DNA from: Candidatus Omnitrophota bacterium
Lineage (GTDB): Bacteria; Omnitrophota; Gorgyraeia; 1-14-0-20-64-10
Reading direction: 5' to 3'
NCBI GenBank assembly: GCA_016177405.1
Contig: JACOVG010000032.1
Span: forward strand, 1-58,626
Length of the DNA: 58,626 bases
Position numbers and translations under genes: made by a program
Shown: in pieces, positions 1 to 58,626 of the stretch
Layout of the letters: each line of letters starts with the position of its first letter
Position numbering within the stretch: position 1 is the first letter of the stretch
Notes under the pieces: generated by a model
Databases searched by the model: none
Seen by the model: the letters and a program-made list of their open reading frames with translations, nothing else
Told to the model about the DNA's origin: nothing

Positions 1-93
1 CACCAGCCCTCCCGTTGGCAGCTTACGAGGAGACGGACCGGGATGTGGGGTAAGGGGGGACACGGGTGACGCCGGAGGGAGGACCCGCCGCCG

Positions 94-124
<31 letters not shown>

Positions 125-216
125 CGGGAGTACCCGCAGGCGGCAGGACCCGTGGCCAGCAAGCCCCCACACAGAGGGCGGGGGAGTCGGAGTTGGGACT
201 TTGAGGAGGTGACGGG

Positions 217-1149
217 GTGAAACCCAGGCATCTTATTTCCATTCAGGATTTGTCGGCTCAAGAGATCGAAGCCCTTTTTCGGGAGACCGCCGGCTTAAAG
301 AAGGCCAGGGGCTCCTCCACGGCGCTTGCAGGGAAGACGTGGGGGCTTCTCTTTGAAAAACCATCGGTCCGGACCCGGGTCTCCTTTGAGGTGGGAATCG
401 CCCAGCTGGGCGGCCGGTCTCTCTACATCGGGCCGGTGGAGCTCCAGAACGGCAAGCGGGAATCGGCCAAGGATGTGGCCTGCGTCCTTTCCAGGTACCT
501 TGATGGGATCATCGCCCGCACCTTCCGCCATGAGGACGTGGTGGAGATGGCCCGGTGGGCTGTTGTCCCGGTCGTGAACGGCCTCTCGGACGTGGAGCAT
601 CCCTGCCAGGCGCTGGCCGACGGCTTCACCCTTTGGGAGAAATTCGGCAAGGTCCGCGGCGTCCGGATCGCCTTCGTGGGAGACGGCAACAACGTCTGCC
701 ACTCCCTGATGCTCCTGGCGGCGCTCCTCGGGGCCCATCTGAAGCTGGCCTGCCCGGCCGGCTACGGCCCGCGAAAGGATCTCCTGCGCTGGGCGAAGGA
801 GCGCGCGGCCCGAAGCGGCGGCTCGATTCTGAGCACCGGCTCCGCCGGGGAGGCGGCCTCCGATGCCCAGGTCGTTTACACCGATGTCTGGGCCAGCATG
901 GGGCAGGAGAAGGAACGTTCGAAACGGGGCAAGATCTTTGCCGGTTATCAGGTGAACGCAAAGCTCATGAAGCGGGCCGCCCCCCAGGCCCTTTTCATGC
1001 ACTGCCTGCCGGCCCATCGGGGCGAGGAGGTCACCGACGAGGTGATGGACAGCCGGCATTCCATTGTCTATGATCAAGCGGAGAATCGGCTTCATGCGCA
1101 GAAGGCCGTCCTGTTAAGATGGACGGCGCGAGGAGGCGGGAAGCGATGA
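217..1149 (+). CDS. argF: ornithine carbamoyltransferase
   Basis: FEKPSVRT (STRT-like) carbamoyl-phosphate motif, HPCQ, GDGNNV, SMG, HCLP; precedes argG-argH. Confidence 0.96.
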   Translation: MKPRHLISIQDLSAQEIEALFRETAGLKKARGSSTALAGKTWGLLFEKPSVRTRVSFEVGIAQLGGRSLYIGPVELQNGKRESAKDVACVLSRYLDGIIARTFRHEDVVEMARWAVVPVVNGLSDVEHPCQALADGFTLWEKFGKVRGVRIAFVGDGNNVCHSLMLLAALLGAHLKLACPAGYGPRKDLLRWAKERAARSGGSILSTGSAGEAASDAQVVYTDVWASMGQEKERSKRGKIFAGYQVNAKLMKRAAPQALFMHCLPAHRGEEVTDEVMDSRHSIVYDQAENRLHAQKAVLLRWTARGGGKR

Positions 1150-2318
1150 AAAAGATAGTCTTGGCTTATTCCGGCGGGCTGGACACATCGGTCGCGATCC
1201 GGTGGCTTAGCCAAAAGGGGTTTCAGGTGATCGCCTTCCTGGCCGATGTCGGCCAGGGCGAGGACTTTGGCCCCATTCGCCGGCGGGCCCTGGCCTGCGG
1301 GGCGAGCCAGGTGGTGATCAAAGACCTTCGGGAGTCTTTCGCGCGGGAGTACATTCTGCCGGCCCTGCGCGCCGGCGCCGTCTATGAAAGGAAGTACTTG
1401 CTCGCCACCGCCTTGAGCCGCCCCCTCATCGCCAAGGCCCTGGGGGAAGCGGCCGTGGCCCACGGCGCGCGAACCGTGGCCCACGGCTGCACCGGCAAGG
1501 GCAACGACCAGGTCCGCCTGGAGGTGACCCTGAAGATCCTCTTTCCGCGGCTGGCGGTTCTGGCCCCCCTGCGGGAATGGGAGCTCAAGTCCAGGGCCGA
1601 GGAGATCCGCTATGCCGCCCGGCACAAGCTGCCGATCGCGCCTCCTTCCCAATCGCGTTTCTCCATCGATCAGAATCTCTGGGGGGTTTCCATTGAAAGC
1701 GGCCCGCTGGAGGATCCTTGGGTTGAGCCGCCGCCGGAGGCCTATCAGTGGACGAAGGAGCCCTCGCGGGCTCCGGCCCGGCCTCTCTTGGTCACGGTGG
1801 ACTGGCTGCGGGGCGTCCCGGCAGGCATCAACGGCAAGCGCCTCTCCTTGACGCGCTTGATCGAGCGCCTCAACCACCTGGGTTCCGCCCACGGGATCGG
1901 ACGGAGCGACCTGATCGAGGACCGGCTGGTGGGAATCAAATCCCGGGAGGTCTACGAGGCGCCGGCGGCCCACATCCTTCATGCCGCCCACCAGGAGCTG
2001 GAACAGCTCACCCTGGACCGGGAAATGCTGATCTTCAAGGAGATTGTCGCCGGCCGCTATGCCCGGCTGGTGTACGACGGCTTGTGGTTCACGCCTCTCA
2101 AGGCCGCGCTGGACCGGTGGGTGGATGAGAGCCAGCGCCGGGTGAGCGGAAGGGTACGGCTCAAGCTGTACCGGGGGACCTTGGCGGCGGTGGGGCGCGG
2201 TTCGCCCAACGCCCTTTACCGGAAGGCCCTGGCGACGTATCAGGGGAAGGATGAGTTTGACCAGCGATGGGCCGGTGGCTTCATCGCGCTCTGGGGGCTT
2301 CCCTATGCCAAGCCCTAG
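1146..2318 (+). CDS. argG: argininosuccinate synthase
   Basis: KIVLAYSGGLDTS, HGCTGKGNDQVR, GIKSREVYEAP; ATG 1146 overlaps argF stop. Confidence 0.97.
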   Translation: MKKIVLAYSGGLDTSVAIRWLSQKGFQVIAFLADVGQGEDFGPIRRRALACGASQVVIKDLRESFAREYILPALRAGAVYERKYLLATALSRPLIAKALGEAAVAHGARTVAHGCTGKGNDQVRLEVTLKILFPRLAVLAPLREWELKSRAEEIRYAARHKLPIAPPSQSRFSIDQNLWGVSIESGPLEDPWVEPPPEAYQWTKEPSRAPARPLLVTVDWLRGVPAGINGKRLSLTRLIERLNHLGSAHGIGRSDLIEDRLVGIKSREVYEAPAAHILHAAHQELEQLTLDREMLIFKEIVAGRYARLVYDGLWFTPLKAALDRWVDESQRRVSGRVRLKLYRGTLAAVGRGSPNALYRKALATYQGKDEFDQRWAGGFIALWGLPYAKP

Positions 2319-3693
2319 CCGGAAATTGTGGGGAGGCAGGTTCAAGGGAAAGACCTCCGCCGCGGTGGAGCGGTTCACCCATTCTCTTTCCGTGGATCAG
2401 CGCCTGGCCCGGTGGGATCTGGCCGGATCCATCGCCCATGCCGAAATGCTGGGCAAGCAGGGGATCATCCCGCGGCAAGCCGGCCGCCGGATCGTGCGGG
2501 CCCTCAAGGAGATCTCGCGGGCGGTTGACCGTAAAACCGTGGTCTGGAGCGCCGGGGCGGAAGACATCCACACCGCCATTCAGGAGCTCCTGGCCAGGAA
2601 GATAGGGGCGGCCGCCGGCTACCTGCATGCCGGACGCTCCAGAAATGACCAGGTGGTGACCTCTTTCCGCCTCTGTTTGAAGGCCGAAACAACCGGTCTC
2701 ATCCAGAAAATCCACCGGCTTCAAAAGGCCGTCTTGAAGCAGGCCCGCAAGAAGCAGGGGACTCTTCTGCCTGGCATGACCCATCTGCGGCACGCCCAGC
2801 CGGTCCTTCTATCGCACCTTCTTTTGAGCTATCTCGCCCCTCTTCAAAGGGACCGGGGGCGCCTGGCCGACGCCCTCTCCCGGATGAACGAGTCCCCTCT
2901 GGGGTCGGCGGCCCTGGCGGGAACGGGTCTGGCCATCGACCGGGCCTTCACCGCCAAGCGCCTGGGCTTTTCCGGCCCCATGGCCAATTCCATCGACGGG
3001 GTCACCGACCGGGACTTCGTGGTGGAGCTCCTGTCGGCCTTGGCCCTGACCGGCCTGCATCTGGCCAGGATCGCGGAGGACCTGATTCTCTTCTCCACCG
3101 AGGCCTTCGGGTATCTCCGCTTCGACGAGAAGCTCCTGACCGGAAGTTCCATGATGCCCCAGAAACAAAATCCTGATTTTCTGGAGCTGATCCGCGCCGG
3201 TTCCGCCCGGATCAGCGGGCAGCTCGCCGCGGGGCTGGCTCTCTTCAAGGGATTGCCCTCCGGCTACCAGCGGGACCTCCAATGGGATAAGGCGATCGTC
3301 TTTGAGGCCCTGGACCAGGCCCAGGGGATGGTGGAGCTGTTGACCGACGGCTTTGGGGGCTTACGCTGGAACGAAGCCCGGACGCGCCGGGCGCTGGAGG
3401 ATCCCTCCCTTTACGCGACCGACCTCGCGGAGTACCTGGCGATGAAAAAGATCCCTTGGGCCTTGGCCCACCAGGCCGTGGGCCGGCTCTTGGCCCACGC
3501 AGAGGAACGGGGAATCCCGGCGGCCCGGATGCCCCTTCAGGAGATCCGAAGGTTCTCTCCGGCCTTTGGTCCGGATCTCTATCGCCTCTTTGACCCCCGG
3601 GTGTCGGTTGGGCGCAAACGTTCCTTTGGAAGCACCTCTCCCCAGGAGGTGGCCCGGGCGATTCGCCGGTGGCAGCGCCTGCTGGCGGTTTAG
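2305..3693 (+). CDS. argH: argininosuccinate lyase
   Basis: LWGGRF, GRSRNDQV, GSSMMPQKQNP signature; start set at ATG 2305. Confidence 0.96.
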   Translation: MPSPSRKLWGGRFKGKTSAAVERFTHSLSVDQRLARWDLAGSIAHAEMLGKQGIIPRQAGRRIVRALKEISRAVDRKTVVWSAGAEDIHTAIQELLARKIGAAAGYLHAGRSRNDQVVTSFRLCLKAETTGLIQKIHRLQKAVLKQARKKQGTLLPGMTHLRHAQPVLLSHLLLSYLAPLQRDRGRLADALSRMNESPLGSAALAGTGLAIDRAFTAKRLGFSGPMANSIDGVTDRDFVVELLSALALTGLHLARIAEDLILFSTEAFGYLRFDEKLLTGSSMMPQKQNPDFLELIRAGSARISGQLAAGLALFKGLPSGYQRDLQWDKAIVFEALDQAQGMVELLTDGFGGLRWNEARTRRALEDPSLYATDLAEYLAMKKIPWALAHQAVGRLLAHAEERGIPAARMPLQEIRRFSPAFGPDLYRLFDPRVSVGRKRSFGSTSPQEVARAIRRWQRLLAV

Positions 3694-4953
3694 ATGCACC
3701 GCTTTGCTCTCAAAAAGGGACGCCTCTGGTGCGAGGGGGTGGCGGTTGATCGCGTGGCCGACGCGCTGGGAACGCCCCTTTATCTTTACAGCTTTCAAAC
3801 CCTCCTCGACCATTACCGGAAGCTTGAGAAGGCCTTCTCCTCCGCCGGCGCCCTGATCTGCTTCGCCGTCAAGGCCAATGGAAACCTCGCCATTCTCAAG
3901 GCGCTGGCCCAGGCCGGCTCCGGCTTTGATGTGGTTTCGGGCGGGGAGTTGAGGAAAGCGCTCTTGGCCGGAGCGGCGCCCCAGAAGATCGTCTACGCCT
4001 CGGTGGGCAAAACCGACCGGGAGATCGAGCTGGCCCTCCGGTCGCGCGTTCTGTTCTTCAACGTGGAGTCGGCCATGGAATTGGAGGTTCTTGAGGCGGC
4101 CTGCCGGCGGCTCAAGAGGCGCCAGAGGGTCTGTTTGAGGCTCAACCCGGGCGTCCAGGCCGACACCCACGCCTACATCAGCACGGGCCAGCCCGCGAGC
4201 AAATTCGGCATGGGGCTGTCCACCGTGGAATCCCTCTTCAAGCGCCACCGCGAATTCCCGCACCTGGACCTCGCGGGCATCCACCTGCACATCGGCTCGC
4301 AGATCCTGGAGGCGGCCCCCTTCGCCGCCGCCATTGCCAAAGCGATCGGGTTGGCGAAGAAGGCCAGGCGCTGGGGCGTGGCGATCCGATATCTGAACAT
4401 CGGAGGGGGACTGGGCATCGTTTACCACCGGGAAACGCCGCAGACCGCCCAGGCCTTTGCCTCCCGGATTCTGCCCCTCATAAAAAACAGCTCCCTCAAG
4501 CTCATCCTGGAGCCGGGCCGGTTCATCGCCGGAAACAGCGGCGTCCTGCTGACGCGCGTTGTCACCCTCAAGGAGAACGGAAGGAAGCGGTTCGCGGTGG
4601 TGGACGCGGGGATGAACGACCTGATCCGCCCCAGCCTCTATGGCGCTTACCACGAGATGGTCCTCTCCGGCGGCGCGGCACGCCGGCCAAGGCTTCGGTA
4701 CGACGTCGTGGGACCGGTCTGCGAAAGCGGAGACTTCTTCGCCAAGGACCGCCTCCTCCCGCGCCTCACGCGGGGCGATCTGCTGGCCATCCTGGGGGCG
4801 GGGGCCTACGGTTTCGCCATGTCCAGCAATTACAACGCCAGGCCCCGCGCGGCCGAGGTGATGGTCCGCGGCCGCCGGTGGTTTGTCATCCGCCGCCGCG
4901 AGACCTTCCAGGACTTGGTCCGCGGCGAGCGCCTGCCGCCCTTCCTCCAATGA
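3694..4953 (+). CDS. lysA: diaminopimelate decarboxylase
   Basis: FAVKAN PLP lysine, HIGSQI, EPGR, GPVCESGD, GAYG..MSSNYN. Confidence 0.96.
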   Translation: MHRFALKKGRLWCEGVAVDRVADALGTPLYLYSFQTLLDHYRKLEKAFSSAGALICFAVKANGNLAILKALAQAGSGFDVVSGGELRKALLAGAAPQKIVYASVGKTDREIELALRSRVLFFNVESAMELEVLEAACRRLKRRQRVCLRLNPGVQADTHAYISTGQPASKFGMGLSTVESLFKRHREFPHLDLAGIHLHIGSQILEAAPFAAAIAKAIGLAKKARRWGVAIRYLNIGGGLGIVYHRETPQTAQAFASRILPLIKNSSLKLILEPGRFIAGNSGVLLTRVVTLKENGRKRFAVVDAGMNDLIRPSLYGAYHEMVLSGGAARRPRLRYDVVGPVCESGDFFAKDRLLPRLTRGDLLAILGAGAYGFAMSSNYNARPRAAEVMVRGRRWFVIRRRETFQDLVRGERLPPFLQ

Positions 4954-5753
4954 CCCCCCTGCGTTTCACGAAGATGGCGGGGGCGGGCAACGACTTTGTC
5001 CTTGTGGAGGCCGAGCGTCTTCGCCCAGGGGAAAATCTACCGCGGCTGGCCCGCCGCTTGTGCGACCGCAAGCGGGGGATCGGGGCGGACGGCCTTTTGC
5101 TGGTGGGCTCCTCCCGAAACGGGTCGGCCCGGATGCGGATCTTCAATCCCGACGGCAGCGAGCCCGACATGTGCGGCAACGGCGCCCGGTGCGCCGCCTG
5201 GTACCTCCACCCGCGGGGAAAGAAAACCCTTTCCCTCGCGACCGGGGCCGGCCCCTTGACGGCTCACGTGACCGGCGGGGGGGTCCGCCTTTTCCTCTCC
5301 AGGCCCCGCTCGCTTAACCTCAACCTTTCTCTGGCGGTTGGCGGCCGCCGCTGGATTTTCCACTCGGTGAACACCGGGGTGCCCCATGCCGTGAGCGTGG
5401 TCAAAAGAATTCAAGACATCGACGTGGAGCGCGTCGGAAGATCGGTCCGCTTTCATTCTCATTTCAAGCCGCGGGGGACCAACGTTGATTTCATTCAGAT
5501 CGTCTCCCCCAGGCGCCTCATCATCCGGACCTACGAGCGGGGGGTGGAAGGGGAGACCCTGGCTTGCGGGACCGGCGCGGCGGCCTCGGTGGTCATCGGC
5601 GAACGGCTTGGACTTTTGAAGCCGCCGGTCAGCCTCACGACGGCGTCGGGAGAGCTCTTGAGGGTGGGTTACGTTGAATCGGGCACATCTGGGAAACAGT
5701 GGTACCTTGAAGGAACGGCACAGAAGATCTTCGAAGGAGAGATCAACCGGTGA
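4950..5753 (+). CDS. dapF: diaminopimelate epimerase
   Basis: KMAGAGNDF, NPDGSEPDMCGNG, GVPHAV, ERGVEGETLACGTG. Confidence 0.96.
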   Translation: MTPLRFTKMAGAGNDFVLVEAERLRPGENLPRLARRLCDRKRGIGADGLLLVGSSRNGSARMRIFNPDGSEPDMCGNGARCAAWYLHPRGKKTLSLATGAGPLTAHVTGGGVRLFLSRPRSLNLNLSLAVGGRRWIFHSVNTGVPHAVSVVKRIQDIDVERVGRSVRFHSHFKPRGTNVDFIQIVSPRRLIIRTYERGVEGETLACGTGAAASVVIGERLGLLKPPVSLTTASGELLRVGYVESGTSGKQWYLEGTAQKIFEGEINR

Positions 5754-6649
5754 AGCATTCCAAGAAGCTTAAATTTTCTGGTTCCATGGTCGCGCTGGTG
5801 ACCCCCTTCAGGAAAGGGCGGGTGGACGGGGAAACCTTGAGATCGCTGGTCGCCTTTCACATCCGGGAGGGAACCTCCGCTTTGGTTCCCTGCGGCACGA
5901 CCGGCGAGTCGGCCACCCTTTCCCACGCGGAGCACGAGGAGGTGATCGAAACCACCCTCGAGGCCGCCCGGGGAAAGATCCCGGTGATCGCCGGCACCGG
6001 ATCCAACAACACCCAGGAGGCCCTGCGGCTGACCCGGCATGCCGAGCGCGCCGGAGCGGACGCGGCGCTCCTCATCTCGCCCTATTACAACCGGCCCACG
6101 CAGGAGGGGCTCTACCAGCATTTCCGGACGATCGCCGAGTCGGTTTCCATTCCGCTTATCCTCTACAACATCGCCTCCCGCACGGGGGTCAACATCGAGC
6201 CGGAAACCTTTGCCAGGCTCTCGAAGCTTCCCCACATTGCCGGGGTCAAGGAGGCGAGCGGCTCGCTGGAGCAGATGTCCAGGATCAAAGCCCTCTGCGG
6301 AAAGGACTTCGCCCTCATCTCCGGCGACGACGTCCTGACCCTTCCGGTCCTGGCGATCGGCGGGACAGGGGTGATCTCGGTGGTGGCCAACCTGGTTCCG
6401 GGGAAGGTGGCCGGCCTGGTGCGCTCTTTTGAGGAGGGCGAGGTCGATCGGGCCCGCGCGCTTCATTACGAGCTTCTGGCCCTCACCAAGGCCCTGTTCC
6501 TGGAAACCAACCCCATTCCGGTCAAGACCGCCATGGGATTGGCGGGGCTCTTGCCGGAGGCCTCCCTGCGGCTGCCGCTTTGCCCCATGAGCGACGGAAA
6601 TCTCGCCAAGCTCAAAGAGGCCTTGCGCCCCTTCCGGCTTACCCGATGA
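5750..6649 (+). CDS. dapA: 4-hydroxy-tetrahydrodipicolinate synthase
   Basis: GTTGES, LYNIASRTG, GVKEASG, TNPIPVK. Confidence 0.96.
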   Translation: MKHSKKLKFSGSMVALVTPFRKGRVDGETLRSLVAFHIREGTSALVPCGTTGESATLSHAEHEEVIETTLEAARGKIPVIAGTGSNNTQEALRLTRHAERAGADAALLISPYYNRPTQEGLYQHFRTIAESVSIPLILYNIASRTGVNIEPETFARLSKLPHIAGVKEASGSLEQMSRIKALCGKDFALISGDDVLTLPVLAIGGTGVISVVANLVPGKVAGLVRSFEEGEVDRARALHYELLALTKALFLETNPIPVKTAMGLAGLLPEASLRLPLCPMSDGNLAKLKEALRPFRLTR

Positions 6650-7401
6650 TCCGCGCGGCGGTCAGCGGCTGCTGCGGGAGAATGGGTTCCCTCATCGTGG
6701 AGGAAATCCTGAAGGATCCCCTTCGCTTCCAGCTCGCCGGGGCCTTCGAGCAGGCGGGCCACGAAAAGCTCGGCGCTGGCATTCCAGGGGCGCCGGGGGT
6801 CCGCGTCCAGAGCGACTTGGCCTCTCACCTGGCAGGCGTACAGTCCCTGATTGAATTCACCACCGCCGGCGCCACCGTGGAGCACGCGAGGTACGCCTCG
6901 GCCGCCGGCGTGCCGATGGTGATCGGGACCACGGGGTTTGACCCCTCCCAGATGGAGGAGCTGCGCTCCCTGGCCGCGAGAATCCCCATCTTCTGGTCCG
7001 CCAACATGTCCCTGGGGGTGGTGATCCTGCGTCAGGCCCTCCGGTCGCTGGCCGACGGCTACCGGAAGTTCGGTCTGTTGGATAAAGCGGCCATCGCCCT
7101 TTCCGAAACCCACCACGTCAGGAAGAAGGACAAACCCAGCGGAACCGCCAAGCTCCTGGCCCAGGAAATCTTCCGGGCCGCCGGGCGAAAGATCCAGGAC
7201 CAGGAGATTGAGGCCCGAAGGATCGGGGAGGTCGTTGGCATTCACAGCGTCTCCTTCGTCACCCCCGCGGAGAAGATCTCCATTCAGCATGAAGCGTTGG
7301 ACCGCCGGCTTTTCGCCCAGGGGGCCCTCTGGGCCGCCCAGGCGTTTCAAGCCTTCTGGAAGAAACCGGGTTGGTACGAGATGGACGACCTCCTCCGGTG
7401 A
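6646..7401 (+). CDS. dapB: 4-hydroxy-tetrahydrodipicolinate reductase
   Basis: GCCGRMG, IGTTG, ANMSLGV, ETHHVRKKDKPSGTA. Confidence 0.95.
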   Translation: MIRAAVSGCCGRMGSLIVEEILKDPLRFQLAGAFEQAGHEKLGAGIPGAPGVRVQSDLASHLAGVQSLIEFTTAGATVEHARYASAAGVPMVIGTTGFDPSQMEELRSLAARIPIFWSANMSLGVVILRQALRSLADGYRKFGLLDKAAIALSETHHVRKKDKPSGTAKLLAQEIFRAAGRKIQDQEIEARRIGEVVGIHSVSFVTPAEKISIQHEALDRRLFAQGALWAAQAFQAFWKKPGWYEMDDLLR

Positions 7402-8579
7402 TTCCCCCCGTCGCGCGGAGGCTGAAGCGCCTTCCGCCGTACCTGTTCGTCGCCATCGACGCCTTGAAAGAGGAGCTCCTGCGGCAGGGCAGGGACGTGA
7501 TTGACATGGGCGTGGGAGACCCGGACCTTCCCACCCCAGGCTTCATCCGGAGGGCCCTGGTCCAGGCGCTCCGGAATCCGGCCCACCACCGGTACCCCTC
7601 CAACCGCGGGCTGTTGAGTCTGCGTCAGGCGATCGCCCGGTGGTACCAAAAACGCTTCCAGGTTGCCCTGGACCCGGAAACCGAGATCCTCCCCTTGATC
7701 GGCTCCAAGGAGGGAATCGCCCATCTGCCCCTGGGCTTCGTCAACCCGGGCGACGCGGTGCTGGTTCCGGACCCCGGCTACCCCCCTTACCGGACCGGGA
7801 CCATCCTGGCCGGGGGCAGGCCCGTCGCCGTCCCTTTGCTCGCCCAGAACGACTTCCTTCCGGACCTTGAAGCGCTTCAAAAACGAGGGGTCCGGGCGAA
7901 GCTCTTCTTTCTGAACTACCCCAACAACCCCACGGCCGCCTGCGCCGATGGGTCCTTTTTCCGGCGGCTTACAACCTTCGCCCACAAAACCGGCATTCCC
8001 GTCTGCCACGACGCGGCCTATTCCGAGATCTCCTTTTCAGGGCCCCAGCCCAGTTTTCTGCAGTCGCCCGGAGCCAAGGAGGCGGGGATAGAGTTCCACT
8101 CCCTTTCCAAGACCTTCCAGATGACCGGATTCAGAATCGGCTGGGTTGCCGGAAACCGGCAGATGGTCTCGGCCCTGGCCCGGGTAAAATCCAACATCGA
8201 CTCCGGCATTTTCGAGGCCATCCAGGCCGCCGGCATCCGGGCCCTGCAAGGGTCAAGCTCCCAGCGCGGCCGAATGGCCGCGGTCTACCGCCGGCGCAGA
8301 GACCTTTGGGTGGGCGCCCTCCAATCGGCGGGATGGCCGGCGCGGCCTCCCGAGGCCACCTTCTACCTTTGGGTGAGAACCCCTCCGGGGAAGAAGTCCC
8401 AGGAGGTGTCCTCTCTCCTATTAAGGAAGGCCGGCATCGTGGCCACCCCCGGGGTGGGTTTCGGCCGGTACGGGGAAGGGTACATCCGCTTCTCGTTGAC
8501 TCTTCCCCTCACGCGCCTTCAAGAGGCGGCCCGGCGGATGGGCAGACTTTCTCTATGGCCCAAGCCCTCGTCGGGTTAG
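7398..8579 (+). CDS. dapL: LL-diaminopimelate aminotransferase (class I/II PLP aminotransferase)
   Basis: GSKEGI, NYPNNPT, HDAAY, SLSKTFQMTGFRIG; sits in a dap operon with no dapD/dapE. Confidence 0.85.
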   Translation: MIPPVARRLKRLPPYLFVAIDALKEELLRQGRDVIDMGVGDPDLPTPGFIRRALVQALRNPAHHRYPSNRGLLSLRQAIARWYQKRFQVALDPETEILPLIGSKEGIAHLPLGFVNPGDAVLVPDPGYPPYRTGTILAGGRPVAVPLLAQNDFLPDLEALQKRGVRAKLFFLNYPNNPTAACADGSFFRRLTTFAHKTGIPVCHDAAYSEISFSGPQPSFLQSPGAKEAGIEFHSLSKTFQMTGFRIGWVAGNRQMVSALARVKSNIDSGIFEAIQAAGIRALQGSSSQRGRMAAVYRRRRDLWVGALQSAGWPARPPEATFYLWVRTPPGKKSQEVSSLLLRKAGIVATPGVGFGRYGEGYIRFSLTLPLTRLQEAARRMGRLSLWPKPSSG

Positions 8580-9025
8580 GCTCCAATCTGGGCGACCGGA
8601 TCGCCCATCTGACCCTGGCCGTGGAAGAGATGAAGAAGCTTCCGGACACCCGGGTGGCGGGCGTCTCCTCCTGGCACGAAACCGAGCCGCTGGGCGGCCC
8701 GGCCCAGGGGCCCTTCCTGAATGGAGCGGCCAGGCTCTTCACGTCGCTTGGCCCGTCGGAGCTCCTCAACCACCTGCAGGCCATCGAGGTGAAGCTCGGC
8801 CGCCCCAAGGATCATGCCCGATGGGCAGAGCGCACCATGGACCTGGACCTCCTGGCCTACGACGACCAGCTGCTGCGCGCCCCGGGGCTCACCCTTCCGC
8901 ACCCAGGGCTTCACGAACGGCCCTTTGTCCTGAGGCCCCTGGCGGAAATCGCGCCGGAGTGGATCCATCCGGTGCTTCACCGATCGGCCCGCGAACTGCT
9001 GGACGCCCTGTCGTGCCGATCGTAA
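8555..9025 (+). CDS. folK: 2-amino-4-hydroxy-6-hydroxymethyldihydropteridine diphosphokinase
   Basis: GLGSNLGDR, RTMDLDLL, LPHP..ERPFVL. Confidence 0.94.
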   Translation: MAQALVGLGSNLGDRIAHLTLAVEEMKKLPDTRVAGVSSWHETEPLGGPAQGPFLNGAARLFTSLGPSELLNHLQAIEVKLGRPKDHARWAERTMDLDLLAYDDQLLRAPGLTLPHPGLHERPFVLRPLAEIAPEWIHPVLHRSARELLDALSCRS

Positions 9026-9867
9026 GGGGCCTGCCGAGACTCAAGGCCATCATCGGGGATCTCAAGAAAAAGGGTCGAACCATCGGTTTCGTTCCCACGA
9101 TGGGAGCCCTGCACGAGGGTCATCTCTCCCTCATCCGGCAAGCGGCCAAGGAAAACGATTTCGTGGTGGTCAGCGTCTTTGTCAATCCGATCCAGTTTGA
9201 CCGGGAGTCCGATTTCAGTTCGTACCCCCGCGGCCTCCGATCGGACGCCCGAAGGGCCGCCGAAGCCGGCTGCGACCTGATCTTCGCCCCCTCCGCCGGC
9301 GCCCTTTATCCGCCCGGATTTCAGACCTTCGTCGACGTCACGCGCTTGAGCCTCCCGTGGGAGGGGCGCGCGCGGCCCGGGCACTTCCGGGGGGTGGCCA
9401 CCGTGGTCGCCAAGCTCTTCAACCTTGTTTCGCCCACCCGGGCTTACTTCGGCCGGAAGGATGCCCAGCAGGCGCGCCTGGTTCAACAGCTCATCGAAGA
9501 CCTTCACTTCCCGGTGATCCTGCGCGTGAGGCCGACCGTCCGGGAGTCCGGGGGCCTGGCGATGAGCTCCCGCAACAGCCTCCTTTCTCCGTCGGAGCGG
9601 CGGCGCGCCAGCGGGATCTTCGACGCTTTACAGGAGGGCGGACGCCTGATAAAATGTGGCCAGCGTCGAGGAGAGGCGATTTCTCGACGGATGAGGGTGG
9701 TGCTTCGACGAATCCCGGACGTGAAGATCGATTACGTCGCCGTGGTGAATCCCAAGACCCTGGAGCCCCTGAAGACCGTCCGGCTGCCGGCGGCGATCTT
9801 GGCGGCGGTTTGGATGGGGGGAGTGCGGCTGATCGACGGCTGCGTGGTGTCGACCAAGAAAGGTTAG
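9013..9867 (+). CDS. panC: pantoate--beta-alanine ligase
   Basis: [39 protein letters not shown]; start at GTG 9013 inferred. Confidence 0.94.
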
Positions 9868-9869
9868 GC

Positions 9870-10253
9870 ATGCTGCGCAATGTGATGAAATCCAAGATCC
9901 ACCGGGTGACCGTGACCGAGGCGAACCTCCAGTACGAGGGGTCCATCACGGTGGATGAGGACCTGCTGAAGGCGGCGGACATCCTCCCCGGCGAGAAGCT
10001 TCAGGTGATCAATCTGGCCAACGGCAGCCGCATCGAAACTTACGGCTTGCCGGGTCCGGCCGGTTCAGGCACCATCTGCTTAAACGGCGGGGCGGCCCGC
10101 TGGGGCCTTCCCGGCGACACCCTGATCCTGATCGCCTACGCCTGGATCGACTCCAGGGAAGCCGCCTCCTTTCGGCCCAAGGTCGTTCTGGTCGACGCGC
10201 AAAACAGGATCCGGGAAACCATTCGGGAAACCGTCGGCACGCATGACGGTTAA
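9870..10253 (+). CDS. panD: aspartate 1-decarboxylase proenzyme
   Basis: [14 protein letters not shown] (G/S pyruvoyl cleavage), [11 protein letters not shown]. Confidence 0.95.
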
Positions 10254-11028
10254 GAAAATCGGCTTGGTGGGCTGCGGGGCCATCGGAACGTATCTGGCGA
10301 TTGAGATCGAGCGTCATCTTAAGAAGACGGCGCGTTTGTCCGGAATTCACGACCGGGACCCGGCGGCGGCCCAAAGGCTTCGCCGGCGCCTCAAGAAACC
10401 GGTTGCCATCCTTTCCCTTCCCAAGCTCGTCCGGGCCAGCGACCTGGTGGTCGAGGCCGCGTCGCCCCAAGCCGTTCGGGAACTCCTCCCCTGGGCCCTC
10501 CGCCTGCGCAAAGAGGTGATGGTCCTTTCCACCGGAGGCCTCCTGGGCTGTCCCGGGCTGTTGAGGAGCGCCCGCCGGCGGCGCCTGCCCATCCATTTGC
10601 CCAGCGGAGCGGTCTCCGGAATCGACGCCCTGAAGGCCCATGCCGTCGGTAAAATCCAAAGGGTGGTTCTCACCACCCGGAAGCCCCTGCGGGCCTTGCC
10701 CCCTTCGGCAGGCACCGGCCCCCGCGCCCGCCTGCTCTTCCAGGGCTCGGCCCAGGAAGCGGTCGCCCGCCTGCCTTACAATCTCAACGTGGCGGCCACC
10801 CTTTCCTTGGCCGGTTTGGGGGCCGCCCGGACCCGGGTCCGCGTCATCGCCGACCCCCAGGCCCGTTTCAATGTCCATGAGGTGGAGGTGATCGGGCAAG
10901 CAGGCCGGCTGGTCAGCCGGACCGAAAATCGCCCGATGAAGGGAAACCCTAAAACAAGTCTTCTGGCCGCTTTTTCAGCGGTGGCCACCCTGCGGGAGAT
11001 CTTGGAGCCCGGACGGGTGGGAACGTAG
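10243..11028 (+). CDS. nadX: L-aspartate dehydrogenase (DUF108 family)
   Basis: GCGAIG Rossmann motif, [28 protein letters not shown]. Confidence 0.88.
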
Positions 11029-11066
11029 AGCTTCAAAAATCGAAAAAGGAAAGGGGGTGAAAATCA

Positions 11067-11300
11067 ATGGCTCAAAAAATAGCGAAGGCAGGCATCAAGC
11101 GGGCCAAGGGTTATCTCTATTACCTCGACAAGCAGGGCGACGTCTCGAGGGCAAAGATGGCCCGCGGCGGCTCCAAGGGAGGCCGTCCGGAGAAGGTAGC
11201 TAAGCTGGGCGTCAAGAGGGAAGACGGCTACCTTTATTTCATCGACAAGCAGGGCGATGTTTCGCGCGCGAAGATGGTGCGGGGCGGCAGAAGGCGTTAA
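11067..11300 (+). CDS. small basic protein with internal two-fold repeat, unknown function
   Basis: strong SD GAAAGGGGGTGA; two copies of K(I/V)AKxG(I/V)KRxxGYLY(Y/F)(L/I)DKQGDVSRAKMxRGG; followed by a terminator. Confidence 0.85.
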   Translation: MAQKIAKAGIKRAKGYLYYLDKQGDVSRAKMARGGSKGGRPEKVAKLGVKREDGYLYFIDKQGDVSRAKMVRGGRRR

Positions 11301-11337
11301 TTCGAAAGCCCCTTTCCTTTTAAGCGCTTGCACGACC

Positions 11338-11370
11338 AAGGGTGCCAGGTGAAAACCTGGCACCCTTTAT
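11338..11370 (+). terminator. intrinsic terminator hairpin
   Basis: AAGGGTGCCAGGT-GAAA-ACCTGGCACCCTT perfect 13-bp stem followed by a short T-rich tail. Confidence 0.75.
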
Positions 11371-11423
11371 GTTAGAGCCGGCGTCCGCTTGATCGGAACG
11401 AAGTGATATACTGAAGGTTTGCT

Positions 11424-14216
11424 ATGGAAAGCATCATCATTCGGGGGGCCCGGGAGCACAACCTGAAGGGTATCAACCTCACCCTCCCGCGCAACAGCCT
11501 CATCGTGATCACCGGGCTTTCCGGCTCCGGAAAATCGTCCCTCGCCTTCGACACCCTGTACGCCGAGGGGCAGCGCCGGTACGTCGAGAGCCTCTCCGCC
11601 TACGCCCGGCAGTTTCTGGAACAGCTGGCCAAGCCGAACGTCGAGGAAATCCGGGGGCTTTCGCCGGCCATCGCCATCGAGCAGAGAACCGCCAGCGGCA
11701 ACCCCCGCTCCACCGTCGGCACCCAGACCGAAATTTACGACCATTTGAGGCTCCTCTTCGCGCGAATCGGCGCGCCCCACTGTCCCCGCTGCGCCCGACC
11801 CATCCGGCGCCAAACCCCCCAGGAGATGGTGGAGCAGATCCTTCGCCTGCCCAAGGACAAGACCCTCCTCATCCTGGCGCCCCTGGTCCGCGGCAGGAAG
11901 GGCGAGTACCGGGAGCTCTTCCGGCAGATTCAAAAGGAGGGATTTGTCCGGGCCCGGGTGGACGGCGTCCTGCGGGAGCTGGACCGCCCGGTCCCCCTGG
12001 ACAAGAAAAGGGCCCACACGATCGACGTGCTGGTGGACCGGATCAAGCCGGAGCCGGAGATCCGATCCAGGCTCACCGACTCCATCGAGACGGCCCTCAA
12101 GGCGGGGCGGGGGACCGTGGTCGTGGCGGCCTCCGGATCGGATCATTTCTTCAGCGAACGATACGCTTGCGTGGTCTGCGGGATGAGCCTCGAGGAGCTG
12201 GAGCCCCGCCTGTTTTCCTTCAACAGCCCTTATGGGGCCTGCCCGGCCTGCCACGGCCTGGGCACCCGGCTGGAGGTATCCAAGGAGCTGGTGATTCCGG
12301 ACCCTTCCAAATCCATCGAAGCGGGAGCCATCGCGCCCTGGCGTCGCGGCGGGCGCGGCTACATCCTCTACCACCGTTCCCTGGTCAGAGAGCTGGCCGA
12401 TCGGATGAAGATCGACCTGACGGTTCCTTTCCGAAGGCTTCCCCTTTGGGCCAGGAAGGCGATCCTCTACGGCCAGAAGAGCGTGGAGATCTGGGGACGC
12501 CCCTTTGAGGGAGTTCTGCCCAACCTGGAGCGCCTGTTTCTGGAAACCGACTCCGACTTTGTCAAGGAAGAGATCTCCAAATACATGTCCCGCGGCCGGT
12601 GTCCGGCGTGCCGAGGCAGCCGGCTCAAACCCGAAGCCGCGGCCGTCACCATCCAGCAGCGCTCCATCGTGGAGGTCTCCCAGATGACGGTCCAGGACGC
12701 GCTCGCCTTCTTCAGGGAGCTCAAGCCGAGCCCCAAGGAATCGGCCATTGCCCAGCCGATCCTCAAGGAGATCAACGCCCGCCTGACCTTTCTGATGGAC
12801 GTGGGGCTGAACTACTTGACCCTGGACCGGGCCAGCGTGACCTTGTCGGGCGGGGAGGCCCAGCGGATCCGGCTCGCCACCCAAATCGGGGCGGGGCTGG
12901 TGGGGGTTCTCTACGTCCTGGACGAACCTTCCATCGGTCTTCATCAGAGGGACAACCGCAAGCTCCTGGCCACCCTCCAGGCTTTAAAGAAGATGGGCAA
13001 CACCGTGGTCGTCGTGGAGCACGACGAGGCCACCATCCGAAGCGCCGATTACATCGTCGACTTGGGTCCCGGAGCCGGCAAGCATGGAGGCGAGGTGGTC
13101 GCCGAGGGCTCTCTGCAGGAGATCCTCGCCTCCGAGCGCTCCCTGACCGGAAAATACCTCCGGGGAGAGCTCGCCATTCCGGTCCCGGCCGCGCGGCGGC
13201 CTTGCCGGGGAAGGCCCCTTCTCAAGATCCTCGGGGCCAAAGAGCACAATTTGAAATCCATCGACGTCTCGATTCCCTTGGGAACCTTTGTCTGCGTCAC
13301 CGGGGTCTCGGGTTCCGGAAAATCAACCCTGGTGGACGAGATCCTCTACCGGAGCCTCGCCCAGCGGCTCTACCGGTCGAAGGAGAAGCCGGGCTCCCAC
13401 GAGGGCCTGGCGGGCGCCGAGGCGATCGACAAGGTGATCGTGATCGACTCTTCACCCATTGGGCGCACCCCCCGTTCCAATCCGGCGACGTACACCGGTG
13501 CCTTCAGCGACATCCGGAAGCTCTTCTCTAAAACCCCGGAGGCCCGCGCCCGGGGCTACGCGCCGGGACGTTTCAGCTTCAACGTCAAGGGGGGCCGCTG
13601 CGAGGCCTGCCAGGGGGATGGACTGATCAAGGTGGAGATGCACTTCCTTCCTCCCGTCTACGTGACCTGCGAGGTCTGCCAAGGAAAACGCTTCAACGCT
13701 CCCACCCTGGAGGTTCTCTACAAGGGCCATACGGTCAGCCACGTGCTGGGCATGACCGTGGAGGAAGCCCTGGAGCTTTTTGGGGCGATCCCCGGGATCC
13801 GAAAAAGGCTGGCCACCCTGGTGGAGGTGGGCTTGGGCTACCTGGAGATGGGCCAGCCGGCCACCACCCTTTCGGGGGGAGAGGCCCAAAGGGTGAAATT
13901 GGCCGCAGAGCTCTCTCACCGGGCAACCGGAAGAACCCTGTACCTGCTGGACGAACCCACCACAGGGCTCGCCCTGGCGGACATCGAAAAGCTCCTCGCG
14001 GTCCTGCAGGCCCTGGTGGAGCAGGGAAATACCGTCCTGGTGATCGAGCACCACCTGGATGTCATCAAAACCGCCGACCACCTGATCGATCTGGGTCCCG
14101 AGGGGGGAGAGGCAGGCGGCGAGGTGGTCGCGGAGGGCTCTCCGGAAGAGGTGGCCAAGGTCAAGCGCTCCCACACCGGGCAATTCCTTCAGACGGTATT
14201 GCCCGGTGTTCGCTGA
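11424..14216 (+). CDS. uvrA: excinuclease ABC subunit A
   Basis: two ABC modules (GLSGSGKSS, GVSGSGKST, LSGGEAQR twice), CxxC zinc fingers. Confidence 0.97.
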   Translation: MESIIIRGAREHNLKGINLTLPRNSLIVITGLSGSGKSSLAFDTLYAEGQRRYVESLSAYARQFLEQLAKPNVEEIRGLSPAIAIEQRTASGNPRSTVGTQTEIYDHLRLLFARIGAPHCPRCARPIRRQTPQEMVEQILRLPKDKTLLILAPLVRGRKGEYRELFRQIQKEGFVRARVDGVLRELDRPVPLDKKRAHTIDVLVDRIKPEPEIRSRLTDSIETALKAGRGTVVVAASGSDHFFSERYACVVCGMSLEELEPRLFSFNSPYGACPACHGLGTRLEVSKELVIPDPSKSIEAGAIAPWRRGGRGYILYHRSLVRELADRMKIDLTVPFRRLPLWARKAILYGQKSVEIWGRPFEGVLPNLERLFLETDSDFVKEEISKYMSRGRCPACRGSRLKPEAAAVTIQQRSIVEVSQMTVQDALAFFRELKPSPKESAIAQPILKEINARLTFLMDVGLNYLTLDRASVTLSGGEAQRIRLATQIGAGLVGVLYVLDEPSIGLHQRDNRKLLATLQALKKMGNTVVVVEHDEATIRSADYIVDLGPGAGKHGGEVVAEGSLQEILASERSLTGKYLRGELAIPVPAARRPCRGRPLLKILGAKEHNLKSIDVSIPLGTFVCVTGVSGSGKSTLVDEILYRSLAQRLYRSKEKPGSHEGLAGAEAIDKVIVIDSSPIGRTPRSNPATYTGAFSDIRKLFSKTPEARARGYAPGRFSFNVKGGRCEACQGDGLIKVEMHFLPPVYVTCEVCQGKRFNAPTLEVLYKGHTVSHVLGMTVEEALELFGAIPGIRKRLATLVEVGLGYLEMGQPATTLSGGEAQRVKLAAELSHRATGRTLYLLDEPTTGLALADIEKLLAVLQALVEQGNTVLVIEHHLDVIKTADHLIDLGPEGGEAGGEVVAEGSPEEVAKVKRSHTGQFLQTVLPGVR

Positions 14217-14254
14217 TCTGCTATAGTGCCTGGTGAATCCCATTCGGATGACTC

Positions 14255-14905
14255 ATGTCGCTGTTTGAACTCTTCGAGCGGGGCGGCCCCGTCATGTGGC
14301 CGATCCTGGCCTGCTCCATCATCGCGGTGAGCATCGCGGTGGAGCGGTGGAGGGAGTTGACCCGCGTGGAGAGGGAGACCGACCGGACCTTCGAGGAGAT
14401 CCGGAAGGCCCTGGCGGGCCGGCAGGTGGCCCAGGCCAGGCGGCTGGCCCAGAACAGTCCCGGCCCCTTGGGCCGGATCGCGGAGGCGGGCCTGCGCTGG
14501 TACGGAAGGCCCCGCCAAGAAATCCGCGAGGTCCTGGAGGAGACCGGGTCCCAGCAATCCGCCGGGCTGGAACGTTACGTGCCCCTGCTGGGGACCATTG
14601 CCCACCTCGCCCCCTTGCTGGGACTTCTGGGAACCGTCACCGGGCTGATCCGCTGCTTCCAAGTGATCCAGGAGAACGCCACCCTGGCCCGGCCGGTGAA
14701 TCCCGGGGACCTGGCCGGAGGTATCTGGGAGGCGCTGATCACCACCGTGTTCGGCCTGTGCGTGGCCATTCCCTCCTATGCCCTGTACAATTACCTGGTT
14801 CACAAGATCCAGAACATCGTTCACAACCTGGAAGCCAAGGCCACCCGACTGACCGCTCTCTTGTCGGTGGAGGAATCGCCCGTCGAGGAAGTCGGTGCGC
14901 TTTAA
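14255..14905 (+). CDS. exbB: MotA/TolQ/ExbB proton-channel family protein
   Basis: GGPVMWP, APLLGLLGTVTG, GGIWEALITT. Confidence 0.85.
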   Translation: MSLFELFERGGPVMWPILACSIIAVSIAVERWRELTRVERETDRTFEEIRKALAGRQVAQARRLAQNSPGPLGRIAEAGLRWYGRPRQEIREVLEETGSQQSAGLERYVPLLGTIAHLAPLLGLLGTVTGLIRCFQVIQENATLARPVNPGDLAGGIWEALITTVFGLCVAIPSYALYNYLVHKIQNIVHNLEAKATRLTALLSVEESPVEEVGAL

Positions 14906-15311
14906 GCGATCCGCTCCCGCCCTGGCCGTGGGCATGGACATCGCCCCGCTGATTGATGTGGTCTTCTTGCTGCTGATCTTCTTTATGCTGACCTCCGCCT
15001 TCGTGGTTTCCTCCGGCGTCAAGGTCCATCTGCCCCAGGCGGCTTCCGCCGCGCGTCAGCCTTCGACGGGTATCACCCTTTCCATCACGCGCGACGGAAA
15101 ACTCTTCTGGAATCAAGCCCCGGTCACGCGGGGGGAGCTCCGGCAGCGGCTCGAGGCTTCCCGTCGGGCTTCTTCGGCCATCCTCCTGACGGCCGATACC
15201 CAAGCCCGTTTGGGAACGGTCGTCGAGATCTGGGACCTGTGCCGTTTGATGGGACTGGAGGAAGTCACCATCGCCACCTTAGAACCTAAAAAGGAGGGGA
15301 CCACGCCATGA
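14895..15311 (+). CDS. exbD: ExbD/TolR family protein
   Basis: DIAPLIDVVFLLLIFFML TM motif. Confidence 0.85.
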   Translation: MRFKRSAPALAVGMDIAPLIDVVFLLLIFFMLTSAFVVSSGVKVHLPQAASAARQPSTGITLSITRDGKLFWNQAPVTRGELRQRLEASRRASSAILLTADTQARLGTVVEIWDLCRLMGLEEVTIATLEPKKEGTTP

Positions 15312-15511
15312 TCACGGAGATCGGGATCGTCGCGGGAGAAATCTGGCACCACCTGGACAAACACGGTGAAGTGCTCTTCTCCCAGTTGGTTTCGGGGATT
15401 CATCAACCCAAAGACCTGACCCTGATGAGTCTCGGGTGGCTGGCCAGAGAGGGGCACGTCGTCGTCAAAACGGAGGCAGGCGACTACCGGGTTTGGCTAA
15501 GAAAAGAATAG
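15308..15511 (+). CDS. small winged-helix protein (DUF2582-like)
   Basis: IGIVAGEIWHHL...MSLGWLAREG pattern; SD GGAGG. Confidence 0.75.
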   Translation: MITEIGIVAGEIWHHLDKHGEVLFSQLVSGIHQPKDLTLMSLGWLAREGHVVVKTEAGDYRVWLRKE

Positions 15512-15855
15512 CCCAACCGCTCGTCCTGCTGACCACCGCCGGCTCCCTCCGGGAGGCCCGGCGCCTGGGCCGGGCGTTCGTCAACCAGCGGGCGGCGGCC
15601 TGCGTCAACCTCATCCCCGGCATCGAGTCCTGGTACCGGTGGCAGGGAAAGATTCAACGGGGAAGGGAGGTGCTTCTTCTCATCAAGACCACCACCGCCT
15701 TCCGCCGCGACCTCCATCGCCTGATCGGCAAACTCCATTCCTACAGCTTACCCGAGATGATCGCCCTTCCGATCACCTGGGGAGAGCCCCGGTACCTTGC
15801 CTGGATGCGAAAAAATCTTGATGGTCCCGCCCCCAAGGTGAGAGTTGACAAATAG
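15493..15855 (+). CDS. cutA: divalent-cation tolerance protein CutA
   Basis: AACVN, SWYRWQGKI, LHSYSLPEMI; start uncertain (TTG 15493 or ATA 15508). Confidence 0.85.
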   Translation: MAKKRIAQPLVLLTTAGSLREARRLGRAFVNQRAAACVNLIPGIESWYRWQGKIQRGREVLLLIKTTTAFRRDLHRLIGKLHSYSLPEMIALPITWGEPRYLAWMRKNLDGPAPKVRVDK

Positions 15856-15873
15856 TTCCGAAGGCCTCAAGAT
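15845..15873 (+). promoter_or_regulatory. putative sigma70 promoter of the pilus operon
   Basis: TTGACA-17 nt-CAAGAT. Confidence 0.45.
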
Positions 15874-15917
15874 ACCCGTAAGCTCCCCTGGGCCAAGGTT
15901 AAACCTTAAGGAGCCGG

Positions 15918-17558
15918 ATGCCGTCTGAATCGGTCGGTCTTTACATCGGATCCCAAAGCGCCGATGTCGTCTCCTTAAGCGGCTCCTTTCAGCGTCCCCA
16001 GTTGGTTCATTTCGGCAGGGTCCAGCTGCCCAAACAAGGCAGTTGGCGAAGCCAGACCCGCTTGGAGGAGGCCTCCGGGCAGGCGCCCGACGATCCCTCC
16101 GTAAACGCCTCCGCCGAAATTACCGCGTTGGCCGGCACCCTGAAAACCCTCCTGGGACATCTTAAGCTCTCCAGCAACGCGCGGCTCCACATCGCCATTG
16201 CTTCGGAGGCGGTCGTCATCCGGTACTTCCAGATGCCCTTCATTCCCTCCGCGGAGCGCAAGGTGGCGGTGGCCTTCGAGGCCAAGAAATATCTTCCGTT
16301 CAAGCTGGAGGAGCTGACTGCCGATTACCAGATCTTGACCCACAAAACCGAACCCAATCTCATGCGGGTGATGTTTTTCGGGATCAAGACAGAGACCCTC
16401 TCGGCCTTCGTCTCCGTGTTCAAGACCCTGGAGCTTGCCCCCGTCAGCCTGGAGCCGGCTTCGGTCTCGCTGATGCGCCTGACGCGGCAGACCGGGCAGA
16501 GCGGGCCTTCGCAGGCTCAAGCCATCCTCTCCATCGAGCGGGATACCGCCTCCATCAACATCGCCCGAGGTAATCTCCTGTATCTGTCGCGCAACGTCAC
16601 CATCCCACAGCCTGCCGCCGGGGAGGGGCTCTCCCAGGAGCTCATGGAAGCCCTCATTCAAGAGACCCGCGTCTCCATCGACTATTACCGCAGGCGATTC
16701 GCTTCAGAGGCAGAGGTTTCCAAGGTGCTCGTGTGCACCAAGGAGATGGAAGCCGAACAGCTCGCGGAGGTGACCTCGGCCCTGGGGGGCTTGCCGGTGG
16801 AGCTTGCCCTGCCTTTCAAGAAGATCTCGCAGGCGGAGGAAGCCCCGCCGGGGCTGGCGGTGGCCACGGGCTTGGCCCTTCGCGGATTTGAAAAAAGTCA
16901 AGGCCCGCCGGAGGTCAACCTCCTGCCGCCGTCCGCTCGCAGCAAGAGCTACGACCTCATAAAAATCTCCGTGGCCCAAGCCGCCGCGGCCGTGCTGCTT
17001 TTATTCTTCTGGCATCAGGCCACCCACTCGAACCTCGCCCAGCTCGAAGGCAAGCTTCAGGCGCTTCGCCTGCGTCAAGAACCCCTGGAGGGACTCAAGG
17101 CCTCTGCCAACATCAGCGAGTTGGAGATCGCCCGGGATGGAAAGAGTCTGGAGCTCGATTTTCTGAAAAAGGTCAATGGATTAAGGGGTGAATATGCCAA
17201 CCTCCTTTCCAGTGTCGAGAAGCTCCTCCCCCAGGAAGGCTGGCTGACACACCTGGCCATGGAAGACGAGTTCAAGGGACCCGCCAAGAAGGGCCGGATG
17301 TTCCAGGCGGACCGGTACAGGCTCCTCACCCTGTCGGGGGCTTTCTACGCCAACAATCAACGCCTGGAGATGGAGGCGGTGAACAACTTCCTGGCCTCCT
17401 TGAGAACGGAAAAACCGTTCGCCGCGGCCTACACCGAATTTTCCCTGGATTCGGTCCAGCGGGGGGAATTCCGCGGTGAGGAAGTGACGGAATTCCACCT
17501 GACCTGCTCCTCCGCCCAAGACTCCGCCGTCAAAAAACCGCCCGCGGGAGGTCCCTAG
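15918..17558 (+). CDS. pilM: type IV pilus PilM-PilN fusion protein
   Basis: N-terminal actin-like PilM region (FEAKKYLPF, ATGLALRG), then the PilN signature VNLLP, a TM helix, coiled coil and ferredoxin-like C-terminus. Confidence 0.75.
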   Translation: MPSESVGLYIGSQSADVVSLSGSFQRPQLVHFGRVQLPKQGSWRSQTRLEEASGQAPDDPSVNASAEITALAGTLKTLLGHLKLSSNARLHIAIASEAVVIRYFQMPFIPSAERKVAVAFEAKKYLPFKLEELTADYQILTHKTEPNLMRVMFFGIKTETLSAFVSVFKTLELAPVSLEPASVSLMRLTRQTGQSGPSQAQAILSIERDTASINIARGNLLYLSRNVTIPQPAAGEGLSQELMEALIQETRVSIDYYRRRFASEAEVSKVLVCTKEMEAEQLAEVTSALGGLPVELALPFKKISQAEEAPPGLAVATGLALRGFEKSQGPPEVNLLPPSARSKSYDLIKISVAQAAAAVLLLFFWHQATHSNLAQLEGKLQALRLRQEPLEGLKASANISELEIARDGKSLELDFLKKVNGLRGEYANLLSSVEKLLPQEGWLTHLAMEDEFKGPAKKGRMFQADRYRLLTLSGAFYANNQRLEMEAVNNFLASLRTEKPFAAAYTEFSLDSVQRGEFRGEEVTEFHLTCSSAQDSAVKKPPAGGP

Positions 17559-17561
17559 GGC

Positions 17562-18200
17562 ATGGAGATTCCGAAGGAGTTGTCCGTTTCGCAACTGGGC
17601 TCTCTTTTTCTCAAGATCCCACCCCAAAAACAGGTGGCCTTGGTCTCAACGGGAATCGTTCTGTCAACGCTGGCCCTGGGGTGGTTCGCCATCCAGAAGC
17701 CCTACGAAAGCCAAAAGATCCAAGGGGAAGCCCAGATTCAACTTGAAAGCAAACGAACCGAGGTCATTTCCGGCTCGGCCTTGTTGAGCACCGAGCTGAA
17801 GAAAATCCGGTCCACCCTCGTCATGGAGGGCGGAACCCCGGCCCTGACGCGCCGAGTGACCGATCTCGCCTCACAGGCTGGGGTCGAAATCGATTCGGTC
17901 TCTCCGCTGGCGGAGGCGTCCTTCGGACCCTACACCCGGGTTCAGATTCGGGTCGTGGCCGCCTCCGGTTACGCGCAGATGATGGACTTCTTGAGGCTTT
18001 TGGAACGCCACGAGCCCCTCCTCAAGATTGACGAGCTCAAGGTGGGCGAGCCCAGCCTCGACCGCAAGGGCAAGAGCATTTCCGGCAAGCCGGCCGCCCT
18101 CACAACTCTTCAGGCTCCGAAAACCGAAGAAGCCTCCGCGGAGGGGCAACCGGTTCAGCTCGTCATCGGGGCCTTCTCCAAAAAAGGATCCTCACCGTGA
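17562..18200 (+). CDS. pilO: type IV pilus assembly PilO-like protein
   Basis: single TM, coiled coil, GYAQMMDFLRLLE..LLKID pattern; position after pilM/N. Confidence 0.7.
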   Translation: MEIPKELSVSQLGSLFLKIPPQKQVALVSTGIVLSTLALGWFAIQKPYESQKIQGEAQIQLESKRTEVISGSALLSTELKKIRSTLVMEGGTPALTRRVTDLASQAGVEIDSVSPLAEASFGPYTRVQIRVVAASGYAQMMDFLRLLERHEPLLKIDELKVGEPSLDRKGKSISGKPAALTTLQAPKTEEASAEGQPVQLVIGAFSKKGSSP

Positions 18201-18730
18201 GCAAGAGCCAAATCCAGCAAATCACCGTGGTCATCCTGCTGGTGGTTTTTGCCCTGGTATGGACCATGACCCGAAGATCCCCCGCCCCAACCCAGTTGCC
18301 AACGCCTCCCCCGCGCGAGGTCCAGGCGCCGTCCAAGCCCGCTTCGGGACCGGTGAGGAAAGACGAACCCCTTCCACCCGCGGTGGTCACGCGCGACCTG
18401 TTTTCGCCTCCCTCGGAGCTCCTTAAGACGATCCGCCGCAAAGAAGAGCTTGCCAGGGAAGAGGAGAGGCTCGCCGAGGAAAAAAATCGCAGGGAGCAGC
18501 CGGTCTCGGAGTCTGTCATCACCCCGCCGCCTCTTCAGCTTCAGGGCATCCTCTGGGGCGGCGCAACCGGGCCCCGGGCCATTGTGAATCGACACATCCT
18601 CCGGGTGGGACAATTTATTGAAGAGGCCAAGATCGTCGCCATCGAAAAAAACGGGATCCGGATTCTTTATCAGGAAAAGGAGTTTTTCATCCCCATGCCC
18701 GCCGCCGGTTCAACCAAGGAGGAATCATAA
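18197..18730 (+). CDS. PilP/GspC-like protein
   Basis: N-terminal TM, RDLF, LQLQGILWG..AIVN..LRVG; position before the secretin. Confidence 0.6.
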   Translation: MSKSQIQQITVVILLVVFALVWTMTRRSPAPTQLPTPPPREVQAPSKPASGPVRKDEPLPPAVVTRDLFSPPSELLKTIRRKEELAREEERLAEEKNRREQPVSESVITPPPLQLQGILWGGATGPRAIVNRHILRVGQFIEEAKIVAIEKNGIRILYQEKEFFIPMPAAGSTKEES

Positions 18731-20230
18731 ATGAAAAAAGTCCTCATGGCGTTTGTGGTTTGCCTGCTGGCGCATCCGGCCGTCGGTTTGGGCGCGGCCG
18801 GGGAATCGCCCCCCAAGATTTCCATGGATGTCACCGAGGCCAACCTTGAGGATGTCTTAAAGCTCCTCTCCCAGCAGGCCGGCCTCAACTTTGTCGCCTC
18901 GGAAGAGGTGAAGGAAAAGAAGGTGACCCTGTACCTCGACCAGGTCCCGGTTCAGACCGCCATCGAGAGCCTCCTGGAGGCCAACCGCTTGGTTTCCAGA
19001 ACGGCTTCCGACTCCAACCTCTACCTGATCCATGAATCGAATGCTCCCCGGGTGGAAACGATCACCCGGGTCTTCATCCTCAAGTACGCCCGGGTGGTTC
19101 CCTCGGCTGGGGAGGTCATGACCTCCTTCGGCCTAAGCGGCTCCCTCATCACCCAGACCTTCTCGAGCTCATCCGGGGGAAGCTCAACCGCGGGAGGCGG
19201 GGCCAGCCTGGCAGGGGGCGCCGGAGCCACCGGCGGGCTGGTGGCGATCATCCGGTCGCTCCTCACCGAGCACGGCTCGGTGGTCACCGACCCTCGGACC
19301 AACACCTTGATTGTCACCGAAATTCCGAATAGAATGCCCGTGATCGAAGATACCATCCGTCAATTGGACGTCAAGCCCATACAGCTCATGATTGAAGCCG
19401 AGGTGGTGGAAGTCACCCTGGACACCCTTAGAAGAATCGGCGTGGAGTTCGGCGACCCCACCGCGGGGACGGTGGCCTCGTACGACGGACCCAAAAGAAC
19501 CTCCTTCTTTCCGTACCACTTCGGCCTGCTGGAGAAGGGAACCATCACGCACACGCTGGGGACCATGTCGCTGGCTGAAATGGACGTCCTCTTCAAGATC
19601 CTCGCCACTGAAAAGGACGTCCGCTTCCTGGCGCGCCCAAGGCTCTTGACCCTCTCCAACGAGGTGGCCGAGGTCCGGATCGTGGCCGATGCCGTGACCG
19701 GAGTGACCTCCACCACCGTCTCCGAAACCGGCAACATCACGGAGACGCCCGAGCGCAACACGGTCGGGACCATCCTCCGGGTGACCCCCATGGTCAACGA
19801 CAACCGCTACGTCACCATGGTCATCGAGCCCGAAATCTCCAGGGTGATCCAATCCTCCTCCTTCAGCAAGTTTCTGGATCCCAACCGCCGGGCCGCCCGG
19901 ACCACCGTGATGGTGCCCGACGGCGGGACGGTGATGATCGCGGGGCTCATCTCCACGGAAGACTCCGAGAGCGCCCGCCGGATCCCGGGGCTCGGAGACA
20001 TCCCCATCTTGGGGCTGCCCTTCAAGCGGACCGATACCGAACGAAAGAACACGGAGATTCTGGTTTTCATCACCCCCCACATCGTCCGGGAGGAGCGCCC
20101 CATTCAAACCGTGGAGGCCCGGGAGCAAACGCCCGTGGCCGGCCGGGAGGAACGCAGGCTGACCTCGCACCACAAAAGGACCCTGAAGGCGCGGGCCGTG
20201 GAGGAAACTGTGGAAAACATCCTAAGGTAA
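18731..20230 (+). CDS. pilQ: secretin (PilQ/GspD family)
   Basis: signal peptide, STN/N domains, QLMIEAEVVE, ARPRLLT, IPGLGDIPILG.PFK, EILVFITPHIV. Confidence 0.88.
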   Translation: MKKVLMAFVVCLLAHPAVGLGAAGESPPKISMDVTEANLEDVLKLLSQQAGLNFVASEEVKEKKVTLYLDQVPVQTAIESLLEANRLVSRTASDSNLYLIHESNAPRVETITRVFILKYARVVPSAGEVMTSFGLSGSLITQTFSSSSGGSSTAGGGASLAGGAGATGGLVAIIRSLLTEHGSVVTDPRTNTLIVTEIPNRMPVIEDTIRQLDVKPIQLMIEAEVVEVTLDTLRRIGVEFGDPTAGTVASYDGPKRTSFFPYHFGLLEKGTITHTLGTMSLAEMDVLFKILATEKDVRFLARPRLLTLSNEVAEVRIVADAVTGVTSTTVSETGNITETPERNTVGTILRVTPMVNDNRYVTMVIEPEISRVIQSSSFSKFLDPNRRAARTTVMVPDGGTVMIAGLISTEDSESARRIPGLGDIPILGLPFKRTDTERKNTEILVFITPHIVREERPIQTVEAREQTPVAGREERRLTSHHKRTLKARAVEETVENILR

Positions 20231-20235
20231 TTCCC

Positions 20236-21966
20236 TTGACGATCAAAACCCACTTAAGACTCGGTGACCTCCTCGTGAGCGCGGGGCTCATCACCGAGAG
20301 CCAGCTCAAGGAGGCGATCAACCGGCAGAAGACCAGCCACGAGAGGCTCGGCGAGGCGCTGGTGTCTCTGCGTTACGTGACCGAGGTTCAACTGGCCGAG
20401 GTTTTGGGGAGGCAGCTCGGAATCCCTTTTAAGAACTTCGAGAAGGGAGATCTCCAATGGACCGACAGCGCCCTTAAGAAAATCCTTCCCGAGGAATTCA
20501 TTCGAAAGCAACTGGTTCTTCCCTTGGCCAAAGGCCGGGACGCCATCACGATCGCCCTGTTCGATCCGCTGGATCTGATCCTCCTGGACAACCTGAAGAA
20601 GATGACCGGCCAATCCATCGCGCCTGTCATCGCCACCAAAACGGATATGCTCAAAGCCATCGAGGCCGCCTTCGGCAAGCGGGATCTCTTGAAGGAAGCG
20701 GTCGCCGGAACGTACGGCCAGTCCGCGGTGGGAGCCGCCATGGAGACCGTCGAGGAGGTCCGACAGGAGGAGGGGCAAACCGTTGAAGACCTCACCGCCA
20801 AAGCGGGGGAAGCCCAGGTGGTCCGCTTGGTGGACCTCTTCCTGACCGAGGCGGTCAACTCACGGGCCAGCGACATCCACATAGAGCCCTATCCCAACCA
20901 AATCTCGATTCGCTTCCGGATCGACGGCATCCTGCAGCCTGTGGAGCCGCCGGCCGCCCACCTGATGCCGGCCATCATCTCCCGGATCAAGATCCTGTCA
21001 AGAATGGACATCGCTGAAAAACGCCTGCCGCAGGACGGCGGCTTCACCATCCGGCTGGGCGAAAAGGTGGTGGATCTGCGCGTTTCCACCATTCCGGTCG
21101 TCTACGGAGAGAAGGTGGTAATCCGCCTGCTCGATAAGAGTAACCTCGTTTTCGACTTCAAGCAGTTGGGGATGGGCGGTCAAGCCCTTCAGGATGTCGA
21201 ACAGGGAATCACCTCTCCCTACGGACTGATCTTCATCACCGGCCCCACCGGGAGCGGCAAGTCCACCACCCTGTACGCGGCCATCAACCGGATCAAGAGC
21301 CCGGCCCGCAACGTCGTCACCATCGAGGACCCGGTGGAATACAAGGTGGAGGGGATCAATCAGGTCCAGGCCAAGCCGGCCATTGGGCTCACCTTTGCCG
21401 CCGGCCTGCGGGCCTTCCTGCGGCAGGACCCCGACGTCATCATGGTCGGAGAGGTCCGGGACCTTGAAACCGCCGGGATCTGCGTCCAGGCCGCCCTGAC
21501 CGGCCACCTGGTTCTTTCCACCCTTCACACCAACGACGCCGCTTCCGCGGTGACCCGCTTGATTGACCTGGGGGTGGAGCCGTTCCTCCTGGCTCCCTCT
21601 CTGGTTCTGCTGGTCGCCCAAAGGCTCATCCGGAAGCTTTGCCCCAAGTGCAAACAACCCTACGATCCGCCGAGCGGCCTTAAAGAGAAAACCAAACTCC
21701 CGGCTGGCCAGTATTTCAAGGCCAACGGCTGCCCCGATTGCCGGAACACCGGCTACGCGGGACGCCTGGGGATTTACGAGGTCATGCGGGTCGAGGACAG
21801 GCTCCGGGATCTCATCTCCAAGGGGTCGCCGGCCGAGGAAATCAAGAAACTGGCTCAAGGCCAGGGGATGAAGAGCCTATTTGAAAGCGGCCTGGAAAAA
21901 GCCGCCCAGGGCTTGACCTCCCTGGAAGAGGCCTTCAGCGTCACCGTGGGAGCGCTGGCCCTGTAA
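20236..21966 (+). CDS. pilB: type IV pilus extension ATPase PilB/GspE
   Basis: MshEN-like RLGxxLV repeats, ASDIHIEP, GPTGSGKST, LRQDPDVIMVGE, CxxC..CxxC. Confidence 0.93.
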   Translation: MTIKTHLRLGDLLVSAGLITESQLKEAINRQKTSHERLGEALVSLRYVTEVQLAEVLGRQLGIPFKNFEKGDLQWTDSALKKILPEEFIRKQLVLPLAKGRDAITIALFDPLDLILLDNLKKMTGQSIAPVIATKTDMLKAIEAAFGKRDLLKEAVAGTYGQSAVGAAMETVEEVRQEEGQTVEDLTAKAGEAQVVRLVDLFLTEAVNSRASDIHIEPYPNQISIRFRIDGILQPVEPPAAHLMPAIISRIKILSRMDIAEKRLPQDGGFTIRLGEKVVDLRVSTIPVVYGEKVVIRLLDKSNLVFDFKQLGMGGQALQDVEQGITSPYGLIFITGPTGSGKSTTLYAAINRIKSPARNVVTIEDPVEYKVEGINQVQAKPAIGLTFAAGLRAFLRQDPDVIMVGEVRDLETAGICVQAALTGHLVLSTLHTNDAASAVTRLIDLGVEPFLLAPSLVLLVAQRLIRKLCPKCKQPYDPPSGLKEKTKLPAGQYFKANGCPDCRNTGYAGRLGIYEVMRVEDRLRDLISKGSPAEEIKKLAQGQGMKSLFESGLEKAAQGLTSLEEAFSVTVGALAL

Positions 21967-21969
21967 ACC

Positions 21970-23187
21970 ATGTCACAGTACAGCTACGTCGTCCGCACAA
22001 GGTTGGGTCGAACCGAGAAGGGGACCCTGGAGGCCAACAGCCCTGACGAGGCGGTTTCCATCCTTCAGGGCAGGGACCTGGTCGTTGTTTCCGTCGAAGA
22101 AACAAAGGCGCAGACGATCACCCTGGGCCGCCGGCGGGCTTACCACGCCGGCGTCAAAACTTCCGACCTCGTCATTTTCGCCCGCTCCCTCTCGGCCATG
22201 TCGGAAGCGGGTCTGCCTCTCCTTAAGGCCGTGGAAACGGTGGGCGACCAAATCCGTTCCCGGAAGTTGTACCTGGTGATTGGCGAAATTGCCCGGGATG
22301 TCCGAGGCGGCTCCACCTTCCGCGACGCCCTGGCCAAGCATCCCGCGGTCTTCTCTCCCTTCTGGCTCTCCCTCATCGAAATGGGTGAGGCCTCCGGCCA
22401 GCTCACCCGCTCACTCGAGCAGATCGCCCTGCATCTCGAGAAATCCGGCGCCATCCAGCGAAAGGTGGTCTCGGCCTTGATCTATCCGGCGATCCTTCTG
22501 GGTGTCGCGGTCGTGGCCATCCTGGTCTTCACCCTAAAGATCATCCCAACCTTCGGAACCCTCTTTTCCAGCTTTGGCACCCAGCTCCCCGCTCTTACCC
22601 AGGCGGTCATCTCTCTTTCCAACTTCATGCGCCGCGCCTTCGGCCTGATTCTCCTGGCGGCAGCCGGGGGCATCTTTCTCTTCACCCGCTATGCCAAAAC
22701 GCCGGCTGGCCGCTGGCAGACGGACCTGCTGATGCTCAAACTTCCCGTCTTTGGGCCTCTCTTTCAGGCGGTCGCCGCCGAGCAGTTCGCCTCCAATCTG
22801 GGCACCCTGCTGAAGGCCGGAGTTCCGATCCTTCACGCCATGGAGATCGTCATCGCCACCTGTCCCAACAAGGTGGTCGCCTCCCTCCTGGAACAGATGC
22901 GCACAGGCATCCGGGAAGGCCGGCCCCTGGCCGACCCCTTGTCCCAAACCGACATCTTCCCGGCCATGGTGGCCCAGATGATCACGGTGGGGGAGCAGAC
23001 CGGCAAGCTTTCTGGAATGCTGGAAGAGGTTTCCAAATATTACGAGGACCAGGTGGCCACCACCGTCGAGCGCATGACGGCCCTCCTGGAGCCTGTGATG
23101 CTGGTGGGGATGGCGGTGGTGATCGGGACCTTGGTGGTGGCCATGTACCTGCCCATCTTCCAGATCTCGCAGTCCTTCGGCAGGTAA
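21970..23187 (+). CDS. pilC: type IV pilus platform protein PilC/GspF
   Basis: two GspF repeats, GEASG/GEQTG, SALIYP, LLEP, YLPIF. Confidence 0.92.
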   Translation: MSQYSYVVRTRLGRTEKGTLEANSPDEAVSILQGRDLVVVSVEETKAQTITLGRRRAYHAGVKTSDLVIFARSLSAMSEAGLPLLKAVETVGDQIRSRKLYLVIGEIARDVRGGSTFRDALAKHPAVFSPFWLSLIEMGEASGQLTRSLEQIALHLEKSGAIQRKVVSALIYPAILLGVAVVAILVFTLKIIPTFGTLFSSFGTQLPALTQAVISLSNFMRRAFGLILLAAAGGIFLFTRYAKTPAGRWQTDLLMLKLPVFGPLFQAVAAEQFASNLGTLLKAGVPILHAMEIVIATCPNKVVASLLEQMRTGIREGRPLADPLSQTDIFPAMVAQMITVGEQTGKLSGMLEEVSKYYEDQVATTVERMTALLEPVMLVGMAVVIGTLVVAMYLPIFQISQSFGR

Positions 23188-23202
23188 AGCACGCTTAAGG
23201 GA

Positions 23203-23231
23203 TTGATTTGACAGGGTTTACTTGGTATGCT
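23203..23231 (+). promoter_or_regulatory. putative sigma70 promoter of the major pilin
   Basis: TTGATT-17 nt-TATGCT with extended TG; SD AGGAGG downstream. Confidence 0.55.
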
Positions 23232-23258
23232 TAAAAAATACAAAAAGGAGGAACTCAT

Positions 23259-23663
23259 ATGAGGCGCAACGCACACAAGGGTTTCACCCTGTTGGAACTG
23301 CTCGTGGTGGTGATCATCATTGGCGTCCTGGCAGCCGTCGCCCTGCCGCAGTTTGGCAAGGCCACCGAGAGAGCCAAACAGTCGGAGGCCCTGTCCATCC
23401 TAGGCGCCATGCGAACAGCCGAGTTCCTCTATTATCAGGAGCACGACTCCTTTACCACCGACAGCGCTAAATTGTCCGTTGACGTCCCGGGCGATGCTTC
23501 GACGGAACATTACTTCAAGTACGAGATCCCGACGGGTGGGGCGAACCTTACTGTTCGAGCCACCAGGAAGAAAACCGGCGGGAAGACTCCTGCTTACACC
23601 ACCGACTATACCATCGACCTCGACAAGAGCGGCAACATCACTAAGGGAGCGGGCGCGCCTTAA
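23259..23663 (+). CDS. pilA: type IV pilin (probable major pilin)
   Basis: KG|FTLLELLVVVIIIGVLAAVALP prepilin motif, own promoter and strong SD. Confidence 0.85.
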   Translation: MRRNAHKGFTLLELLVVVIIIGVLAAVALPQFGKATERAKQSEALSILGAMRTAEFLYYQEHDSFTTDSAKLSVDVPGDASTEHYFKYEIPTGGANLTVRATRKKTGGKTPAYTTDYTIDLDKSGNITKGAGAP

Positions 23664-23684
23664 GGCGTCCTCCTGCAAGAAACC

Positions 23685-24125
23685 ATGAGAGAAAATAGGG
23701 GCGGCTTTACCCTTCTCGAACTCCTTGTGGTGGTTATCATAGTGGGGATTCTTGCTTCGGTCGCCATGCCGCAATTTGGCAAGGCCACCGATCGGGCCCG
23801 CGAGGCGGAGGCGAAGAATGTCCTTGCTTCCCTGCTGTCGGCGGAGTTGGCCTACCTGCAGGAGAAGAGCACCTTCACCCTCAACAAGGATGACCTGGTG
23901 GTCACCATCCCCCAGATGCATGACTGGGGGATCCCCGCCTTCACCGCCGGCACCGACGGGGCGACCGTGGATACCATCAGCAGCGGCGACCTGAAGGACG
24001 GAGTAACCATTAAGACGCTCGGAGACAACCTTAGCCCCGGAGGCCATAACCATACGGGCCACAGGGTCCGCGGTATTGTGGTAAAAACCGGTGCCCGGTT
24101 CATCGATTCTACCGGCGGCCTATAA
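23685..24125 (+). CDS. type IV pilin-like protein
   Basis: GG|FTLLELLVVVIIVGILASVAMP. Confidence 0.85.
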   Translation: MRENRGGFTLLELLVVVIIVGILASVAMPQFGKATDRAREAEAKNVLASLLSAELAYLQEKSTFTLNKDDLVVTIPQMHDWGIPAFTAGTDGATVDTISSGDLKDGVTIKTLGDNLSPGGHNHTGHRVRGIVVKTGARFIDSTGGL

Positions 24126-24147
24126 ACCCAACAGCCCCCTCCCTCCG

Positions 24148-24549
24148 GTGGGAAGGGAGGGGGTGACCCTCCTTGAGATTCTGATTGTGGTTATCATTGT
24201 GGCAATCCTGGCGGGGGTCGCTATGCCCAACTACGCCAGAACCGTGGAGAAGGCCAAGGTTCAGGAGGCCGAAGGGATTCTCACCACCATCTATCAGGCC
24301 CAGAGGATTTACCGCCTGGATTACGATACCTTCACCACCCTTGCCCTGTTGGATTCCAACCGCTATCTCACCAGCCCCACCAGCAGCAACTGGAGCTTTA
24401 CCGATTCCACCGCCCCCACAGCCGCCACCTTTCAGGTGAAGGCCTCCCGCACCGGGGGCGCCCAATATCTGCGGGTAGATCAGACCGGCCAGATTTGCAA
24501 ATCCGCCGGATACGATACCTCCGTCTCCAACCGGCCTGTCTGCCCGTAG
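24148..24549 (+). CDS. minor type IV pilin (PilE-like)
   Basis: EG|VTLLEILIVVIIVAILAGVAMPNY, C-terminal Cys pair; start GTG 24148 or 24163. Confidence 0.78.
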   Translation: MGREGVTLLEILIVVIIVAILAGVAMPNYARTVEKAKVQEAEGILTTIYQAQRIYRLDYDTFTTLALLDSNRYLTSPTSSNWSFTDSTAPTAATFQVKASRTGGAQYLRVDQTGQICKSAGYDTSVSNRPVCP

Positions 24550-24555
24550 GAACGC

Positions 24556-25632
24556 ATGACGTCTTCCATCGATGAGCTCCTGAAGCTCGCGGTCGCGCGA
24601 AGGGCTTCCGACCTCCACCTCACGGTGGGACTGCCCCCCCTTTTCCGGATCGACGGCCAGCTCACCCCCTTGGAGGATGCGCCGCTGACCGGTGAGTCCG
24701 CCCGGGCCCTGGCCTATGCCATGCTGGACGACCAACGGATCGTGCAGTTTGAGCAAAGCAGGGAACTGGACACCTCTTACAGCGTCAAGGGGCTCTCCCG
24801 CTTCAGGGTGAACCTCTACCGTCAGCGAGGTTCGGTGGCGGCCGTCATCCGGGTGATTCCCTTTCAGGTGCCGACCTTTGAAGAGCTCGGCCTGCCTTCC
24901 ATCCTGAAGGAATTCGCCGAACGATTAAGCGGCCTCTTCATCGTCAGCGGCCCCACGGGATGCGGCAAATCCACCACCCTGGCCGCCATGGTCCGGCACA
25001 TCAACGAGAGAAGGAACTGCCACATCCTCACGGTGGAGGACCCCATCGAATACCTTCACCAGCACAAGAAAGCCACCATCAACCAGAGGGAGCTGGGCAC
25101 CGACACCGATTCCTTCAAGGAGGCGCTCCGGCATGCCGTCCGCCAGGACCCCAACATCCTCTTGATCGGGGAGATGCGTGATCTGGAAACCATGTCGGCC
25201 GCCTTGACCCTGGCCGAAACCGGTCACCTGGTCCTGGCCACCCTCCACACCTCGGACACCATGCACGCCATCACCAGGATTGTGGACGTCTTCCCCCCCT
25301 TCCAACAGACCCAGATCCGCATCCAGCTTTCCCTGGTCCTAATCGGCATTGTGGTCCAACAGCTCATCCCGCGCGCCGCAGGGAAGGGCAGGGTCGCCGT
25401 CTGCGAGGTGATGAACGTGACCCCGGCCATTGGCAGCATGATCCGGGAAAACCAGCTTCACCAACTGCGCTCCAGTCTGCAGACGGGGCGCCAGCACGGC
25501 ATGTGCACCATGAACCAATCGCTGGCGGAGCTGCTTCTTGAAAAGTCGATCACCTGGGAGGAGGCCCTAAAGCGCTCCTTGGACCCGGAAGATCTGAGAA
25601 GGCTCCTCCCAAAAACTTCGGGGCTGCCCTAA
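24556..25632 (+). CDS. pilT: type IV pilus retraction ATPase
   Basis: ASDLHL, GPTGCGKSTT, TVEDPIE, RQDPNILLIGEMRD, AETGHLV. Confidence 0.94.
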   Translation: MTSSIDELLKLAVARRASDLHLTVGLPPLFRIDGQLTPLEDAPLTGESARALAYAMLDDQRIVQFEQSRELDTSYSVKGLSRFRVNLYRQRGSVAAVIRVIPFQVPTFEELGLPSILKEFAERLSGLFIVSGPTGCGKSTTLAAMVRHINERRNCHILTVEDPIEYLHQHKKATINQRELGTDTDSFKEALRHAVRQDPNILLIGEMRDLETMSAALTLAETGHLVLATLHTSDTMHAITRIVDVFPPFQQTQIRIQLSLVLIGIVVQQLIPRAAGKGRVAVCEVMNVTPAIGSMIRENQLHQLRSSLQTGRQHGMCTMNQSLAELLLEKSITWEEALKRSLDPEDLRRLLPKTSGLP

Positions 25633-25679
25633 AAAAGGGCTCCAGTTAATTGGCCACCTATCGGTGGCCTAGAAACTTC

Positions 25680-25752
25680 GGGGCTGTAGCTCAGCTGGGA
25701 GAGCGCCTGAATCGCACTCAGGAGGCCAGGGGTTCGAATCCCCTCAGCTCCA
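25680..25752 (+). tRNA. tRNA-Ala (anticodon CGC), CCA not encoded
   Basis: GGGGCTG acceptor stem with G3:U70, D arm AGCTCAGCTGGGAGAGC, anticodon arm CCTGA-ATCGCAC-TCAGG, T loop GGTTCGAATCC. Confidence 0.95.
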
Positions 25753-27243
25753 CGTCCTGCACATGGCCGTTTCGGTCCAAACCATGCCGCAGGGCCGGTA
25801 AGAAATCTTGTTTTGGGCGAGATTCGGAAGGCCCGAATCGCCCATCGCGTTGACAAAACGGCAGTTCTCGAGGCCGCGGGAGAGCTCCCTGAAAAGGAAG
25901 GCGTTTAATCCCGGCAGGGAACGGTCGGCAATCTCCAAGAAGACCACGAAGGTCTCTTTCGACACCCACCCTCCCAGGGTGTAGGCAACCAAACCTCTGT
26001 CCGCCTCCGCCACCAAGCCGGTCAAGCCAAAGGACGCGGCGTCCATCAGCAGACGGCGGTGGAAGAAAAGCCCGTCCCGAAGCAGCGCTTTGGGATAAGG
26101 CCGATCCGCGGCCTGATGGCGCCCGATGGCCCAGTGGGTGTAGGCCGATAAACAGGCCTGCAGATCCTTCGCCTCGAAGGGGCGCACCCTCGGGGTAAGC
26201 TCCCTGGCGCACCGATTCGCGGCCCATCTTTGACGGCGATACCGGTCTCCCCTAAGCCCGGCAAGATCCTCTCTCCGGTAAAGGTATTCAAGCTCGGACC
26301 TTTCCGTTTTAAGGCCCAGAGTATCGAGGCCCTTCACCGAGGAGAATTCCAGCGCTTCAATTCGCGACACCGCCGAATCCTGGTTCAATGCCCTTAAGAT
26401 CTCCCAGGAGGCCTCCACAGCTTTCAAATTGGGATGGGCCGCAAGCGGTGGAAGGGGCATAAAGAAACCGCCCCCTTGTTCGGCGAAAAGACACAGCTCT
26501 CCCTCCAGCCTTGCCCACCACAACCGCATCAGGTCCATCCATCCGAGCAAACCTGCCAGGGTGTAGCGGGAATTCAGATGCGGCCGGAGGCGCAAAGCTT
26601 CTTGGACAAGCCCTGCCTCGGAAAGCGTAAGCGGCCGCAGAGCCGGATGGGGACGCGTCACGGAGGGTCGAACGGCTTCGTTGGCAATGGCCGCGACGCA
26701 AGCCACCGGCACATACTCTGGAAAGGCGGGGCCCACCAACTGGGGGTTGGCCTTCAAATACTCCGATCCCAGCGGGGAATCCAAATAGCGGGAAAGCCTT
26801 AGGGCGTAATCGGAAACCTCCCTGGAGTTCCCTTGCGCTTCCAGGTAAGGGCACTTGAGATCCATGGCCAAAAAGACCTTCTCCCCGGAAGCGTCCCGAG
26901 TCAAGACAAAGGGATACAACCGGCAATCCAAAGGTCTAACAGGGTAGATCGAACAGCGGTTTGCTTCCGCTTCAAAGGCCGGGCACTGGAAACCGTTCCC
27001 GCAGGACTTGAGCCTCGGTGTCAGGGAAGGAGAGCCTGAAGTTGATTGGAACCACCCCTGCCTTTCGGGACGCTCCTGAAGAGCCCACCCCACCTCCTGC
27101 CGGGACCACGCGGGGGTTTGGACCCCCTCCGTGTCCGGGAAACGGCAGCAGATCCTGCAGTTGAGGCACCAACTTTCCGGAACAATTTGGGGCGTCTTCT
27201 CGATGAAGGCGGTTATTTTCTCGCTGTCGGCGGCTGGATTCAC
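25744..27243 (-). CDS. YkgJ-type CxxCxxCC Fe-S/Zn domain fused to a DUF2156 (aminoacyl-phosphatidylglycerol synthase-like GNAT) domain
   Basis: N-term CLNCRICC..CPAF..CSIYPVRPLDCRLYPF..CP; C-term EYLY..DLAGLRGDRY..R, FLEIAD..GL, VNAMGDSGLPNL..K.SYRP. Confidence 0.75.
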   Translation of the reverse strand: MNPAADSEKITAFIEKTPQIVPESWCLNCRICCRFPDTEGVQTPAWSRQEVGWALQERPERQGWFQSTSGSPSLTPRLKSCGNGFQCPAFEAEANRCSIYPVRPLDCRLYPFVLTRDASGEKVFLAMDLKCPYLEAQGNSREVSDYALRLSRYLDSPLGSEYLKANPQLVGPAFPEYVPVACVAAIANEAVRPSVTRPHPALRPLTLSEAGLVQEALRLRPHLNSRYTLAGLLGWMDLMRLWWARLEGELCLFAEQGGGFFMPLPPLAAHPNLKAVEASWEILRALNQDSAVSRIEALEFSSVKGLDTLGLKTERSELEYLYRREDLAGLRGDRYRRQRWAANRCARELTPRVRPFEAKDLQACLSAYTHWAIGRHQAADRPYPKALLRDGLFFHRRLLMDAASFGLTGLVAEADRGLVAYTLGGWVSKETFVVFLEIADRSLPGLNAFLFRELSRGLENCRFVNAMGDSGLPNLAQNKISYRPCGMVWTETAMCRTWS

Positions 27244-27374
27244 ACTTTACATCCCTTGGGCTTCTTGTTATAGTGTAACACGTTATGGCACTTCCTCGAA
27301 AGTTGAAGGCCCGTCGACGGAGAAAACGCTCTTCCGGGAAGGCCCACCGCGGGAAGAAAGGCCGCTGAAAAGCA

Positions 27375-27914
27375 ATGGCTTCTGGAAGGCCCGAGCGGCG
27401 TGGGAAAGCCCGTTTTAGGGTTCGACTGCCATTTCTTCTTAAGGCCAGCGGTCTGGAAGCTCCTGGAACCACCCGAAATTTATCCCTTCTGGGGATCGCC
27501 GGTTACACCAGCACGCCCTTAACGCTCGGACAGGTGGTGGACTGCCACCTTGAGATTCCTAAACCCGCGCTCTCCATCACCGCCCACGGAACCATCGTAC
27601 GCTGCGACGCGCTCACCGAACCTCATCCGGACGGCACCTGCGAGATGGGGGTTTTCTTTAGAACCTTTGAGCCCGGCAACGAATCGTTGCTCACCCGATT
27701 CCTGAACCACCTCTCCCGGGAGGAAGATTCGGCCGTCCAGGCGGGTTTGCGCGCCTTCAAAGAAAAGATCAAGGCCCGCAAGCGCCGCAAGCGCCTGGAG
27801 GAGCTCCAGAAGAAGCGCCGGGCCCTCTTGAGGAAAAAGAAGCGTTTGGCGAAAGCGCGCAAAGAAGCCCGCAAGCGTTCCCAGCGGGCCGCCCGTCGGC
27901 GCAAGAAGTCTTAA
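27375..27914 (+). CDS. PilZ domain protein with a Lys/Arg-rich C-terminal tail
   Basis: ERRGKAR and NLSLLG c-di-GMP motifs. Confidence 0.8.
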   Translation: MASGRPERRGKARFRVRLPFLLKASGLEAPGTTRNLSLLGIAGYTSTPLTLGQVVDCHLEIPKPALSITAHGTIVRCDALTEPHPDGTCEMGVFFRTFEPGNESLLTRFLNHLSREEDSAVQAGLRAFKEKIKARKRRKRLEELQKKRRALLRKKKRLAKARKEARKRSQRAARRRKKS

Positions 27915-27927
27915 AACCCAAGCCATC

Positions 27928-29946
27928 ATGTCCCGGCGCTACACCCTTGAGCCTCCCTCCCTTGTCATACCCAAGGGGCTTCAAATCCCCTACGAAAAGG
28001 AGCTCAACCCGGACCAGCTGAAGGTGGTTCTGGAGGCCGAAGGTCCCTCGCTGGTCCTGGCAGGCCCCGGGAGCGGAAAAACCAGAACCTTGACCTACAG
28101 GGTTGCCCGCCTGATCGAGCAGGGAATCCCCCCGCCCCAGATTCTGCTCATGACCTTCACCGTCAAGGCCGCTCACGAGATGCTCCTGCGCGTGGAAAGG
28201 CTTCTCAAGACAAAACCGGAAGGGCTCTGGGGCGGGACCTTCCACCACATCGGCAACCTCATCCTCCGGCGCCACGCCGAGAAGCTGAAGCGGACCCCTG
28301 CCTTCGGAATCCTGGACGAAGAGGATGCCAAGGATCTGATCGCCGCCTGCCTCGAGGATCTGAAGACCTCCCCCACCCGCACCCGACTGCCTCAAGCGGG
28401 CGTCCTGGAGGCCGCTTTCAGTTTAAGCGCCAACACCGGAAAACCGCTGGATGAGATTGTCCTTCGCCAGTACCCCCAATTCGCCGAGCTCATCCCCTGG
28501 ATCGAAAAAGCCGCCCAGCGCTACCGCTCTCGGAAAGAGAAGGGTAACCTCATGGATTACGACGATCTCTTGACCGGCTGGCGCGCCCTTCTTCAAGACA
28601 ACCCCGCGCTGAAAGAGCGCTACGCCGAACAGTTCCGATACCTCCTGGTGGACGAATATCAGGACACCAACCACCTGCAGTTTGAGATCATTCAGCTGAT
28701 GGCGGGAACCCGCCAAAACCTCTGCGTGGTGGGAGACGACGCGCAATCGATCTACGGCTTCCGGGGGGCGGACCTGAACAACCTCCTCTCCTTTCCCAAG
28801 ATCTTCCCGAAAACGACCCTTTACCGCCTTCAGACCAACTACCGTTCAACGCCGGAGATCCTCCGGCTGGCCAACGCCACGATTGCCATGAACCAACGCC
28901 AGTTCCCCAAGGAGCTGACGGCCCTGAAGGCCTCCGGCCCCCTGCCGGCCGTTGTGCCCGCGACGGATGCCAGACAGCAAGCCGTCTTCGTGGCCCAAAG
29001 GATCCTGGAGTTGCGGGAAGAAGGGGTTGCCTTAAATGAAATGGCCGTCTTGTTCCGGGCCCGCTTCCAGTCGGCCGAGATGGAACTGGAGCTGGCCAAG
29101 AGAAATATCCCCTACGTGGTCCGGGGCGGGGTGCGCTTCTTCGAGCAGGCCCATCTCAAGGACGTGCTGGCCCATCTGAAGATCCTGGTCAACCCCAACG
29201 ACGAGATCTCCTGGGAGAGGCTCCTGAAGCTTCAGGAGGGGATCGGATCCGCCTACGCCCGGAGGATCTGGGAGAAGATTTCCCAAGGGGCCCAACCGCT
29301 CCAGGCGGCTCTTAAAAACGGGGCGGGGGAGGAGCTCCCGGTCCGGGCCCGAACCGGCTGGAAGAGATTCCAAGCCCTGCTGGCGGAATTGTCTTCGCGG
29401 TCCCGAAAGGGCCAGCCGCCGGCCGAGCTGATCCTCACCGTCCTGAAGGGAGGCTACGAGGAGCATTTGAAAACCCACTTTGAGAACTTCCGGGACCGGA
29501 AGGAGGATGTGGAACAGCTCATCAATCTGGCGGCCGGTTACCGCGAAAGCGACCGTCTGCTCTCGGACCTGACCTTGCGGGAGCCCTTCAGGGGGGAGAC
29601 AATCCGCGGCTGGGAGAAACCGGATGAGCTCCTGGCCCTTTCAACCATCCATCAAGCCAAGGGTCTGGAGTGGGCGGCCGTTTTCTTGATCGGCTTGGTG
29701 GAAGGCCAATTTCCCCACCCGAAATCGCTCAACGAACCGGAGGAATTGGAAGAGGAACGGCGGCTCTTCTACGTGGCGATTACCCGAACCAAGCGGGAAC
29801 TGTATCTGACCTATCCCTTGACCCGCTACACCTACCAACGCGGCGAGGTCCTGATGCGGCCTTCCACTTTCATTCAGGAACTGCCCGACGACCTCCTGGA
29901 GCTCTGGCGCCTTGGGGCCCAACAGCCGGCGGATGAGTTGGATTAG
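27928..29946 (+). CDS. uvrD: UvrD/PcrA/Rep family SF1 DNA helicase
   Basis: AGPGSGKT, GTFH, VDEYQDTN, VGDDAQSIYGFRGA, NYRST, STIHQAKGLEW, EERRLFYVAITR. Confidence 0.9.
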   Translation: MSRRYTLEPPSLVIPKGLQIPYEKELNPDQLKVVLEAEGPSLVLAGPGSGKTRTLTYRVARLIEQGIPPPQILLMTFTVKAAHEMLLRVERLLKTKPEGLWGGTFHHIGNLILRRHAEKLKRTPAFGILDEEDAKDLIAACLEDLKTSPTRTRLPQAGVLEAAFSLSANTGKPLDEIVLRQYPQFAELIPWIEKAAQRYRSRKEKGNLMDYDDLLTGWRALLQDNPALKERYAEQFRYLLVDEYQDTNHLQFEIIQLMAGTRQNLCVVGDDAQSIYGFRGADLNNLLSFPKIFPKTTLYRLQTNYRSTPEILRLANATIAMNQRQFPKELTALKASGPLPAVVPATDARQQAVFVAQRILELREEGVALNEMAVLFRARFQSAEMELELAKRNIPYVVRGGVRFFEQAHLKDVLAHLKILVNPNDEISWERLLKLQEGIGSAYARRIWEKISQGAQPLQAALKNGAGEELPVRARTGWKRFQALLAELSSRSRKGQPPAELILTVLKGGYEEHLKTHFENFRDRKEDVEQLINLAAGYRESDRLLSDLTLREPFRGETIRGWEKPDELLALSTIHQAKGLEWAAVFLIGLVEGQFPHPKSLNEPEELEEERRLFYVAITRTKRELYLTYPLTRYTYQRGEVLMRPSTFIQELPDDLLELWRLGAQQPADELD

Positions 29947-31020
29947 TTACTGTTTCAGTTTCTCCTGAATCTGCCGGATCTTCGCTCTGATATCCTCCAT
30001 CTTGCTCCTTAAACGTTCGATCTCCCCGGGATCGGTGAGGTTGGGCAGGAGCTTTTCCAACTCCAAAAAGCGGGCTTCAGACATGGCGAGGGCTCGTGTC
30101 AATTTCTCGCGAGGCAGATTCTCCACGTCAAGCTCCTCAACATCAAGCTCCCCAACCTCCTCCTCGCTTTTAACACCCTCACCAGAACCTTCACCTTTCT
30201 CTTGGTCTTCCCCTTCACCAGAGGGCTCAACCGTTTCCCCTCCAGCAGTGGGTTCAGCCGTTTCTCCTCCCACAGAGGGCTCAACCGTTTCCCCTCCAGC
30301 AGTGGGTTCAGCCGTTCTCCCTTCACCAAAAGCGCTAATTCCCTGACCCACCTTGGGTAGAACGTTAACTCCCGTGGGCGGTGAAGGGTCCCCTTCGCCG
30401 CCCGGCTGCACCCAAACCCCGCTCTCCCCAGCCGGAGAGGTGACGACGGCCGCTGTCTCACTTTTGTGGCGAAACTCCGGGCCGCCGGCCTCGCTTGATT
30501 CCAAAACCAGTGTTTTATCCTTGTTGTTGGGGTCCAGGAGGTAGGAGAGGGGTTTGCCCTGAAATTCTCCGGCAATTTCATAAGACCTCCCGCCCACCGG
30601 TTGATCGCTGGCGTTAAATCCGGTCGGGAAAACCTTGTCGTTGGGACACCTCAAGACCTTCAAATCCCGGTTGTAGTAGCGTCCCGGCAGATGCTGCGCC
30701 TCCGCCGTGGGCAGCCCGAACGCTTGGCTAAAAAGATCTCCCGCGAAAACCAGCATCGTATAGGGCCGCTTGCCGTTGGTCACCAGGGCAAAGGCCCGGT
30801 CCATGTCCCTCGAGCGCAGGTCGCTCAAGGAACCCGGCAAGGCGCTGGTGTCATACGCGTAGATCTTGACGGCCGCCGCCAGAACCTTCTGGTTGGTGGC
30901 GTCCACCATCATCGCCACGCGATCCTGGTAACCCCGGTAGCTGACCAGGGCAACAGAAGTCAGGATTCCTAGGACAATGACCGCAATGAGGATTTCCAAC
31001 ATGGTAAAACCGCGTTTCAT
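29947..31020 (-). CDS. prepilin-type N-terminal protein with an acidic repetitive tail
   Basis: MKRG|FTMLEILIAVIVLGILTSVAL; Glu/Gly/Pro repeats and a C-terminal coiled coil. Confidence 0.8.
   Translation of the reverse strand: MKRGFTMLEILIAVIVLGILTSVALVSYRGYQDRVAMMVDATNQKVLAAAVKIYAYDTSALPGSLSDLRSRDMDRAFALVTNGKRPYTMLVFAGDLFSQAFGLPTAEAQHLPGRYYNRDLKVLRCPNDKVFPTGFNASDQPVGGRSYEIAGEFQGKPLSYLLDPNNKDKTLVLESSEAGGPEFRHKSETAAVVTSPAGESGVWVQPGGEGDPSPPTGVNVLPKVGQGISAFGEGRTAEPTAGGETVEPSVGGETAEPTAGGETVEPSGEGEDQEKGEGSGEGVKSEEEVGELDVEELDVENLPREKLTRALAMSEARFLELEKLLPNLTDPGEIERLRSKMEDIRAKIRQIQEKLKQ
30219..30316 (-). repeat. 54-bp tandem duplication (18 aa, TAEPTAGGETVEPS) within the pilin-like gene
   Basis: CAGAGGGCTCAACCGTTTCCCCTCCAGCAGTGGGTTCAGCCGTT at 30219 and 30273. 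Confidence 0.9.
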
Positions 31021-31044
31021 GGCTTTTGACCCCCCTTTTTATCA

Positions 31045-31107
31045 ACCATACCCGCTTTTCATGTGGAATGTCAAGCCTTTGACCCCCCCAAGCTTATGTG
31101 GTAAGCT
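31045..31107. promoter_or_regulatory. back-to-back divergent sigma70-like promoters
   Basis: - strand TTGACA-18-TATGGT (31074-31045); + strand TTGACC-17-TAAGCT (31079-31107). Confidence 0.55.
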
Positions 31108-31131
31108 TGGCCCTAGAACCCCAAACCGCAT

Positions 31132-33501
31132 ATGAAGTTACGAGATGAGCACCCGGTAAGGCTTCTTTTTCTGGCGCTTAGCCTGTCGATCATCTACGTC
31201 GGGATACTGATCCCCGCCGGTTTCCTGGAAAGCGCGCGGCTCAAATCGTACGACGCCTATTGCAAAGGGCGCAATGGGCTCCTCGCCCCTCCGGCCCAGA
31301 CGCAGCAGATCCTCCTCATCACCGTGGATGAGGAATCCCAGCGTAAGCTGGGAAAGAAATGGCCCTGGGACCGCGGCGTTTTCGCCGAATTCCTCACCCA
31401 GTTGTCTCCACACGAACCCCGGATGGTCATTTTCGACTTCGCCTTCTCCGGAACCAGCGCTCTCCTCCACGATCAAGCCCTCGCCAAGGCGATTCAAAAA
31501 GGCCCGCCCACCATTCTCGCGTCCTACCTGGACCGGCATGGCGACCCCGTCTTTCCGCTGCCCCTGCTGACCGAAGCCGGAGCCTTGACCGGCATGATCA
31601 ACAAGCCCCGGGACGCGGATCATACCGTCCGTCGGCTGTGGGCCGCCATGAGGACCCCGATGCGGCAGGAGCCCCTCTACGCGATAGAGATCAAGGCGGC
31701 GGCGTTGATCCAAGGAATTCCGGACGACCAGATTCAACTGAACCGCCAGCTTGCCCTGGGAACCCGCCAGGTTCCCCTGGAGCCGCCTGGAGCCCTTCGC
31801 ATCAACTACCTGACCAGCCCTTCACAGATTGCCACCTTTCCATTCTGGAAGGTGATTCAAAACAAGGTCCCCGCTGAAGCCATCCGGGGGAAGATCATCC
31901 TGGTGGGCTCGGCCAGCGAGATCACCCACGACATCTATCCCACGCCGCTGGGCCTCATGCCGGGGGTGGTCCTCTCCGCCAACGGGATCCTGACCCTCTT
32001 GACCGAGCGCTTCATCCATCCGCTTCCTCTTTGGTCCTCCTTGGCTGCCAGCTTTCTGGGCGTGGCGGTAATCCTCCTGTGGACCTACGGGAGCCGGTTC
32101 TGGCCGGGGCTCCTGGCATCCTTAGCGGGCATGGGGATCGCCTCCGGCCTGGGATTCCTTTTGTTTACCCTCGGCTTTCAGGCCGAGTCCATGAGCATCG
32201 TCTTCCTGGGCCTTGGGGCCTGGATGATCGGGGCGATGTACAAATATCTCCTGCTGGCCAAGGCGGCCTTGGCGCTCCACCGTCAGGCGATCACCGAACC
32301 GGTCAGCGGCGTCTTCACCGGAACCTTCTTTAAACTGCGCCTGGAGGCCTCCTGGACGCAGGCCCAGAAGGGCAGGGGCCATTCGCTTTCCCTCCTCTTG
32401 ATTCAGACAACGCCCTTGGCTTCCAGGGTTCAAGAAAAGTCCTGGGAAGAGGCCAAGGCGCAGACCCGGTCTTTCTCCTCCTGCCTGCAGAGGCTCCGGC
32501 CGCCCAATTCCCTGGTGGGAACTCTTTTGGATGGGACCTTCGGGATGCTGGCGCCTCATCTGTCCTTGCCGAAGGCCCAGGAGCTTGCCCAGCGGCTCAA
32601 GGAAGAACTCCAGGCTCAAGTCCCCGGGAAAGCGGCCATCGGCCTGGCCTGCACAGGGGCCGCCTCTTTCTCCGGCCCGGAGCAGCTGCTGCGAAGCGCC
32701 CAAGCCGCCTTGACCAGGGCCTGGGAGAACCTGGGGTTCAACATCGTCGTTTACGATCCGTCCGTCGACCAGGTCAGGGCCGTCGAGGAAAAAGCGGGTG
32801 CCCAAGCTCAAACCTCCGGCCTCTCCTATGTCGCCTCGGAGATGGAGGAGAGAAACCGGGCCCTGGAAAAGGCCCTCTCCGAGCTTAGGACGGCTCACCA
32901 GGAGCTCGAGTCCACTTTTCTGGATGTCACCAAAACCCTTGTCATGGCCATGGAAACCAAGGATGTTTATACCGCGGGCCACCTGGAGAGGGTCTCCCGC
33001 TACGCCACCCGGCTGGCCCAAGCCCTTCAATTACCCAAGGAGGAGGTGGAGGCGGTCCGGGAGGCGGCCCTGCTGCATGACATCGGCAAGATCGGCCTGC
33101 CCGATGAGGTCCTTCATAAGGTGGGCAAGCTCACCGAGGAGGAGATGGGGGTGATCAAACAGCACCTGGCCATCGGCGCCAAGATCCTGGAGCCGATGAA
33201 ATTCTTCAAATCGATCACCACCCTCATCTACCACCACCACGAATGGTACAACGGCCAGGGCTACCCCCACGGCCTGGCGGGCGACTTCATCCCGGCCGGC
33301 GCCCAGATCATCACCATCGCCGATTCCTTTGACGCCATGACCACCCACCGCGGCTACAACAAGCCCCTGTCCCCTCAAGAAGCCACCGCCGAACTGAAGA
33401 GAGGGGCCCACACCCAGTTCAATCCCGTTTACGTTGAGAAGTTCGCCGAATTGATCGCCCTGGAAGGCCCCCACTTGGCAGGTTACGCTCCTCCCTCCTG
33501 A
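31132..33501 (+). CDS. CHASE2 - 3 TM - degenerate GGDEF - HD-GYP cyclic di-GMP phosphodiesterase
   Basis: CHASE2 motifs (DEES..GKKWPWDR, DADHTVRR, GKIILVG, TPLGLMPGV); HDIGKI, HHEWYNGQGYP. Confidence 0.85.
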   Translation: MKLRDEHPVRLLFLALSLSIIYVGILIPAGFLESARLKSYDAYCKGRNGLLAPPAQTQQILLITVDEESQRKLGKKWPWDRGVFAEFLTQLSPHEPRMVIFDFAFSGTSALLHDQALAKAIQKGPPTILASYLDRHGDPVFPLPLLTEAGALTGMINKPRDADHTVRRLWAAMRTPMRQEPLYAIEIKAAALIQGIPDDQIQLNRQLALGTRQVPLEPPGALRINYLTSPSQIATFPFWKVIQNKVPAEAIRGKIILVGSASEITHDIYPTPLGLMPGVVLSANGILTLLTERFIHPLPLWSSLAASFLGVAVILLWTYGSRFWPGLLASLAGMGIASGLGFLLFTLGFQAESMSIVFLGLGAWMIGAMYKYLLLAKAALALHRQAITEPVSGVFTGTFFKLRLEASWTQAQKGRGHSLSLLLIQTTPLASRVQEKSWEEAKAQTRSFSSCLQRLRPPNSLVGTLLDGTFGMLAPHLSLPKAQELAQRLKEELQAQVPGKAAIGLACTGAASFSGPEQLLRSAQAALTRAWENLGFNIVVYDPSVDQVRAVEEKAGAQAQTSGLSYVASEMEERNRALEKALSELRTAHQELESTFLDVTKTLVMAMETKDVYTAGHLERVSRYATRLAQALQLPKEEVEAVREAALLHDIGKIGLPDEVLHKVGKLTEEEMGVIKQHLAIGAKILEPMKFFKSITTLIYHHHEWYNGQGYPHGLAGDFIPAGAQIITIADSFDAMTTHRGYNKPLSPQEATAELKRGAHTQFNPVYVEKFAELIALEGPHLAGYAPPS

Positions 33502-34649
33502 TGCCGTCAGGGCAGGGGCCGGCAGAACAGCTGACCCTGGAGGTGAAAAGGGAGGCGCTGCGCTTAGGGTTTGCTTCCGTTGGCATAGCCCCTCCCGCCG
33601 CCCTAACCCAAAGAAACGCCGAGCTTGCCCGCTGGATCGTCTCGGGCTTTTCTGGGCGGATGACCTACATGGAGAAGTTCCTGGAGCGCCAGGAGAAGCT
33701 TCTGGCCGGATTCCAGGATTTAAGAAGCCTTGTGGTCTTGGCCGTCTCGTACCAGCCTTCCAACCCCTCGAGGCGCGCGGCTGCCACTGACGAAAACTGC
33801 GCTACCAAACCCTCCGGGCGCGTGGCCCGCTACGCCTGGGGCCGGGATTATCATAAGGCAATCCGTAAACGGCTCAAGCACTTGGAGGCCTTTCTGAAAA
33901 TCCAGCGTCCGGGGGTCCGGACCCTGGCCAGTGTCGACACGGCGCCCCTTCCGGAAAGAGCCCTGGCCCAAGCGGCCGGTTTGGGGTTCTTCGGAAAGAA
34001 TACCTGCCTGATCCGCCCCAAGGGAGGCTCTTACTTCTTTCTATCGGCTCTGCTAACAAATCTGGAGCTTACCCCGGATAAGCCGATCTCCTGGGACTGT
34101 GGCGCCTGCACCCTGTGCCTTCAGGCCTGTCCAACCCAGGCCCTGGCCAAACCCTACGAGCTGGACGCCAGGCGCTGCATCGCTTACCTCACCATCGAGC
34201 TTCGGGGACCGATAGAACCTACCCTAAGGCCGCTGGTGGGCAGATGGCTCTTCGGATGCGACATATGCCAGGAGGTCTGCCCCTACAACGCCCCAAGCCC
34301 ATCCAGGGGCACGCAGAGCCCGGAAACCGGCCCCTGGAGCGAATTCAACCAGGAATCCGGGGCAGGGGCTGCCTTGCCCCTCAACAAGGTCCTGGGCCTA
34401 AGATCGGAAGAGGACTTCCTGAAGCAGTTTGCCGGTACTCCACTTACGAGGCCCAAGCGGGAGGGCCTCTTGCGAAACGCCTGCACCGTGGCAGGGAACC
34501 TTAAAGAGCCATCTTTGGTCAACCCTCTTAAGGCCTGCCTTGAGGAAGATCCTTCTGCCTTGGTGCGAGATCAAGCCGCCTGGGCGCTCAACCAGATTGC
34601 CTCTGCGGTGCACTCGGCTGCCCCACAGCCAGCAAGAATACCGCCCTAG
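33501..34649 (+). CDS. queG: epoxyqueuosine reductase
   Basis: YAWGRDYH, VDTAP..ER, GFFGKN, CGACTLC..CPT, FGCDICQEVCP, C-terminal HEAT repeat. Confidence 0.93.
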   Translation: MPSGQGPAEQLTLEVKREALRLGFASVGIAPPAALTQRNAELARWIVSGFSGRMTYMEKFLERQEKLLAGFQDLRSLVVLAVSYQPSNPSRRAAATDENCATKPSGRVARYAWGRDYHKAIRKRLKHLEAFLKIQRPGVRTLASVDTAPLPERALAQAAGLGFFGKNTCLIRPKGGSYFFLSALLTNLELTPDKPISWDCGACTLCLQACPTQALAKPYELDARRCIAYLTIELRGPIEPTLRPLVGRWLFGCDICQEVCPYNAPSPSRGTQSPETGPWSEFNQESGAGAALPLNKVLGLRSEEDFLKQFAGTPLTRPKREGLLRNACTVAGNLKEPSLVNPLKACLEEDPSALVRDQAAWALNQIASAVHSAAPQPARIPP

Positions 34650-34696
34650 CCCCTTCCTGCCAGTCGCCTAATCCGGGCCGTCGTCCCATACGGGTA

Positions 34697-34724
34697 ATGT
34701 CCGATAATAGATCTTATGTTAATA
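34697..34724 (+). other. dif-like XerCD chromosome dimer resolution site
   Basis: ATGTCCGATAA-TAGATC-TTATGTTAATA: 11-6-11 layout, XerD arm matches TTATGTTAAAT at 9/11; lies at the gene-strand switch. Confidence 0.8.
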
Positions 34725-34922
34725 TTAACGTGCTCAAAAAAGGCTGTTTAACCTTTGGCTTCCCTTAGGGTTCCAAGCTCCTCACAAACCGGCTGTGGAT
34801 AAGACTAAGTTTACCAGCGAGGCTTCCAGACTGTACCAGGGTAAAAGCGGGCGGCGGCCCCACCCCTTAGGCTATCGACTAAGAAAGTGGGCATAAAAAA
34901 TCCCCTCGTTCTTACGCGACAA

Positions 34923-35030
34923 TCAACCCTGCAGAACGATCGCCCGAACGAGGGCGCCCAGCACCAGGCCTATCAGGATCCCCCTGTAAAGAGCCTGGTT
35001 TGGGTTAAAGTCAAACCACGGAGCCATCAT
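34923..35030 (-). CDS. putative 35-aa membrane peptide MMAPWFDFNPNQALYRGILIGLVLGALVRAIVLQG
   Basis: manual translation; promoter TTGACG-18-TAAAAT (35085-35056) upstream; hairpin plus T6 downstream; weak SD. Confidence 0.45.
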   Translation of the reverse strand: MMAPWFDFNPNQALYRGILIGLVLGALVRAIVLQG

Positions 35031-35090
35031 GGGCAGGATGCGTTAACTCACAGCCATTTTAGGGCAGATTCCCCAATCCCGTCAAGGAGA

Positions 35091-35137
35091 TAAAAAGCCC
35101 TCTTTGCGCCTTGGTCGTCCGGCGGCAAAGAGGGCTT
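35091..35137 (-). terminator. intrinsic terminator after the 49-aa ORF
   Basis: AAGCCCTCTTTGC...GCAAAGAGGGCTT inverted repeat ending in a T run on the - strand. Confidence 0.75.
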
Positions 35138-35168
35138 CTCTTGGGAAACCTGGTGAAGCGTCAGCTCG

Positions 35169-35318
35169 TTAGCGGAGGCCGAGGAACTTGAGCCCGAAAA
35201 CAACCGCTAGGATCACGAGCAGCAGCGGAACATACGTCGCAAGATGCGTCGCATAGATCCCGCCGATGACAGCTCCGATAAGGATCCCGGTCAGCAAATC
35301 CACGTGCTCACCTTTCAT
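35169..35318 (-). CDS. 49-aa two-TM membrane protein MKGEHVDLLTGILIGAVIGGIYATHLATYVPLLLVILAVVFGLKFLGLR
   Basis: manual translation; strong SD GAAAGGGGGTGA; promoter TTGTTT-17-TATACT upstream; terminator downstream. Confidence 0.75.
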   Translation of the reverse strand: MKGEHVDLLTGILIGAVIGGIYATHLATYVPLLLVILAVVFGLKFLGLR

Positions 35319-35384
35319 CCTCGTTCACCCCCTTTCCGAGAAGGCGCGTAAGTGGCGACCAACCACAGCCTCCTCTAAACGCCC

Positions 35385-35423
35385 AAAAACCCTCACTCCC
35401 TGAAAATTCCAAGGAATGAGGGT
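35385..35423 (-). terminator. terminator-like hairpin upstream of the 49-aa ORF
   Basis: ACCCTCATTCCTTG-GAATTTT-CAGGGAGTGAGGGT-TTTT on the - strand. Confidence 0.65.
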
Positions 35424-35626
35424 CTCTCAACCTTCCATAGCAAGTATACCTGCCCTACCCAACCAAAACAAGGCCCCCTTCCCTAACCTTCAGCAAAACA
35501 AGGGGTTGCGCATATCATTATTCTTGCCTCCGACCAAGAAGAGACGAATTCAGCCAAATCAAAACTGTAACCTATTGAACTAAAATGAGTTAAGAATATA
35601 CTTGTAACCCTCTATGATAGAATATG

Positions 35627-36301
35627 TTACAGATTTGAAGCGGGCGAGGTTTCCAGGGAGAGCTTCCCAAGATTTTTCAAGGGACACCGGTGGCATTTGG
35701 GATGGGTTCGACAGAGGTTTTTTCCGAGGGCGACGATCAAGGCGTGATACTCGTTAAAGTAAGAGGCCTTGTGAGGAAGGTTCTCCATGAAGAGGGATTG
35801 GATCTCCTCGTACGAAGCCTTCCAGGATACCCAGCCATGCCGGGCCATAAAGCGCCTGGTGTAGGCATCCACCACGAAAATCGGTTTCTCCAAAGCGTAG
35901 AGGAGAATGCTGTCGGCCGTCTCGGGCCCCACCCCGTGGAGCGCCAAAAGCTCCACCCGCAGCCCATTCAGCGGGAGGCCCCGCATCCGACCAAGCGCCC
36001 CGCCATAATGCCGGTTTAGATATCGGATGAAACCCTTTAATTTCTTCGCCTTTTGGTTGAAGTAGCCGGAGGAGCGGATGAGCCCGGCCAGTTTTCTCCG
36101 AGGCAATCTCTCCAACTTGCGTGGGTCAAGAAGATGCCCCGCTTTCAACCGCTCCACAGCCTTGGAGGCATTGGCCCAGGCGGTGTTCTGCGTCAGGATC
36201 GCCCCCACCGCCACCTCAAAAGGGGTTTCTCCGGGCCACCAATGCTGCGCTCCAAAAACGGCGAAGAGCCTCCGGTAGATGGCCCGAAGCGTTCTCTTCA
36301 T
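35627..36301 (-). CDS. HhH-GPD DNA glycosylase, endonuclease III-related
   Basis: WWPGETPFEV..GAILTQNTAW, GVGPETADSILLY, FVVDAY, C-terminal Cys cluster; Glu replaces the lyase Lys. Confidence 0.85.
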   Translation of the reverse strand: MKRTLRAIYRRLFAVFGAQHWWPGETPFEVAVGAILTQNTAWANASKAVERLKAGHLLDPRKLERLPRRKLAGLIRSSGYFNQKAKKLKGFIRYLNRHYGGALGRMRGLPLNGLRVELLALHGVGPETADSILLYALEKPIFVVDAYTRRFMARHGWVSWKASYEEIQSLFMENLPHKASYFNEYHALIVALGKNLCRTHPKCHRCPLKNLGKLSLETSPASNL

Positions 36302-38697
36302 GCCGGACGAAGGGTCATCCTGGTCCAGCTTTGGCCCACCGAGATCCGCACAGAAAGCGGCGGCGTCACAGAAACCGCTTTTTCCATCTCCTCCCGCGCC
36401 AGTCCAGACACCCTCTCCTCCTCCGGCTCTGGAAGTTCCAGGAGAAAGCCATCCGGCAGGAGAAAGATCACCTTCGCTTGAAACCCTTCATCCCTCAAGC
36501 GCCGGCTCACCCTTAAAAGCCCAAGCTTGATGACCTCCGCGCAGGAACCCTCCAGGGCCGTTTCCACCGCCTCCTCTTCAGCGGCCTGACGCAAGACGGG
36601 GTTGGCGCTGTTGATCTGCGGCAGGGCCCTTTCCCTTCCCAGGAAAAAGGTCCTCACCTTCCCTTCCCTCTTGGACTGGATCAGGAGGCTTCTGACAAAC
36701 TGGCCGGGATCCTTCCCGCTGGAAGCCAGCAGGCGGCCCTTCAGATCAAGATATTGGGCCTCCAGAAGAAGGCTCCCGGAGGGGGCCCGCGCCAGCCCCT
36801 TCAAGCCAAGATTCCATGAGCCGTTTTCCTCTTCAGAAAAGAACCGGCTCACCCGGATCCTCCCGGTCCCTGTGGCGGCCTGGTGGACCCCCAGGTAGAA
36901 GCGCCCTGTCTCGGGGTGGGTGTCCCTGGCCAGGACCGCGAGCCGTTCCTTGAGAAATCTTTTCCCCTCCTGGTAGTCCAGCAACTTCCCAACCGCCGGT
37001 TCACTAACGGCCGCCTTGGCCAGGGAGCTTCGGCTAAGGGAGGGCTGCTTGGCCCGGGTTTGATGGGGCAGCCGTATTCCTAAGCGCTGGGTCAAGACGC
37101 GCCGAATCTCTTTGGGAGAATCCAGGTCGAAGCGTTCGCCGACCGACTCAAAGATCTCCTGGGCAAGCCGCCCAAGCCGCTCCTGTGCCTCGCCCTTGAC
37201 CCTCTCGGCCTCCGCCAGGTCCACGGGCAGGCCTTCCGCTTCAACCCCGGAGAGAACCTCAACCAACGGCATCTCCACCTCATGAAAGATCCGCCCAGGC
37301 GCTCCGGCCGAGAGCTCGGGCAAGAAGCGCTCGTAAAGCTGAAAGGTGACATCGGCATCCTCGCAGGCATACTCGGCCACCCGGTCGATCTCGACGTAAG
37401 CCAGGCTTTCCTTATCGCCGGCCAGCTCCTTGAAAGGGATCATCTTGAACCCGAGGTAGGCCAAGGACAGGTCGTCCAGGGAGTGGCTGCGCCGGTCGGG
37501 ATGGATCAGATGGGAAGCCACCATCGTGTCAAACAGGGGCCCGGACACCGGAAGGCCCGCGTTTCCAAGGACCGCCAGGTCGAACTTGATGTTCTGCCCC
37601 GCCTTGACCCTGGAGGCATCGGCCAAAAGGGGCCCCAGCACCGGCCGGATCTCCTCCAGGGTTAGCTGCGCCGGAGCGCCGGCATAGACGTGCCCCACCG
37701 GAAGGTAAAAAGCCTTCCCCGGCCCGACCGCCAAGGAGATTCCCACCAGCCCCGCCCGCTTCACATCCAAACCGGTCGTCTCCGTGTCAATCCCGAAGGC
37801 GGCCGTTGACCTAAGAATTTCCGCGGTTTCTTTAAGATCCTCGGCCGTCAAAATCGTCCGGTAGGAAGTCTTATAAAGGTGGGCATGAACCAGGAGATCG
37901 GACAGGAGATCCGAGAACCCCGCCTCGGTGAACTGCCGGGTGACCTGTTCGGGCTCGGCCTCCGAGAGAACCAGCCGGTCCAGCAGATCCCGGCCGATAA
38001 GGGATGACTCGCAAACAATCGCCCGGCCCCTTCCCTGCCGGATCCGCTCTCTGGCTTCCCCCAACGCCTTTGCCAAGGCGGGGGGAAGCTCTTCCAGAGC
38101 CCCGAGGATTTTCTCGAGGCCCCCATATTGGGCCAAGAGCTTGGCGGCCCGCTTGGGACCGACTCCCTTGACGCCCGGAATCCCCTCCGCGTCATCCCCG
38201 ACCAAGGCAATCCTGTCGGGAATCTTTTCAGGCGGCACACCAAAGACCTTCAGGACCTGGTCCGGATCAAAACGGAGCTTTTCCCTGGCCGGATTAAGCA
38301 AGGTCACGTGAGGCCCGACCCATTGGAGGAAAACAGAGCGGGTGGTGACCAGCAAGGCGGGCATCCCCTTGCGCTTCGCCTGCTCCAGCAAGGGGAGGGC
38401 CAGGCCGGCCGCCGCGCAATCCCTGAACTCCAGGACTGGAATTCCCCCAACCGCAAGGAGCCTTCGGATCAGGGGAAGCTCTTTGGCAAGGTCGGCAGGC
38501 ATCTGGGTGGACCCCGCCTTGAGCTTGCCGTCGAAAAGAACGCCGACCCGCTCCGGCTTTTCCGTCTTGATCAGCTTTAGAACAAGGGCGATGAGGCGAT
38601 GGGCCGCCGACCGAAACCGTCCCTTCGCCCCCAACCGGGGCGAAACCGCGTAGTGGCACCAATTGGCGCAGGAAGGGGCGTCAACCAGGAGCAGCAT
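36298..38697 (-). CDS. DNA polymerase I homologue with a degenerate polymerase domain and intact 3'-5' exonuclease motifs
   Basis: H3TH GIPGVKGVGPKRA; ExoI DTET, ExoII NIKFD, ExoIII YACED present; motif A DYSQIELR altered to QYLDLKGR, fingers/motif B absent, motif C HDE altered to PDG. Confidence 0.8.
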   Translation of the reverse strand: MLLLVDAPSCANWCHYAVSPRLGAKGRFRSAAHRLIALVLKLIKTEKPERVGVLFDGKLKAGSTQMPADLAKELPLIRRLLAVGGIPVLEFRDCAAAGLALPLLEQAKRKGMPALLVTTRSVFLQWVGPHVTLLNPAREKLRFDPDQVLKVFGVPPEKIPDRIALVGDDAEGIPGVKGVGPKRAAKLLAQYGGLEKILGALEELPPALAKALGEARERIRQGRGRAIVCESSLIGRDLLDRLVLSEAEPEQVTRQFTEAGFSDLLSDLLVHAHLYKTSYRTILTAEDLKETAEILRSTAAFGIDTETTGLDVKRAGLVGISLAVGPGKAFYLPVGHVYAGAPAQLTLEEIRPVLGPLLADASRVKAGQNIKFDLAVLGNAGLPVSGPLFDTMVASHLIHPDRRSHSLDDLSLAYLGFKMIPFKELAGDKESLAYVEIDRVAEYACEDADVTFQLYERFLPELSAGAPGRIFHEVEMPLVEVLSGVEAEGLPVDLAEAERVKGEAQERLGRLAQEIFESVGERFDLDSPKEIRRVLTQRLGIRLPHQTRAKQPSLSRSSLAKAAVSEPAVGKLLDYQEGKRFLKERLAVLARDTHPETGRFYLGVHQAATGTGRIRVSRFFSEEENGSWNLGLKGLARAPSGSLLLEAQYLDLKGRLLASSGKDPGQFVRSLLIQSKREGKVRTFFLGRERALPQINSANPVLRQAAEEEAVETALEGSCAEVIKLGLLRVSRRLRDEGFQAKVIFLLPDGFLLELPEPEEERVSGLAREEMEKAVSVTPPLSVRISVGQSWTRMTLRPA

Positions 38698-40423
38698 TTC
38701 GCCTTCGCTTCCCGGCAATCCAGGCCATGAGGGGGCCCGGCTCCAGGGTATTCAAGAGAACCCTCTTGGACACCCAGGCCCGGCGGGCGATCGAAAGACC
38801 GGTCTCGATCCCTTGAAGCTGATCCAGGGAATGGGTATCTGTGGACAAAACGAGCATCGCCCCGGCCTCCTGGGCTCTCCGGGCCTCCAGGTCGTTCAAG
38901 TCCATCCGCTGGCTCGCGCAATTGATCTCAAGCGCCGTGGGCCCCTGGCAGGCGGCGCGAATCACCTCCTCGAAATCCCACTCCACAGGATCCCGCACGC
39001 CGCGCAAGCGGGTGGTGGGATGCGCCAGGATGCTCACGTAGGGACTGCGCAGGGCCCGGATCACCCGCCGGGTCATCACCGCCTTGGACTGGCGGAAGGA
39101 CGAGTGGACCGCGGCAATCACGCAATCGAGCTTCTGGAGCACCTCATCCGGGTAGTCCAGACGGCCGTCCGGGAGGATATCCACCTCCGCCCCCATCAAG
39201 ATTCGGAAAGGGGCCAGGCGCTTGTTCAGCCTCCTGACCTCTTCCCGTTCCTTAAACAGCTCCGGCACCGACAACCCCCCGGCTATCCGGAGAGACCTCG
39301 AGTGATCCGAAAGGACCATGTATTGGTGGCCGCGGGCCCGGGCGGCCCGGGCGACCTCTTCGATCGGGTGGTGGCCGTCGGACCAATCGGAATGGATGTG
39401 GAAATCCCCTTTCAGATCCTTCCTCTCAACAAGTTTTGGCAGTTTGCCGTTTCTGGCGGCGTCCGTCTCGCCGGCGTCTTCCCGAAGCTCCGGCGGTATC
39501 CACGCCAGCCCCAGCGCCCGGTAAACATCCTCCTCCTCGCGGCCTGCGACCTTGCGCCCGCCCTTAATCTTGAAAACCCCATATTCGTTGACCGTCAGTC
39601 CCATCCGGTTGGCCAGGCCTCGGATGGCGATGTTGTGCTCCTTGGATCCGGTGAAGTAGACCAGGGCCGCCCCATAGGAATCCGGTTCCACCACCCGAAG
39701 GTCCACCTGAACCCCTTGGGCCGTCCGGATGCTCGATTTGGTCAGACCGCGGGCTTGGATTTGCGCGGCCAGGGGCAGCTTCACAAACCACTCCATCACC
39801 CGGGCCGGATGAGTGGAGGCGATCAGAAGGTCCAGATCGCGGATCGTCTCCTTTCGACGCCTCAGGGAACCGGCCACGCAGATCCGCTCGATCTCCCGGC
39901 AGCCCTTCAGGCGCTTAAGGACCTCCTCCGAGAGGGCCAGGGCCTCGGCCAGGGGCATTTGCCCCTGACCCGTTTTGAGCAGCCTGATCCCCCGAAGAAT
40001 GTTCTCCTCCTTCTTCTCCCGAAAGCCAGGCAGGGTGCGCAGCTTACCTGCCTTTACGAGGTTCGCGAGCTGCGCGACCGATTTCACCCTGAACCGGTCG
40101 TAGAGCAGTTTGGCCGTCTTGGGACCTACGCCGGCAATCGAGAGGAGATCCGCCAAGCCGGGAGGGATCTTCCGGGTGAGCTCATCGAGATACTGGAGGC
40201 GTCCGGTTTCTATGATTTCCTGGGCCTTGAGGGCCAGATCCTCGCCAATCCCCGGAATCTCGCGCAGGGCGCCCCGCTGGGCGACCGCCTCAATGGGCTC
40301 GGTGAGCGAGCGTAAGTTCAGGGCCGCCCGGCGGTAGGCCCGGATGCGGAAGGGATTTGCCCCTTTGAGCTCCAGCAGGTCGGCGATCCGCTCAAAGGTG
40401 TCGGCGATGGGCAGTTGCTTCAA
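38681..40423 (-). CDS. polX: DNA polymerase X / PHP 3'-5' exonuclease
   Basis: NPFRIRAY, HhH motifs, GSLRR..DLD, VDLR, YFTGSKEHN, PHP HIHSDWSDG/SDHS/DTH; start TTG 40423 (ORF track 40447). Confidence 0.93.
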   Translation of the reverse strand: MKQLPIADTFERIADLLELKGANPFRIRAYRRAALNLRSLTEPIEAVAQRGALREIPGIGEDLALKAQEIIETGRLQYLDELTRKIPPGLADLLSIAGVGPKTAKLLYDRFRVKSVAQLANLVKAGKLRTLPGFREKKEENILRGIRLLKTGQGQMPLAEALALSEEVLKRLKGCREIERICVAGSLRRRKETIRDLDLLIASTHPARVMEWFVKLPLAAQIQARGLTKSSIRTAQGVQVDLRVVEPDSYGAALVYFTGSKEHNIAIRGLANRMGLTVNEYGVFKIKGGRKVAGREEEDVYRALGLAWIPPELREDAGETDAARNGKLPKLVERKDLKGDFHIHSDWSDGHHPIEEVARAARARGHQYMVLSDHSRSLRIAGGLSVPELFKEREEVRRLNKRLAPFRILMGAEVDILPDGRLDYPDEVLQKLDCVIAAVHSSFRQSKAVMTRRVIRALRSPYVSILAHPTTRLRGVRDPVEWDFEEVIRAACQGPTALEINCASQRMDLNDLEARRAQEAGAMLVLSTDTHSLDQLQGIETGLSIARRAWVSKRVLLNTLEPGPLMAWIAGKRRRNAAPG

Positions 40424-41198
40424 CCTTGTCTCCGACGCGAAGCCCAAACCGTTTGGCCGCGGAGCCGCGGTTTATGGCAATCTCCAGAAATCCTCTGCTG
40501 CCGATCACTGCCAGGGCCGCGCCCCTGGGAACCGCGCCGTAAGAAGGCTGAAGGCCGTGCGCCCGCGCCCCCTTGGCCCGGATCTTGAGGCTCCCCTTCC
40601 CTTCCAGCCGCCGGATCAAAGAAACCGGAAGGTTGGTGACGGCGCTTCCAAAACGGTCCAGATAGATCACCTCACCCTTCAAGCGCCTTAAACCCTCCCA
40701 CCGGGGTTGGGGACTGTCCAGCCGGACAATGCGCCTCACGCGGGGCCCCAACCGGCTGGGGGCAAGCCCTTTGGAAAGGTGGGCCGCCGCCGGAGCGAAG
40801 ATGTCCCTCCCCTGAAAGGTTCGGCCGATCGGTTTTAAGGCGTAGCGGCGATTGGAGACCTCGAAGATCTTGGGGTCACGGACGTCCGACAAGATGCCGC
40901 TTAAAAGTCCGTTGTCCGGCGCCAGAAAAAGGTGGCCGCCGTGGGCCGCGCACAAGATCTTCCTTCGGGAACCCACCCCCGGATCCACTACCGCCGCATG
41001 AATGGTCCCCTTGGGAAAGTACCGCCAGCTCCACCGGAGGAGCCAGGCGGCCCGCCGCACATCACCGGGGGAAACCTCGTGGCTAAGATCAATCACCCGG
41101 GCCTTGGGATTCAAGCCGAGAATGACCCCCTTCATCACGCCCACATACTCATCCTTCAGCCCGAAATCGGTCAGCAGGGTGATCGGGCGGAATTTCAC
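40392..41198 (-). CDS. SAM hydroxide adenosyltransferase / chlorinase-fluorinase family (DUF62)
   Basis: LLTDFG..YVGVMKG, VVDPGVG, APDNG, TFQGRDIFAP, DRFG. Confidence 0.88.
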   Translation of the reverse strand: MKFRPITLLTDFGLKDEYVGVMKGVILGLNPKARVIDLSHEVSPGDVRRAAWLLRWSWRYFPKGTIHAAVVDPGVGSRRKILCAAHGGHLFLAPDNGLLSGILSDVRDPKIFEVSNRRYALKPIGRTFQGRDIFAPAAAHLSKGLAPSRLGPRVRRIVRLDSPQPRWEGLRRLKGEVIYLDRFGSAVTNLPVSLIRRLEGKGSLKIRAKGARAHGLQPSYGAVPRGAALAVIGSRGFLEIAINRGSAAKRFGLRVGDKVEATAHRRHL

Positions 41199-41201
41199 AG
41201 C

Positions 41202-42314
41202 CTAGAGGGTTCGGCTTAGGGGGGTGTAGGTGAGATTCAGGGCCTGGGCCAGGGACCGGTAGGTGACCTTGCCGTGGATCACGTTGACCCCTCGCGCCAG
41301 CAAGGGATTCTCCTTCAGGGCGCGGGGGATCCCGTGGTTGGCCATCTCCAGGACAAAGGGCAGGGTGGCATTGGTCAAGCCGTAGGTGGAGGTGATTGGA
41401 ACCGCCCCGGGGATATTGGTCACGCAGTAATGAACGATGCCTTCCTCCACATAGACCGGCTTGGCGTGGGTGGTGGGCCGGGAGGTCTCGGCGCATCCGC
41501 CCTGGTCAATGGCCACGTCCACGATCACGGAGCCGGGCTTCATCTTCTTCAGCATCCAGCGGGGGATGAGGATGGGGGAACGCGCGCCGCGAATCAAGGC
41601 GCAGCAAAAAACCAGGTCCGCCTGGATGATCCTCTCGGCGATGTTGTGCTCGTGCGACATCAGAAACGACACGTTCTTGGGCATGATGTCTTCCAGGTAG
41701 CGCAGGCGGTCCAGATCAACGTCCATCACGGTCACCTCGCCGCCAAAACCGGCCGCCACCTTGGCCGCGTTGGCGCCGACCACCCCGCCGCCCAAGATCA
41801 GGATGTTGGCGGGCGCCACGCCGGGAATCCCGCCCAGCAGGATTCCCTTGCCCTTCGTGGGCTTTTCCAGGTACTTGGCTCCTTCCTGCACCGCCATCCT
41901 GCCGGCCACCTCGCTCATGGGAATCAGGATCGGAAGTCTCCCCTGGGCATCCTCGACCGTCTCATAGGCGACACAGGTCACCTTGCGCTTCATCATGGCC
42001 TGGGCAAGACCGGTGTTGGCCGCGAAATGAAAAAAGGTGAAGACGATCTGCCTGGACTTCAGCAGGGGATACTCCCGGGGCAACGGCTCCTTGACCTTGA
42101 GGACCAGGCGGGCTTCCTTAAAGACTTGCTGAGGCGAGCGGACGATCTTGGCGCCGGCTTGTGCGTAGGCCCGGTCTGAAATGTTGGATCCTTCCCCCGC
42201 TCCGCTTTCGACCAACACGGTGTGCCCCGCCCGGGTGAGGCTGGCCACCCCCGCCGGTACCGCCGCTACCCGGTACTCATCCTCCTTGATCTCCTTCGGA
42301 ACCCCGACAATCAC
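41202..42314 (-). CDS. ald: alanine dehydrogenase
   Basis: VGVPKEIKEDEYRV, KVKEP, PMSEVAGR, GGGVVG, DVAIDQGGC; start GTG 42314 overlaps the upstream stop. Confidence 0.94.
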   Translation of the reverse strand: MIVGVPKEIKEDEYRVAAVPAGVASLTRAGHTVLVESGAGEGSNISDRAYAQAGAKIVRSPQQVFKEARLVLKVKEPLPREYPLLKSRQIVFTFFHFAANTGLAQAMMKRKVTCVAYETVEDAQGRLPILIPMSEVAGRMAVQEGAKYLEKPTKGKGILLGGIPGVAPANILILGGGVVGANAAKVAAGFGGEVTVMDVDLDRLRYLEDIMPKNVSFLMSHEHNIAERIIQADLVFCCALIRGARSPILIPRWMLKKMKPGSVIVDVAIDQGGCAETSRPTTHAKPVYVEEGIVHYCVTNIPGAVPITSTYGLTNATLPFVLEMANHGIPRALKENPLLARGVNVIHGKVTYRSLAQALNLTYTPLSRTL

Positions 42315-42667
42315 GAGGAGAGCATCCTTTCCAGGACAAACTGGGCGATGCGGCGACGGTCGGTGGGCTTGATCCGGGAGAAAAAGACAGCCGTCAAATA
42401 AGAGCGGCAAGAGGCCGCCCGAGCAGAACGGTCTTTCCTCACGACGACCCCCGCGCACCGGATGGCCACGGGGGATCGGCCATTCCCAGCCCGCGGCAGG
42501 ACAAAGGAGACGTTGAGCCGGGTCAGCAAGGGCAGTGACTTGCTTATCCTGAACAGGGCTCCTCCACAGCTTAAGTTCCGGGTTTCCGCGGTGAGGACCC
42601 CTCTGCCTGCTTTGACCTGGCAGAGGAGAGCTTCGGCAACGCGGGGGTATTTACGCCGCTCCATCAT
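42311..42667 (-). CDS. PilZ domain protein
   Basis: ERRKYPR, NLSCGG. Confidence 0.82.
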   Translation of the reverse strand: MMERRKYPRVAEALLCQVKAGRGVLTAETRNLSCGGALFRISKSLPLLTRLNVSFVLPRAGNGRSPVAIRCAGVVVRKDRSARAASCRSYLTAVFFSRIKPTDRRRIAQFVLERMLSS

Positions 42668-43464
42668 GAAAGGTGCCGGTCGAAGAAGCTTAACACGCGC
42701 TTCGCGTACCTCTCTCGCTCCAGGTAGAAAGCCCCAACATGCTCCGCTTCCGGGACCAACCAAAATTCCTTGGCCTGGCCGGCCAGCTTAAAAAGCTTGG
42801 CGGCCTGGCCAGGGGCTATGGAGATGTCGCGCCCCCCGTGAATGATGAGAATGGGCCTTGGGGCGATGGCGCCGATCGCGCCGGCGGGGCTCAACTCCTT
42901 GAGACGGCAACCCAGCCGCAGCTCGACCCCCCAGAGAACCATCTGCCCCAGAGGCCACCGAAGGATATGATACGTCAACCGCTGGGCCCTCGCAATGGCG
43001 TGGCTTAAGTCGGCGTAAGCCGAGTCGGTGACCACCGCCTTCACCTGGGGACAGCGGGCCGCCGCCAGGATGGCGATCGCCCCGCCCATGGAGATTCCGT
43101 AGAAACCCACCGGCAGATCCGCCAGGTCAGGTCTCCCGGCAAGGAAAACCAGCAGCGTTTTAAGATCGTCCACCTCCTTCTTTCCGAAGGAAATGGTTTC
43201 TCCCCCCGAGGCCCCGTGGGCCCTAAAATCCATCAGAACCAGATGATAAGACCCCCGGGCATGGAAAACGCAAGCGGTATCCAGCAAGTCCGCCTTGGAG
43301 GTGCCGAATCCGTGTAAAAGAATCAGGATCCCCTTGGGCGCCGGATGAGGAATAAGCCATCCCACCAGGGGAATACCATCCGGGGCGTTCACCTGAAGGG
43401 GTTGCCAGGACAGGCCTATCTCATCGGGGGTGGCGGGAGGATTAAAACGCTCCTGGTGAACCAC
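42664..43464 (-). CDS. alpha/beta hydrolase (true start probably further upstream)
   Basis: LHGFG, DFRAHGASGG, GISMG nucleophile, IHGGRD, AEH. Confidence 0.85.
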   Translation of the reverse strand: MVHQERFNPPATPDEIGLSWQPLQVNAPDGIPLVGWLIPHPAPKGILILLHGFGTSKADLLDTACVFHARGSYHLVLMDFRAHGASGGETISFGKKEVDDLKTLLVFLAGRPDLADLPVGFYGISMGGAIAILAAARCPQVKAVVTDSAYADLSHAIARAQRLTYHILRWPLGQMVLWGVELRLGCRLKELSPAGAIGAIAPRPILIIHGGRDISIAPGQAAKLFKLAGQAKEFWLVPEAEHVGAFYLERERYAKRVLSFFDRHLS

Positions 43465-43529
43465 CCGGGATGAGCCCAGAAGGCACCAGCCCGCCAGGAG
43501 AAGAAAAACAAAAAGAAGGATGGCTGCCC

Positions 43530-43892
43530 TTAGGCGCTCTTGGGCTTGCCCCCGAGCCAGTGCGCGTAGACGAAATCAAGAAGGCGCGCCAAATCGAGCG
43601 GCTTGATGGAAAGAAATTTGAGGCCGGCGCCGGTTTTTTCCCGCTGCGCGTCGGATTCAGACCAGGTCACCTCGGCCGTGGCGAAGATCGGGATGTTGTC
43701 CCCTGGCACCTTCATCGTCAGCTCCACATGCTCGCCCCGCCTCACCGGATGGACCAGCGACATTCCAACCCCCTGCCGGCAAAAATCCCTCACCTCACCC
43801 TGGCCCGCCGCCATGGAGGGACCCTTGGCCCAGTATTCCGCCATGAGCTCCGTGGCGAACCGCTTGAATTTACGCCTCTCCCTGATCGTCAT
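43530..43892 (-). CDS. PilZ domain protein
   Basis: ERRKFKR, DFCRQG, GLKF. Confidence 0.8.
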   Translation of the reverse strand: MTIRERRKFKRFATELMAEYWAKGPSMAAGQGEVRDFCRQGVGMSLVHPVRRGEHVELTMKVPGDNIPIFATAEVTWSESDAQREKTGAGLKFLSIKPLDLARLLDFVYAHWLGGKPKSA

Positions 43893-43910
43893 CTACGCGG
43901 TCCTCCTTCC

Positions 43911-46016
43911 CTAATGGCCCACCGCTTCGCGGCCCAGCAACTCGGAAACATCCACCGGGCGATTCGAGATTAACCCCTTCTGGTATGCCCTGAAGAAAGC
44001 CGCCACCACGGATGGGTCAAATTGGGTGCCGGAGCAGGCGGAGATCTCCCTAAGAGCCGCCTCATCGGACAGGCGTCTTCGGTAGGGGCGATCGGTGGTC
44101 ATGGCATCGAACGTGTCGGTCACGGCGATGATCCTGGCCATGACGGGAACCTCGCTTCCCCGCAAACGGTCGGGATAGCCCTTGCCGTCAAAACGCTCCT
44201 GGTGGGCCTTCACCGCCTTGGCCACCTCCTCCATCCCCTTGATGGGCTGCAGGATGATCGCCCCGATGATCGGGTGCTCCTGCATCTTGCGCGTTTCGGT
44301 GGGGGTAAGCTTCCCCTTCTTCCGGAGGATCTCATCCGAAACCCCGATCTTGCCGATGTCGTGTAGAAGCGCGGCGATATTGAGCATCTCCTTGAAGCGG
44401 GGGATGGCCGCGATTTCGGGATTCGGCCCCATCTCATCGGCCACCGCCATGGCATACGAGGTGCACCGCTCGGTGTGGCCATGGGTGTAAGGATCTCGGG
44501 CATCCACCGCGGCCGCCAGGGCGATGGCCGTGTGGATGAAGAGGCGGTGCTCCCTCTGGTAAAGATCCTCAATCTGGTGCATCCGGTGGAAGAGCTGCTC
44601 GTAGAGCTGGGCGTTCTCCAGGGCAATCGCCCCCTCGTTGGCCAGCGTGGAAAGGAGATCCACATCCTCCTGGGTGTAGACTTTCCCGGAAAGCTTCTCC
44701 CCCAGCACCAGGAACCCCATCATCCGATCCTTGCTGAAGGCCGGCACGCACAGCTCCGCCTTCAGCCGGACCATCTCGGCCTGAATCTGGGCCAGCGTCC
44801 GGCGCAGAACCAGCCGGTTGTCCGGGAAGAGGGTGTCGCTCTTCAGCCAGTGCTCCACCTCATCGGCCGACAGAGGCTCCTTCTTCTCCTCAAGCCAGGC
44901 CACCAGGGGATTGTCCCGGTCCATCTGAAGGGGGAAGGGAAGCTTGGCTCTTCCCCGCGTGACCTTGAGGGTGTAGTGGTCGCCGGCGCGGTGCAGGATC
45001 GCCACATGGGTCACCCGGACGCGCATCCCGATGAAGTGGGCCATCAACTGAAGGAGGCGCTCGACCGACGTCACCTTGCTCATCCCCTTGGAGGCCTCTT
45101 TGAGGGTCTTCTGCCACTCGTATTTCCTCTGGAAAAGGAGCCGGTCGGTCAGGCGGGTGAGCCACGTGTCCAGGGGCCTGACCAGCCCCGTCACAATGCT
45201 CAACGCCACGACGCACATCCAAAGGACCCGCTTGTCCAGCGACTGCGGCCCGTAAAAAAGGAGCTGGCCCAAGAAGACCACCACCACCACGAACAGCCCC
45301 ACCAGGATCGAGTAGAGACTGGTGTAGATCAGGGTGTTCTTCACCACAATCGAAACATCCATCAGCCGCCAGCGCACGATGGCGTAGCCGATCAAGGCGT
45401 AAAAAACCAGAAGCCCCTGCCCCACCGGCGCCATCGGAATGCCGACCGCCAGGGGCATCATGGACAGGAAGGAGGCCAGCCCGATGAGCGAAGCCAAAAC
45501 CACGTAGAGAAGCTGGTTGCGCTTGTACCCCACCTGCGTCCGGTACTCCTTCAACAGCAGACCGATCGCGTAGAGGAAAAGCCCGGCAAACCAGAGGGCG
45601 AAGAAGCCGTAGAAAGGCCCGGCCACCCCATAGAAGCGAAAGGGCGGCTCGGTTTGAAGATCCCGGATCATCAAGGGGGTCAGCGACAGCAAGACCATGA
45701 GGCCCGCCGCTCTCTCGTTCCAAGCCAAAACCCCAGGCCGCTTGCCGTGGCCGTTGAGCAAGGCCAGGGTGAACCGAAGGAAAAGAACAGGGATAAGCCC
45801 AAAGATCGCCTGGGCGGTCCTGGCCCACACAAACCCCCAGCCCATCGAGGGCGAAAGAATCATAAAGCCGGTGGCCAAGGCCCACAGGGAGGTCGCCAGC
45901 GACAGGTGCAGCCACGTCTGGTTCATCAGGCCGGCTCGGTTCTTCGCGTAGACGAAGAAACCGACCCCCAGGCTCGTCAGCGCCACCGCGAACAACCCCC
46001 AGTTGCCGAAGGTCAT
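43911..46016 (-). CDS. 7TM (HisKA_7TM-like) - GAF - HD-GYP phosphodiesterase
   Basis: multi-TM N-terminus, GAF (GEKLSG..YT.ED..LL..ALEN), HDIGKI, HQERFDGKGYP. Confidence 0.85.
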   Translation of the reverse strand: MTFGNWGLFAVALTSLGVGFFVYAKNRAGLMNQTWLHLSLATSLWALATGFMILSPSMGWGFVWARTAQAIFGLIPVLFLRFTLALLNGHGKRPGVLAWNERAAGLMVLLSLTPLMIRDLQTEPPFRFYGVAGPFYGFFALWFAGLFLYAIGLLLKEYRTQVGYKRNQLLYVVLASLIGLASFLSMMPLAVGIPMAPVGQGLLVFYALIGYAIVRWRLMDVSIVVKNTLIYTSLYSILVGLFVVVVVFLGQLLFYGPQSLDKRVLWMCVVALSIVTGLVRPLDTWLTRLTDRLLFQRKYEWQKTLKEASKGMSKVTSVERLLQLMAHFIGMRVRVTHVAILHRAGDHYTLKVTRGRAKLPFPLQMDRDNPLVAWLEEKKEPLSADEVEHWLKSDTLFPDNRLVLRRTLAQIQAEMVRLKAELCVPAFSKDRMMGFLVLGEKLSGKVYTQEDVDLLSTLANEGAIALENAQLYEQLFHRMHQIEDLYQREHRLFIHTAIALAAAVDARDPYTHGHTERCTSYAMAVADEMGPNPEIAAIPRFKEMLNIAALLHDIGKIGVSDEILRKKGKLTPTETRKMQEHPIIGAIILQPIKGMEEVAKAVKAHQERFDGKGYPDRLRGSEVPVMARIIAVTDTFDAMTTDRPYRRRLSDEAALREISACSGTQFDPSVVAAFFRAYQKGLISNRPVDVSELLGREAVGH

Positions 46017-46855
46017 GCCTTCCTGGCCTTCTCCTGGAGTTCCAGGGCCGCCTTGCGGATCACCTCACCCAGCCGGGCCAAACCCGCCTGGGTGAAGCTC
46101 TCATTGAAAACCATCTTCACCCCTCGCTCGCTCAAATCGTCCACCTCCACGCTCTGCTTGGCCGGCAGGCCGGGCTTCGAACCATGGATGATCAGCTCCT
46201 TGGGCCTCTCGGGCATCGCCATCGCCTTCAGCACCAGGTCCCCGGCCAACCCCAGCATGGCCAAATCCACCAGGAGGATGTCCGGCTTAAAACTCCTTAT
46301 CTTCTCCTGCGCCTCCTCGGTGGAGGTGGCGCAGGCCACCTCATACTCTCCCCCCGCCTTCTCCGGGCTGCCGAAGAAAACCTCCTTCAGCTGGTAGGTG
46401 TATTCCGAGGGCTCCACAAAGAGGAGCCGGGCCCTGGGTCTTGGCCCTTGATCAAGCCGCGGCACTTCGCGGATGGGCGGCTGGATCTTCGCCCTTCCCT
46501 CCAACGCCTCCTCCACCGTCCGGGTCAGCGCCTCAATCCCGAAGGGCTTGATCAGGAAGCCGTCCACCCCCAGCTTTTCCACGACCTCCCGGAATTGGTC
46601 GTCGTACGCGGTCACCACGATCACCTTGGTGCCGGGGCTCTGGGCATGGATGAATTTGAGGACCTCCACCCCGTTGACCCCCGGCATCTTGAGATCGAGC
46701 AGGACCAGGTCTATGGCATGCTGACGGAGGGCGCGCATCGCGGCCAGGCCATCCAGGGCCGTCAGCATCTCGTAGCCCTTGTTCAGGAAATAGGCGTTCA
46801 GGGCAAAGGCCACCTCCGGCTCATCGTCCACCACCAAAACCCGCTTAGTGGCCAT
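46013..46855 (-). CDS. tandem receiver-domain protein (second REC degenerate)
   Basis: LVVDDE, LLDLKMPGVNG, TAY, KPF; second domain LFVEPS..LVDLAM. Confidence 0.82.
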   Translation of the reverse strand: MATKRVLVVDDEPEVAFALNAYFLNKGYEMLTALDGLAAMRALRQHAIDLVLLDLKMPGVNGVEVLKFIHAQSPGTKVIVVTAYDDQFREVVEKLGVDGFLIKPFGIEALTRTVEEALEGRAKIQPPIREVPRLDQGPRPRARLLFVEPSEYTYQLKEVFFGSPEKAGGEYEVACATSTEEAQEKIRSFKPDILLVDLAMLGLAGDLVLKAMAMPERPKELIIHGSKPGLPAKQSVEVDDLSERGVKMVFNESFTQAGLARLGEVIRKAALELQEKARKA

Positions 46856-47201
46856 TGAGCGCCCTCACCACCTCATCCAGATCCTCCACCTTCACCGGCT
46901 TGTGCAGCACCTTCACCGCCCCCAGCCGCAGGCAGTCGGCCTCCAGGTTCTCCTGGCTGATGCCGGTCACCACCACCGTGGTCAGCCCCGGCATCATCTC
47001 CTTGGCCTTCTCCATGATCTCAAAACCGGAAAGCCCCTTCATCTTAAGGTCCAACAGCATCAGCTCAGGCTTGCAGGCCTTGATCAAGGCCAGCGCCTCG
47101 TGCCCGCCCTTGGCCGTCAGTACCTCGTGCCCCCGGGCCGAGAAATAAAACTCCATTCCCTCCAGGGCATCCGCCTCATCATCCACAATCAGGAGTTTCA
47201 T
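46845..47201 (-). CDS. single-domain response regulator (REC)
   Basis: LIVDDE, LLDLKM, VTG, KPV. Confidence 0.88.
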   Translation of the reverse strand: MKLLIVDDEADALEGMEFYFSARGHEVLTAKGGHEALALIKACKPELMLLDLKMKGLSGFEIMEKAKEMMPGLTTVVVTGISQENLEADCLRLGAVKVLHKPVKVEDLDEVVRALNGH

Positions 47202-47566
47202 CCCAGCACTTCCCGTATCGCCCCCTCCACCACCGATAGCGGCACCGGTTTGGCCAACAGCTTCGCCGCCCCATAACCCTCCACCGCCTGCTCCACCGTG
47301 TCGCCGGTCAGTCCGGTCACCACGATCACCTTGGGCGGCGCCTTCTCCTTCTTCAGCTCATGCAAGAAGGACAGCCCCCCCTGATTCGGCATCCGCAGGT
47401 CCAGCACCACCACCTGGGGCGGCTTGGGGCTCTCCCGAAATTCCTTCAGCCCCTGCTGGCCGTCCATGGCCACCACCACGTGGAATCCCCTGGCCTCCAG
47501 GTAGTAGCGCAGCCCCACCCGGATCTCGGTATCATCGTCCACAATCATCACAATGGGTTTGTTCAC
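47198..47566 (-). CDS. single-domain response regulator (REC)
   Basis: IVDDD, VLDLRMP, VTG, KPV. Confidence 0.88.
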   Translation of the reverse strand: MNKPIVMIVDDDTEIRVGLRYYLEARGFHVVVAMDGQQGLKEFRESPKPPQVVVLDLRMPNQGGLSFLHELKKEKAPPKVIVVTGLTGDTVEQAVEGYGAAKLLAKPVPLSVVEGAIREVLG

Positions 47567-47583
47567 GGCCGGGGGGCATCCAA

Positions 47584-47616
47584 TAAAAAAACGTCTATGG
47601 AAAGCCCATAGACGTT
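47584..47616 (-). terminator. intrinsic terminator inside the REC operon leader
   Basis: AACGTCTATGG-GCTTT-CCATAGACGTT followed by a T run on the - strand. Confidence 0.75.
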
Positions 47617-47753
47617 AATCCCCTCGCTTGCTCGGGGAGTTACAAAACCAACGCGGCTTGCTCCGCTTTTTTCATCATACCTGCTTGAGCGATCCGACGA
47701 TCCCTCCATCGGACCACCTCCTTCCTCTAAAATAGAGGAATGATGGCACGATC

Positions 47754-47782
47754 ACTATAGAATCCCCCGCCCCAAAAGTCAA
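47754..47782 (-). promoter_or_regulatory. sigma70 promoter of the REC/HD-GYP operon
   Basis: TTGACT-17-TATAGT. Confidence 0.65.
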
Positions 47783-47795
47783 ACGGATTGTGTTC

Positions 47796-48776
47796 CTATT
47801 TCTCCTCTTTTTGAAGAGCCTGCAAAAGGGTTGCCCGAGTCTTCTCTTGTTGACCCAGCATAACCCGGGAAAGCTCGGTTTCCTCCACCACGTAGTCCAG
47901 CACTTTCGCCTCATCAAGAGCTTGGTAGCCAAGCCGGCGTTCGCGCCTCTGCCAAAAACCGAGGATGTGGCCTGCTCCGGCACCGATGTAACTGCCATAG
48001 GGCAATCCCGCCTGCCCGCCTCCGTAGGTCCCAAAAGCCGGGTAGAGGGTCGAATAGGCGTGCAATTCGCCCTCCCGGTCCTTCTGCTCTTTCAGGTGTT
48101 GGATGGCAAGGTCAGAGGCGGTTTGCTCTTGGCTAAGCTCGATGGGAACCAAGACCCGCCCCACCGCGTAGAGCCCGGGAGACGGGTTCTGGGAAAAATC
48201 CACCGCATGGCCTGCTTCGTGAAGGGCAATGGCGGAGTCGTCGGAAAAGAGGTGGATCGTGTTGGTATAGGGGTTGTAGTGATCTCCCCCTAACACCCGG
48301 CCGGTGAGGGAAGACCACAGGGTGACTGGGATTCCGGGAAAGACCCGGAAATACCACTCCACCCGTTTGTTCTGAGTCAGCCGCTTAAGCTCTCCGAAGG
48401 GAGTCCATTGGTTGATTCTTACCTTTACGTCCTTCGCGGCTTCCGGGTGAGCGGCTAGGAATTTCTTGAGGGACGCCTCTGTCTTTTCCGAAACGCTGTG
48501 GCTGTCTACCTTGGAGTTAAGGAGAATTAACTTTTTGGGCAGGCTTAGCAAATTGCCGAGAGCGTCCAGAACCCACACGGGACGCCCCCGTTCAATCTGC
48601 GGAGAGACCGCTCGTTGATCAGCTTCCTCTGCCCAAAGGGACGAGCCGCAGATTACAAAAGACAGGCCCAGGCAGAGGAACAGGCCTAGGTTCTTCTGAG
48701 TTCTCCTATGCCGCCAGACCGTTTCGAGCGATCTTCTGCCTGGTTTTTTCTGGTAACCGTTCCAGGTCCACGACAA
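47796..48776 (-). CDS. secreted protein with a HEXXH (zincin-like) motif
   Basis: signal peptide-like LGLFLCLGLSFVICGSSLWA, ALHEAGH motif, downstream E; start uncertain. Confidence 0.6.
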   Translation of the reverse strand: MSWTWNGYQKKPGRRSLETVWRHRRTQKNLGLFLCLGLSFVICGSSLWAEEADQRAVSPQIERGRPVWVLDALGNLLSLPKKLILLNSKVDSHSVSEKTEASLKKFLAAHPEAAKDVKVRINQWTPFGELKRLTQNKRVEWYFRVFPGIPVTLWSSLTGRVLGGDHYNPYTNTIHLFSDDSAIALHEAGHAVDFSQNPSPGLYAVGRVLVPIELSQEQTASDLAIQHLKEQKDREGELHAYSTLYPAFGTYGGGQAGLPYGSYIGAGAGHILGFWQRRERRLGYQALDEAKVLDYVVEETELSRVMLGQQEKTRATLLQALQKEEK

Positions 48777-49191
48777 AAAGAAGATCTCCTTTCGTGTCCT
48801 TCAGGGAGGCGCCCATTCGGTCCAGGGCCATGGTCACTTCGTCGGGAGTGAGTTTATAGGCCGAGCCACTGGCAAAATCAATGACAATCCCAACGATGCC
48901 TCCGAACAGGATGTTCCCGAACAGCCAGCCGTCTACCGTCCGCCGCAGGGAAACCTCCACCGGCTTGTAGCCTTGCTTCTCGAAGGTCAGCACGTAGCCA
49001 ACCTCTTTCCGGTTGAGGGACAGAACCCCTGGAGTTGTCGTTGCCATGCTGTTGAGGTTGACCCGAACCACCGCGCCCGAGGGACTGGACATCACCCGTA
49101 CACTCTGCTGGGAGCCGTGAATGATGCTGGCGCATCCCGCAAGCAGCGCAGCCACTAGAACGAGTGTCGTTGGACGAATGAAGCGCTTCAT
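48706..49191 (-). CDS. lipoprotein with a PEGA-like domain
   Basis: lipobox LAGC, SSPSGA.V, KQGY, GNILFGG..IDFASG.AYKL. Confidence 0.75.
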   Translation of the reverse strand: MKRFIRPTTLVLVAALLAGCASIIHGSQQSVRVMSSPSGAVVRVNLNSMATTTPGVLSLNRKEVGYVLTFEKQGYKPVEVSLRRTVDGWLFGNILFGGIVGIVIDFASGSAYKLTPDEVTMALDRMGASLKDTKGDLLFVVDLERLPEKTRQKIARNGLAA

Positions 49192-49868
49192 CTTACCTCC
49201 TCTTGATTTGTCACGGCGTTTGTCTGTCCGGAAGCCAGTTGCTGGAGCGCGCTGGAGATGGCCCCCCGGCTGGAAATGTGCTGGACCGCGTCGTGGATGG
49301 CCTCGCCTACCAGTTGCCCGGTTGCTGCCGGGGCCGCGAAGGTGTTAATCCGGCGCTGAACCTGCCCAGCCACAGAATCCCGCTCGAGGACCTTGCCCTG
49401 GCTGTCGTAGAGAGTCCCGCCCAGGACAACCTTTGCGGTGGGGGGGTCCATCAGGGCGTCGAAAGATTCCACCGAGATGGATTGAATCGAGACGGCAAGC
49501 ACCCCCCGCGCGCCGTACTCGGCCGCCGCCCGCGCGAATGATTCGGGCGAGTCACCTGCGGAAACGTTCCCCAAGACTCCATTCATCTCTTGGTCATACA
49601 GCGCCACCACAAGCTCTCTCCCAACAAGCTGGGAGGGATCTTCATCCATCTTCAACTGCAAAGCGGAGATGGAGCCCAGCCGTTTTTTGTCCGCCCGCTC
49701 ATCCGAAGGGCGGGCCACCACCACCGTGATCGCTTTGGAACTGGGGCTGAAGGAATAGACGTCCGGCCCCTGCGGCAGCGTTGCCACCGCCGTCGCGCAC
49801 CCGGAAAGCAGTGCTGCCGTCGTGAACACCGTCAGAACTCTTGGCACGCTCTTCATGGATTGCCTCAT
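49188..49868 (-). CDS. lipoprotein of unknown function
   Basis: lipobox LSGC; SD GAGGAG. Confidence 0.7.
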   Translation of the reverse strand: MRQSMKSVPRVLTVFTTAALLSGCATAVATLPQGPDVYSFSPSSKAITVVVARPSDERADKKRLGSISALQLKMDEDPSQLVGRELVVALYDQEMNGVLGNVSAGDSPESFARAAAEYGARGVLAVSIQSISVESFDALMDPPTAKVVLGGTLYDSQGKVLERDSVAGQVQRRINTFAAPAATGQLVGEAIHDAVQHISSRGAISSALQQLASGQTNAVTNQEEVR

Positions 49869-50330
49869 CTACTCCTCTTGTTTTGAGAGATCGACGACAT
49901 CCACAACCCTGTCGTTTTCGTCATACGTGACCTCAAAGGACATCTTTGTTCCGTCAAAAACCATTTCAGTTGGAGTCCCTATAACCTCCCACAGACCCAG
50001 GGTGAAGATGTCCGCAGCTCCATGAAAAAGAGCTCGGCCCCCCTTTGCGACTTTACTATAACCTTGCCTGAAGGAGAAGACGTCCACTCTTTTTCCGTTC
50101 CTCATGTCGGTTAAAACCGGCGGACCCAGTTCCGCCGTAAGCAAGCTTCGGGGCTTCCCGTAGCTTAAAACGGACAGATCCTTTCTGGGCGGCTGTTTGG
50201 CAGCCATAAACACGGCGCAACCGGCGCTGGTGAGGACGAGGGCCAAGCAAGACGCGAAAGCCACAAACCGTTGAGGAAGCAGTTTAATCGAATTCCTCCC
50301 TGTTATATCAAGAACGCGCAAGGCGGACAA
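49869..50330 (-). CDS. lipoprotein of unknown function
   Basis: lipobox SAGC; ADIFTLGLWEVIGTPTE motif; start uncertain. Confidence 0.7.
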   Translation of the reverse strand: MSALRVLDITGRNSIKLLPQRFVAFASCLALVLTSAGCAVFMAAKQPPRKDLSVLSYGKPRSLLTAELGPPVLTDMRNGKRVDVFSFRQGYSKVAKGGRALFHGAADIFTLGLWEVIGTPTEMVFDGTKMSFEVTYDENDRVVDVVDLSKQEE

Positions 50331-50344
50331 ACGGTTCCCCCCGC

Positions 50345-50734
50345 TTATTGATTAAGTAGAACCTCCAATGTATCCAGGAAGCGGGACTCCCAGTTCTCGG
50401 CAAAAATGTTGGTGGCCATCACTTTTCTCGATATGACCTCTACTCGGGTGGAGGAAGTGTCGATCCTCTCAACGAAGACTGCCACCCTCTCTCCCCAACT
50501 AAAAGCGCTGATTCCTGTCTCGGCAAGAAGATATCCCTGTTTCTGATTCGACTCGGCGATGCCCAGCTGGAGGAGCTTGAGCGTTTGGTTTGCTTTTTTC
50601 CACACCGTTTCAAAGGGTGCTTGATAAACGCGCGACGACCCCCTTCCCCTCTCTCCTCGAACGGAAGTGAGTGTCGCGCACCCGCAGAGCAAGAGCACCA
50701 TCGGCAAAAATATCCAAGCTACTCCGCCCCGCAT
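50345..50734 (-). CDS. lipoprotein of unknown function
   Basis: lipobox LCGC; start set at ATG 50734. Confidence 0.68.
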   Translation of the reverse strand: MRGGVAWIFLPMVLLLCGCATLTSVRGERGRGSSRVYQAPFETVWKKANQTLKLLQLGIAESNQKQGYLLAETGISAFSWGERVAVFVERIDTSSTRVEVISRKVMATNIFAENWESRFLDTLEVLLNQ

Positions 50735-50790
50735 TTTATGTTTCCTCACTTGAAAACTATCGGCGCATTTCATCATTTTCTTTTTGGGGT

Positions 50791-51612
50791 CTAGAACCGG
50801 TAGCTCCCGACGGCGCTGACGGCCGTCTCGTCCACAAATCGGCCTTCCACGCCCAAGAGCCAGTCTTCCTTGAATTGGATGGAAAGACCCGCCACCACGC
50901 CGGCATGGTCGTCGGAGCGCCAGCCGGACTCCGAGAGATCGTCCGCCGCCGTGAGATTGATGTCCAGGTCATTCTCCTCGGCCGTCATCTGGGACCACCG
51001 GCCCCCCAGGTAAGGGGTGACCTGCCAATCCCCGTAACCGAATTCAAGCGTCCGGCCTATCGTGAAGGCGGCGTGGTAAGCCCTCGCTCGAACATTGCCC
51101 GTGGTGGTGGAAAAGGTCCCGTTGATGGAGCCGCTCCACTGGTTAAGGTCGCTCTCCCACTGAACGAATTGCGCGTCCATCTTGATCTTAAGGTCCCAAA
51201 ATTCTTCCAAGAAATCCTGCTGGGCGCTGATGCCTCCCCCGTACATGAAACCAAAATCGAAATCCTCCTTCACCAGCTCAAGGGTTCTGTTGTCGGTGCT
51301 CTCCAGCTCCAGATCGGCCACGCCCGCCAAGGCGTAAAGCTCCACGGGGGCCGCCGGGCTGTAGCTTATCCGGGCCGCGTGCGACTGCCCGGAATTCTCC
51401 TGGGAGCCGATGCCGCCGGGAACGGTCAAATCCCTGTCAAAAACAAAGTCGCTCTCCACCCCCACGCGAATCCTGTAGAAATCCTCCAGTTCCTCCTCAT
51501 CGCTTTGGGCCTTCACGATGGGTCCCCCCACCATCCCCGCGAAAGCCGCCTGCGCCATGAGCAGATTCAGCCCCGTGATAACCAAAAACAATGCCAGTAT
51601 TTTTCCACGCAT
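50791..51612 (-). CDS. outer-membrane beta-barrel protein
   Basis: signal peptide AFA|G, alternating beta strands, PYLGG, C-terminal YRF BAM signal. Confidence 0.78.
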   Translation of the reverse strand: MRGKILALFLVITGLNLLMAQAAFAGMVGGPIVKAQSDEEELEDFYRIRVGVESDFVFDRDLTVPGGIGSQENSGQSHAARISYSPAAPVELYALAGVADLELESTDNRTLELVKEDFDFGFMYGGGISAQQDFLEEFWDLKIKMDAQFVQWESDLNQWSGSINGTFSTTTGNVRARAYHAAFTIGRTLEFGYGDWQVTPYLGGRWSQMTAEENDLDINLTAADDLSESGWRSDDHAGVVAGLSIQFKEDWLLGVEGRFVDETAVSAVGSYRF

Positions 51613-51731
51613 CCCCGAATGCCCTCCCCTGGGTTCGCTATCCAAGGGATACCTTACCAAGTACCCCATACGCGATCAAGACAAACTCTTGCAGGAGAGA
51701 GAAACAGCGAGAAGAATCTAGATGGTACCGT

Positions 51732-51998
51732 TCACGTCCCCCTACTACTCTTGGCGCCTTGGCGATGGGAAAGGCGAACCACACCACGGCCTATTCCGTA
51801 AAGGATCAAGCCATAACCGATCAGGCCAATCAAGCGGATGAAGTCCACGAAGATCCAGCCGAAGCGCCAGAGGGAGCTACCGCGCTCAACAGTTCCAAGC
51901 CACGGTTGGAGGATTTTGACGGAGATGAAGCCGGTGGCGAAGGCGATGAAAATACCGAGCAGGACGGGAGACATGCGTCCGCGAGAGGGCGTTGTCAT
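51732..51998 (-). CDS. small two-TM membrane protein
   Basis: two hydrophobic segments; starts 3 nt after the upstream stop. Confidence 0.5.
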   Translation of the reverse strand: MTTPSRGRMSPVLLGIFIAFATGFISVKILQPWLGTVERGSSLWRFGWIFVDFIRLIGLIGYGLILYGIGRGVVRLSHRQGAKSSRGT

Positions 51999-52001
51999 TG
52001 G

Positions 52002-52433
52002 TTAAGCCTTTACCTTGTACGTGATCCAGAAAATATCCTCTTTAACCTGCTTGACTGAAGGATCGCTTGCTTTAAGCTCTTTGCGGGTGTCCTTCTGTTC
52101 CTTCTTGCAAAAGGGACAGTGTTTTGGTGCGCCGCGTGTCAACCAGTCTTCAGTCCTTATCAGGTGGCCTCCACATGAACTGCATGGAGGCAAAGATTCC
52201 AAGATTAGTTTCCACCCTTCGCTGTTCTTCAGGCCCTCTTTCCTACGATCCCAGACGGGATCATTAAACGCGTTATACCAGAAGAGCGCCTGACACCTCT
52301 CACATTCAAGGCAGGCTACGTCCGTGTAAAGAATGGTCGAATCAAAAGTAACCTCATGGGATTTGTCGCAATCTTGACACTGCCGAACCGCCTTGTAAGC
52401 GGTCCATTCTCTGCGATCAACCTCATATCCCAT
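52002..52433 (-). CDS. Cys-rich zinc-ribbon protein, candidate immunity protein
   Basis: CQDC, CERC, CSSC, CPFC; TGATG overlap with the toxin stop; visibly more AT-rich. Confidence 0.7.
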   Translation of the reverse strand: MGYEVDRREWTAYKAVRQCQDCDKSHEVTFDSTILYTDVACLECERCQALFWYNAFNDPVWDRRKEGLKNSEGWKLILESLPPCSSCGGHLIRTEDWLTRGAPKHCPFCKKEQKDTRKELKASDPSVKQVKEDIFWITYKVKA

Positions 52434-55400
52434 CAGGGTGCCACCTTATTGAATTCCTTGATCAATTCCTCTCGGAGTACAACCACATTATTAACCGACC
52501 CATTTATGTCGGAAGGGGCTACAATCTTCCCCAGATCTGATGCTCGAGTTGCCGTGTCCCCCAAAGATCTAGAAACTTGCTCGGCTGGCAGGGTGTCGAG
52601 GGTAATTCGCCTGCTGTCCTTGAGCGCAATTTCATAAACGTCGTACTCAGCCCCAGGGTTGCGTCTAAGAAATTCTGAGACTGCCACGTTCTTGTCTTTT
52701 GAAGTGTACAAGACCTTGGTATCGAGCGAATTAAACCGGCCTTCAGCCGTGCTGAAACGCATCGGATTAGAAGTGCCTTTTGGAACTGCCCGGTAGACAA
52801 CCTCTGTTGCCTCGTCGGCACTATGGACGGCACCCTTGACGACAGAGTTGCCGGCTTTAAATTCCCAGGCGGTGCGGGTGAGCTTGAGCTCGCCCTGACC
52901 CACATCATATACCTTGCTGCCGATGCGGAAGAAGTTTTTGATGGAACCCCAGACGCGATCCAGACTACGGGCTGCGGTGGGGACATCGCCCACGATGCCG
53001 GTGGCTTTGCTGGCGACCTGCAAAGATTTCCCAAGGCCTTTGGTGGCGAGACCCACCGCAGGAAACAGACCAAAAGCCCTTAGGCCATCTTGAAGCAGGT
53101 ACATTGTGGCAGCACCGTAGTGGCCTTCTGCTGCAGCTTGTTTGGCCTGCTGGATGCCGACGCCGATCCTTAAGTCGTCCCCGAAGAGATCTACCGCGGC
53201 GGCGATGGTATGCAGCGTTCCTCCCGCCACCCAATTGCCATCGTCTGCGAAGGAATCGCCCTGGGTCTTCAGCCAGTTGATTCCCTTTTCCATGGCGCGG
53301 CTTAAAGCGGTAGATGCCTGCTCCTTGCTGACGGTGAGGGTCGCCTGTTCCTGCTGGAGGCGTGCTTGCTCGGCCGGCAGGGCATCCGGATTTTCAATCA
53401 AGGTCTGGAGTGTCGGCCCGAATGATTTGAGCATTGCCTCGGCGTTCTCAGCCCCCACCAATTTGGTCAGCTCCTCTTTCACCACAGCGAGAAATTGAGG
53501 CGCTGCTTGTTGAGCAGCTGTTCTTTGCTCTGGGGTCGGGTCATGCAGCGGCGGAACTGCCGCTTCCATAGCCTGAGCCAGGGCATGGAGCTTCTCAGGA
53601 GAAAGGTCGCTGAAGCCCTGTGCCTGGATCTTGGCATCCACGATCTGGCCGCTGGAATAGATGATGGTTGGCCGCAGTGCGATTTCGCGAGTGATGTCGC
53701 CGTCCAGGAGGCCGAACTTGTAGTCCTCGGAGAGGTCCACCACCTGGCCTTCGATGAACCGCCCATCGGGGCTAACGCGAACGGTGTCGCTGCCTTCTCT
53801 GGGGCTGACGAAGTAGCGGGTCTTGCCGGTGGCGGTATCTCGCCCCTCGATCAGGACGATATTGCCGCCGTAGACGGTGTATTCCTCGGTGATGCCACTG
53901 GGCGTATTGACCAGCACCTTGCCGTTGACGAGTCCAAAGCGGCCTTGCTCGTCTAGGCCAAAGCTTTTGTCGTTCGGGTTCGGCGATGAAATCTCCTTGA
54001 CCAGCCCGCGCGTGGGATCGAAGTAGGAACGAGCCAGGACAGCGTCGGTCGTCGCGTCGAGATACAGCTTGCTGTTCTCTTTGAAAGTGACCTCGGTGGT
54101 AAGTCGGCCGTCCTCCAGGGTGACCGCCTTGGCGTTGCCCAGCAGGAAGTCGGCGATGCCGCCCAGCTTCCAGATGGACTCGATGGCGTCCCGCTGGAAG
54201 ATGCTGCTGGCGTAGGTTTCAAGGGCGGTGGTGATGCCACGCTCCCGGATGATGTTGGAGAAGTCGTTGATCTTGGCAAGGTAGGTCGCCTGCTGGACGG
54301 GGTTGTAGGGTGCGTTGGGGTCGTAGCCGGTGCCCGGGGTGGAGAAATTCAGGACGGACTTCTTGAGGGATTCCGAGACCCCCTTGAAAACGTTGCCCTC
54401 ATACTTAAAGGCGCCGGAGATGGCCCCTGAAATGACGTTGGCCGAGAGGGCCTGGGTAAAGGGATCCAAGCCGATCTCATCGCCCAAGAGATCTATACCG
54501 AGGCTGGTGGCTCCATGGAGCAGGCCGTCACTGATGGACTTTGTGATGTCTGTGGCTTTCCCGCCTGCGGTGCCGACGGTGACCGCGGATTTAATCGGCA
54601 TACCGGCCAATTGGGAGATTCGCGGGTCGAGGCCGATGGATTCGCCGAGTTTCTGGATGCCATAGAAGGCGAGCTCGCCGGCGAGGGTGGGGGCAAGCTG
54701 GGTCTTGAGGGTGGTGCCGAGGGCATCGAGACCAGGGGGGATCGGCTTCATAACCACCTTCCCTGCTGAGTCGTAGACGACGTTGCCGGCATCGTCCAGC
54801 TTGGGGACTTGGGTGCCTACGGTTAGGGAGCCCACGATGGAGCCGACCCCGATGGAGGCGATCCCGGCCAGGGCGGGGTCGAGGCCGGCCTTGACAAGGC
54901 CCAGTTGGGTGCCGGCCACAGCGGTGGAGGTGAGGGCGCTGGAATAATCAAAGCCAAGGTGGAATGACCCTCCCGAGAAACTCTGGACGCCGCCGGAGGC
55001 GAAGGAACCGGCGATGCCGGCGATGCCAGGATCAACCCCCAGGGCCTGGAGGCCGGTGGAGACACCAAGGTTGACGGCAGTCTGCAGGGCGAATTGACCC
55101 AGGCCTTGGAGGGAGAGGCCTCCGGAAAGGCCGGCCATCATCCCAATACCTTGGAAGAGGGTCTCAAAACCAAGGGCGAATTGGCCGCCAAGGAGGTAGG
55201 TGAGGCCTCCGAGGGCATGGCCGAGGCCGCTGACCATTGTTCCCAGGCCGTTGAAGATGAAGCCCAAGGGGCCCATGGCGTTGCCCAGGGCGGTAAAGGC
55301 AGCTCCGATCGTGTTAACGAGAGTGGCCAGGGCCCCGGTGATGAAGGAGATGGCGGTGGAGATGGCGGAGACGACCCCAACGGCCAGCTTGGCGAGGAAG

Positions 55401-58400
55401 ATAAAGAACATGAAGAAGAAGCTTCCGGTGATGCGCTGGGCTTCTGGGTCGGTCAGAACCTGGTAGGCGTGGGGAGGAGCGCGGGAAGAGAGGATGGCTC
55501 CCTGCCAGACCTGGAGGAACTCCGCTTGGGTCATGGTGAGGGTTTGGCCGGTGGGGCCGGCGTTGGGCTCCCGGTAGGTGACGGTGCCGTCGGCGGCAAT
55601 CACGGTCACCAGGATGTAGTGATTGCCGTTGATGTGAGCGATGACGGGAGAAGCGATTCCCGCTTGCGCGGGAATGACAAGGGCGCGTAAGTCCTCAAAG
55701 GAGACGCGGGAGGGGGTGGCGGAGGCGCCATGAAGCTTGGCGACGCGCTGGAGGGCGAAGAGGGACAGTTCCATGTCCCCGGTGGTCTTCGGGTTGATGG
55801 TGCCGGTCAGGATGTCCACAAGGAGGGTTTGGACAGCGAGGGTGGTGAAATCTGGCGATTGCTTCGTCCCGCCTTCGGCGCTCCTCGCAATGACCGCCTC
55901 GATGTATTCCTTCAAGGGCAGGAAGGCGGAGTAGCCGAAGTGGAGGGAGTTGGAGTCAAGCCAGGCCAGGATGCGGTCAATATCTGAAGCGGAAAGGGGG
56001 ACGATTTCGGAGGGGGTGAGGCCGAGGGAAGAGATGAGATTTCTCGCTTCGCTCGAAATGACGGAAGTATCGCCGGTGGCAATGACGACGTAATCCTGCA
56101 ACCAGGAGGCGACGCGGCGCTTGATCTCGGAGACGTCGGAGGCGCGGGGGGCGTAATCTGGCAGGACGCGGATTCGCTGGGTGAGATCGGCAAGGTCCAC
56201 CTTGGCCGAGGGATCCGAGCCATAGCGGCTGTAGAGGCGCTCCACCTCCTGGGTGACTTCCTGCTCGGAGGGATCCCGGCCGATCGTGTCCCGGTAGGCG
56301 CGGATCAGGATGGTGGTGAGCTCCTGGCGGAGAATCGCTTTGGCGAGCTCGACCTGCTTGACATGGATCTCGGTGAAGGCCTGGATGGTCTGGGACTCCA
56401 CCTCCTGGCGGACCGATTCCACCTGGGCGTTGAGCTGTCCCAGGGCCTCGGCGTATTGGTTGTCCAAGTTGGACAAGGCGTCTCGGACTTGATTCATCCC
56501 GGCGCGAATCTGGTCCATCGCTTGGGATTTGGCACTCTTGCCCGCCTTGCCCTTGGCTTTCATGGCTTCGACATCGTTGAGCTTGTGCTGGAGAGAAGCC
56601 TGTTGATCGGTGAGCTGGGCGCGGGCGGCAGAAGCTCGGTTGGCCAGGTCCTGGTAGGCAACTCCCTTCTGGCGGGCCAGCTCCTCCAGGGCCTGGGTGC
56701 GGCGCTGGATCACCTCGGCCTCGGCATTGGTGATCTGGTCGAAGATCTCCTGGCGAGCGCCGATCAGGGTGGTCTTGGTGAGGCGGCCGGCGGCATCGTA
56801 GTCAAAGGTGGTGGTTATGCGGCCGGAGGAATCCAGGGTCAGGATGGGGCGGCTCTCCTCGTACAGGGTGACCATGCCACTGGCAAAGGTCTGGGTGAGA
56901 AGCTGGCCTTCGGCGCCAAACTCCCGCTCGATGACGGCGTCATCCGGGAAGCCCTCGGTGAGGAGCTGTCCCTCTGGAAGGGCCAGCCGGGCCAGACGGT
57001 GGATGGTGACCTGGGCGCCGCGCTGTTCGTTGAAGGCGGACAGATCAGGCACCTGGATCTGAAGACTCTGCTCCCTGCCCTGCAGGTCTGTGTAGTGGAT
57101 CGTCTCGGGCTTGAGACTACGGAGGGTCTCGAGCTGGTCCTGGGCAAGGTCTTTGGCGTAGGAGACCTCCCAGCGGGTGCCGGATGGTTCTTCGATGGCG
57201 ATGAGGTTGTTGTCTGAATAGGTGCGGATCGCGCCGGAGGAATCGGTGATGCGGGTGAGAGATTGCTTCGCCCCACCCTCGGTGGGGCTCGCAATGACGT
57301 CAGAGTAACTGTAGGTGAAGGTTTCGCGGGGTTTGCCCTGGTAGGTGACTACGGCGCGGGAGAGGACGGGGCTGTGGTCACTGTGAAGCGAAGCCAAAGC
57401 AATCTCGTCTTGAGATTGCTTCGCGCCTTCGGCGCTCGCAATGACGGACTCCACTTCGCCTCCTCGCAATGACAAGGTGCCCTGCTCCACCAGGCGGCGC
57501 AGGGAGGCACGGTCGGCGGGGAGCTCCAAGGAGCGCAGCTGGGCGGGGTCGCTTAAGAGGAGGAGCTCTGCCGGGCCTTCGATGAGCTGGGCGTTGTCAA
57601 AGTAGGCCGAGGCCTCGAAGCCGTTCACCTTGATCCAAGCGTTGAAGTTGATGCTTCCGGTGGTGATGGTGTGGGTGATGGTGAGGAGGTGCCACTCGTT
57701 GTCCCCGGGATGAAAGGCAGAGAAGTCGTACTCGTTGGAGGAAAGGCCGATACGGGCGGCGCCCGGACGGTCGGACTTGACCCAGACCTCCAGGGTGAAG
57801 GTTCTTCCGGCAAGGGCCCGGACCTCCGGGGAGTAGGGGGGAAGGATGTCCTGGTAGATGAAGGAGTAGTCGCTTCCGTCGGAGCCGTTGGCCAGCTTGA
57901 GAGGCGGGGTGCCCAATTGAACGGAGGAGGTTTCCTGGCGGACATGGGACGGATCGGTTTCCTGGGAGACGGAGTTGCCGGAGCCGCCGCTCCATCTCCA
58001 GCCATCGGGGGCCTGCTGGCCTCCCTGGGACCAGCTTTCGAAGGAGGGGTCAGCCAGGGGATAGGGCGAGAGGGAGTCCGGCTTGGTCAGGTAGCGGCCA
58101 TCCGGGGTGGTTAAGCCCACCACCTGCCAGGGCTGGACCGAGGAAGCCCGCGCATAGTGGATGACGGCGCCGCTCGCGAGGGTTTGGGCGGCCCCAGCGG
58201 CAGTGGCGAGCGCCTCATTTAAGGGATCGGAATAACCGGCGGGGTCGGTGGTGTACTCGTAGGCGGTGACGGCGCCGTCGGGGTCGGTCTGGGAGATAAG
58301 CAGGCCCTCGCGGTAGCGCTTGGTGAGGCCGGTGGCAAGTTCCTTGATAACGGTTATTTCGCTGCTGTCCGCGTCGAACTCGTAGGCGTAGTCGTAAAGG

Positions 58401-58626
58401 AGTTGGGGGGCGGTGGGGTCGGGGTCATCGCGAGGCGAAGCCGAAGCAATCTGACCTTGCGAGATTGCTTCGTCGCCCTCGCCAACGCTCGGGCTCCTCG
58501 CAATGACGAGAGTTCCCTCCGTGATCAGTTGTCGGATGGAGGGTTCGTCCGAGGGAAGAAGGAGATGGGCCAGGGCCGGATGCTCGGCCAGGGTGGCGTA
58601 GACGGGGCGAGGAGGGGGCGGAGGAA
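52433..58626 (-). CDS. 3' part of a giant polymorphic-toxin-like protein (YD-like repeats, CBM-like, coiled coil, C39-like, hydrophobic segment, C-terminal RES domain); 5'-truncated by the window edge
   Basis: frame stays open from 58123 to the window end (manual translation); FDYDAAGRL and YREGLLISQTDPDG repeats; RES motifs VYR, GRFN, LYTS, SEF, APS, NNVVV. Confidence 0.82.
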   Translation of the reverse strand, partial: PPPPPRPVYATLAEHPALAHLLLPSDEPSIRQLITEGTLVIARSPSVGEGDEAISQGQIASASPRDDPDPTAPQLLYDYAYEFDADSSEITVIKELATGLTKRYREGLLISQTDPDGAVTAYEYTTDPAGYSDPLNEALATAAGAAQTLASGAVIHYARASSVQPWQVVGLTTPDGRYLTKPDSLSPYPLADPSFESWSQGGQQAPDGWRWSGGSGNSVSQETDPSHVRQETSSVQLGTPPLKLANGSDGSDYSFIYQDILPPYSPEVRALAGRTFTLEVWVKSDRPGAARIGLSSNEYDFSAFHPGDNEWHLLTITHTITTGSINFNAWIKVNGFEASAYFDNAQLIEGPAELLLLSDPAQLRSLELPADRASLRRLVEQGTLSLRGGEVESVIASAEGAKQSQDEIALASLHSDHSPVLSRAVVTYQGKPRETFTYSYSDVIASPTEGGAKQSLTRITDSSGAIRTYSDNNLIAIEEPSGTRWEVSYAKDLAQDQLETLRSLKPETIHYTDLQGREQSLQIQVPDLSAFNEQRGAQVTIHRLARLALPEGQLLTEGFPDDAVIEREFGAEGQLLTQTFASGMVTLYEESRPILTLDSSGRITTTFDYDAAGRLTKTTLIGARQEIFDQITNAEAEVIQRRTQALEELARQKGVAYQDLANRASAARAQLTDQQASLQHKLNDVEAMKAKGKAGKSAKSQAMDQIRAGMNQVRDALSNLDNQYAEALGQLNAQVESVRQEVESQTIQAFTEIHVKQVELAKAILRQELTTILIRAYRDTIGRDPSEQEVTQEVERLYSRYGSDPSAKVDLADLTQRIRVLPDYAPRASDVSEIKRRVASWLQDYVVIATGDTSVISSEARNLISSLGLTPSEIVPLSASDIDRILAWLDSNSLHFGYSAFLPLKEYIEAVIARSAEGGTKQSPDFTTLAVQTLLVDILTGTINPKTTGDMELSLFALQRVAKLHGASATPSRVSFEDLRALVIPAQAGIASPVIAHINGNHYILVTVIAADGTVTYREPNAGPTGQTLTMTQAEFLQVWQGAILSSRAPPHAYQVLTDPEAQRITGSFFFMFFIFLAKLAVGVVSAISTAISFITGALATLVNTIGAAFTALGNAMGPLGFIFNGLGTMVSGLGHALGGLTYLLGGQFALGFETLFQGIGMMAGLSGGLSLQGLGQFALQTAVNLGVSTGLQALGVDPGIAGIAGSFASGGVQSFSGGSFHLGFDYSSALTSTAVAGTQLGLVKAGLDPALAGIASIGVGSIVGSLTVGTQVPKLDDAGNVVYDSAGKVVMKPIPPGLDALGTTLKTQLAPTLAGELAFYGIQKLGESIGLDPRISQLAGMPIKSAVTVGTAGGKATDITKSISDGLLHGATSLGIDLLGDEIGLDPFTQALSANVISGAISGAFKYEGNVFKGVSESLKKSVLNFSTPGTGYDPNAPYNPVQQATYLAKINDFSNIIRERGITTALETYASSIFQRDAIESIWKLGGIADFLLGNAKAVTLEDGRLTTEVTFKENSKLYLDATTDAVLARSYFDPTRGLVKEISSPNPNDKSFGLDEQGRFGLVNGKVLVNTPSGITEEYTVYGGNIVLIEGRDTATGKTRYFVSPREGSDTVRVSPDGRFIEGQVVDLSEDYKFGLLDGDITREIALRPTIIYSSGQIVDAKIQAQGFSDLSPEKLHALAQAMEAAVPPLHDPTPEQRTAAQQAAPQFLAVVKEELTKLVGAENAEAMLKSFGPTLQTLIENPDALPAEQARLQQEQATLTVSKEQASTALSRAMEKGINWLKTQGDSFADDGNWVAGGTLHTIAAAVDLFGDDLRIGVGIQQAKQAAAEGHYGAATMYLLQDGLRAFGLFPAVGLATKGLGKSLQVASKATGIVGDVPTAARSLDRVWGSIKNFFRIGSKVYDVGQGELKLTRTAWEFKAGNSVVKGAVHSADEATEVVYRAVPKGTSNPMRFSTAEGRFNSLDTKVLYTSKDKNVAVSEFLRRNPGAEYDVYEIALKDSRRITLDTLPAEQVSRSLGDTATRASDLGKIVAPSDINGSVNNVVVLREELIKEFNKVAP
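55655..55678 (-). repeat. in-frame palindromic element GTCATTCCCGCGCAAGCGGGAATC
   Basis: ATTCCC-N8-GGGAAT core; encodes VIPAQAGI. Confidence 0.75.
55857..55894 (-). repeat. in-frame palindromic element GTCATTGCGAG...CGAAGCAATC
   Basis: encodes VIARSAEGGTKQS. Confidence 0.8.
56036..56062 (-). repeat. in-frame palindromic element GTCATTTCGAGCGAAGCGAGAAATCTC
   Basis: encodes VISSEARNL. Confidence 0.75.
57259..57298 (-). repeat. in-frame palindromic element GTCATTGCGAGCCCCACCGAGGGTGGGGCGAAGCAATCTC
   Basis: encodes VIASPTEGGAKQS. Confidence 0.82.
57377..57473. repeat. inverted doublet of GTCA palindromic elements plus a partial third copy
   Basis: 57377-57406 (+, degenerate), 57412-57445 (-), 57454-57473 (-, partial). 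Confidence 0.8.
58424..58507. repeat. inverted doublet of GTCA palindromic elements
   Basis: GTCATCGCGAGGCGAAGCCGAAGCAATCT (58424-58452, +) facing GTCATTGCGAGGAGCCCGAGCGTTGGCGAGGGCGACGAAGCAATCTC (58461-58507, -). Confidence 0.82.

Follow-up and report, generated by a model that had tools for sequence, protein, structure and literature searches.

The window analysed here, a stretch of 58,626 nucleotides from a Candidatus Omnitrophota bacterium (contig JACOVG010000032.1), encodes a paralog of DNA polymerase I (Pol I) in which the polymerase site is lost and the 3'-5' exonuclease site is kept. The gene lies between those of a PolX DNA polymerase and an HhH-GPD DNA glycosylase. We read the paralog as a polymerase-dead, DNA-end-binding 3'-5' exonuclease that was added to a PolX/glycosylase base-excision module, and we give this reading a probability of roughly 0.5. 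The protein would be a family A pseudo-polymerase that retains the fold of Pol I, except for the mobile fingers, and a complete DEDDy site.

As listed in Table 1, the three genes are co-oriented and overlap one another, which agrees with an earlier note on this DNA. The paralog is represented in the window by gene call P0004, whose 799 amino acids match the ATG start. No promoter-like site was found between the three genes, and an Rfam search of positions 30000-45000 returned no match. The locus was likewise absent from the RNA runs that were searched. A link of the locus to defence systems was considered and rejected, as the PADLOC matches were weak and generic only (DEDD, HhH). The order PolX-paralog-glycosylase was found in 4/4 carrier genomes and on metagenome contig L057, and the paralog-glycosylase pair on two further contigs. 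Where the flanks could be read, the paralog was directly upstream of the glycosylase (7/7 loci) and downstream of PolX (5/5 loci).

Table 1. Coordinates of the three genes, the domains of the Pol I paralog and the gene overlaps within the window.
Feature	Position	Strand	Remarks
PolX gene	38681..40447	-	588 codons from TTG 40447; alternative TTG start 40423
Pol I paralog	36298..38718	-	806 codons from TTG 38718; ATG 38697 is the likely start, 799 aa
Paralog residues 1-230, 5'-nuclease-like domain and H3TH	38029..38718	-	PF02739 49.7 bits, PF01367 63.6 bits
Paralog residues 285-470, DEDDy 3'-5' exonuclease domain	37309..37866	-	PF01612, Klenow alignment
Paralog residues 471-806, thumb and palm remnant	36301..37308	-	Fingers loss in frame at about 36699/36700
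HhH-GPD DNA glycosylase	35627..36301	-	224 aa; PF00730 66.7 bits
Overlap of PolX stop (38681-38683) and paralog ATG (38697), 17 nt	38681..38697	-	Read from sequence
ATGA overlap of paralog stop and glycosylase start, 4 nt	36298..36301	-	Read from sequence

The paralog keeps the domain order of Pol I (PolA1), that is 5' nuclease, 3'-5' exonuclease and polymerase, and the Pfam families 5_3_exonuc_N (PF02739), 5_3_exonuc (PF01367), DNA_pol_A_exo1 (PF01612) and DNA_pol_A (PF00476) follow one another along the protein, all above their cut-offs. The exonuclease family scored 95.1 bits (cut-off 23.6). In an alignment with Klenow 1d9d (chain index + 323 gives the Pol I number), D355, E357, D424, Y497 and D501 correspond to identical residues of the paralog, D311, E313, D380, Y450 and D454. 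All five DEDDy residues and the three motifs that hold them (Exo I Asp-Glu, Exo II Asp and Exo III Tyr-x3-Asp) are kept in 10/10 members of the paralog family; the earlier note had reported intact exonuclease motifs in the window protein. This domain is also the best-conserved part of the paralog, with a mean pairwise identity of 62% compared with 39-55% elsewhere (8 family members).

The polymerase domain presents the opposite picture. Pol I polymerases have three polymerase motifs: A (D705, E710), B (R754, K758, F762, Y766), which forms the dNTP-binding O-helix, and C (H881, D882, E883). The DNA_pol_A match of the paralog is split, covering profile positions 4-123 and 253-380 and leaving 124-252 unmatched. 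In the Klenow alignment, motif A reads Q655 and K660 in place of D705 and E710, and motif C reads P755-D756-G757 in place of H881-D882-E883. Pol I residues 724-800 (Klenow chain 401-477), about 77 residues of the fingers including motif B, have no counterpart. The thumb and palm framework remains, just as had been described from the letters of the sequence. In 10/10 members motif A has no Asp, motif B is absent altogether, E883 is replaced by Gly and the remaining losses from motifs A and C recur; the primer-end residues R841, N845 and Q849 are replaced in most members, mainly by acidic residues. It has to be considered that the paralog might still be a polymerase or transferase that uses the motif C carboxylate with new ligands, as the D882 position holds Asp in seven members and Glu in three, and the R668 position Arg or Lys in 7/10. 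Given the losses shared by every member, however, we regard such an activity as barely credible.

Loss of the 5'-nuclease carboxylates, also claimed previously, was borne out. The window protein has AAAG in place of EADD and (T)RSV in place of (G)DKD, with five carboxylates replaced; the first Asp of the 5' nuclease and the GDxxE-IPGV H3TH motif are retained. The EADD and DKD motifs are lost in 10/10 paralogs but kept in 29/29 canonical Pol I proteins of the class (one with EAED). As both the fingers and the catalytic residues are gone, the paralog is predicted neither to polymerise nor to cut 5' flaps, and we think it probable that it is exonuclease-active and polymerase-dead.

The overall fold appears to have survived these losses. 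An AlphaFold2 model of the paralog had a pLDDT of 91.3 (80.4 from the 10 family sequences alone), and matched Klenow 1kfs_A with Z 34.9 and an rmsd of 3.0 over 510/601 residues at 31% identity; the fold of full-length Pol1 (6vde) was matched as well. The paralog thus resembles Pol I (PolA1; E. coli Pol I/Klenow and M. smegmatis Pol1) in domain order, exonuclease residues and fold, but differs from it in the motif A Asp, motif B, the motif C His and Glu and the five 5'-nuclease carboxylates, and in coexisting with a canonical Pol I in one genome. It scored below the cut-offs for Pol I proper, at 437 bits against 720 for PRK05755 (NF004397) and 315 against 600 for TIGR00593. Databases are likely to label such a protein 'DNA polymerase I', and annotations should be read with this in mind. 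Another polymerase-dead PolA, P0137, had one near-identical sequence in the protein collection and no close relative among the genome contigs; with that single sequence only, it is treated as a singleton.

The carriers of the paralog are a few uncultured groundwater bacteria. Trees built from PolX, the glycosylase or Pol I do not unite them in one clade, which is a point against our preferred reading. The ten ORFs recovered are intact, free of stops and 697-829 aa long, with 43-61% identity to the window protein (43-100% over the ten full-length relatives). Contigs of a 95-100% identical strain from a second study differ by substitutions only, with zero indels in the covered parts, and the reading frame of the paralog is therefore not an assembly accident. 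The NG86 dN/dS ratio was about 0.24 overall and 0.17-0.38 per domain for G000 versus G001, the closest pair and the only one for which the ratio is usable, since synonymous sites are saturated beyond it; no closer DNA pair was found in the metagenome scan (3 loci) or the first genome scan (none). The paralog is thus under purifying selection and not in decay. The earlier note had argued against simple decay and had pointed to conservation and per-domain dN/dS as informative; the shared states in 10/10 members, these ratios and the strong conservation of the exonuclease domain all agree with it. No relative has an intact polA at this locus: relatives have the same pseudo-polymerase or nothing there.

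Some observations nevertheless fit a redundant gene copy that has no function of its own and is heading for loss. The paralog is absent from most of the family, the length of its fingers remnant differs among members, and it evolves faster than its neighbours, which also counts against our preferred reading (identities are 44-61% for the paralog, 67-78% for PolX and 66-72% for the glycosylase). Ten sister genomes have PolX and the glycosylase without it. In the spacers between PolX and glycosylase of genomes lacking the paralog (320-390 nt), a profile search found no paralog relics, and these spacers contain a Thiamine_BP-like small ORF. With intact frames, identical catalytic states in all members and a dN/dS of about 0.24 in unsaturated domain comparisons also opposed to it, gene loss is a very improbable account.

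A different possibility is that the protein is a non-catalytic DNA-end binder or scaffold, whose fold recognises nicks or gaps or recruits PolX and the glycosylase, the exonuclease site being incidental. Duplex DNA in Pol I is held by the thumb and the H3TH motif. In the paralog, the dead 5'-nuclease-like and H3TH domains have mean pairwise identities of 51% and 55% (8 family members) and dN/dS ratios of 0.22 and 0.17, and together with the thumb they are under purifying selection and carry family-specific conserved motifs, which speaks for a role in binding. Inactive polymerases can act as organisers, ImuB being one example in the available text of PMC9226535 and PMC12926913. Retention of all five exonuclease residues in every member, in the most conserved domain of the protein, is however hard to explain without catalysis, and we consider a purely structural role quite unlikely.

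A canonical polA, which the earlier note had suggested seeking, is present elsewhere in the same genome. Its polymerase and 5' nuclease are intact and its exonuclease (DEDDy) motifs are gone, making this Pol I, as judged by motifs, the mirror image of the paralog in retained activities. Canonical Pol I lacks DEDDy in 18/18 family genomes examined, and in the family's Pol I the exonuclease domain is the least conserved part (40% compared with 64-68% elsewhere). The proposal of a split repair machine therefore stands only in part: the exonuclease is lost from canonical Pol I and kept in the paralog, but Pol I without exonuclease occurs family-wide, including the 14 paralog-free genomes among the 18. 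A split by duplication of Pol I is similarly qualified. In the best trees (LG+G4) the paralog falls outside the canonical Pol I clade of the class and groups with five atypical metagenomic PolAs, and hence does not come out as a recent copy of the polA of its own lineage; yet a topology holding the paralogs and the class Pol I together was not rejected by the AU test (p-AU 0.095).

These results also bear on whether the paralog works with PolX at all. An active exonuclease might have a job untied to PolX: it might edit on its own for the Pol I that lacks an exonuclease, or trim 3' ends, overhangs or flaps in general, with its operon position a historical accident. The family-wide loss of DEDDy from Pol I and the reciprocal conservation of the two exonuclease domains favour this alternative, and proofreading in trans has a precedent in PolC acting for DnaE in B. 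subtilis (available text of PMC12926913). Furthermore, the PHP domain of PolX itself carries a 3'-5' exonuclease according to the available text of PMC2566882, so that an extra editor for PolX looks partly redundant. The constant adjacency to the glycosylase and to PolX at readable loci and the overlapping frames in the window weigh against independence from PolX, as do the 14 genomes with an exonuclease-less Pol I and no paralog. We judge a PolX-independent job to be unlikely. The same 14 genomes, with the ten that have PolX and glycosylase only, indicate that the paralog is dispensable for the module.

Both neighbours of the paralog were assigned by their motifs. PolX scored 524 bits against NF006375 (cut-off 426). 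It aligned over its full length with the T. thermophilus enzyme (3au2, E 4.7e-155), and DLD, the third catalytic Asp and the His/Asp ligands of the PHP domain are kept, as noted earlier. Residues D204, D206, D249, H350, H352, H382, E421, H448, H476, D537 and H539 are invariant in 13/13 family PolX proteins. By these features PolX is canonical, with an X-family core and a C-terminal PHP domain. Of about 590 alignment columns in PolX, only 3 distinguish genomes with the paralog from those without it (398, 412 and 500, all in PHP), a weak signal. A search of the genome, which is 93.4% complete, found no AP endonuclease of the Nfo or Xth type, so that this role may fall mainly to the PHP domain of PolX.

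The glycosylase matched HhH-GPD (PF00730) well above the cut-off of 26.2 bits. GVGPETAD and VVDAY are conserved in 12/13 orthologs, G018 reading FVGDAY. In Endonuclease III, which is bifunctional, the HhH motif contains the Schiff-base Lys, and four Cys bind the [4Fe-4S] cluster. In the present glycosylase the catalytic Asp is kept, the Schiff-base Lys position is Glu in 13/13, and the C-terminal motif has three Cys with Gly at the fourth position (Ser in one of the 13 orthologs). These differences and a TIGR01083 score of 69 bits against 211.7 place it outside Endonuclease III. Among solved structures the closest is that of MagIII, a 3-methyladenine DNA glycosylase, from H. pylori (1pu6, E 2.1e-19), and the score for MagIII (NF010494) was below the cut-off (97.9 bits against 192). 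We predict a monofunctional-type HhH-GPD glycosylase.

Under our preferred reading, the paralog would be co-translated with PolX and the glycosylase from one operon. By homology, the glycosylase would remove the base, the PHP domain of PolX would act as AP endonuclease and clean the 3' end, and the gap would be filled by the PolX core. Base excision or gap repair is therefore the pathway to which we assign the paralog. The paralog would bind a primer-template, nick or gap in the manner of Pol I. The 3' end could then go only to the exonuclease site, the polymerase cleft having no catalytic carboxylates and mostly no primer-end residues. The protein would thus be a dedicated 3'-end editing or trimming nuclease, removing 3' ends that PolX, and possibly also the exonuclease-less Pol I, had left mispaired or damaged. 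Gene order and overlapping frames suggest the link to PolX and base excision repair, and on this basis we hold the chances that the paralog works in the PolX/glycosylase pathway to be about even. A stable complex with PolX is doubtful. Similarly tentative is the wider picture of a cross-family pair, in which a family A DNA-end clamp with a DEDDy exonuclease edits PolX in trans, and perhaps also the exonuclease-less Pol I, within a self-contained glycosylase/PolX operon, with the three activities of Pol I distributed over two paralogs.

Polymerase families B, X and Y are known to include paralogs that have been inactivated, among them ImuB and noncanonical PolX. We compared the present protein with such systems as far as the available text of each source describes them. 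Noncanonical prokaryotic PolX likewise has a dead synthesis site and an attached 3'-5' exonuclease that is kept, but it belongs to family X, has a PHP nuclease and has NHEJ LigD partners (PMC9226535), whereas here PolX is canonical and the dead polymerase belongs to family A. ImuB of the ImuA-ImuB-DnaE2 mutasome (Y-family) is also an inactivated polymerase paralog in an operon with an active polymerase; unlike the present paralog, which retains a nuclease site, it is devoid of a nuclease and works as a clamp adaptor and organiser (PMC12926913, PMC9226535). PolA2/APEX and exonuclease-inactive PolA1 are family A proteins with one activity switched off, but there the polymerase is kept and the exonuclease lost (PMC12926913, PMC10201439), which is the type of the canonical Pol I in the window genome. 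In the family A paralog POLIB of Trypanosoma brucei, exonuclease activity outweighs synthesis; that protein is eukaryotic and mitochondrial, its polymerase domain is present, and the shift towards exonuclease activity is due to an insertion, not to missing motifs A, B and C (PMC9731263).

In the available text of two recent surveys of bacterial family A, every group has a polymerase and only the exonuclease is reported lost (PMC12926913, PMC10201439). No description of a bacterial polymerase-dead family A paralog was found in the literature searched. The paralog reverses the pattern of these surveys, with the polymerase lost and the exonuclease kept, and it is maintained by selection in what appears to be a repair operon. 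If the exonuclease is active, the protein would be a natural experiment on the Pol I scaffold without synthesis, and would show how 3' ends are brought to the editing site by a thumb and a 5'-nuclease-like domain. As a candidate editor of PolX in trans, it would moreover offer a model of how bacteria control fidelity during base excision repair, and one open to direct testing.

Three ORFs, all on the minus strand, occupy positions 35627-40447 of the window and encode PolX, a Pol I homologue (hereafter the paralog) and an HhH-GPD glycosylase. PolX, at its stop codon, and the paralog, at its ATG, overlap by 17 nt, and the paralog stop and glycosylase start share an ATGA. No promoter-like sites were found between the operon genes, and terminator-like matches there did not exceed the chance level. 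In the strain of a second study, a T>C change (plus strand) at window position 38697 turns the paralog ATG into GTG and alters one C-terminal codon of PolX. The ~1 kb downstream of the glycosylase contains no ORF of at least 80 aa and no Rfam match; G+C content is 0.557 in 34001-36000 versus about 0.61-0.64 in the surroundings. About 6 kb away from the operon, the opposite strand carries a UvrD/Rep-type helicase gene, and genes for SAM hydroxide adenosyltransferase and alanine dehydrogenase lie upstream of PolX in the same orientation.

Coordinates of the features discussed (window positions unless a contig or locus is named)
Feature	Location	Strand	Remarks
PolX	38681-40447	-	NF006375, 524 bits (cut-off 426)
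Pol I homologue (paralog)	36298-38718	-	Likely start ATG 38697 (matches 799-aa gene call P0004)
HhH-GPD glycosylase	35627-36301	-	Most downstream of the three ORFs
Region downstream of glycosylase	34650-35626
UvrD/Rep-type helicase gene	27928-29946	+
Canonical Pol I, 868 aa	Contig C3, L001:1489-4092	-	PF00476
Additional DEDDy domain	Contig C2:36687-37184	+	PF01612, 126.6 bits; within a 386-aa open frame
Thiamine_BP gene, ~100 aa	Metagenome contig L057:817-1116	+	PF01910, 92.5 bits; between PolX and paralog

All four Pol I domains were found in the paralog by Pfam, with the polymerase match split between profile positions 4-123 and 253-380 of 381, and the protein scored below both NCBIfam Pol I cut-offs (437 vs 720 and 315 vs 600). 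Residue states were assessed by HMMER alignment to the Klenow fragment 1d9d, with Pol I numbering obtained by adding 323 to the chain index. The DEDDy exonuclease residues D355, E357, D424, Y497 and D501 are retained as D311, E313, D380, Y450 and D454. In motif A, D705 is replaced by Gln and E710 by Lys; Pol I residues 724-800, including motif B and the O-helix, have no counterpart; and H881-D882-E883 of motif C reads Pro-Asp-Gly. The positions of R841, N845 and Q849, which we take to be minor-groove and primer-end contacts, are all Glu in the window paralog; among the ten family members, three have Arg and four Lys at the R841 position, and seven have Glu at the Q849 position. The 5'-nuclease domain lacks the E-A-D-D and D-K-D motifs; it retains its first Asp and, in the H3TH motif, GDxxE-IPGV. 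The gene layout and residue states recorded in the earlier note, PolX ligands included, were borne out throughout.

An AlphaFold2 model of the paralog built with 75 sequences reached a pLDDT of 91.3 and a pTM of 0.86; with the ten family sequences alone, pLDDT was 80.4 and the secondary-structure layout was unchanged. The top Foldseek matches were full-length Pol I structures (6vde, Taq) and Klenow. VIA-align superimposed the model on Klenow 1kfs_A with a Z of 34.9 and an rmsd of 3.0 Å, aligning 510 of 601 residues over model positions 279-802, and the unaligned part of this model comparison matches the missing fingers. The modelling shows a sequence compatible with the Pol I fold, activity lying beyond a homologue-based model.

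The same losses could reflect a decaying polA, a reading that the earlier note had rejected. A word-indexed search of 5.8 billion clusters returned ten paralog-family proteins, the window's own included (697-829 aa, E <= 8e-178, 43-100% identity), and the eleventh match fell to 2.8e-120 and 33% identity. A ten-member profile searched against 1.84 billion representatives gave three matches above 1200 bits, with the next at 669. The exonuclease motifs are intact in all ten members, and the motif A Asp, motif B, the motif C His and Glu and both 5'-nuclease motifs are lost in all ten. Nei-Gojobori dN/dS for the closest pair with DNA (G000 and G001) was 0.24 overall and 0.17-0.38 per domain, highest in the motif A remnant; these values are rough, as dS is 1.28, near saturation, and the remaining pairs are saturated. 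Pairwise identity between eight of the members averages 62% over the exonuclease domain, against 39-55% for other parts of the protein, whereas in the canonical Pol I of the same family (n=18) the pattern is reversed (40% and 64-68%). Selection still acts on the dead 5'-nuclease-like domain, which carries family-specific motifs, and the second-study contigs, from a strain 95-100% identical, differ by substitutions only. The shared states, the low dN/dS and the best-conserved exonuclease domain thus uphold the rejection of simple decay. Judged from these sequence comparisons, the paralog is a genuine pseudo-polymerase that is maintained by selection and whose exonuclease site is intact.

The genome also has a canonical polA, a point the earlier note had left for checking: a second PF00476 match (540 bits) on contig C3 has motifs A, B and C and the 5'-nuclease carboxylates intact and lacks the DEDDy motifs. 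As the same combination of intact and missing motifs was found in 18/18 family genomes examined (G010 and G016, with fragments only, were excluded; relatives' loci are L019-L038), an exonuclease-less Pol I is a family trait; it also occurs in G021, G023 and G028. The DEDDy motifs are retained by the canonical Pol I in eight further class genomes and by seven outside references. Loss of the exonuclease as a response to the paralog was ruled out, since the loss is family-wide. The additional DEDDy domain on contig C2 possibly belongs to an RNase D-type protein.

The paralog was present in 4/41 genomes of one set and in 4/401 genomes of the class; the carriers (G000, G001, G002 and G008) span three genera of one family, in which 15/20 genomes have PolX. 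The order PolX-paralog-glycosylase holds in all four. In ten non-carrier genomes the glycosylase follows PolX directly or past a ~100-aa Thiamine_BP-like ORF, and in one, G003, the contig ends. No paralog relics were detectable at loci without it. On metagenome contig L057 the order is PolX, Thiamine_BP, paralog, glycosylase, and in L058 and L059 the glycosylase comes next after the paralog C-terminus. A Thiamine_BP gene also precedes the glycosylase in G004, G017, G018 and G006 (spacers in L041, L046, L049 and L050).

In PolX, glycosylase and Pol I trees, carriers are intermixed with non-carriers, requiring three changes with weak support, and a single origin would still be compatible with these trees. 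Three of ~590 PolX columns (398, 412 and 500), each within the PHP domain, separate carriers from non-carriers and offer only a lead. The paralogs form one clade (100*) with a long stem, outside the canonical Pol I clade of the class; this clade shares its side of a 99* branch with five atypical metagenomic PolAs, the best non-family matches of the profile search. A quick LG+G4 search and long branches reduce trust in the placement of the paralogs, and an origin within the class remained acceptable in an AU test (p 0.095). Among the five, P0125, P0092 and P0126 combine intact polymerase motifs with degenerate 5'-nuclease motifs, P0153 shows partial loss downstream of motif B and reads DDE in motif C, and motifs A, B and C are all gone from P0137. 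P0137 is a singleton with one near-identical (99%) copy and no family, and its genome context was not found. The paralog family itself is small, comprising three clusters at 50% identity, from uncultured groundwater bacteria.

In its section 15, PMC12926913 divides bacterial family A into PolA1, PolA2, PolA3 and PolA1-like, with the exonuclease lost in roughly half of PolA1 and also in PolA2; that section reports no polymerase loss. The inactive domains mentioned in passages of PMC10201439 are exonuclease or UDG domains. Our full-text literature search turned up no paper describing a family A paralog in bacteria whose polymerase is dead. The nearest analogy is the noncanonical PolX described in PMC9226535, family X proteins that work as exonucleases and have no polymerase activity. 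ImuB, of the Y family, is inactive and has an organiser role. The protein described here is likewise an inactivated polymerase paralog, in this case of family A and with the exonuclease retained.

Given that the exonuclease site is intact, that the thumb and H3TH motif are retained and that the cleft has no catalytic or primer-end contacts, we infer that the paralog would bind a primer-template, nick or gap in the manner of Pol I and could deliver the 3' end to the exonuclease site alone, making it an obligate editor or trimmer. In its operon context it would clear mispaired or damaged 3' ends while PolX fills the gap; the exonuclease-less Pol I might be a second client, and the dead 5'-nuclease-like domain may grip the downstream duplex or a partner. 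Because PolX has its own PHP exonuclease and many sister genomes lack the paralog, its function would be accessory. The repair machine proposed earlier stands in part: the selected pseudo-polymerase with its exonuclease site holds, and the evidence for the possible link to PolX is gene order.

The upstream ORF is a canonical bacterial PolX. It can be aligned from end to end with T. thermophilus PolX 3au2, and its three polymerase Asp and PHP His/Asp/Glu ligands are invariant in 13/13 family sequences. The closest relatives of the glycosylase are H. pylori MagIII (1pu6, E 2e-19) and D. radiodurans EndoIII-1. It has Glu at the position of the endonuclease III Schiff-base Lys, retains the catalytic Asp and has only three Cys versus four in endonuclease III; from this combination the enzyme is predicted to be monofunctional, leaving an AP site. 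Its orthologs share C-x5/6-C-x2-C followed by a conserved CP(L/I/A)Rxx(G/S)xLxLE, without the fourth Cys expected of an endonuclease III-type [4Fe-4S] cluster. Neither Nfo (TIGR00587) nor Xth (TIGR00633) AP endonucleases were matched in the 93.4%-complete genome, and the PHP domain of PolX may be its main AP endonuclease. Therefore, PolX and the glycosylase look like a compact base-excision module, to which the paralog has been added, or in which it was retained, in a few lineages.

Follow-up and report, generated by a model that had tools for sequence, protein, structure and literature searches.

Relation to described C39 domains

The C39 peptidase (PEP) domains of PCAT/AMS proteins such as ComA, PCAT1 and LahT are cytoplasmic, are fused N-terminally to an ABC exporter, and carry their nucleophile, a cysteine, at the beginning of helix 1, with a His and an Asp on neighbouring strands. 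Their substrates carry a double-glycine-type leader, true leaders being described as having Leu at -12, Glu at -8 and a hydrophobic residue at -4, followed by GG, GA or GS (PMC6363468). C39 homologues are also described within polymorphic toxins: the C39 toxin domain StbD-CT of a CdiA-like protein is reported to cut its own chain in cis after the Gly-Gly of a linker (bioRxiv 10.64898/2026.05.07.723447), and Tox-PL-C39, a C39-related domain of RHS-repeat proteins, is described as a terminal toxin with a Cys/His/Asp triad (Zhang et al. 2012, PMC3482391). The C39-like domains (CLD) of RTX type 1 ABC transporters, e.g. HlyB, are C39 homologues without the catalytic Cys (PMC8277102).

C39 domains have been noted in giant Omnitrophota proteins, that is in the same protein family and phylum as the protein discussed here (West-Roberts et al. 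2023 bioRxiv 10.1101/2023.11.21.568195; 10.64898/2026.06.07.730766); a term search of these two texts found no mention of a serine nucleophile, an in-cis double-glycine site or a module boundary at such a site. Replacement of Cys by Ser in papain-like enzymes, called "especially intriguing and poorly explored" in a recent account, is described there for menin, APC5867, DUF2145, DUF2272 and DUF3750, in which a conserved Ser takes the place of the catalytic Cys and the other active-site residues are kept (PMC10318531). These belong to other families, with no known substrate site. Our literature search, which covered titles, the beginnings of abstracts and passages of selected papers, found no description of a Ser-type C39 domain with an in-cis site.

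The window (the whole stretch of 58,626 nucleotides that was analysed, from a Candidatus Omnitrophota contig) carries a long ORF with an internal C39-homologous domain (Table 1). As in the PCAT/AMS domains, His and an acidic residue occupy the catalytic places, and the site that follows the domain resembles C39 leader substrates in its Leu-12, its Glu-8, its hydrophobic residue at -4 and the Gly-Ala/Ser at the predicted cut. Unlike the PCAT/AMS domains, the present one has Ser at the nucleophile position, is internal to a long Sec-type protein with no ABC transporter fusion, is probably extracytoplasmic, and has the site in its own chain, C-terminal to the domain. The arrangement recalls StbD-CT, but there the site lies upstream of the peptidase rather than downstream, the peptidase is itself the toxin whereas here the toxin would be a separate variable end, and the Cys needs reducing conditions whereas a Ser would be redox-independent. 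Compared with Tox-PL-C39, the domain is internal and of Ser type, has about 1000 residues after it, and is paired with a site of its own, unlike Tox-PL-C39 as described. The Ser-bearing papain-like families share with it the conserved Ser and the retained active site; here, in contrast to those families, the presumed substrate is attached and conserved, so that activity is directly testable.

Table 1. Features of the long ORF and of its neighbour gene, in positions of the window
Feature	Coordinates	Strand	Residues	Basis or remark
Long ORF	52433..58624	minus, frame 1	2063 aa visible	5' end open
C39-homologous peptidase domain	55487..55972	minus	885-1046	Pfam, PDB profile search, hhalign
H895, in 'HFGx' insertion just before nucleophile	55940..55942	minus	895	His in 108/112
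GYSAF		minus	897-901
S899, catalytic Cys position	55928..55930	minus	899	codon TCC; hhalign to invariant Cys of Cys-type C39
REP/MITE-like unit	55855..55897	minus		genome-wide repeat, in-frame copy
ELSLFAL		minus	952-958
VAKLHG		minus	961-966
PVIAHINGNHYILV		minus	993-1006
H1002, catalytic His position	55619..55621	minus	1002	aligned to PCAT1, LahT His
VTYREPN		minus	1015-1021
E1019, catalytic Asp position	55568..55570	minus	1019	aligned to PCAT1, LahT Asp
MTQAEFLQVWQG		minus	1031-1042
Leader-like motif LTDPEAQRITGS, P12 to P1	55421..55456	minus	1057-1068
FFFMFFIF		minus	from 1069	directly after LTDPEAQRITGS
Gly-rich hydrophobic region	54755..55420	minus	1069-1290
Conserved domain, unassigned family	53675..54727	minus	1300-1650	homologue coverage
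Variable C-terminal part	52436..53674	minus	1651-2063
RES-like end	52508-52798	minus	1943-2039
143-aa ORF	52002..52433	minus		four CxxC pairs; start overlaps toxin stop (TGATG)

The long ORF and its relatives

The ORF is open at its 5' end because the contig stops there. Its visible part runs from YD/RHS repeats through a coiled coil, the C39-like domain, a hydrophobic region and a conserved domain to a variable C-terminus, and contains no Cys among 2063 residues, as an earlier sequence-only reading of 55421-55960 had remarked; the peptides quoted in that reading are real and lie on the minus strand in frame 1 of this ORF. No paralogue was found in the same genome, and a scan for related loci with the single protein returned 2 named Omnitrophota records. 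Residues 551 to 1650, approximately, are common to between 49 and 146 of 149 homologues, while residues 1651-2063 are shared with 1 of the 149; such a pairing of a shared body with a toxin domain that varies at the C-terminus marks polymorphic toxins in the sense of Zhang et al. (2012).

By a strict rule, 66 of 99 full-length relatives have signal-peptide-like N-termini. One is also found on the sequence at the end of contig C9 that is probably the N-terminal piece of the long-ORF gene. These N-termini and the Cys-free visible protein are signs of an extracytoplasmic location. Together with the variable C-terminus and a directly adjoining small gene, the Sec signals of the relatives fit a polymorphic-toxin-like protein. 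A dedicated outer-membrane partner was considered and rejected, the downstream OMP-like and lipoprotein genes being unlinked to family members in other genomes.

Homology to C39 peptidases

The C39 pattern proposed from the sequence was recovered by profile methods. Pfam Peptidase_C39 (PF03412) matches residues 949-1046 with 27.5 bits (cut-off 22), an alignment that spans only positions 41-127 of the 133 in the profile, and the same domain scores 32.4 bits in a scan of its own genome. A profile of the family matches the solved structures of PCAT1 (7n87, E 1.4e-5) and LahT (6mpz, E 1.8e-5) as well as the solved ComA domain, His and Asp being aligned, and hhalign against Cys-type C39 domains of Omnitrophota gives a probability of 97.8% (E 1e-12). 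A PDB search with the domain as a single sequence gave no match. Judged by these profiles, the resemblance to C39 exceeds chance, and from profile homology only we infer a papain-like fold for residues 885-1046.

No second C39 match was found in the genome, which is 93% complete, and therefore no PCAT appears to be available for cleavage. Scans of the long ORF with Pfam and NCBIfam found no ABC transporter family, and the domain is preceded by over 880 residues of a YD-repeat protein instead of heading an ABC exporter. Origin from a whole PCAT (C39, membrane domain and ATPase) was rejected on the lack of an ABC match and of any Walker motif seen by eye in residues 1300-1650.

A serine or cysteine at the nucleophile position

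Profile comparison by hhalign places the Ser of GYSAF at the catalytic Cys position and the Glu of REPN at that of the catalytic Asp, the two assignments that had been made from the sequence. The first 40 positions of the Pfam model are unaligned, and the Ser/Cys equivalence comes from one profile-profile alignment (column confidence about 0.7) together with a column that holds Ser and Cys only. This column is Ser in 107 and Cys in 5 of 112 homologues, and Ser in 70 and Cys in 30 of 100 genomic loci, with nothing else in either set. The H1002 column is invariant (112/112 homologues and 100/100 loci, 212/212 across both sets); H1002 is the second His of AHINGNH, the first, H997, being kept in 89/112 only. 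The third residue is acidic in 111 of 112 homologues (Glu 59, Asp 52, Asn 1) and in 94 of 100 loci, Glu being the acid of the present copy, and the commonest His-acid spacing, with 15 residues between (64/112), is identical to that of LahT H101/D117. On this conservation, the aligned triad is under selection.

The codons at the nucleophile position in the 100 loci are TCN for Ser in 54, AGC for Ser in 16 and TGY for Cys in 30. Going from one kind of Ser codon, TCN, to the other, AGY, takes two nucleotide changes, and TGY (Cys) is one possible intermediate. The tree requires 6 or more changes of state; one clade for all AGY forms is rejected (p-AU 0.018), and a single Cys (TGY) clade, in which these forms would have arisen once, is not (p-AU 0.068). 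That only Ser or Cys occurs, written as TCN, AGC or TGY, suggests that the position must stay a nucleophile.

Relative to Cys-type C39 domains, hhalign shows a family-specific insertion of four residues ('HFGx') just before S899; of the 5 Cys forms, 4 have Asn or Thr in place of its His. The REP/MITE-like copy gives rise to an 11-residue insertion (residues 911-916, 919-921) in the loop that follows the nucleophile helix, each inserted column being a gap in 108 to 110 of the 112 homologues. Beginning 12 residues past S899, this repeat-derived insertion might impair the present copy. The invariant S954 was rejected as an alternative nucleophile, as it aligns to the structural Ser/Thr of a G-x-S/T element common to Cys-type C39 domains.

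A domain with Ser at this position could instead be a pseudo-peptidase clamp, which would bind the leader-like helix uncut, much as the CLDs of RTX exporters bind their cargo, and would keep the beginning of the hydrophobic segment in place or covered until the protein has arrived where it is needed. C39-like domains that do not cut are well known (PMC8277102), the visible protein is free of Cys, Ser is described as a poor nucleophile in papain-like scaffolds, with Ser-bearing papain-like families lacking demonstrated activity (PMC10318531), and conservation of leader and groove could serve binding alone. The known non-catalytic forms, however, replace the Cys by Tyr, Leu or Asn, stack a Trp on the His and bind cargo that lacks a GG motif (PMC8277102), and these features are missing from the long-ORF family: the column is Ser or Cys only in 212 sequences, the GG-type site is invariant, and the Trp six residues before the His is replaced by Ala (69), Val (21), Leu (9) or Thr (7), the four commonest residues, which make up 106 of 112 and include no Trp. 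The His and the acid are retained across the family, and binding alone leaves both the invariant small pair (Gly, then Ala/Ser) and the switching between TCN, TGY and AGY unexplained. We consider such a clamp unlikely. The absence of these CLD hallmarks and a column free of non-nucleophiles favour Ser-His-Glu catalysis over binding without cutting.

A double-glycine-type site in the same chain

The spacing of LTDPEAQRITGS, which lies in cis to the domain, is exactly that of a double-glycine leader. Its likeness to a leader, placed just before the hydrophobic segment, had been pointed out in the sequence-only reading and is borne out by the homologues: in 111 of 148 the strict pattern [LIVM]x3[EQ]x3[IVL]xG[GAS] is found where it should be, while 37 further occurrences are spread over 436,991 residues. 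Every homologue has Gly at -2 (112/112), and 110/112 have Ala, Ser or Gly at -1. Among 96 loci, P12 is L/I/V/M in 96, P8 E/Q in 69, P4 I/V in 93, P2 Gly in 96 and P1 Ala/Ser in 92. No indel falls between P12 and P2 in any of 112 homologues, while the linker before the motif can be as short as 23 or as long as 40 residues. At P7 the motif has Ala in place of Leu and at P3 a conserved Arg/Lys, both unlike classical leaders, and NCBIfam leader-peptide families gave no match to residues 1038-1128. By these counts the leader-like motif exceeds chance, and the scissile bond is predicted between S1068 and F1069.

The hydrophobic segment follows directly on the motif in 51 of 54 TCN-type loci. Motifs with a basic residue, Gly and a small residue are frequent at membrane interfaces. 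This, and a P7 other than Leu, would suit a structural junction, e.g. a helix cap before a membrane helix, in which the likeness to a leader is coincidental and nothing is cut or bound. We regard such a junction as very improbable, since motif and spacing persist where the sequence that follows is hydrophilic, as it is in giant ORFs and among Cys forms (25 of the 26 that have a site), and since the motif is the exact end of the conserved module: in ORFs of more than 10,000 aa, many of the profile matches, among those listed, end 1-5 residues beyond it. Four independent leader positions (P12, P8, P4 and P2-P1) are matched with zero indels, and the background stands at 37 per about 437,000 residues. 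A separate Cys-type C39 domain in Omnitrophota is likewise followed by ...ELVSIKGG, directly before RHS repeats. From its distribution, the motif belongs to the peptidase and not to the membrane segment.

Two other kinds of processing at this place were rejected. Self-cleavage at Gly-Ser by an N-to-O acyl shift would call for a Ser that is not generally available, since 65 of 112 have Ala at P1. A prepilin-peptidase-type site (Gly|Phe with Glu at +5) does not agree with the residue that stands between Gly and Phe, with a +5 column of Leu/Ile/Trp/Phe, or with a distance of thousands of residues from the N-terminus.

One domain is paired with one site in 96 of 100 loci, the other 4 having no alignable site. 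This pairing bears on whether a genuine double-glycine site might be cut in trans, by a second copy or another peptidase, with the adjacent domain serving other substrates. C39 peptidases usually process separate peptides in trans (PMC6363468, PMC8277102), a linker of 23-40 residues demands no fixed cis geometry, and some ORFs have several domains. On the other hand, the lack of a second C39 match in the genome makes another enzyme unlikely, the one-to-one pairing argues against it, and the StbD precedent counts for cutting in cis. Processing in trans seems improbable, although cutting between copies of the long-ORF protein may occur and would be a variant of the self-cleavage reading, which we take to be the best explanation.

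The C-terminal part and the neighbour gene

The region after the predicted cut opens with about 45 hydrophobic residues and is 19% Gly, with 13 charged residues in a count of 232 (1069-1300). Over 100 of 149 homologues conserve the region, and 85 of 112 have a mean hydropathy (KD) above 1.5 across the 20 residues that follow the site. The segment could equally be an anchor in the producer's membrane. For residues 1300-1650 there was no Pfam or PDB sequence match, a PDB search with residues 1069-1660 was also empty, and a search for short proteins related to the hydrophobic and conserved parts by themselves gave only 2 fragments.

At the C-terminal end, Pfam RES (PF08808) scores 20.6 bits, below its cut-off of 23.2, and NCBIfam Res_ParT gives E 1.8e-4 with 21.3 bits against a cut-off of 110; a PDB sequence search with the C-terminus found no match. 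The sequence-only reading had expected a bacteriocin-like fragment made up of the hydrophobic stretch and RES. That term is loose: the piece would be about 995 residues long, with the hydrophobic region, the conserved domain and the variable RES-like end, and is no small peptide. The 143-aa ORF that follows is a candidate immunity protein by its position: homologues of it and of the C-terminus adjoin in 1 other genome of 201, the sole other carrier of either.

Proposed self-cleavage

We propose, at a probability of roughly 0.6, that residues 885 to 1068, approximately, form a self-contained Ser-type C39 cassette that would cut its own double-glycine site and free a C-terminal toxin piece. The proposal is built on homology and residue equivalences, on conservation, on the spacing of the motif, and on modularity and a variable end, to which it adds by inference catalysis, the exact bond, cutting in cis rather than in trans, the compartment and the role of the freed fragment. 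The cassette would consist of the peptidase domain, with S899, H1002 and E1019, and a substrate site about 25 residues downstream. After Sec export of the long protein, the amphipathic leader-like helix (L1057, E1061, I1065) would enter the peptidase groove and bring G1067-S1068 into the active site, and a single cut would be made ahead of F1069. The N-terminal YD-repeat/adhesin part would retain peptidase and leader, and the C-terminal piece would begin with the hydrophobic Gly-rich region and end in the variable RES-like toxin, which the product of the next gene would neutralise in the producer. Ser in place of Cys would allow the enzyme to function outside the reducing cytoplasm.

This agrees in outline with the interpretation first drawn from the sequence, which had named a papain-like fold, conservation of the GS motif in homologues and cleavage or binding at that site as its tests. 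Conservation holds up and the profile comparisons are in line with such a fold; the interpretation is supported, with cleavage a prediction.

Distribution and significance

Of 201 genomes sampled, 116 matched the family profile, with ORFs as long as 45,037 aa among the hits. Public records name the relatives 'cysteine peptidase family C39 domain-containing' or 'hypothetical', and the name 'cysteine peptidase' is chemically wrong for most members. In a broader reading, the odds of which we hold to be even, these domains would represent a serine-nucleophile C39 lineage with repeated shifts among TCN (Ser), TGY (Cys) and AGY (Ser), serving outside the cytoplasm as a portable self-cleavage cassette for Sec-exported long and giant Omnitrophota proteins; at the present locus, the cut would unmask a membrane-inserting N-terminus carrying a toxin.

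If active, the domain would stand as a well-supported example of serine use by a peptidase of clan CA (papain-like), and it may offer a tool in the form of a redox-insensitive, sequence-specific self-cleaving module. If the reading is true, it would provide a concrete, testable rule for the cut points in long and giant Omnitrophota proteins.

The host ORF and its relatives

The peptide strings on which the sequence-only reading was built were all recovered where it had placed them, on the minus strand of a single ORF whose 5' end is open because the window, being the entire contig, ends there; the absence of Cys from this ORF was likewise confirmed across all 2063 residues. Its relatives are Cys-poor (median 1.8 Cys per 1000 residues, with none in 25 of 150), and RHS/YD repeats are detected in it by Pfam. 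The source genome is a 1.7 Mb assembly, 93% complete. A search with residues 870-1100 returned 285 representative proteins with an E-value of 1e-3 or lower, 196 of them at 1e-10 or better (lengths 229 to 7079 aa). Candidatus Omnitrophota accounts for 3/3, 5/6 and 2/2 of the named relatives in separate match sets, the sole exception being a 3.1-kb contig labelled Victivallales. Residues about 551-1650 are common to homologues and comprise the last YD repeat, a coiled coil, the C39-like domain, the putative cleavage site, a Gly-rich hydrophobic region of 220 residues after this site, and a conserved domain.

A REP/MITE-like unit, in which conserved 11- and 12-nt ends flank a variable GC hairpin, is found here in five copies, all read in frame and in the coding orientation within the ORF, giving 'VIA(R)S...KQS' peptides; one falls within the C39-like domain. 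The 11-mer occurs 33 times genome-wide, the longest copy has a folding z of -2.9, and no Rfam family matches the unit. Three further copies are contained in a frame at the end of another contig (C9) of the source genome, which has a signal-peptide-like start and aligns with the first 400 residues of the closest relatives. This frame probably supplies the 5' portion that the window ORF lacks.

Coordinates of the ORFs and repeat copies (window positions unless a contig is named)
Feature	Position	Strand	Remarks
Host ORF of C39-like domain	52433..58624	minus	2063 aa, 5'-open
Candidate immunity gene	52002-52433	minus	143 aa, four CxxC pairs, start overlaps toxin stop codon
REP/MITE-like copy	55855-55897	minus	
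REP/MITE-like copy	57259-57298	minus	
REP/MITE-like copy	57368-57476	minus	
REP/MITE-like copy	58415-58510	minus	
N-terminal frame at contig end	G000:C9:31081-32865	plus	595 aa, open past contig end

A C39 domain with serine at the nucleophile position

The proposed C39 pattern is borne out by a Pfam Peptidase_C39 match at residues 949-1046 (27.5 bits, cut-off 22), in an alignment spanning only profile positions 41-127 of 133. The N-terminal part that Pfam leaves unaligned was resolved with hhalign, run between A1, a profile built from 29 members of the family, and A2, a set of five Cys-type C39 domains drawn from genomes within the phylum (97.8% probability, E 1e-12). The Ser of GYSAF (S899) aligns with the invariant Cys of A2 and the Glu of REPN (E1019) with its Asp, as had been suggested from the sequence, and H1002 aligns with the catalytic His; 'HFGx' ahead of the Ser is a four-residue insertion relative to Cys-type C39. 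A single-sequence search of the PDB with the domain gave no match. The A1 profile matches the peptidase domains of PCAT1 (7n87, E 1.4e-5) and LahT (6mpz, E 1.8e-5) and, weakly, ComA and StbD, with the His and Asp strands aligned to those of PDB C39 domains. The commonest His-to-acid spacing, 15 intervening residues (64/112 homologues), is identical to that of LahT H101/D117. No second C39 match was found in the source genome.

To follow the triad across homologues we aligned 112 of the best 150, namely those with a single unbroken match, excluding insertion-split or truncated ones; the nucleophile, His and acid columns are all kept. Five close relatives (P0003, P0006, P0010, P0011 and P0012) carry an insertion of 300-440 residues in the loop that leads into the strand of the catalytic His (equivalent to window residues about 983-990), which in P0003 receives a beta-propeller call from Pfam.

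Conservation of the triad region and of the leader-like motif
Column or position	Homologues (n=112)	Loci with aligned site (n=96)
S899	Ser 107, Cys 5	
H895	His 108; Asn or Thr in 4/5 Cys forms	
H1002	His 112	
E1019	Glu 59, Asp 52, Asn 1	
S954	Ser 112	
-12	L/I 103	L/I/V/M 96
-8	E/Q 88	E/Q 69
-4	I/V 109	I/V 93
-3	R/K 106	
-2	G 112	G 96
-1	A 65, S 43, G 2, N 2	A/S 92

Among 100 genomic loci drawn from 201 sampled genomes of the phylum, the catalytic-position His is present in all and the nucleophile column reads Ser in 70 and Cys in 30, the codons being TCN in 54, AGC in 16 and TGY in 30. No single substitution leads from TCN to AGY serine codons, TGY (Cys) being one possible one-step intermediate; Brenner reportedly described such a two-codon-class pattern for catalytic serines. 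Trees computed without the nucleophile columns require at least six changes among the three codon states; monophyly of the AGY forms is rejected (p-AU 0.018), that of the TGY forms is not (p-AU 0.068). That the column tolerates only two nucleophiles, and retains one while its codon shifts, suggests catalytic constraint and not a dead domain. Two C39-like domains of one genome (L015 and L028 of G099) look like decayed versions, having Thr where the Cys would stand and lacking both the His and any recognisable double-glycine site after them; being near-copies, they count as a single observation.

A double-glycine-type site linked to the domain

According to passages of PMC6363468, true double-glycine leaders have GG, GA or GS at their end and carry Leu-12, Glu-8 and Leu-7, residues -4, -7 and -12 occupying a hydrophobic groove. 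The leader likeness claimed for LTDPEAQRITGS holds, with L, E, I, G and S at -12, -8, -4, -2 and -1, respectively, and its ending is conserved in homologues (G at -2 in 112/112, A/S/G at -1 in 110/112). Unlike classical leaders, it has Ala and not Leu at -7, and its -3 position is taken by a conserved basic residue. Between -12 and -2 there is no indel in 112/112 homologues; the linker joining the domain end to the motif has a variable length of 23 to 40 residues. A strict leader pattern occurs at the expected place in 111/148 homologues and only 37 times elsewhere across 436,991 residues. The domain could also act as a clamp that binds this motif without cutting it, but this seems unlikely, as the nucleophile column holds Ser or Cys only, the small P2-P1 pair is invariant, and the hallmarks of the non-catalytic C39-like domains of RTX exporters are absent.

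Judged from sequence, the leader-like motif belongs to the peptidase domain. A strongly hydrophobic stretch follows the site in 85/112 homologues and 51/54 TCN-type loci, the class of the window. In giant ORFs (5,131 to 45,037 aa) hydrophilic sequence comes after the same unit of domain and motif, as it does in 25 of the 26 Cys forms having a site. Many of the profile matches listed in ORFs longer than 10,000 aa end 1-5 residues beyond the site, which places the end of the conserved module at the predicted cut. This modularity and the fixed spacing make it very improbable that the motif is a structural junction only; cleavage of the site in trans is quite improbable too.

Related arrangements occur elsewhere. 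Two Ser-type cassettes (L016 and L027; G111:C9:9077-9604 and 92354-92884) lie ~83 kb apart in one 45,037-aa frame, each finishing ...IRG[AS] before hydrophilic sequence. A canonical Cys-type C39 domain stands between TPR-like and RHS repeats in frames of 1628 and 2082 aa (L012:1501-1920, L014:1501-1911), with ...ELVSIKGG ~25 residues on and then the RHS repeats, which gives the phylum a second 'peptidase plus own site' architecture, independent of the first. Three tandem C39-like domains share one 3273-aa frame (G037:C7:3692-7858; L029, L090); L029, the one examined of the two downstream copies, has no alignable double-glycine site.

Variable C-terminus, candidate immunity gene and probable export

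Residues 1651-2063 are common to one homologue only. The RES match at residues 1943-2039 is below the Pfam threshold (20.6 bits, cut-off 23.2), and the C-termini of other members are unrelated in sequence, one matching alpha/beta-hydrolases. Among the 201 sampled genomes, relatives of this C-terminus and of the small downstream ORF are each confined to one other genome, the same for both, in which the small ORF lies directly downstream of the C-terminus. By its sequence features, the arrangement is that of a polymorphic toxin followed by a candidate immunity gene. The four CxxC pairs make the 143-aa protein zinc-ribbon-like; neither a signal peptide nor a family match was found for it, and its richness in Cys contrasts strongly with the Cys-free toxin-like protein. 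Directly downstream (48706-51669, minus) lie four small genes with lipoprotein-type signals; a 292-aa gene there, with a signal peptide and C-terminal Phe, is outer-membrane-barrel-like, and its relatives in other genomes do not adjoin family members.

Signal-peptide-like starts were found in 66/99 full-length relatives by a strict hydropathy rule, and in more by eye. TolC-like and secretin genes are present in the source genome, which gave no match for a T6SS sheath.

Predicted mode of action

Passages of earlier work note C39 domains in giant Omnitrophota proteins and guess that the domains may cut these proteins (bioRxiv 10.1101/2023.11.21.568195; 10.64898/2026.06.07.730766), and report C39-related toxin domains within polymorphic toxins (PMC3482391), cis cutting by a C39 toxin (bioRxiv 10.64898/2026.05.07.723447) and Ser-bearing papain-like families of unproven activity (PMC10318531). 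No title, abstract start or passage covered by the literature searches describes a serine-type C39 clade with its own double-glycine site.

We give catalysis at the G1067-S1068 site a probability of about 0.6. The protein would be exported by Sec, the serine-type C39 domain would bind the leader-like helix downstream of itself, and the chain would be cut after G1067-S1068, once per molecule. StbD-CT, the one studied C39 domain to cut itself in cis, does this after Gly-Gly only under reducing conditions (bioRxiv 10.64898/2026.05.07.723447), whereas the serine nucleophile here is predicted to make the cutting step independent of redox state. Peptidase and leader would remain on the N-terminal YD-repeat part. 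The C-terminal part, some 995 residues long, would begin with the hydrophobic end laid bare by the cut and carry the variable RES-like domain; it may then either enter a target membrane or stay as an anchor in the producer.

What the first reader, a model, noticed from the sequence alone, without database searches (positions are those of the whole stretch)
55655..58507. Family of GTCATT palindromic elements inserted in frame inside the giant gene
Seen: about nine copies in three sub-types (GTCATTGCGAG..CGAAGCAATC, GTCATTCCCGC..GCGGGAATC, GTCATTTCGAGC..GAAATC), as singlets and inverted doublets. All keep the frame, and the sense copies are mostly read as V-I-x peptides (VIARSAEGGTKQS, VIASPTEGGAKQS, VIPAQAGI, VISSEARNL). 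I saw none in the other 52 kb. Two lie in predicted loops of the C39-like domain. Known: REP-like elements are usually intergenic; Rickettsia palindromic elements are the precedent for coding insertion, and ATTCCC-N8-GGGAAT is the Neisseria dRS3 core. Inference: a mobile palindrome family colonising and diversifying a giant toxin, or serving as recombination or mRNA-structure sites.
Basis: partly seen in the sequence, partly recalled or inferred. Interest (0 to 1): 0.82.

Follow-up and report, generated by a model that had tools for sequence, protein, structure and literature searches.

The report
Known hairpin repeats translated inside giant gene
The GTCATT palindromes are real copies of an already described, very widespread family of small hairpin-forming DNA repeats, which in this uncultured groundwater bacterium normally sit between genes but have also settled, in frame, in loops of one giant toxin-like gene and of several housekeeping genes.

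Summary
Ten units (seven intact, three decayed) lie at 55655-58507 inside a 2063-codon open frame on the minus strand, and no other unit lies in the window.

They belong to a dispersed family, GTCAT + hairpin + ATC, with 136 units in the 1.70-Mb Omnitrophota genome against 1 in the reversed-genome control. About four fifths of the sites are intergenic.

The kind is known. These are CGTC-tagged REPs (Di Nocera 2013), which are also the NTS/SRM hairpins that Ssn GIY-YIG single-strand nucleases recognise (Chenal 2025). The copy at 55655-55678 equals the 24-nt core of the Neisseria NTS consensus.

Orthologues show that the peptides are 6-12-residue insertions in variable loops. tgt and der of the same genome carry in-frame copies too, as Rickettsia genes carry RPEs.

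- **Unusual load:** this gene holds 10 units, plus 3 in its likely N-terminal fragment on contig C9. The other 29 ORFs of 1500 aa or more hold none.
- **Recurring loops:** distant homologues carry different subtypes at the same loops.
- **No partner enzyme found:** this 93%-complete genome has no Ssn-type gene and no RAYT, whereas relatives have unit-flanked GIY-YIG genes.

The scan has noted this family in frame in other genomes before. Verdict: a new member of a known kind, of moderate interest.

The parts
52433..58624 (-). Giant ORF (2063 codons, 5' end runs off the contig). It has RHS repeats, a C39-like domain (residues 949-1046) and a possible C-terminal RES domain that scores below the Pfam cut-off.
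   Evidence: Homologues in 89 of 300 other Omnitrophota genomes sampled (90 of 301 with this genome).
55655..55678 (-). Short unit GTCATTCCCGCGCAAGCGGGAATC, read as VIPAQAGI. It is identical to the 24-nt core of the published Neisseria NTS consensus.
   Evidence: About 6 residues longer than most homologues. Loop 125-134 of the model.
55857..55894 (-). Long unit (GTCATTGCGAG..inner hairpin..CGAAGCAATC), read as VIARSAEGGTKQS.
   Evidence: 6-9 residue insertion against 9 of 11 homologues in A1. Helix end plus loop in the model.
56038..56062 (-). 25-nt unit GTCATTTCGAGCGAAGCGAGAAATC, read as VISSEARNL.
   Evidence: Homologues have a segment of similar length here, and P0003 and P0005 carry VIASDA.AKQS at the same site.
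56063..56086 (-). Decayed or truncated unit head (GTCATTGCC...), read as VIATGDTS. It accounts for the 7-residue excess over homologues.
57261..57298 (-). Long unit with a strong predicted stem (-22.1 kcal/mol), read as VIASPTEGGAKQS.
   Evidence: Clean 10-12 residue insertion against 8 of the 9 homologues that align there; P0006 carries a shorter insert of its own there. The closest relative G101 also lacks it.
57377..57404 (+). Decayed unit in the opposite orientation, read as EIALASLHSD. It is the left half of an inverted doublet.
   Evidence: (family D3)
57414..57445 (-). Long unit read as VIASAEGAKQS. It is the right half of the doublet.
57446..57473 (-). Truncated unit (head GTCATTGCGAGG, no tail), read in another phase as SLRGGEVES.
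58424..58451 (+). Unit GTCATCGCGAGGCGAAGCCGAAGCAATC in the opposite orientation, read as QIASASPRDD. It is the left half of an inverted doublet.
58463..58507 (-). 45-nt long unit read as VIARSPSVGEGDEAIS. It is the right half of the doublet.
   Evidence: The whole 28-residue doublet is absent from P0005 and P0010, the two homologues that align here.

Best explanation
The elements are members of the CGTC-tagged REP superfamily, which is the same thing as the NTS-like 'Ssn-related motifs' (SRM).

**Anatomy.** Each unit is a short DNA hairpin with an unpaired (C/T)GTC tag, a stem that starts with AT, and a C after the stem. The long sub-type has a 5-bp outer stem (ATTGC/GCAAT, with variants ATCGC/GCGAT, ATCTC/GAGAT and ATTTC/GAAAT), an internal loop and a hypervariable inner hairpin.

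**Where they sit.** In this Omnitrophota genome they lie mainly between genes, often as tail-to-tail pairs of two different units. Copies that landed inside genes survive only where the added length is a multiple of three, the reading frame has no stop, and the peptide falls in a tolerant loop or linker. The peptides (VIAS..KQS, VIPAQAGI and the like) are therefore passengers, not functional modules.

**Why this gene.** The giant RHS/C39-like gene has collected many copies of different ages, from strongly pairing to decayed. I infer that this is because it is long, rich in variable linkers and dispensable.

**Shown:** family membership by sequence, genome-wide spread, indel status against orthologues, loop positions, in-frame copies in housekeeping genes, and unit-flanked GIY-YIG genes in relatives.

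**Inferred:** that spread happens through single-stranded hairpin DNA handled by an Ssn-type nuclease (or another enzyme acting in trans), and that the peptides are neutral.
For: - **Family size:** 136 units in the genome against 1 in the reversed genome. GTCATTGCGAG occurs 33 times and GTCATTCCCGC 18 times.
- **Match to published motif:** 12 copies, including 55655-55678, match the 24-nt NTS core of PMC11893778 exactly.
- **Tag:** the base before GTC is C in 65 and T in 41 of 136 units, as PMC3733652 describes for the CGTC/TGTC tags.
- **Location:** of 79 sites, 61 lie between genes, 1 at a contig edge and 17 deep in crude ORFs.
- **Indels against orthologues:**
  - VIASPTEGGAKQ is missing from 8 of the 9 homologues that align there (P0006 has a shorter insert of its own) and from the closest relative G101.
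  - VIARSAEGGTKQS and VIPAQAGI lie in variable-length loops.
  - The N-terminal doublet is absent from P0005 and P0010.
- **Structure:** the AF2 model places two units in a helix end plus loop and in a loop.
- **Housekeeping genes:** tgt has a 24-residue insertion equal to a 72-nt doublet. der has about 14 extra residues (SFPRKRES...) in its inter-domain linker. cobQ, leuS and lnt carry units between Pfam domains.
- **Relatives:** five relatives have 17-75 pattern matches each and 0 in controls, each with its own dominant sub-type.
- **Nuclease link:** in relatives, 5 of 17 small GIY-YIG loci have units within about 100 nt. One (L079) is flanked on both sides by the GTCATTGCGAG..CGAAGCAATC type.
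- **Assembly:** contigs of 4 runs bridge the units.
Against: - **Uneven load.** The giant gene holds 5 finder-grade units (10 by eye), while the other 29 ORFs of 1500 aa or more hold none. Simple 'long gene, many loops' tolerance does not predict this.
- **Phase bias.** Seven of the eight sense heads in this part of the gene are in the same phase (V-I), and so are the two sense units of the C9 fragment. This needs selection on the peptide or copying within the gene.
- **Recurring loops.** Distant homologues carry different sub-types at the same loops. At loop C, G101 has IIASGAKQS and G042 has VIASEVKQS. At loop B, G042 has VIASPEGAWQS. At the VISSEARNL site, P0003 and P0005 have VIASDA.AKQS. 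This could mean targeting or long maintenance.
- **No mobilising enzyme in this genome.** There is no Y1/RAYT. The only small GIY-YIG gene (C31) is UPF0213-like, has no flanking units, and is only 33-35% identical to the unit-flanked subgroup of relatives.
- **Published search pattern.** The SRM regex matches only 11 of 136 units and none in the giant gene.
- **No sign of recent movement.** No unit-less allele appears in the contigs laid, although contigs drop rare variants.
Confidence: 0.78

Rival explanations
1. The pile-up in this one gene is functional at the DNA level. The units would act as single-strand cleavage or recombination-control marks, as NTS clusters around surface genes do in Neisseria, and would limit or steer recombination of a polymorphic-toxin-like gene. 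Gene conversion from other copies would keep them at the same loops.
For: - Units are found in this gene only among 30 ORFs of 1500 aa or more.
- The likely N-terminal fragment on C9 holds 3 more.
- The same loops are occupied by different sub-types in G101, G042, P0003 and P0005.
- 5 of 14 database homologues carry unit-type peptides.
- PMC11893778 (discussion read) reports NTS clusters next to membrane and host-interaction genes, and an effect of SsnA on transformation.
Against: - No Ssn-type gene was found in this genome.
- Only 2 of 29 homologous loci from the less biased genome search carry units.
- The database homologues were collected by shared words, which may favour unit-bearing proteins.
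- The units lie in the N-terminal and core part, not at the toxin-domain junction.
- tgt and der carry units too.
Confidence: 0.13
2. The units act as RNA hairpins within the mRNA, for stability, or to pause translation at domain borders so as to help a giant protein fold.
For: The units sit at linkers and domain edges. PMC3733652 (sections read) argues that many intergenic REPs are transcribed and work as RNA.
Against: - Both orientations occur in the gene.
- Decayed copies persist.
- No Rfam family matches.
- The other 29 large ORFs have none.
- No RNA data exist.
Confidence: 0.06
3. The peptides themselves are selected, for example as flexible linkers or processing sites, and the palindromes are a by-product.
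For: There is a phase bias towards V-I-A-S / I-A-S readings in both orientations.
Against: - The same DNA units are mostly intergenic.
- They are read in other phases in der (SFPRKRES) and at 57446-57473.
- Inner hairpins vary freely while their pairing is kept.
Confidence: 0.02
4. The units are an assembly artefact or a chance occurrence.
For: Both contigs that hold parts of the gene end inside it. Logan unitigs break at the units.
Against: Contigs of 4 runs bridge several units with 0 differences (one study, possibly the source of this DNA). 0 of 100 shuffles reach the motif count. The reversed-genome control gives 1 against 136.
Confidence: 0.01

Closest known systems
CGTC-tagged REPs, family CGTC-1 and relatives (Di Nocera, De Gregorio & Rocco 2013, PMC3733652; abstract and sections 6, 8, 14 and 15 read)
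   Same: - Unpaired CGTC/TGTC tag.
- Stem beginning with A-T pairs.
- 4-nt loop in the short type.
- Frequent dimers of unlike units.
- Mostly intergenic between co-directional genes.
- Some copies inside ORFs encoding extra residues.
- No dedicated transposase known.
   Different: - The long sub-type has a 5-bp outer stem, an internal loop and a variable inner hairpin, not the 8-9 bp stem with a 4-5 nt loop.
- The host is Omnitrophota. The sections I read name no Omnitrophota host; the paper reports these repeats in five phyla, which are listed in a figure I could not see.
- Ten units sit in one ORF, whereas the paper reports one or two insertions per ORF and clusters encoding 43-82 residues.
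Neisseria NTS / Ssn-related motifs with SsnA GIY-YIG ssDNA nucleases (Chenal et al. 2025, PMC11893778; abstract and sections 6, 7, 8, 10, 12 and 17 read)
   Same: The short unit equals the 24-nt core of the NTS consensus. In related Omnitrophota, small single-domain GIY-YIG genes are flanked by these units.
   Different: - No Ssn-type gene was found in this genome.
- About a fifth of sites lie inside ORFs here, against 2% reported for N. meningitidis.
- The published SRM pattern misses most units.
- Cleavage is untested.
Rickettsia palindromic elements (RPE). By PMC3733652, RPE-6 and RPE-4 are CGTC-1 and CGTC-4 repeats.
   Same: Palindromic repeats fixed in frame in protein-coding genes, including housekeeping genes, and translated as extra loop peptides.
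   Different: The host is a free-living or epibiotic groundwater Omnitrophota bacterium, not an obligate intracellular alpha-proteobacterium. The units are much shorter than RPE-1 (size recalled, not checked here). No expression data exist here.
REPIN/RAYT systems (GTAG-tagged REPs)
   Same: Hairpin repeats, often in inverted pairs, dispersed between genes.
   Different: The tag is GTC, not GTAG. No Y1 transposase (PF01797) is present in the genome.

Membership tests
CGTC-tagged REP superfamily (PMC3733652) | Unpaired terminal CGTC motif (TGTC or CCTC in many copies) | tested here: met
   The base before GTC is C in 65, T in 41, G in 25 and A in 5 of 136 units. In the giant gene the 8 sense heads are preceded by C (5), T (2) and G (1).
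CGTC-tagged REP superfamily (PMC3733652) | Stem of 8-9 bp starting with complementary A-T in positions 1 and 2, and a loop of 4-5 nt | tested here: inconclusive
   Met by the 55 units of 24 nt, such as ATTCCCGC-GAAA-GCGGGAAT. The long sub-type keeps the AT start but has a 5-bp outer stem, an internal loop and a nested variable hairpin.
CGTC-tagged REP superfamily (PMC3733652) | Dispersed and mostly intergenic, frequently in dimers | tested here: met
   79 sites: 35 doublets; 61 between genes, 1 at a contig edge and 17 deep in crude ORFs.
NTS / Ssn-related motif (PMC11893778) | Match to the NTS consensus CGTCATTCCCGCGMAVGCGGGAATCYRG | tested here: met
   The 24-nt core is exact in 12 copies, including 55655-55678. 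The full 28-nt consensus is exact in 1 copy, on C2. This applies to the short type only.
NTS / Ssn-related motif (PMC11893778) | Match to the published degenerate SRM search pattern | tested here: not met
   23 matches in the genome against 8 in the reversed genome. Only 11 of my 136 units are matched, and none on this contig. The pattern allows loops of at most 5 nt and fixes the 3' flank.
NTS / Ssn-related motif (PMC11893778) | Association with a single-domain GIY-YIG (Ssn, cd10448) gene, typically flanked by the motif | tested here: inconclusive
   - **This genome:** one small GIY-YIG gene (C31), UPF0213-like, with no units nearby. None of its 29 best homologues in relatives has units within 1.5 kb. 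tblastn with the unit-flanked subgroup finds nothing else.
- **Relatives:** 5 of 17 small GIY-YIG loci have units within about 100 nt.
- **Limit:** assignment to cd10448 could not be run with these tools.
NTS / Ssn-related motif (PMC11893778) | Strand-specific binding and cleavage as ssDNA by the cognate Ssn | not testable with these tools
   This needs a biochemical assay.
Rickettsia palindromic elements (behaviour, not sequence family) | In-frame presence in protein-coding genes as an insertion against orthologues, at tolerated surface positions | tested here: met
REPIN/RAYT | GTAG tag and an associated Y1 (RAYT) transposase | tested here: not met
   No PF01797 match in the genome, which is 93.4% complete. 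The tag is GTC, not GTAG.

The most novel reading that the evidence does not exclude
The RHS/C39-like giant gene family of Omnitrophota is a preferred, long-standing host of Ssn-type hairpins. On this reading the units are kept at the same protein loops across genera, by targeted re-insertion or by gene conversion, because they mark the gene for single-strand cleavage or recombination control. That would be an in-gene counterpart of the NTS clusters around Neisseria surface genes. The V-I-A-S reading phase would then be the price paid to keep DNA signals inside a coding sequence.
Probability: 0.12. Interest if true: 0.65.

Novelty: new member of a known kind. Interest (0 to 1): 0.36.

Why it matters
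- **Wider host range.** It extends the CGTC-REP / Ssn-motif family, including its Rickettsia-like habit of being translated inside genes, to Omnitrophota. It also shows that one 24-nt core is shared between Neisseria and a groundwater candidate phylum.
- **A natural test case.** One gene holds about a dozen units of different ages, in both orientations. With it one can ask whether these hairpins are mere passengers or influence recombination of polymorphic-toxin-like genes.
- **Practical warning.** Such units break assemblies inside genes: both contigs that hold parts of this gene end within it. They also add spurious 'motifs' to protein alignments.

Tried and rejected
- **Rfam:** a search of 52000-58626 at E<=1 found no family.
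- **RAYT/Y1 transposase:** none in the genome.
- **The small GIY-YIG gene on C31:**
  - NCBIfam gave no match.
  - Its upstream hairpin repeats occur only twice in the genome, so they are not part of the family.
  - Its closest homologues in 29 relatives' loci have no units.
- **Genes flanked by units elsewhere in the genome:** only housekeeping genes (hisG, a surA-like gene, maf, serS) and ORFs without Pfam hits. No nuclease or transposase appeared.
- **Sequencing runs:** no RNA holder is listed. The contigs laid show no unit-less allele and no joints, but contigs drop rare variants, so this is not evidence of absence.
- **Published SRM regex:** it captures few of the units.
- **Literature searches:** 'Omnitrophota' with 'palindromic' returned 10 papers, of which 9 were listed. 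None is about such repeats, judging by title and abstract start. 'Repetitive extragenic palindrom' with 'intragenic' and 'Rhs' returned 1 unrelated paper. I therefore found no printed report of these repeats in Omnitrophota or inside Rhs-type genes in that library. Subscription journals and the supplementary tables of both key papers were not seen.
- **Gene calls:** my ORF caller is crude, so genic and intergenic counts are approximate.

Full report
**What is there.** The window is a whole contig (C28) of a 1.70-Mb, 35-contig, 62% G+C genome that is 93.4% complete. Earlier notes of this scan, and the names attached to the homologues, place it in Omnitrophota.

Positions 52433-58624 on the minus strand form one open frame of 2063 codons that runs off the contig end. 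Pfam finds RHS repeats, a Peptidase_C39 match at residues 949-1046, and a RES domain below its cut-off.

Inside the 5' 3 kb I find ten units of the form GTCAT + hairpin + ATC. Seven are intact and three are decayed or truncated. Eight have the head on the coding strand and two are inverted, and they form two inverted clusters and several singlets.

**Is it more than chance?**
- GTCATTGCGAG with up to one mismatch has 8 matches in the window against 1.07 expected, and 0 of 100 shuffles reach 8.
- The exact 11-mer occurs 33 times in the genome.
- A unit finder of my own requires GTCAT, a perfect 5-bp outer stem, a closing C and a fold energy of -8 kcal/mol or lower. It finds 136 units in the genome and 1 in the reversed genome.
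- On this contig, all 5 units it reports lie in 55655-58507.
- Logan contigs from four runs bridge the units without any difference. Those runs come from one study that may be the source of the assembly. Short unitigs break exactly at the units, as repeats make them do.

**What kind of thing it is.** Notes from earlier sessions of this scan pointed me to two papers, which I then read in part.

Di Nocera et al. 2013 (PMC3733652; abstract and sections 6, 8, 14 and 15) define CGTC-tagged REPs. These are small palindromes with an unpaired CGTC/TGTC end, stems that begin with A-T pairs and loops of 4-5 nt. They form frequent dimers, have no known transposase, and some copies lie inside ORFs. The authors equate CGTC-1 with Neisseria dRS3 and with RPE-6 of Rickettsia conorii.

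Chenal et al. 2025 (PMC11893778; abstract and sections 6, 7, 8, 10, 12 and 17) show that the oriented form of dRS3, the NTS, is bound as single-stranded DNA by SsnA. SsnA is a 94-residue GIY-YIG nuclease that cuts just upstream of the NTS. Related motifs (SRM) flank ssn genes in many phyla.

Tested here:
- Twelve copies in this genome, among them 55655-55678, equal the 24-nt core of the NTS consensus. One copy equals the full 28-nt consensus.
- The base before GTC is C or T in 106 of 136 units.
- The long sub-type departs from the published shape. It keeps the tag and the AT start but has a 5-bp outer stem with matching changes on both sides (ATTGC/GCAAT, ATCGC/GCGAT, ATCTC/GAGAT, ATTTC/GAAAT), an internal loop and a freely varying inner hairpin.
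- The published degenerate SRM pattern matches only 11 of my 136 units and none in the giant gene.

**Are the copies in the gene insertions?** I aligned the protein with database homologues and with genes taken from 29 relatives' genomes.
- VIASPTEGGAKQ is a clean 10-12-residue insertion. It is absent from 8 of the 9 homologues that align there, and P0006 has a shorter insert of its own at that point. It is also absent from the closest relative, G101 (same family, 54% identity).
- VIARSAEGGTKQS (6-9 residues) and VIPAQAGI (about 6 residues) lie where length varies between conserved blocks.
- The 28-residue N-terminal doublet is missing from the two homologues that align there.
- An AlphaFold2 model of residues 860-1065 (12-row alignment, pLDDT 87, pTM 0.86) puts VIARSAEGGTKQS at the end of a helix and the following loop, and VIPAQAGI in a loop. 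Both stretches have locally lower confidence.
- VISSEARNL is the exception. Homologues have a segment of similar length there, and only the adjacent decayed head (VIATGDTS) is extra. That site is therefore old.

**It is not special to this gene.** With a crude ORF caller, the 79 unit sites divide as follows:

| Site context | Sites |
|---|---|
| Between co-directional genes | 50 |
| Between convergent genes | 7 |
| Between divergent genes | 4 |
| At a contig edge | 1 |
| Deep inside ORFs | 17 |

Several of the in-ORF cases are housekeeping genes:
- tgt carries a 72-nt doublet that shows as a 24-residue gap-free insertion against solved TGT structures.
- der carries about 14 extra residues (SFPRKRES...) in the linker between its two GTPase domains.
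- cobQ, leuS and lnt carry units between Pfam domains.

This is the behaviour described for Rickettsia RPEs and for intragenic REPs in PMC3733652.

**What is unusual.**
1. *Load.* Among the 30 ORFs of 1500 aa or more in this genome, only this one carries units. A 587-codon ORF at the end of contig C9 is the N-terminus of the same gene or of a paralogue. It is 47% identical to residues 15-449 of P0005 and P0010, the same homologues that match the start of the C28 frame. It carries three more units.
2. *Phase.* Seven of the eight sense heads in C28, and both sense units in C9, start in the same codon phase (V-I). The inverted ones read I-A-S. Elsewhere other phases occur.
3. *Recurrence at the same loops.*
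   - Where this genome has the short unit, G101 has a long-type unit with a mutated tag (IIASGAKQS) and G042 has another long-type unit (VIASEVKQS).
   - At the VIARSAEGGTKQS loop, G042 has VIASPEGAWQS.
   - At the VISSEARNL site, P0003 and P0005 have VIASDA.AKQS.
   - Five of 14 database homologues carry unit-type peptides. That search collects candidates by shared words, which may favour them.
   - In the less biased genome search, only 2 of 29 loci carry units.

**The enzyme question.** The genome has no Y1/RAYT match and two GIY-YIG matches. One lies in an 819-codon frame, which I take to be uvrC but did not check. The other is an 81-residue single-domain protein on C31.
- The C31 protein resembles UPF0213 proteins (1zg2, E 1e-16).
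- It has no units nearby.
- None of its 29 best homologues in other Omnitrophota has units within 1.5 kb.

In five relatives, by contrast, 5 of 17 small GIY-YIG loci have units within about 100 nt. One (L079, G042) is flanked on both sides by inverted GTCATTGCGAG..CGAAGCAATC units. These five proteins form a subgroup only 33-35% identical to the C31 protein. tblastn with them finds nothing else in this genome.

The same unit family is present in all five relatives (17-75 matches, 0 in controls), each with its own dominant sub-type. So the link between the units and Ssn-like genes holds in the phylum, but this genome's units have no identified partner in the assembled 93%.

**Most likely mechanism.**
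- *Shown:* the units are hairpin repeats of the CGTC/SRM family, they turn over between lineages, and they are fixed in frame at tolerant positions.
- *Inferred:* new copies arise through a single-stranded hairpin intermediate handled by an Ssn-type nuclease or another enzyme acting in trans. Inside genes, selection keeps only stop-free copies whose length is a multiple of three, in loops. The resulting peptides are passengers.
- The range from strongly pairing stems (57261-57298, -22 kcal/mol) to decayed copies (56063-86, 57377-404, 57446-73) suggests accumulation over time.
- The concentration in this gene, the phase bias and the loop recurrence are not fully explained by this model. They keep open a locus-specific DNA-level role, to which I give about one chance in eight.

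**Verdict.** It is not a toxin-specific system, and no diversifying role is shown. The kind is already described, and this scan has met it in frame in other Omnitrophota and Patescibacteria genomes. The novelty is limited to the host group, the long nested sub-type, and the exceptional load and loop recurrence in one giant gene.

Noticed in passing
G000 contig C9:31105-32865 (locus L002 2106-3866): A 587-codon ORF with an N-terminal hydrophobic segment and RHS repeats runs off the end of C9. It matches residues 15-449 of P0005 and P0010, so it is probably the missing N-terminus of the window's giant gene. Both contigs break inside the gene, and this fragment carries three more units.
   Followed up: partly
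G000 contig C31, about 49620-49760 (locus L012 1800-1940): Two direct repeats of about 78 nt, each with a GTC-tagged hairpin of a different sequence, lie between the only small GIY-YIG gene and a tRNA-like stretch. There are only two copies in the genome.
   Followed up: partly
G000 contig C17:23723-28339 (locus L074): Four consecutive ORFs (227, 304, 343 and 668 aa) have no Pfam match, and each has a unit at its 5' edge.
   Followed up: partly
G000 contig C18:74408-74605 (locus L077): Five units of four sub-types are packed into 200 nt between two genes, a BIME-like cluster.
   Followed up: no
window 55430-56047 (alignment A1): The C39-like domain has no invariant cysteine among 12 homologues. 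The invariant residues include His, Phe-Gly and Ser-Ala-Phe. It may therefore be a non-catalytic C39-like domain.
   Followed up: no
G000 contig C7:45921-49241 (locus L001): CobQ domains and a TonB-dependent receptor (Plug plus barrel) lie in one open frame, with a unit doublet between the two CobQ domains.
   Followed up: no
window 52433-52800 (C-terminus of the giant ORF): The RES-domain match at residues 1943-2039 scores 20.6 bits, below the Pfam cut-off of 23.2. The toxin assignment of the C-terminus is therefore only tentative.
   Followed up: no
301 Omnitrophota genomes sampled: Small GIY-YIG genes related to the C31 gene are found in 271 of 301 genomes sampled, often in several copies (up to 10 per genome).
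   Followed up: partly
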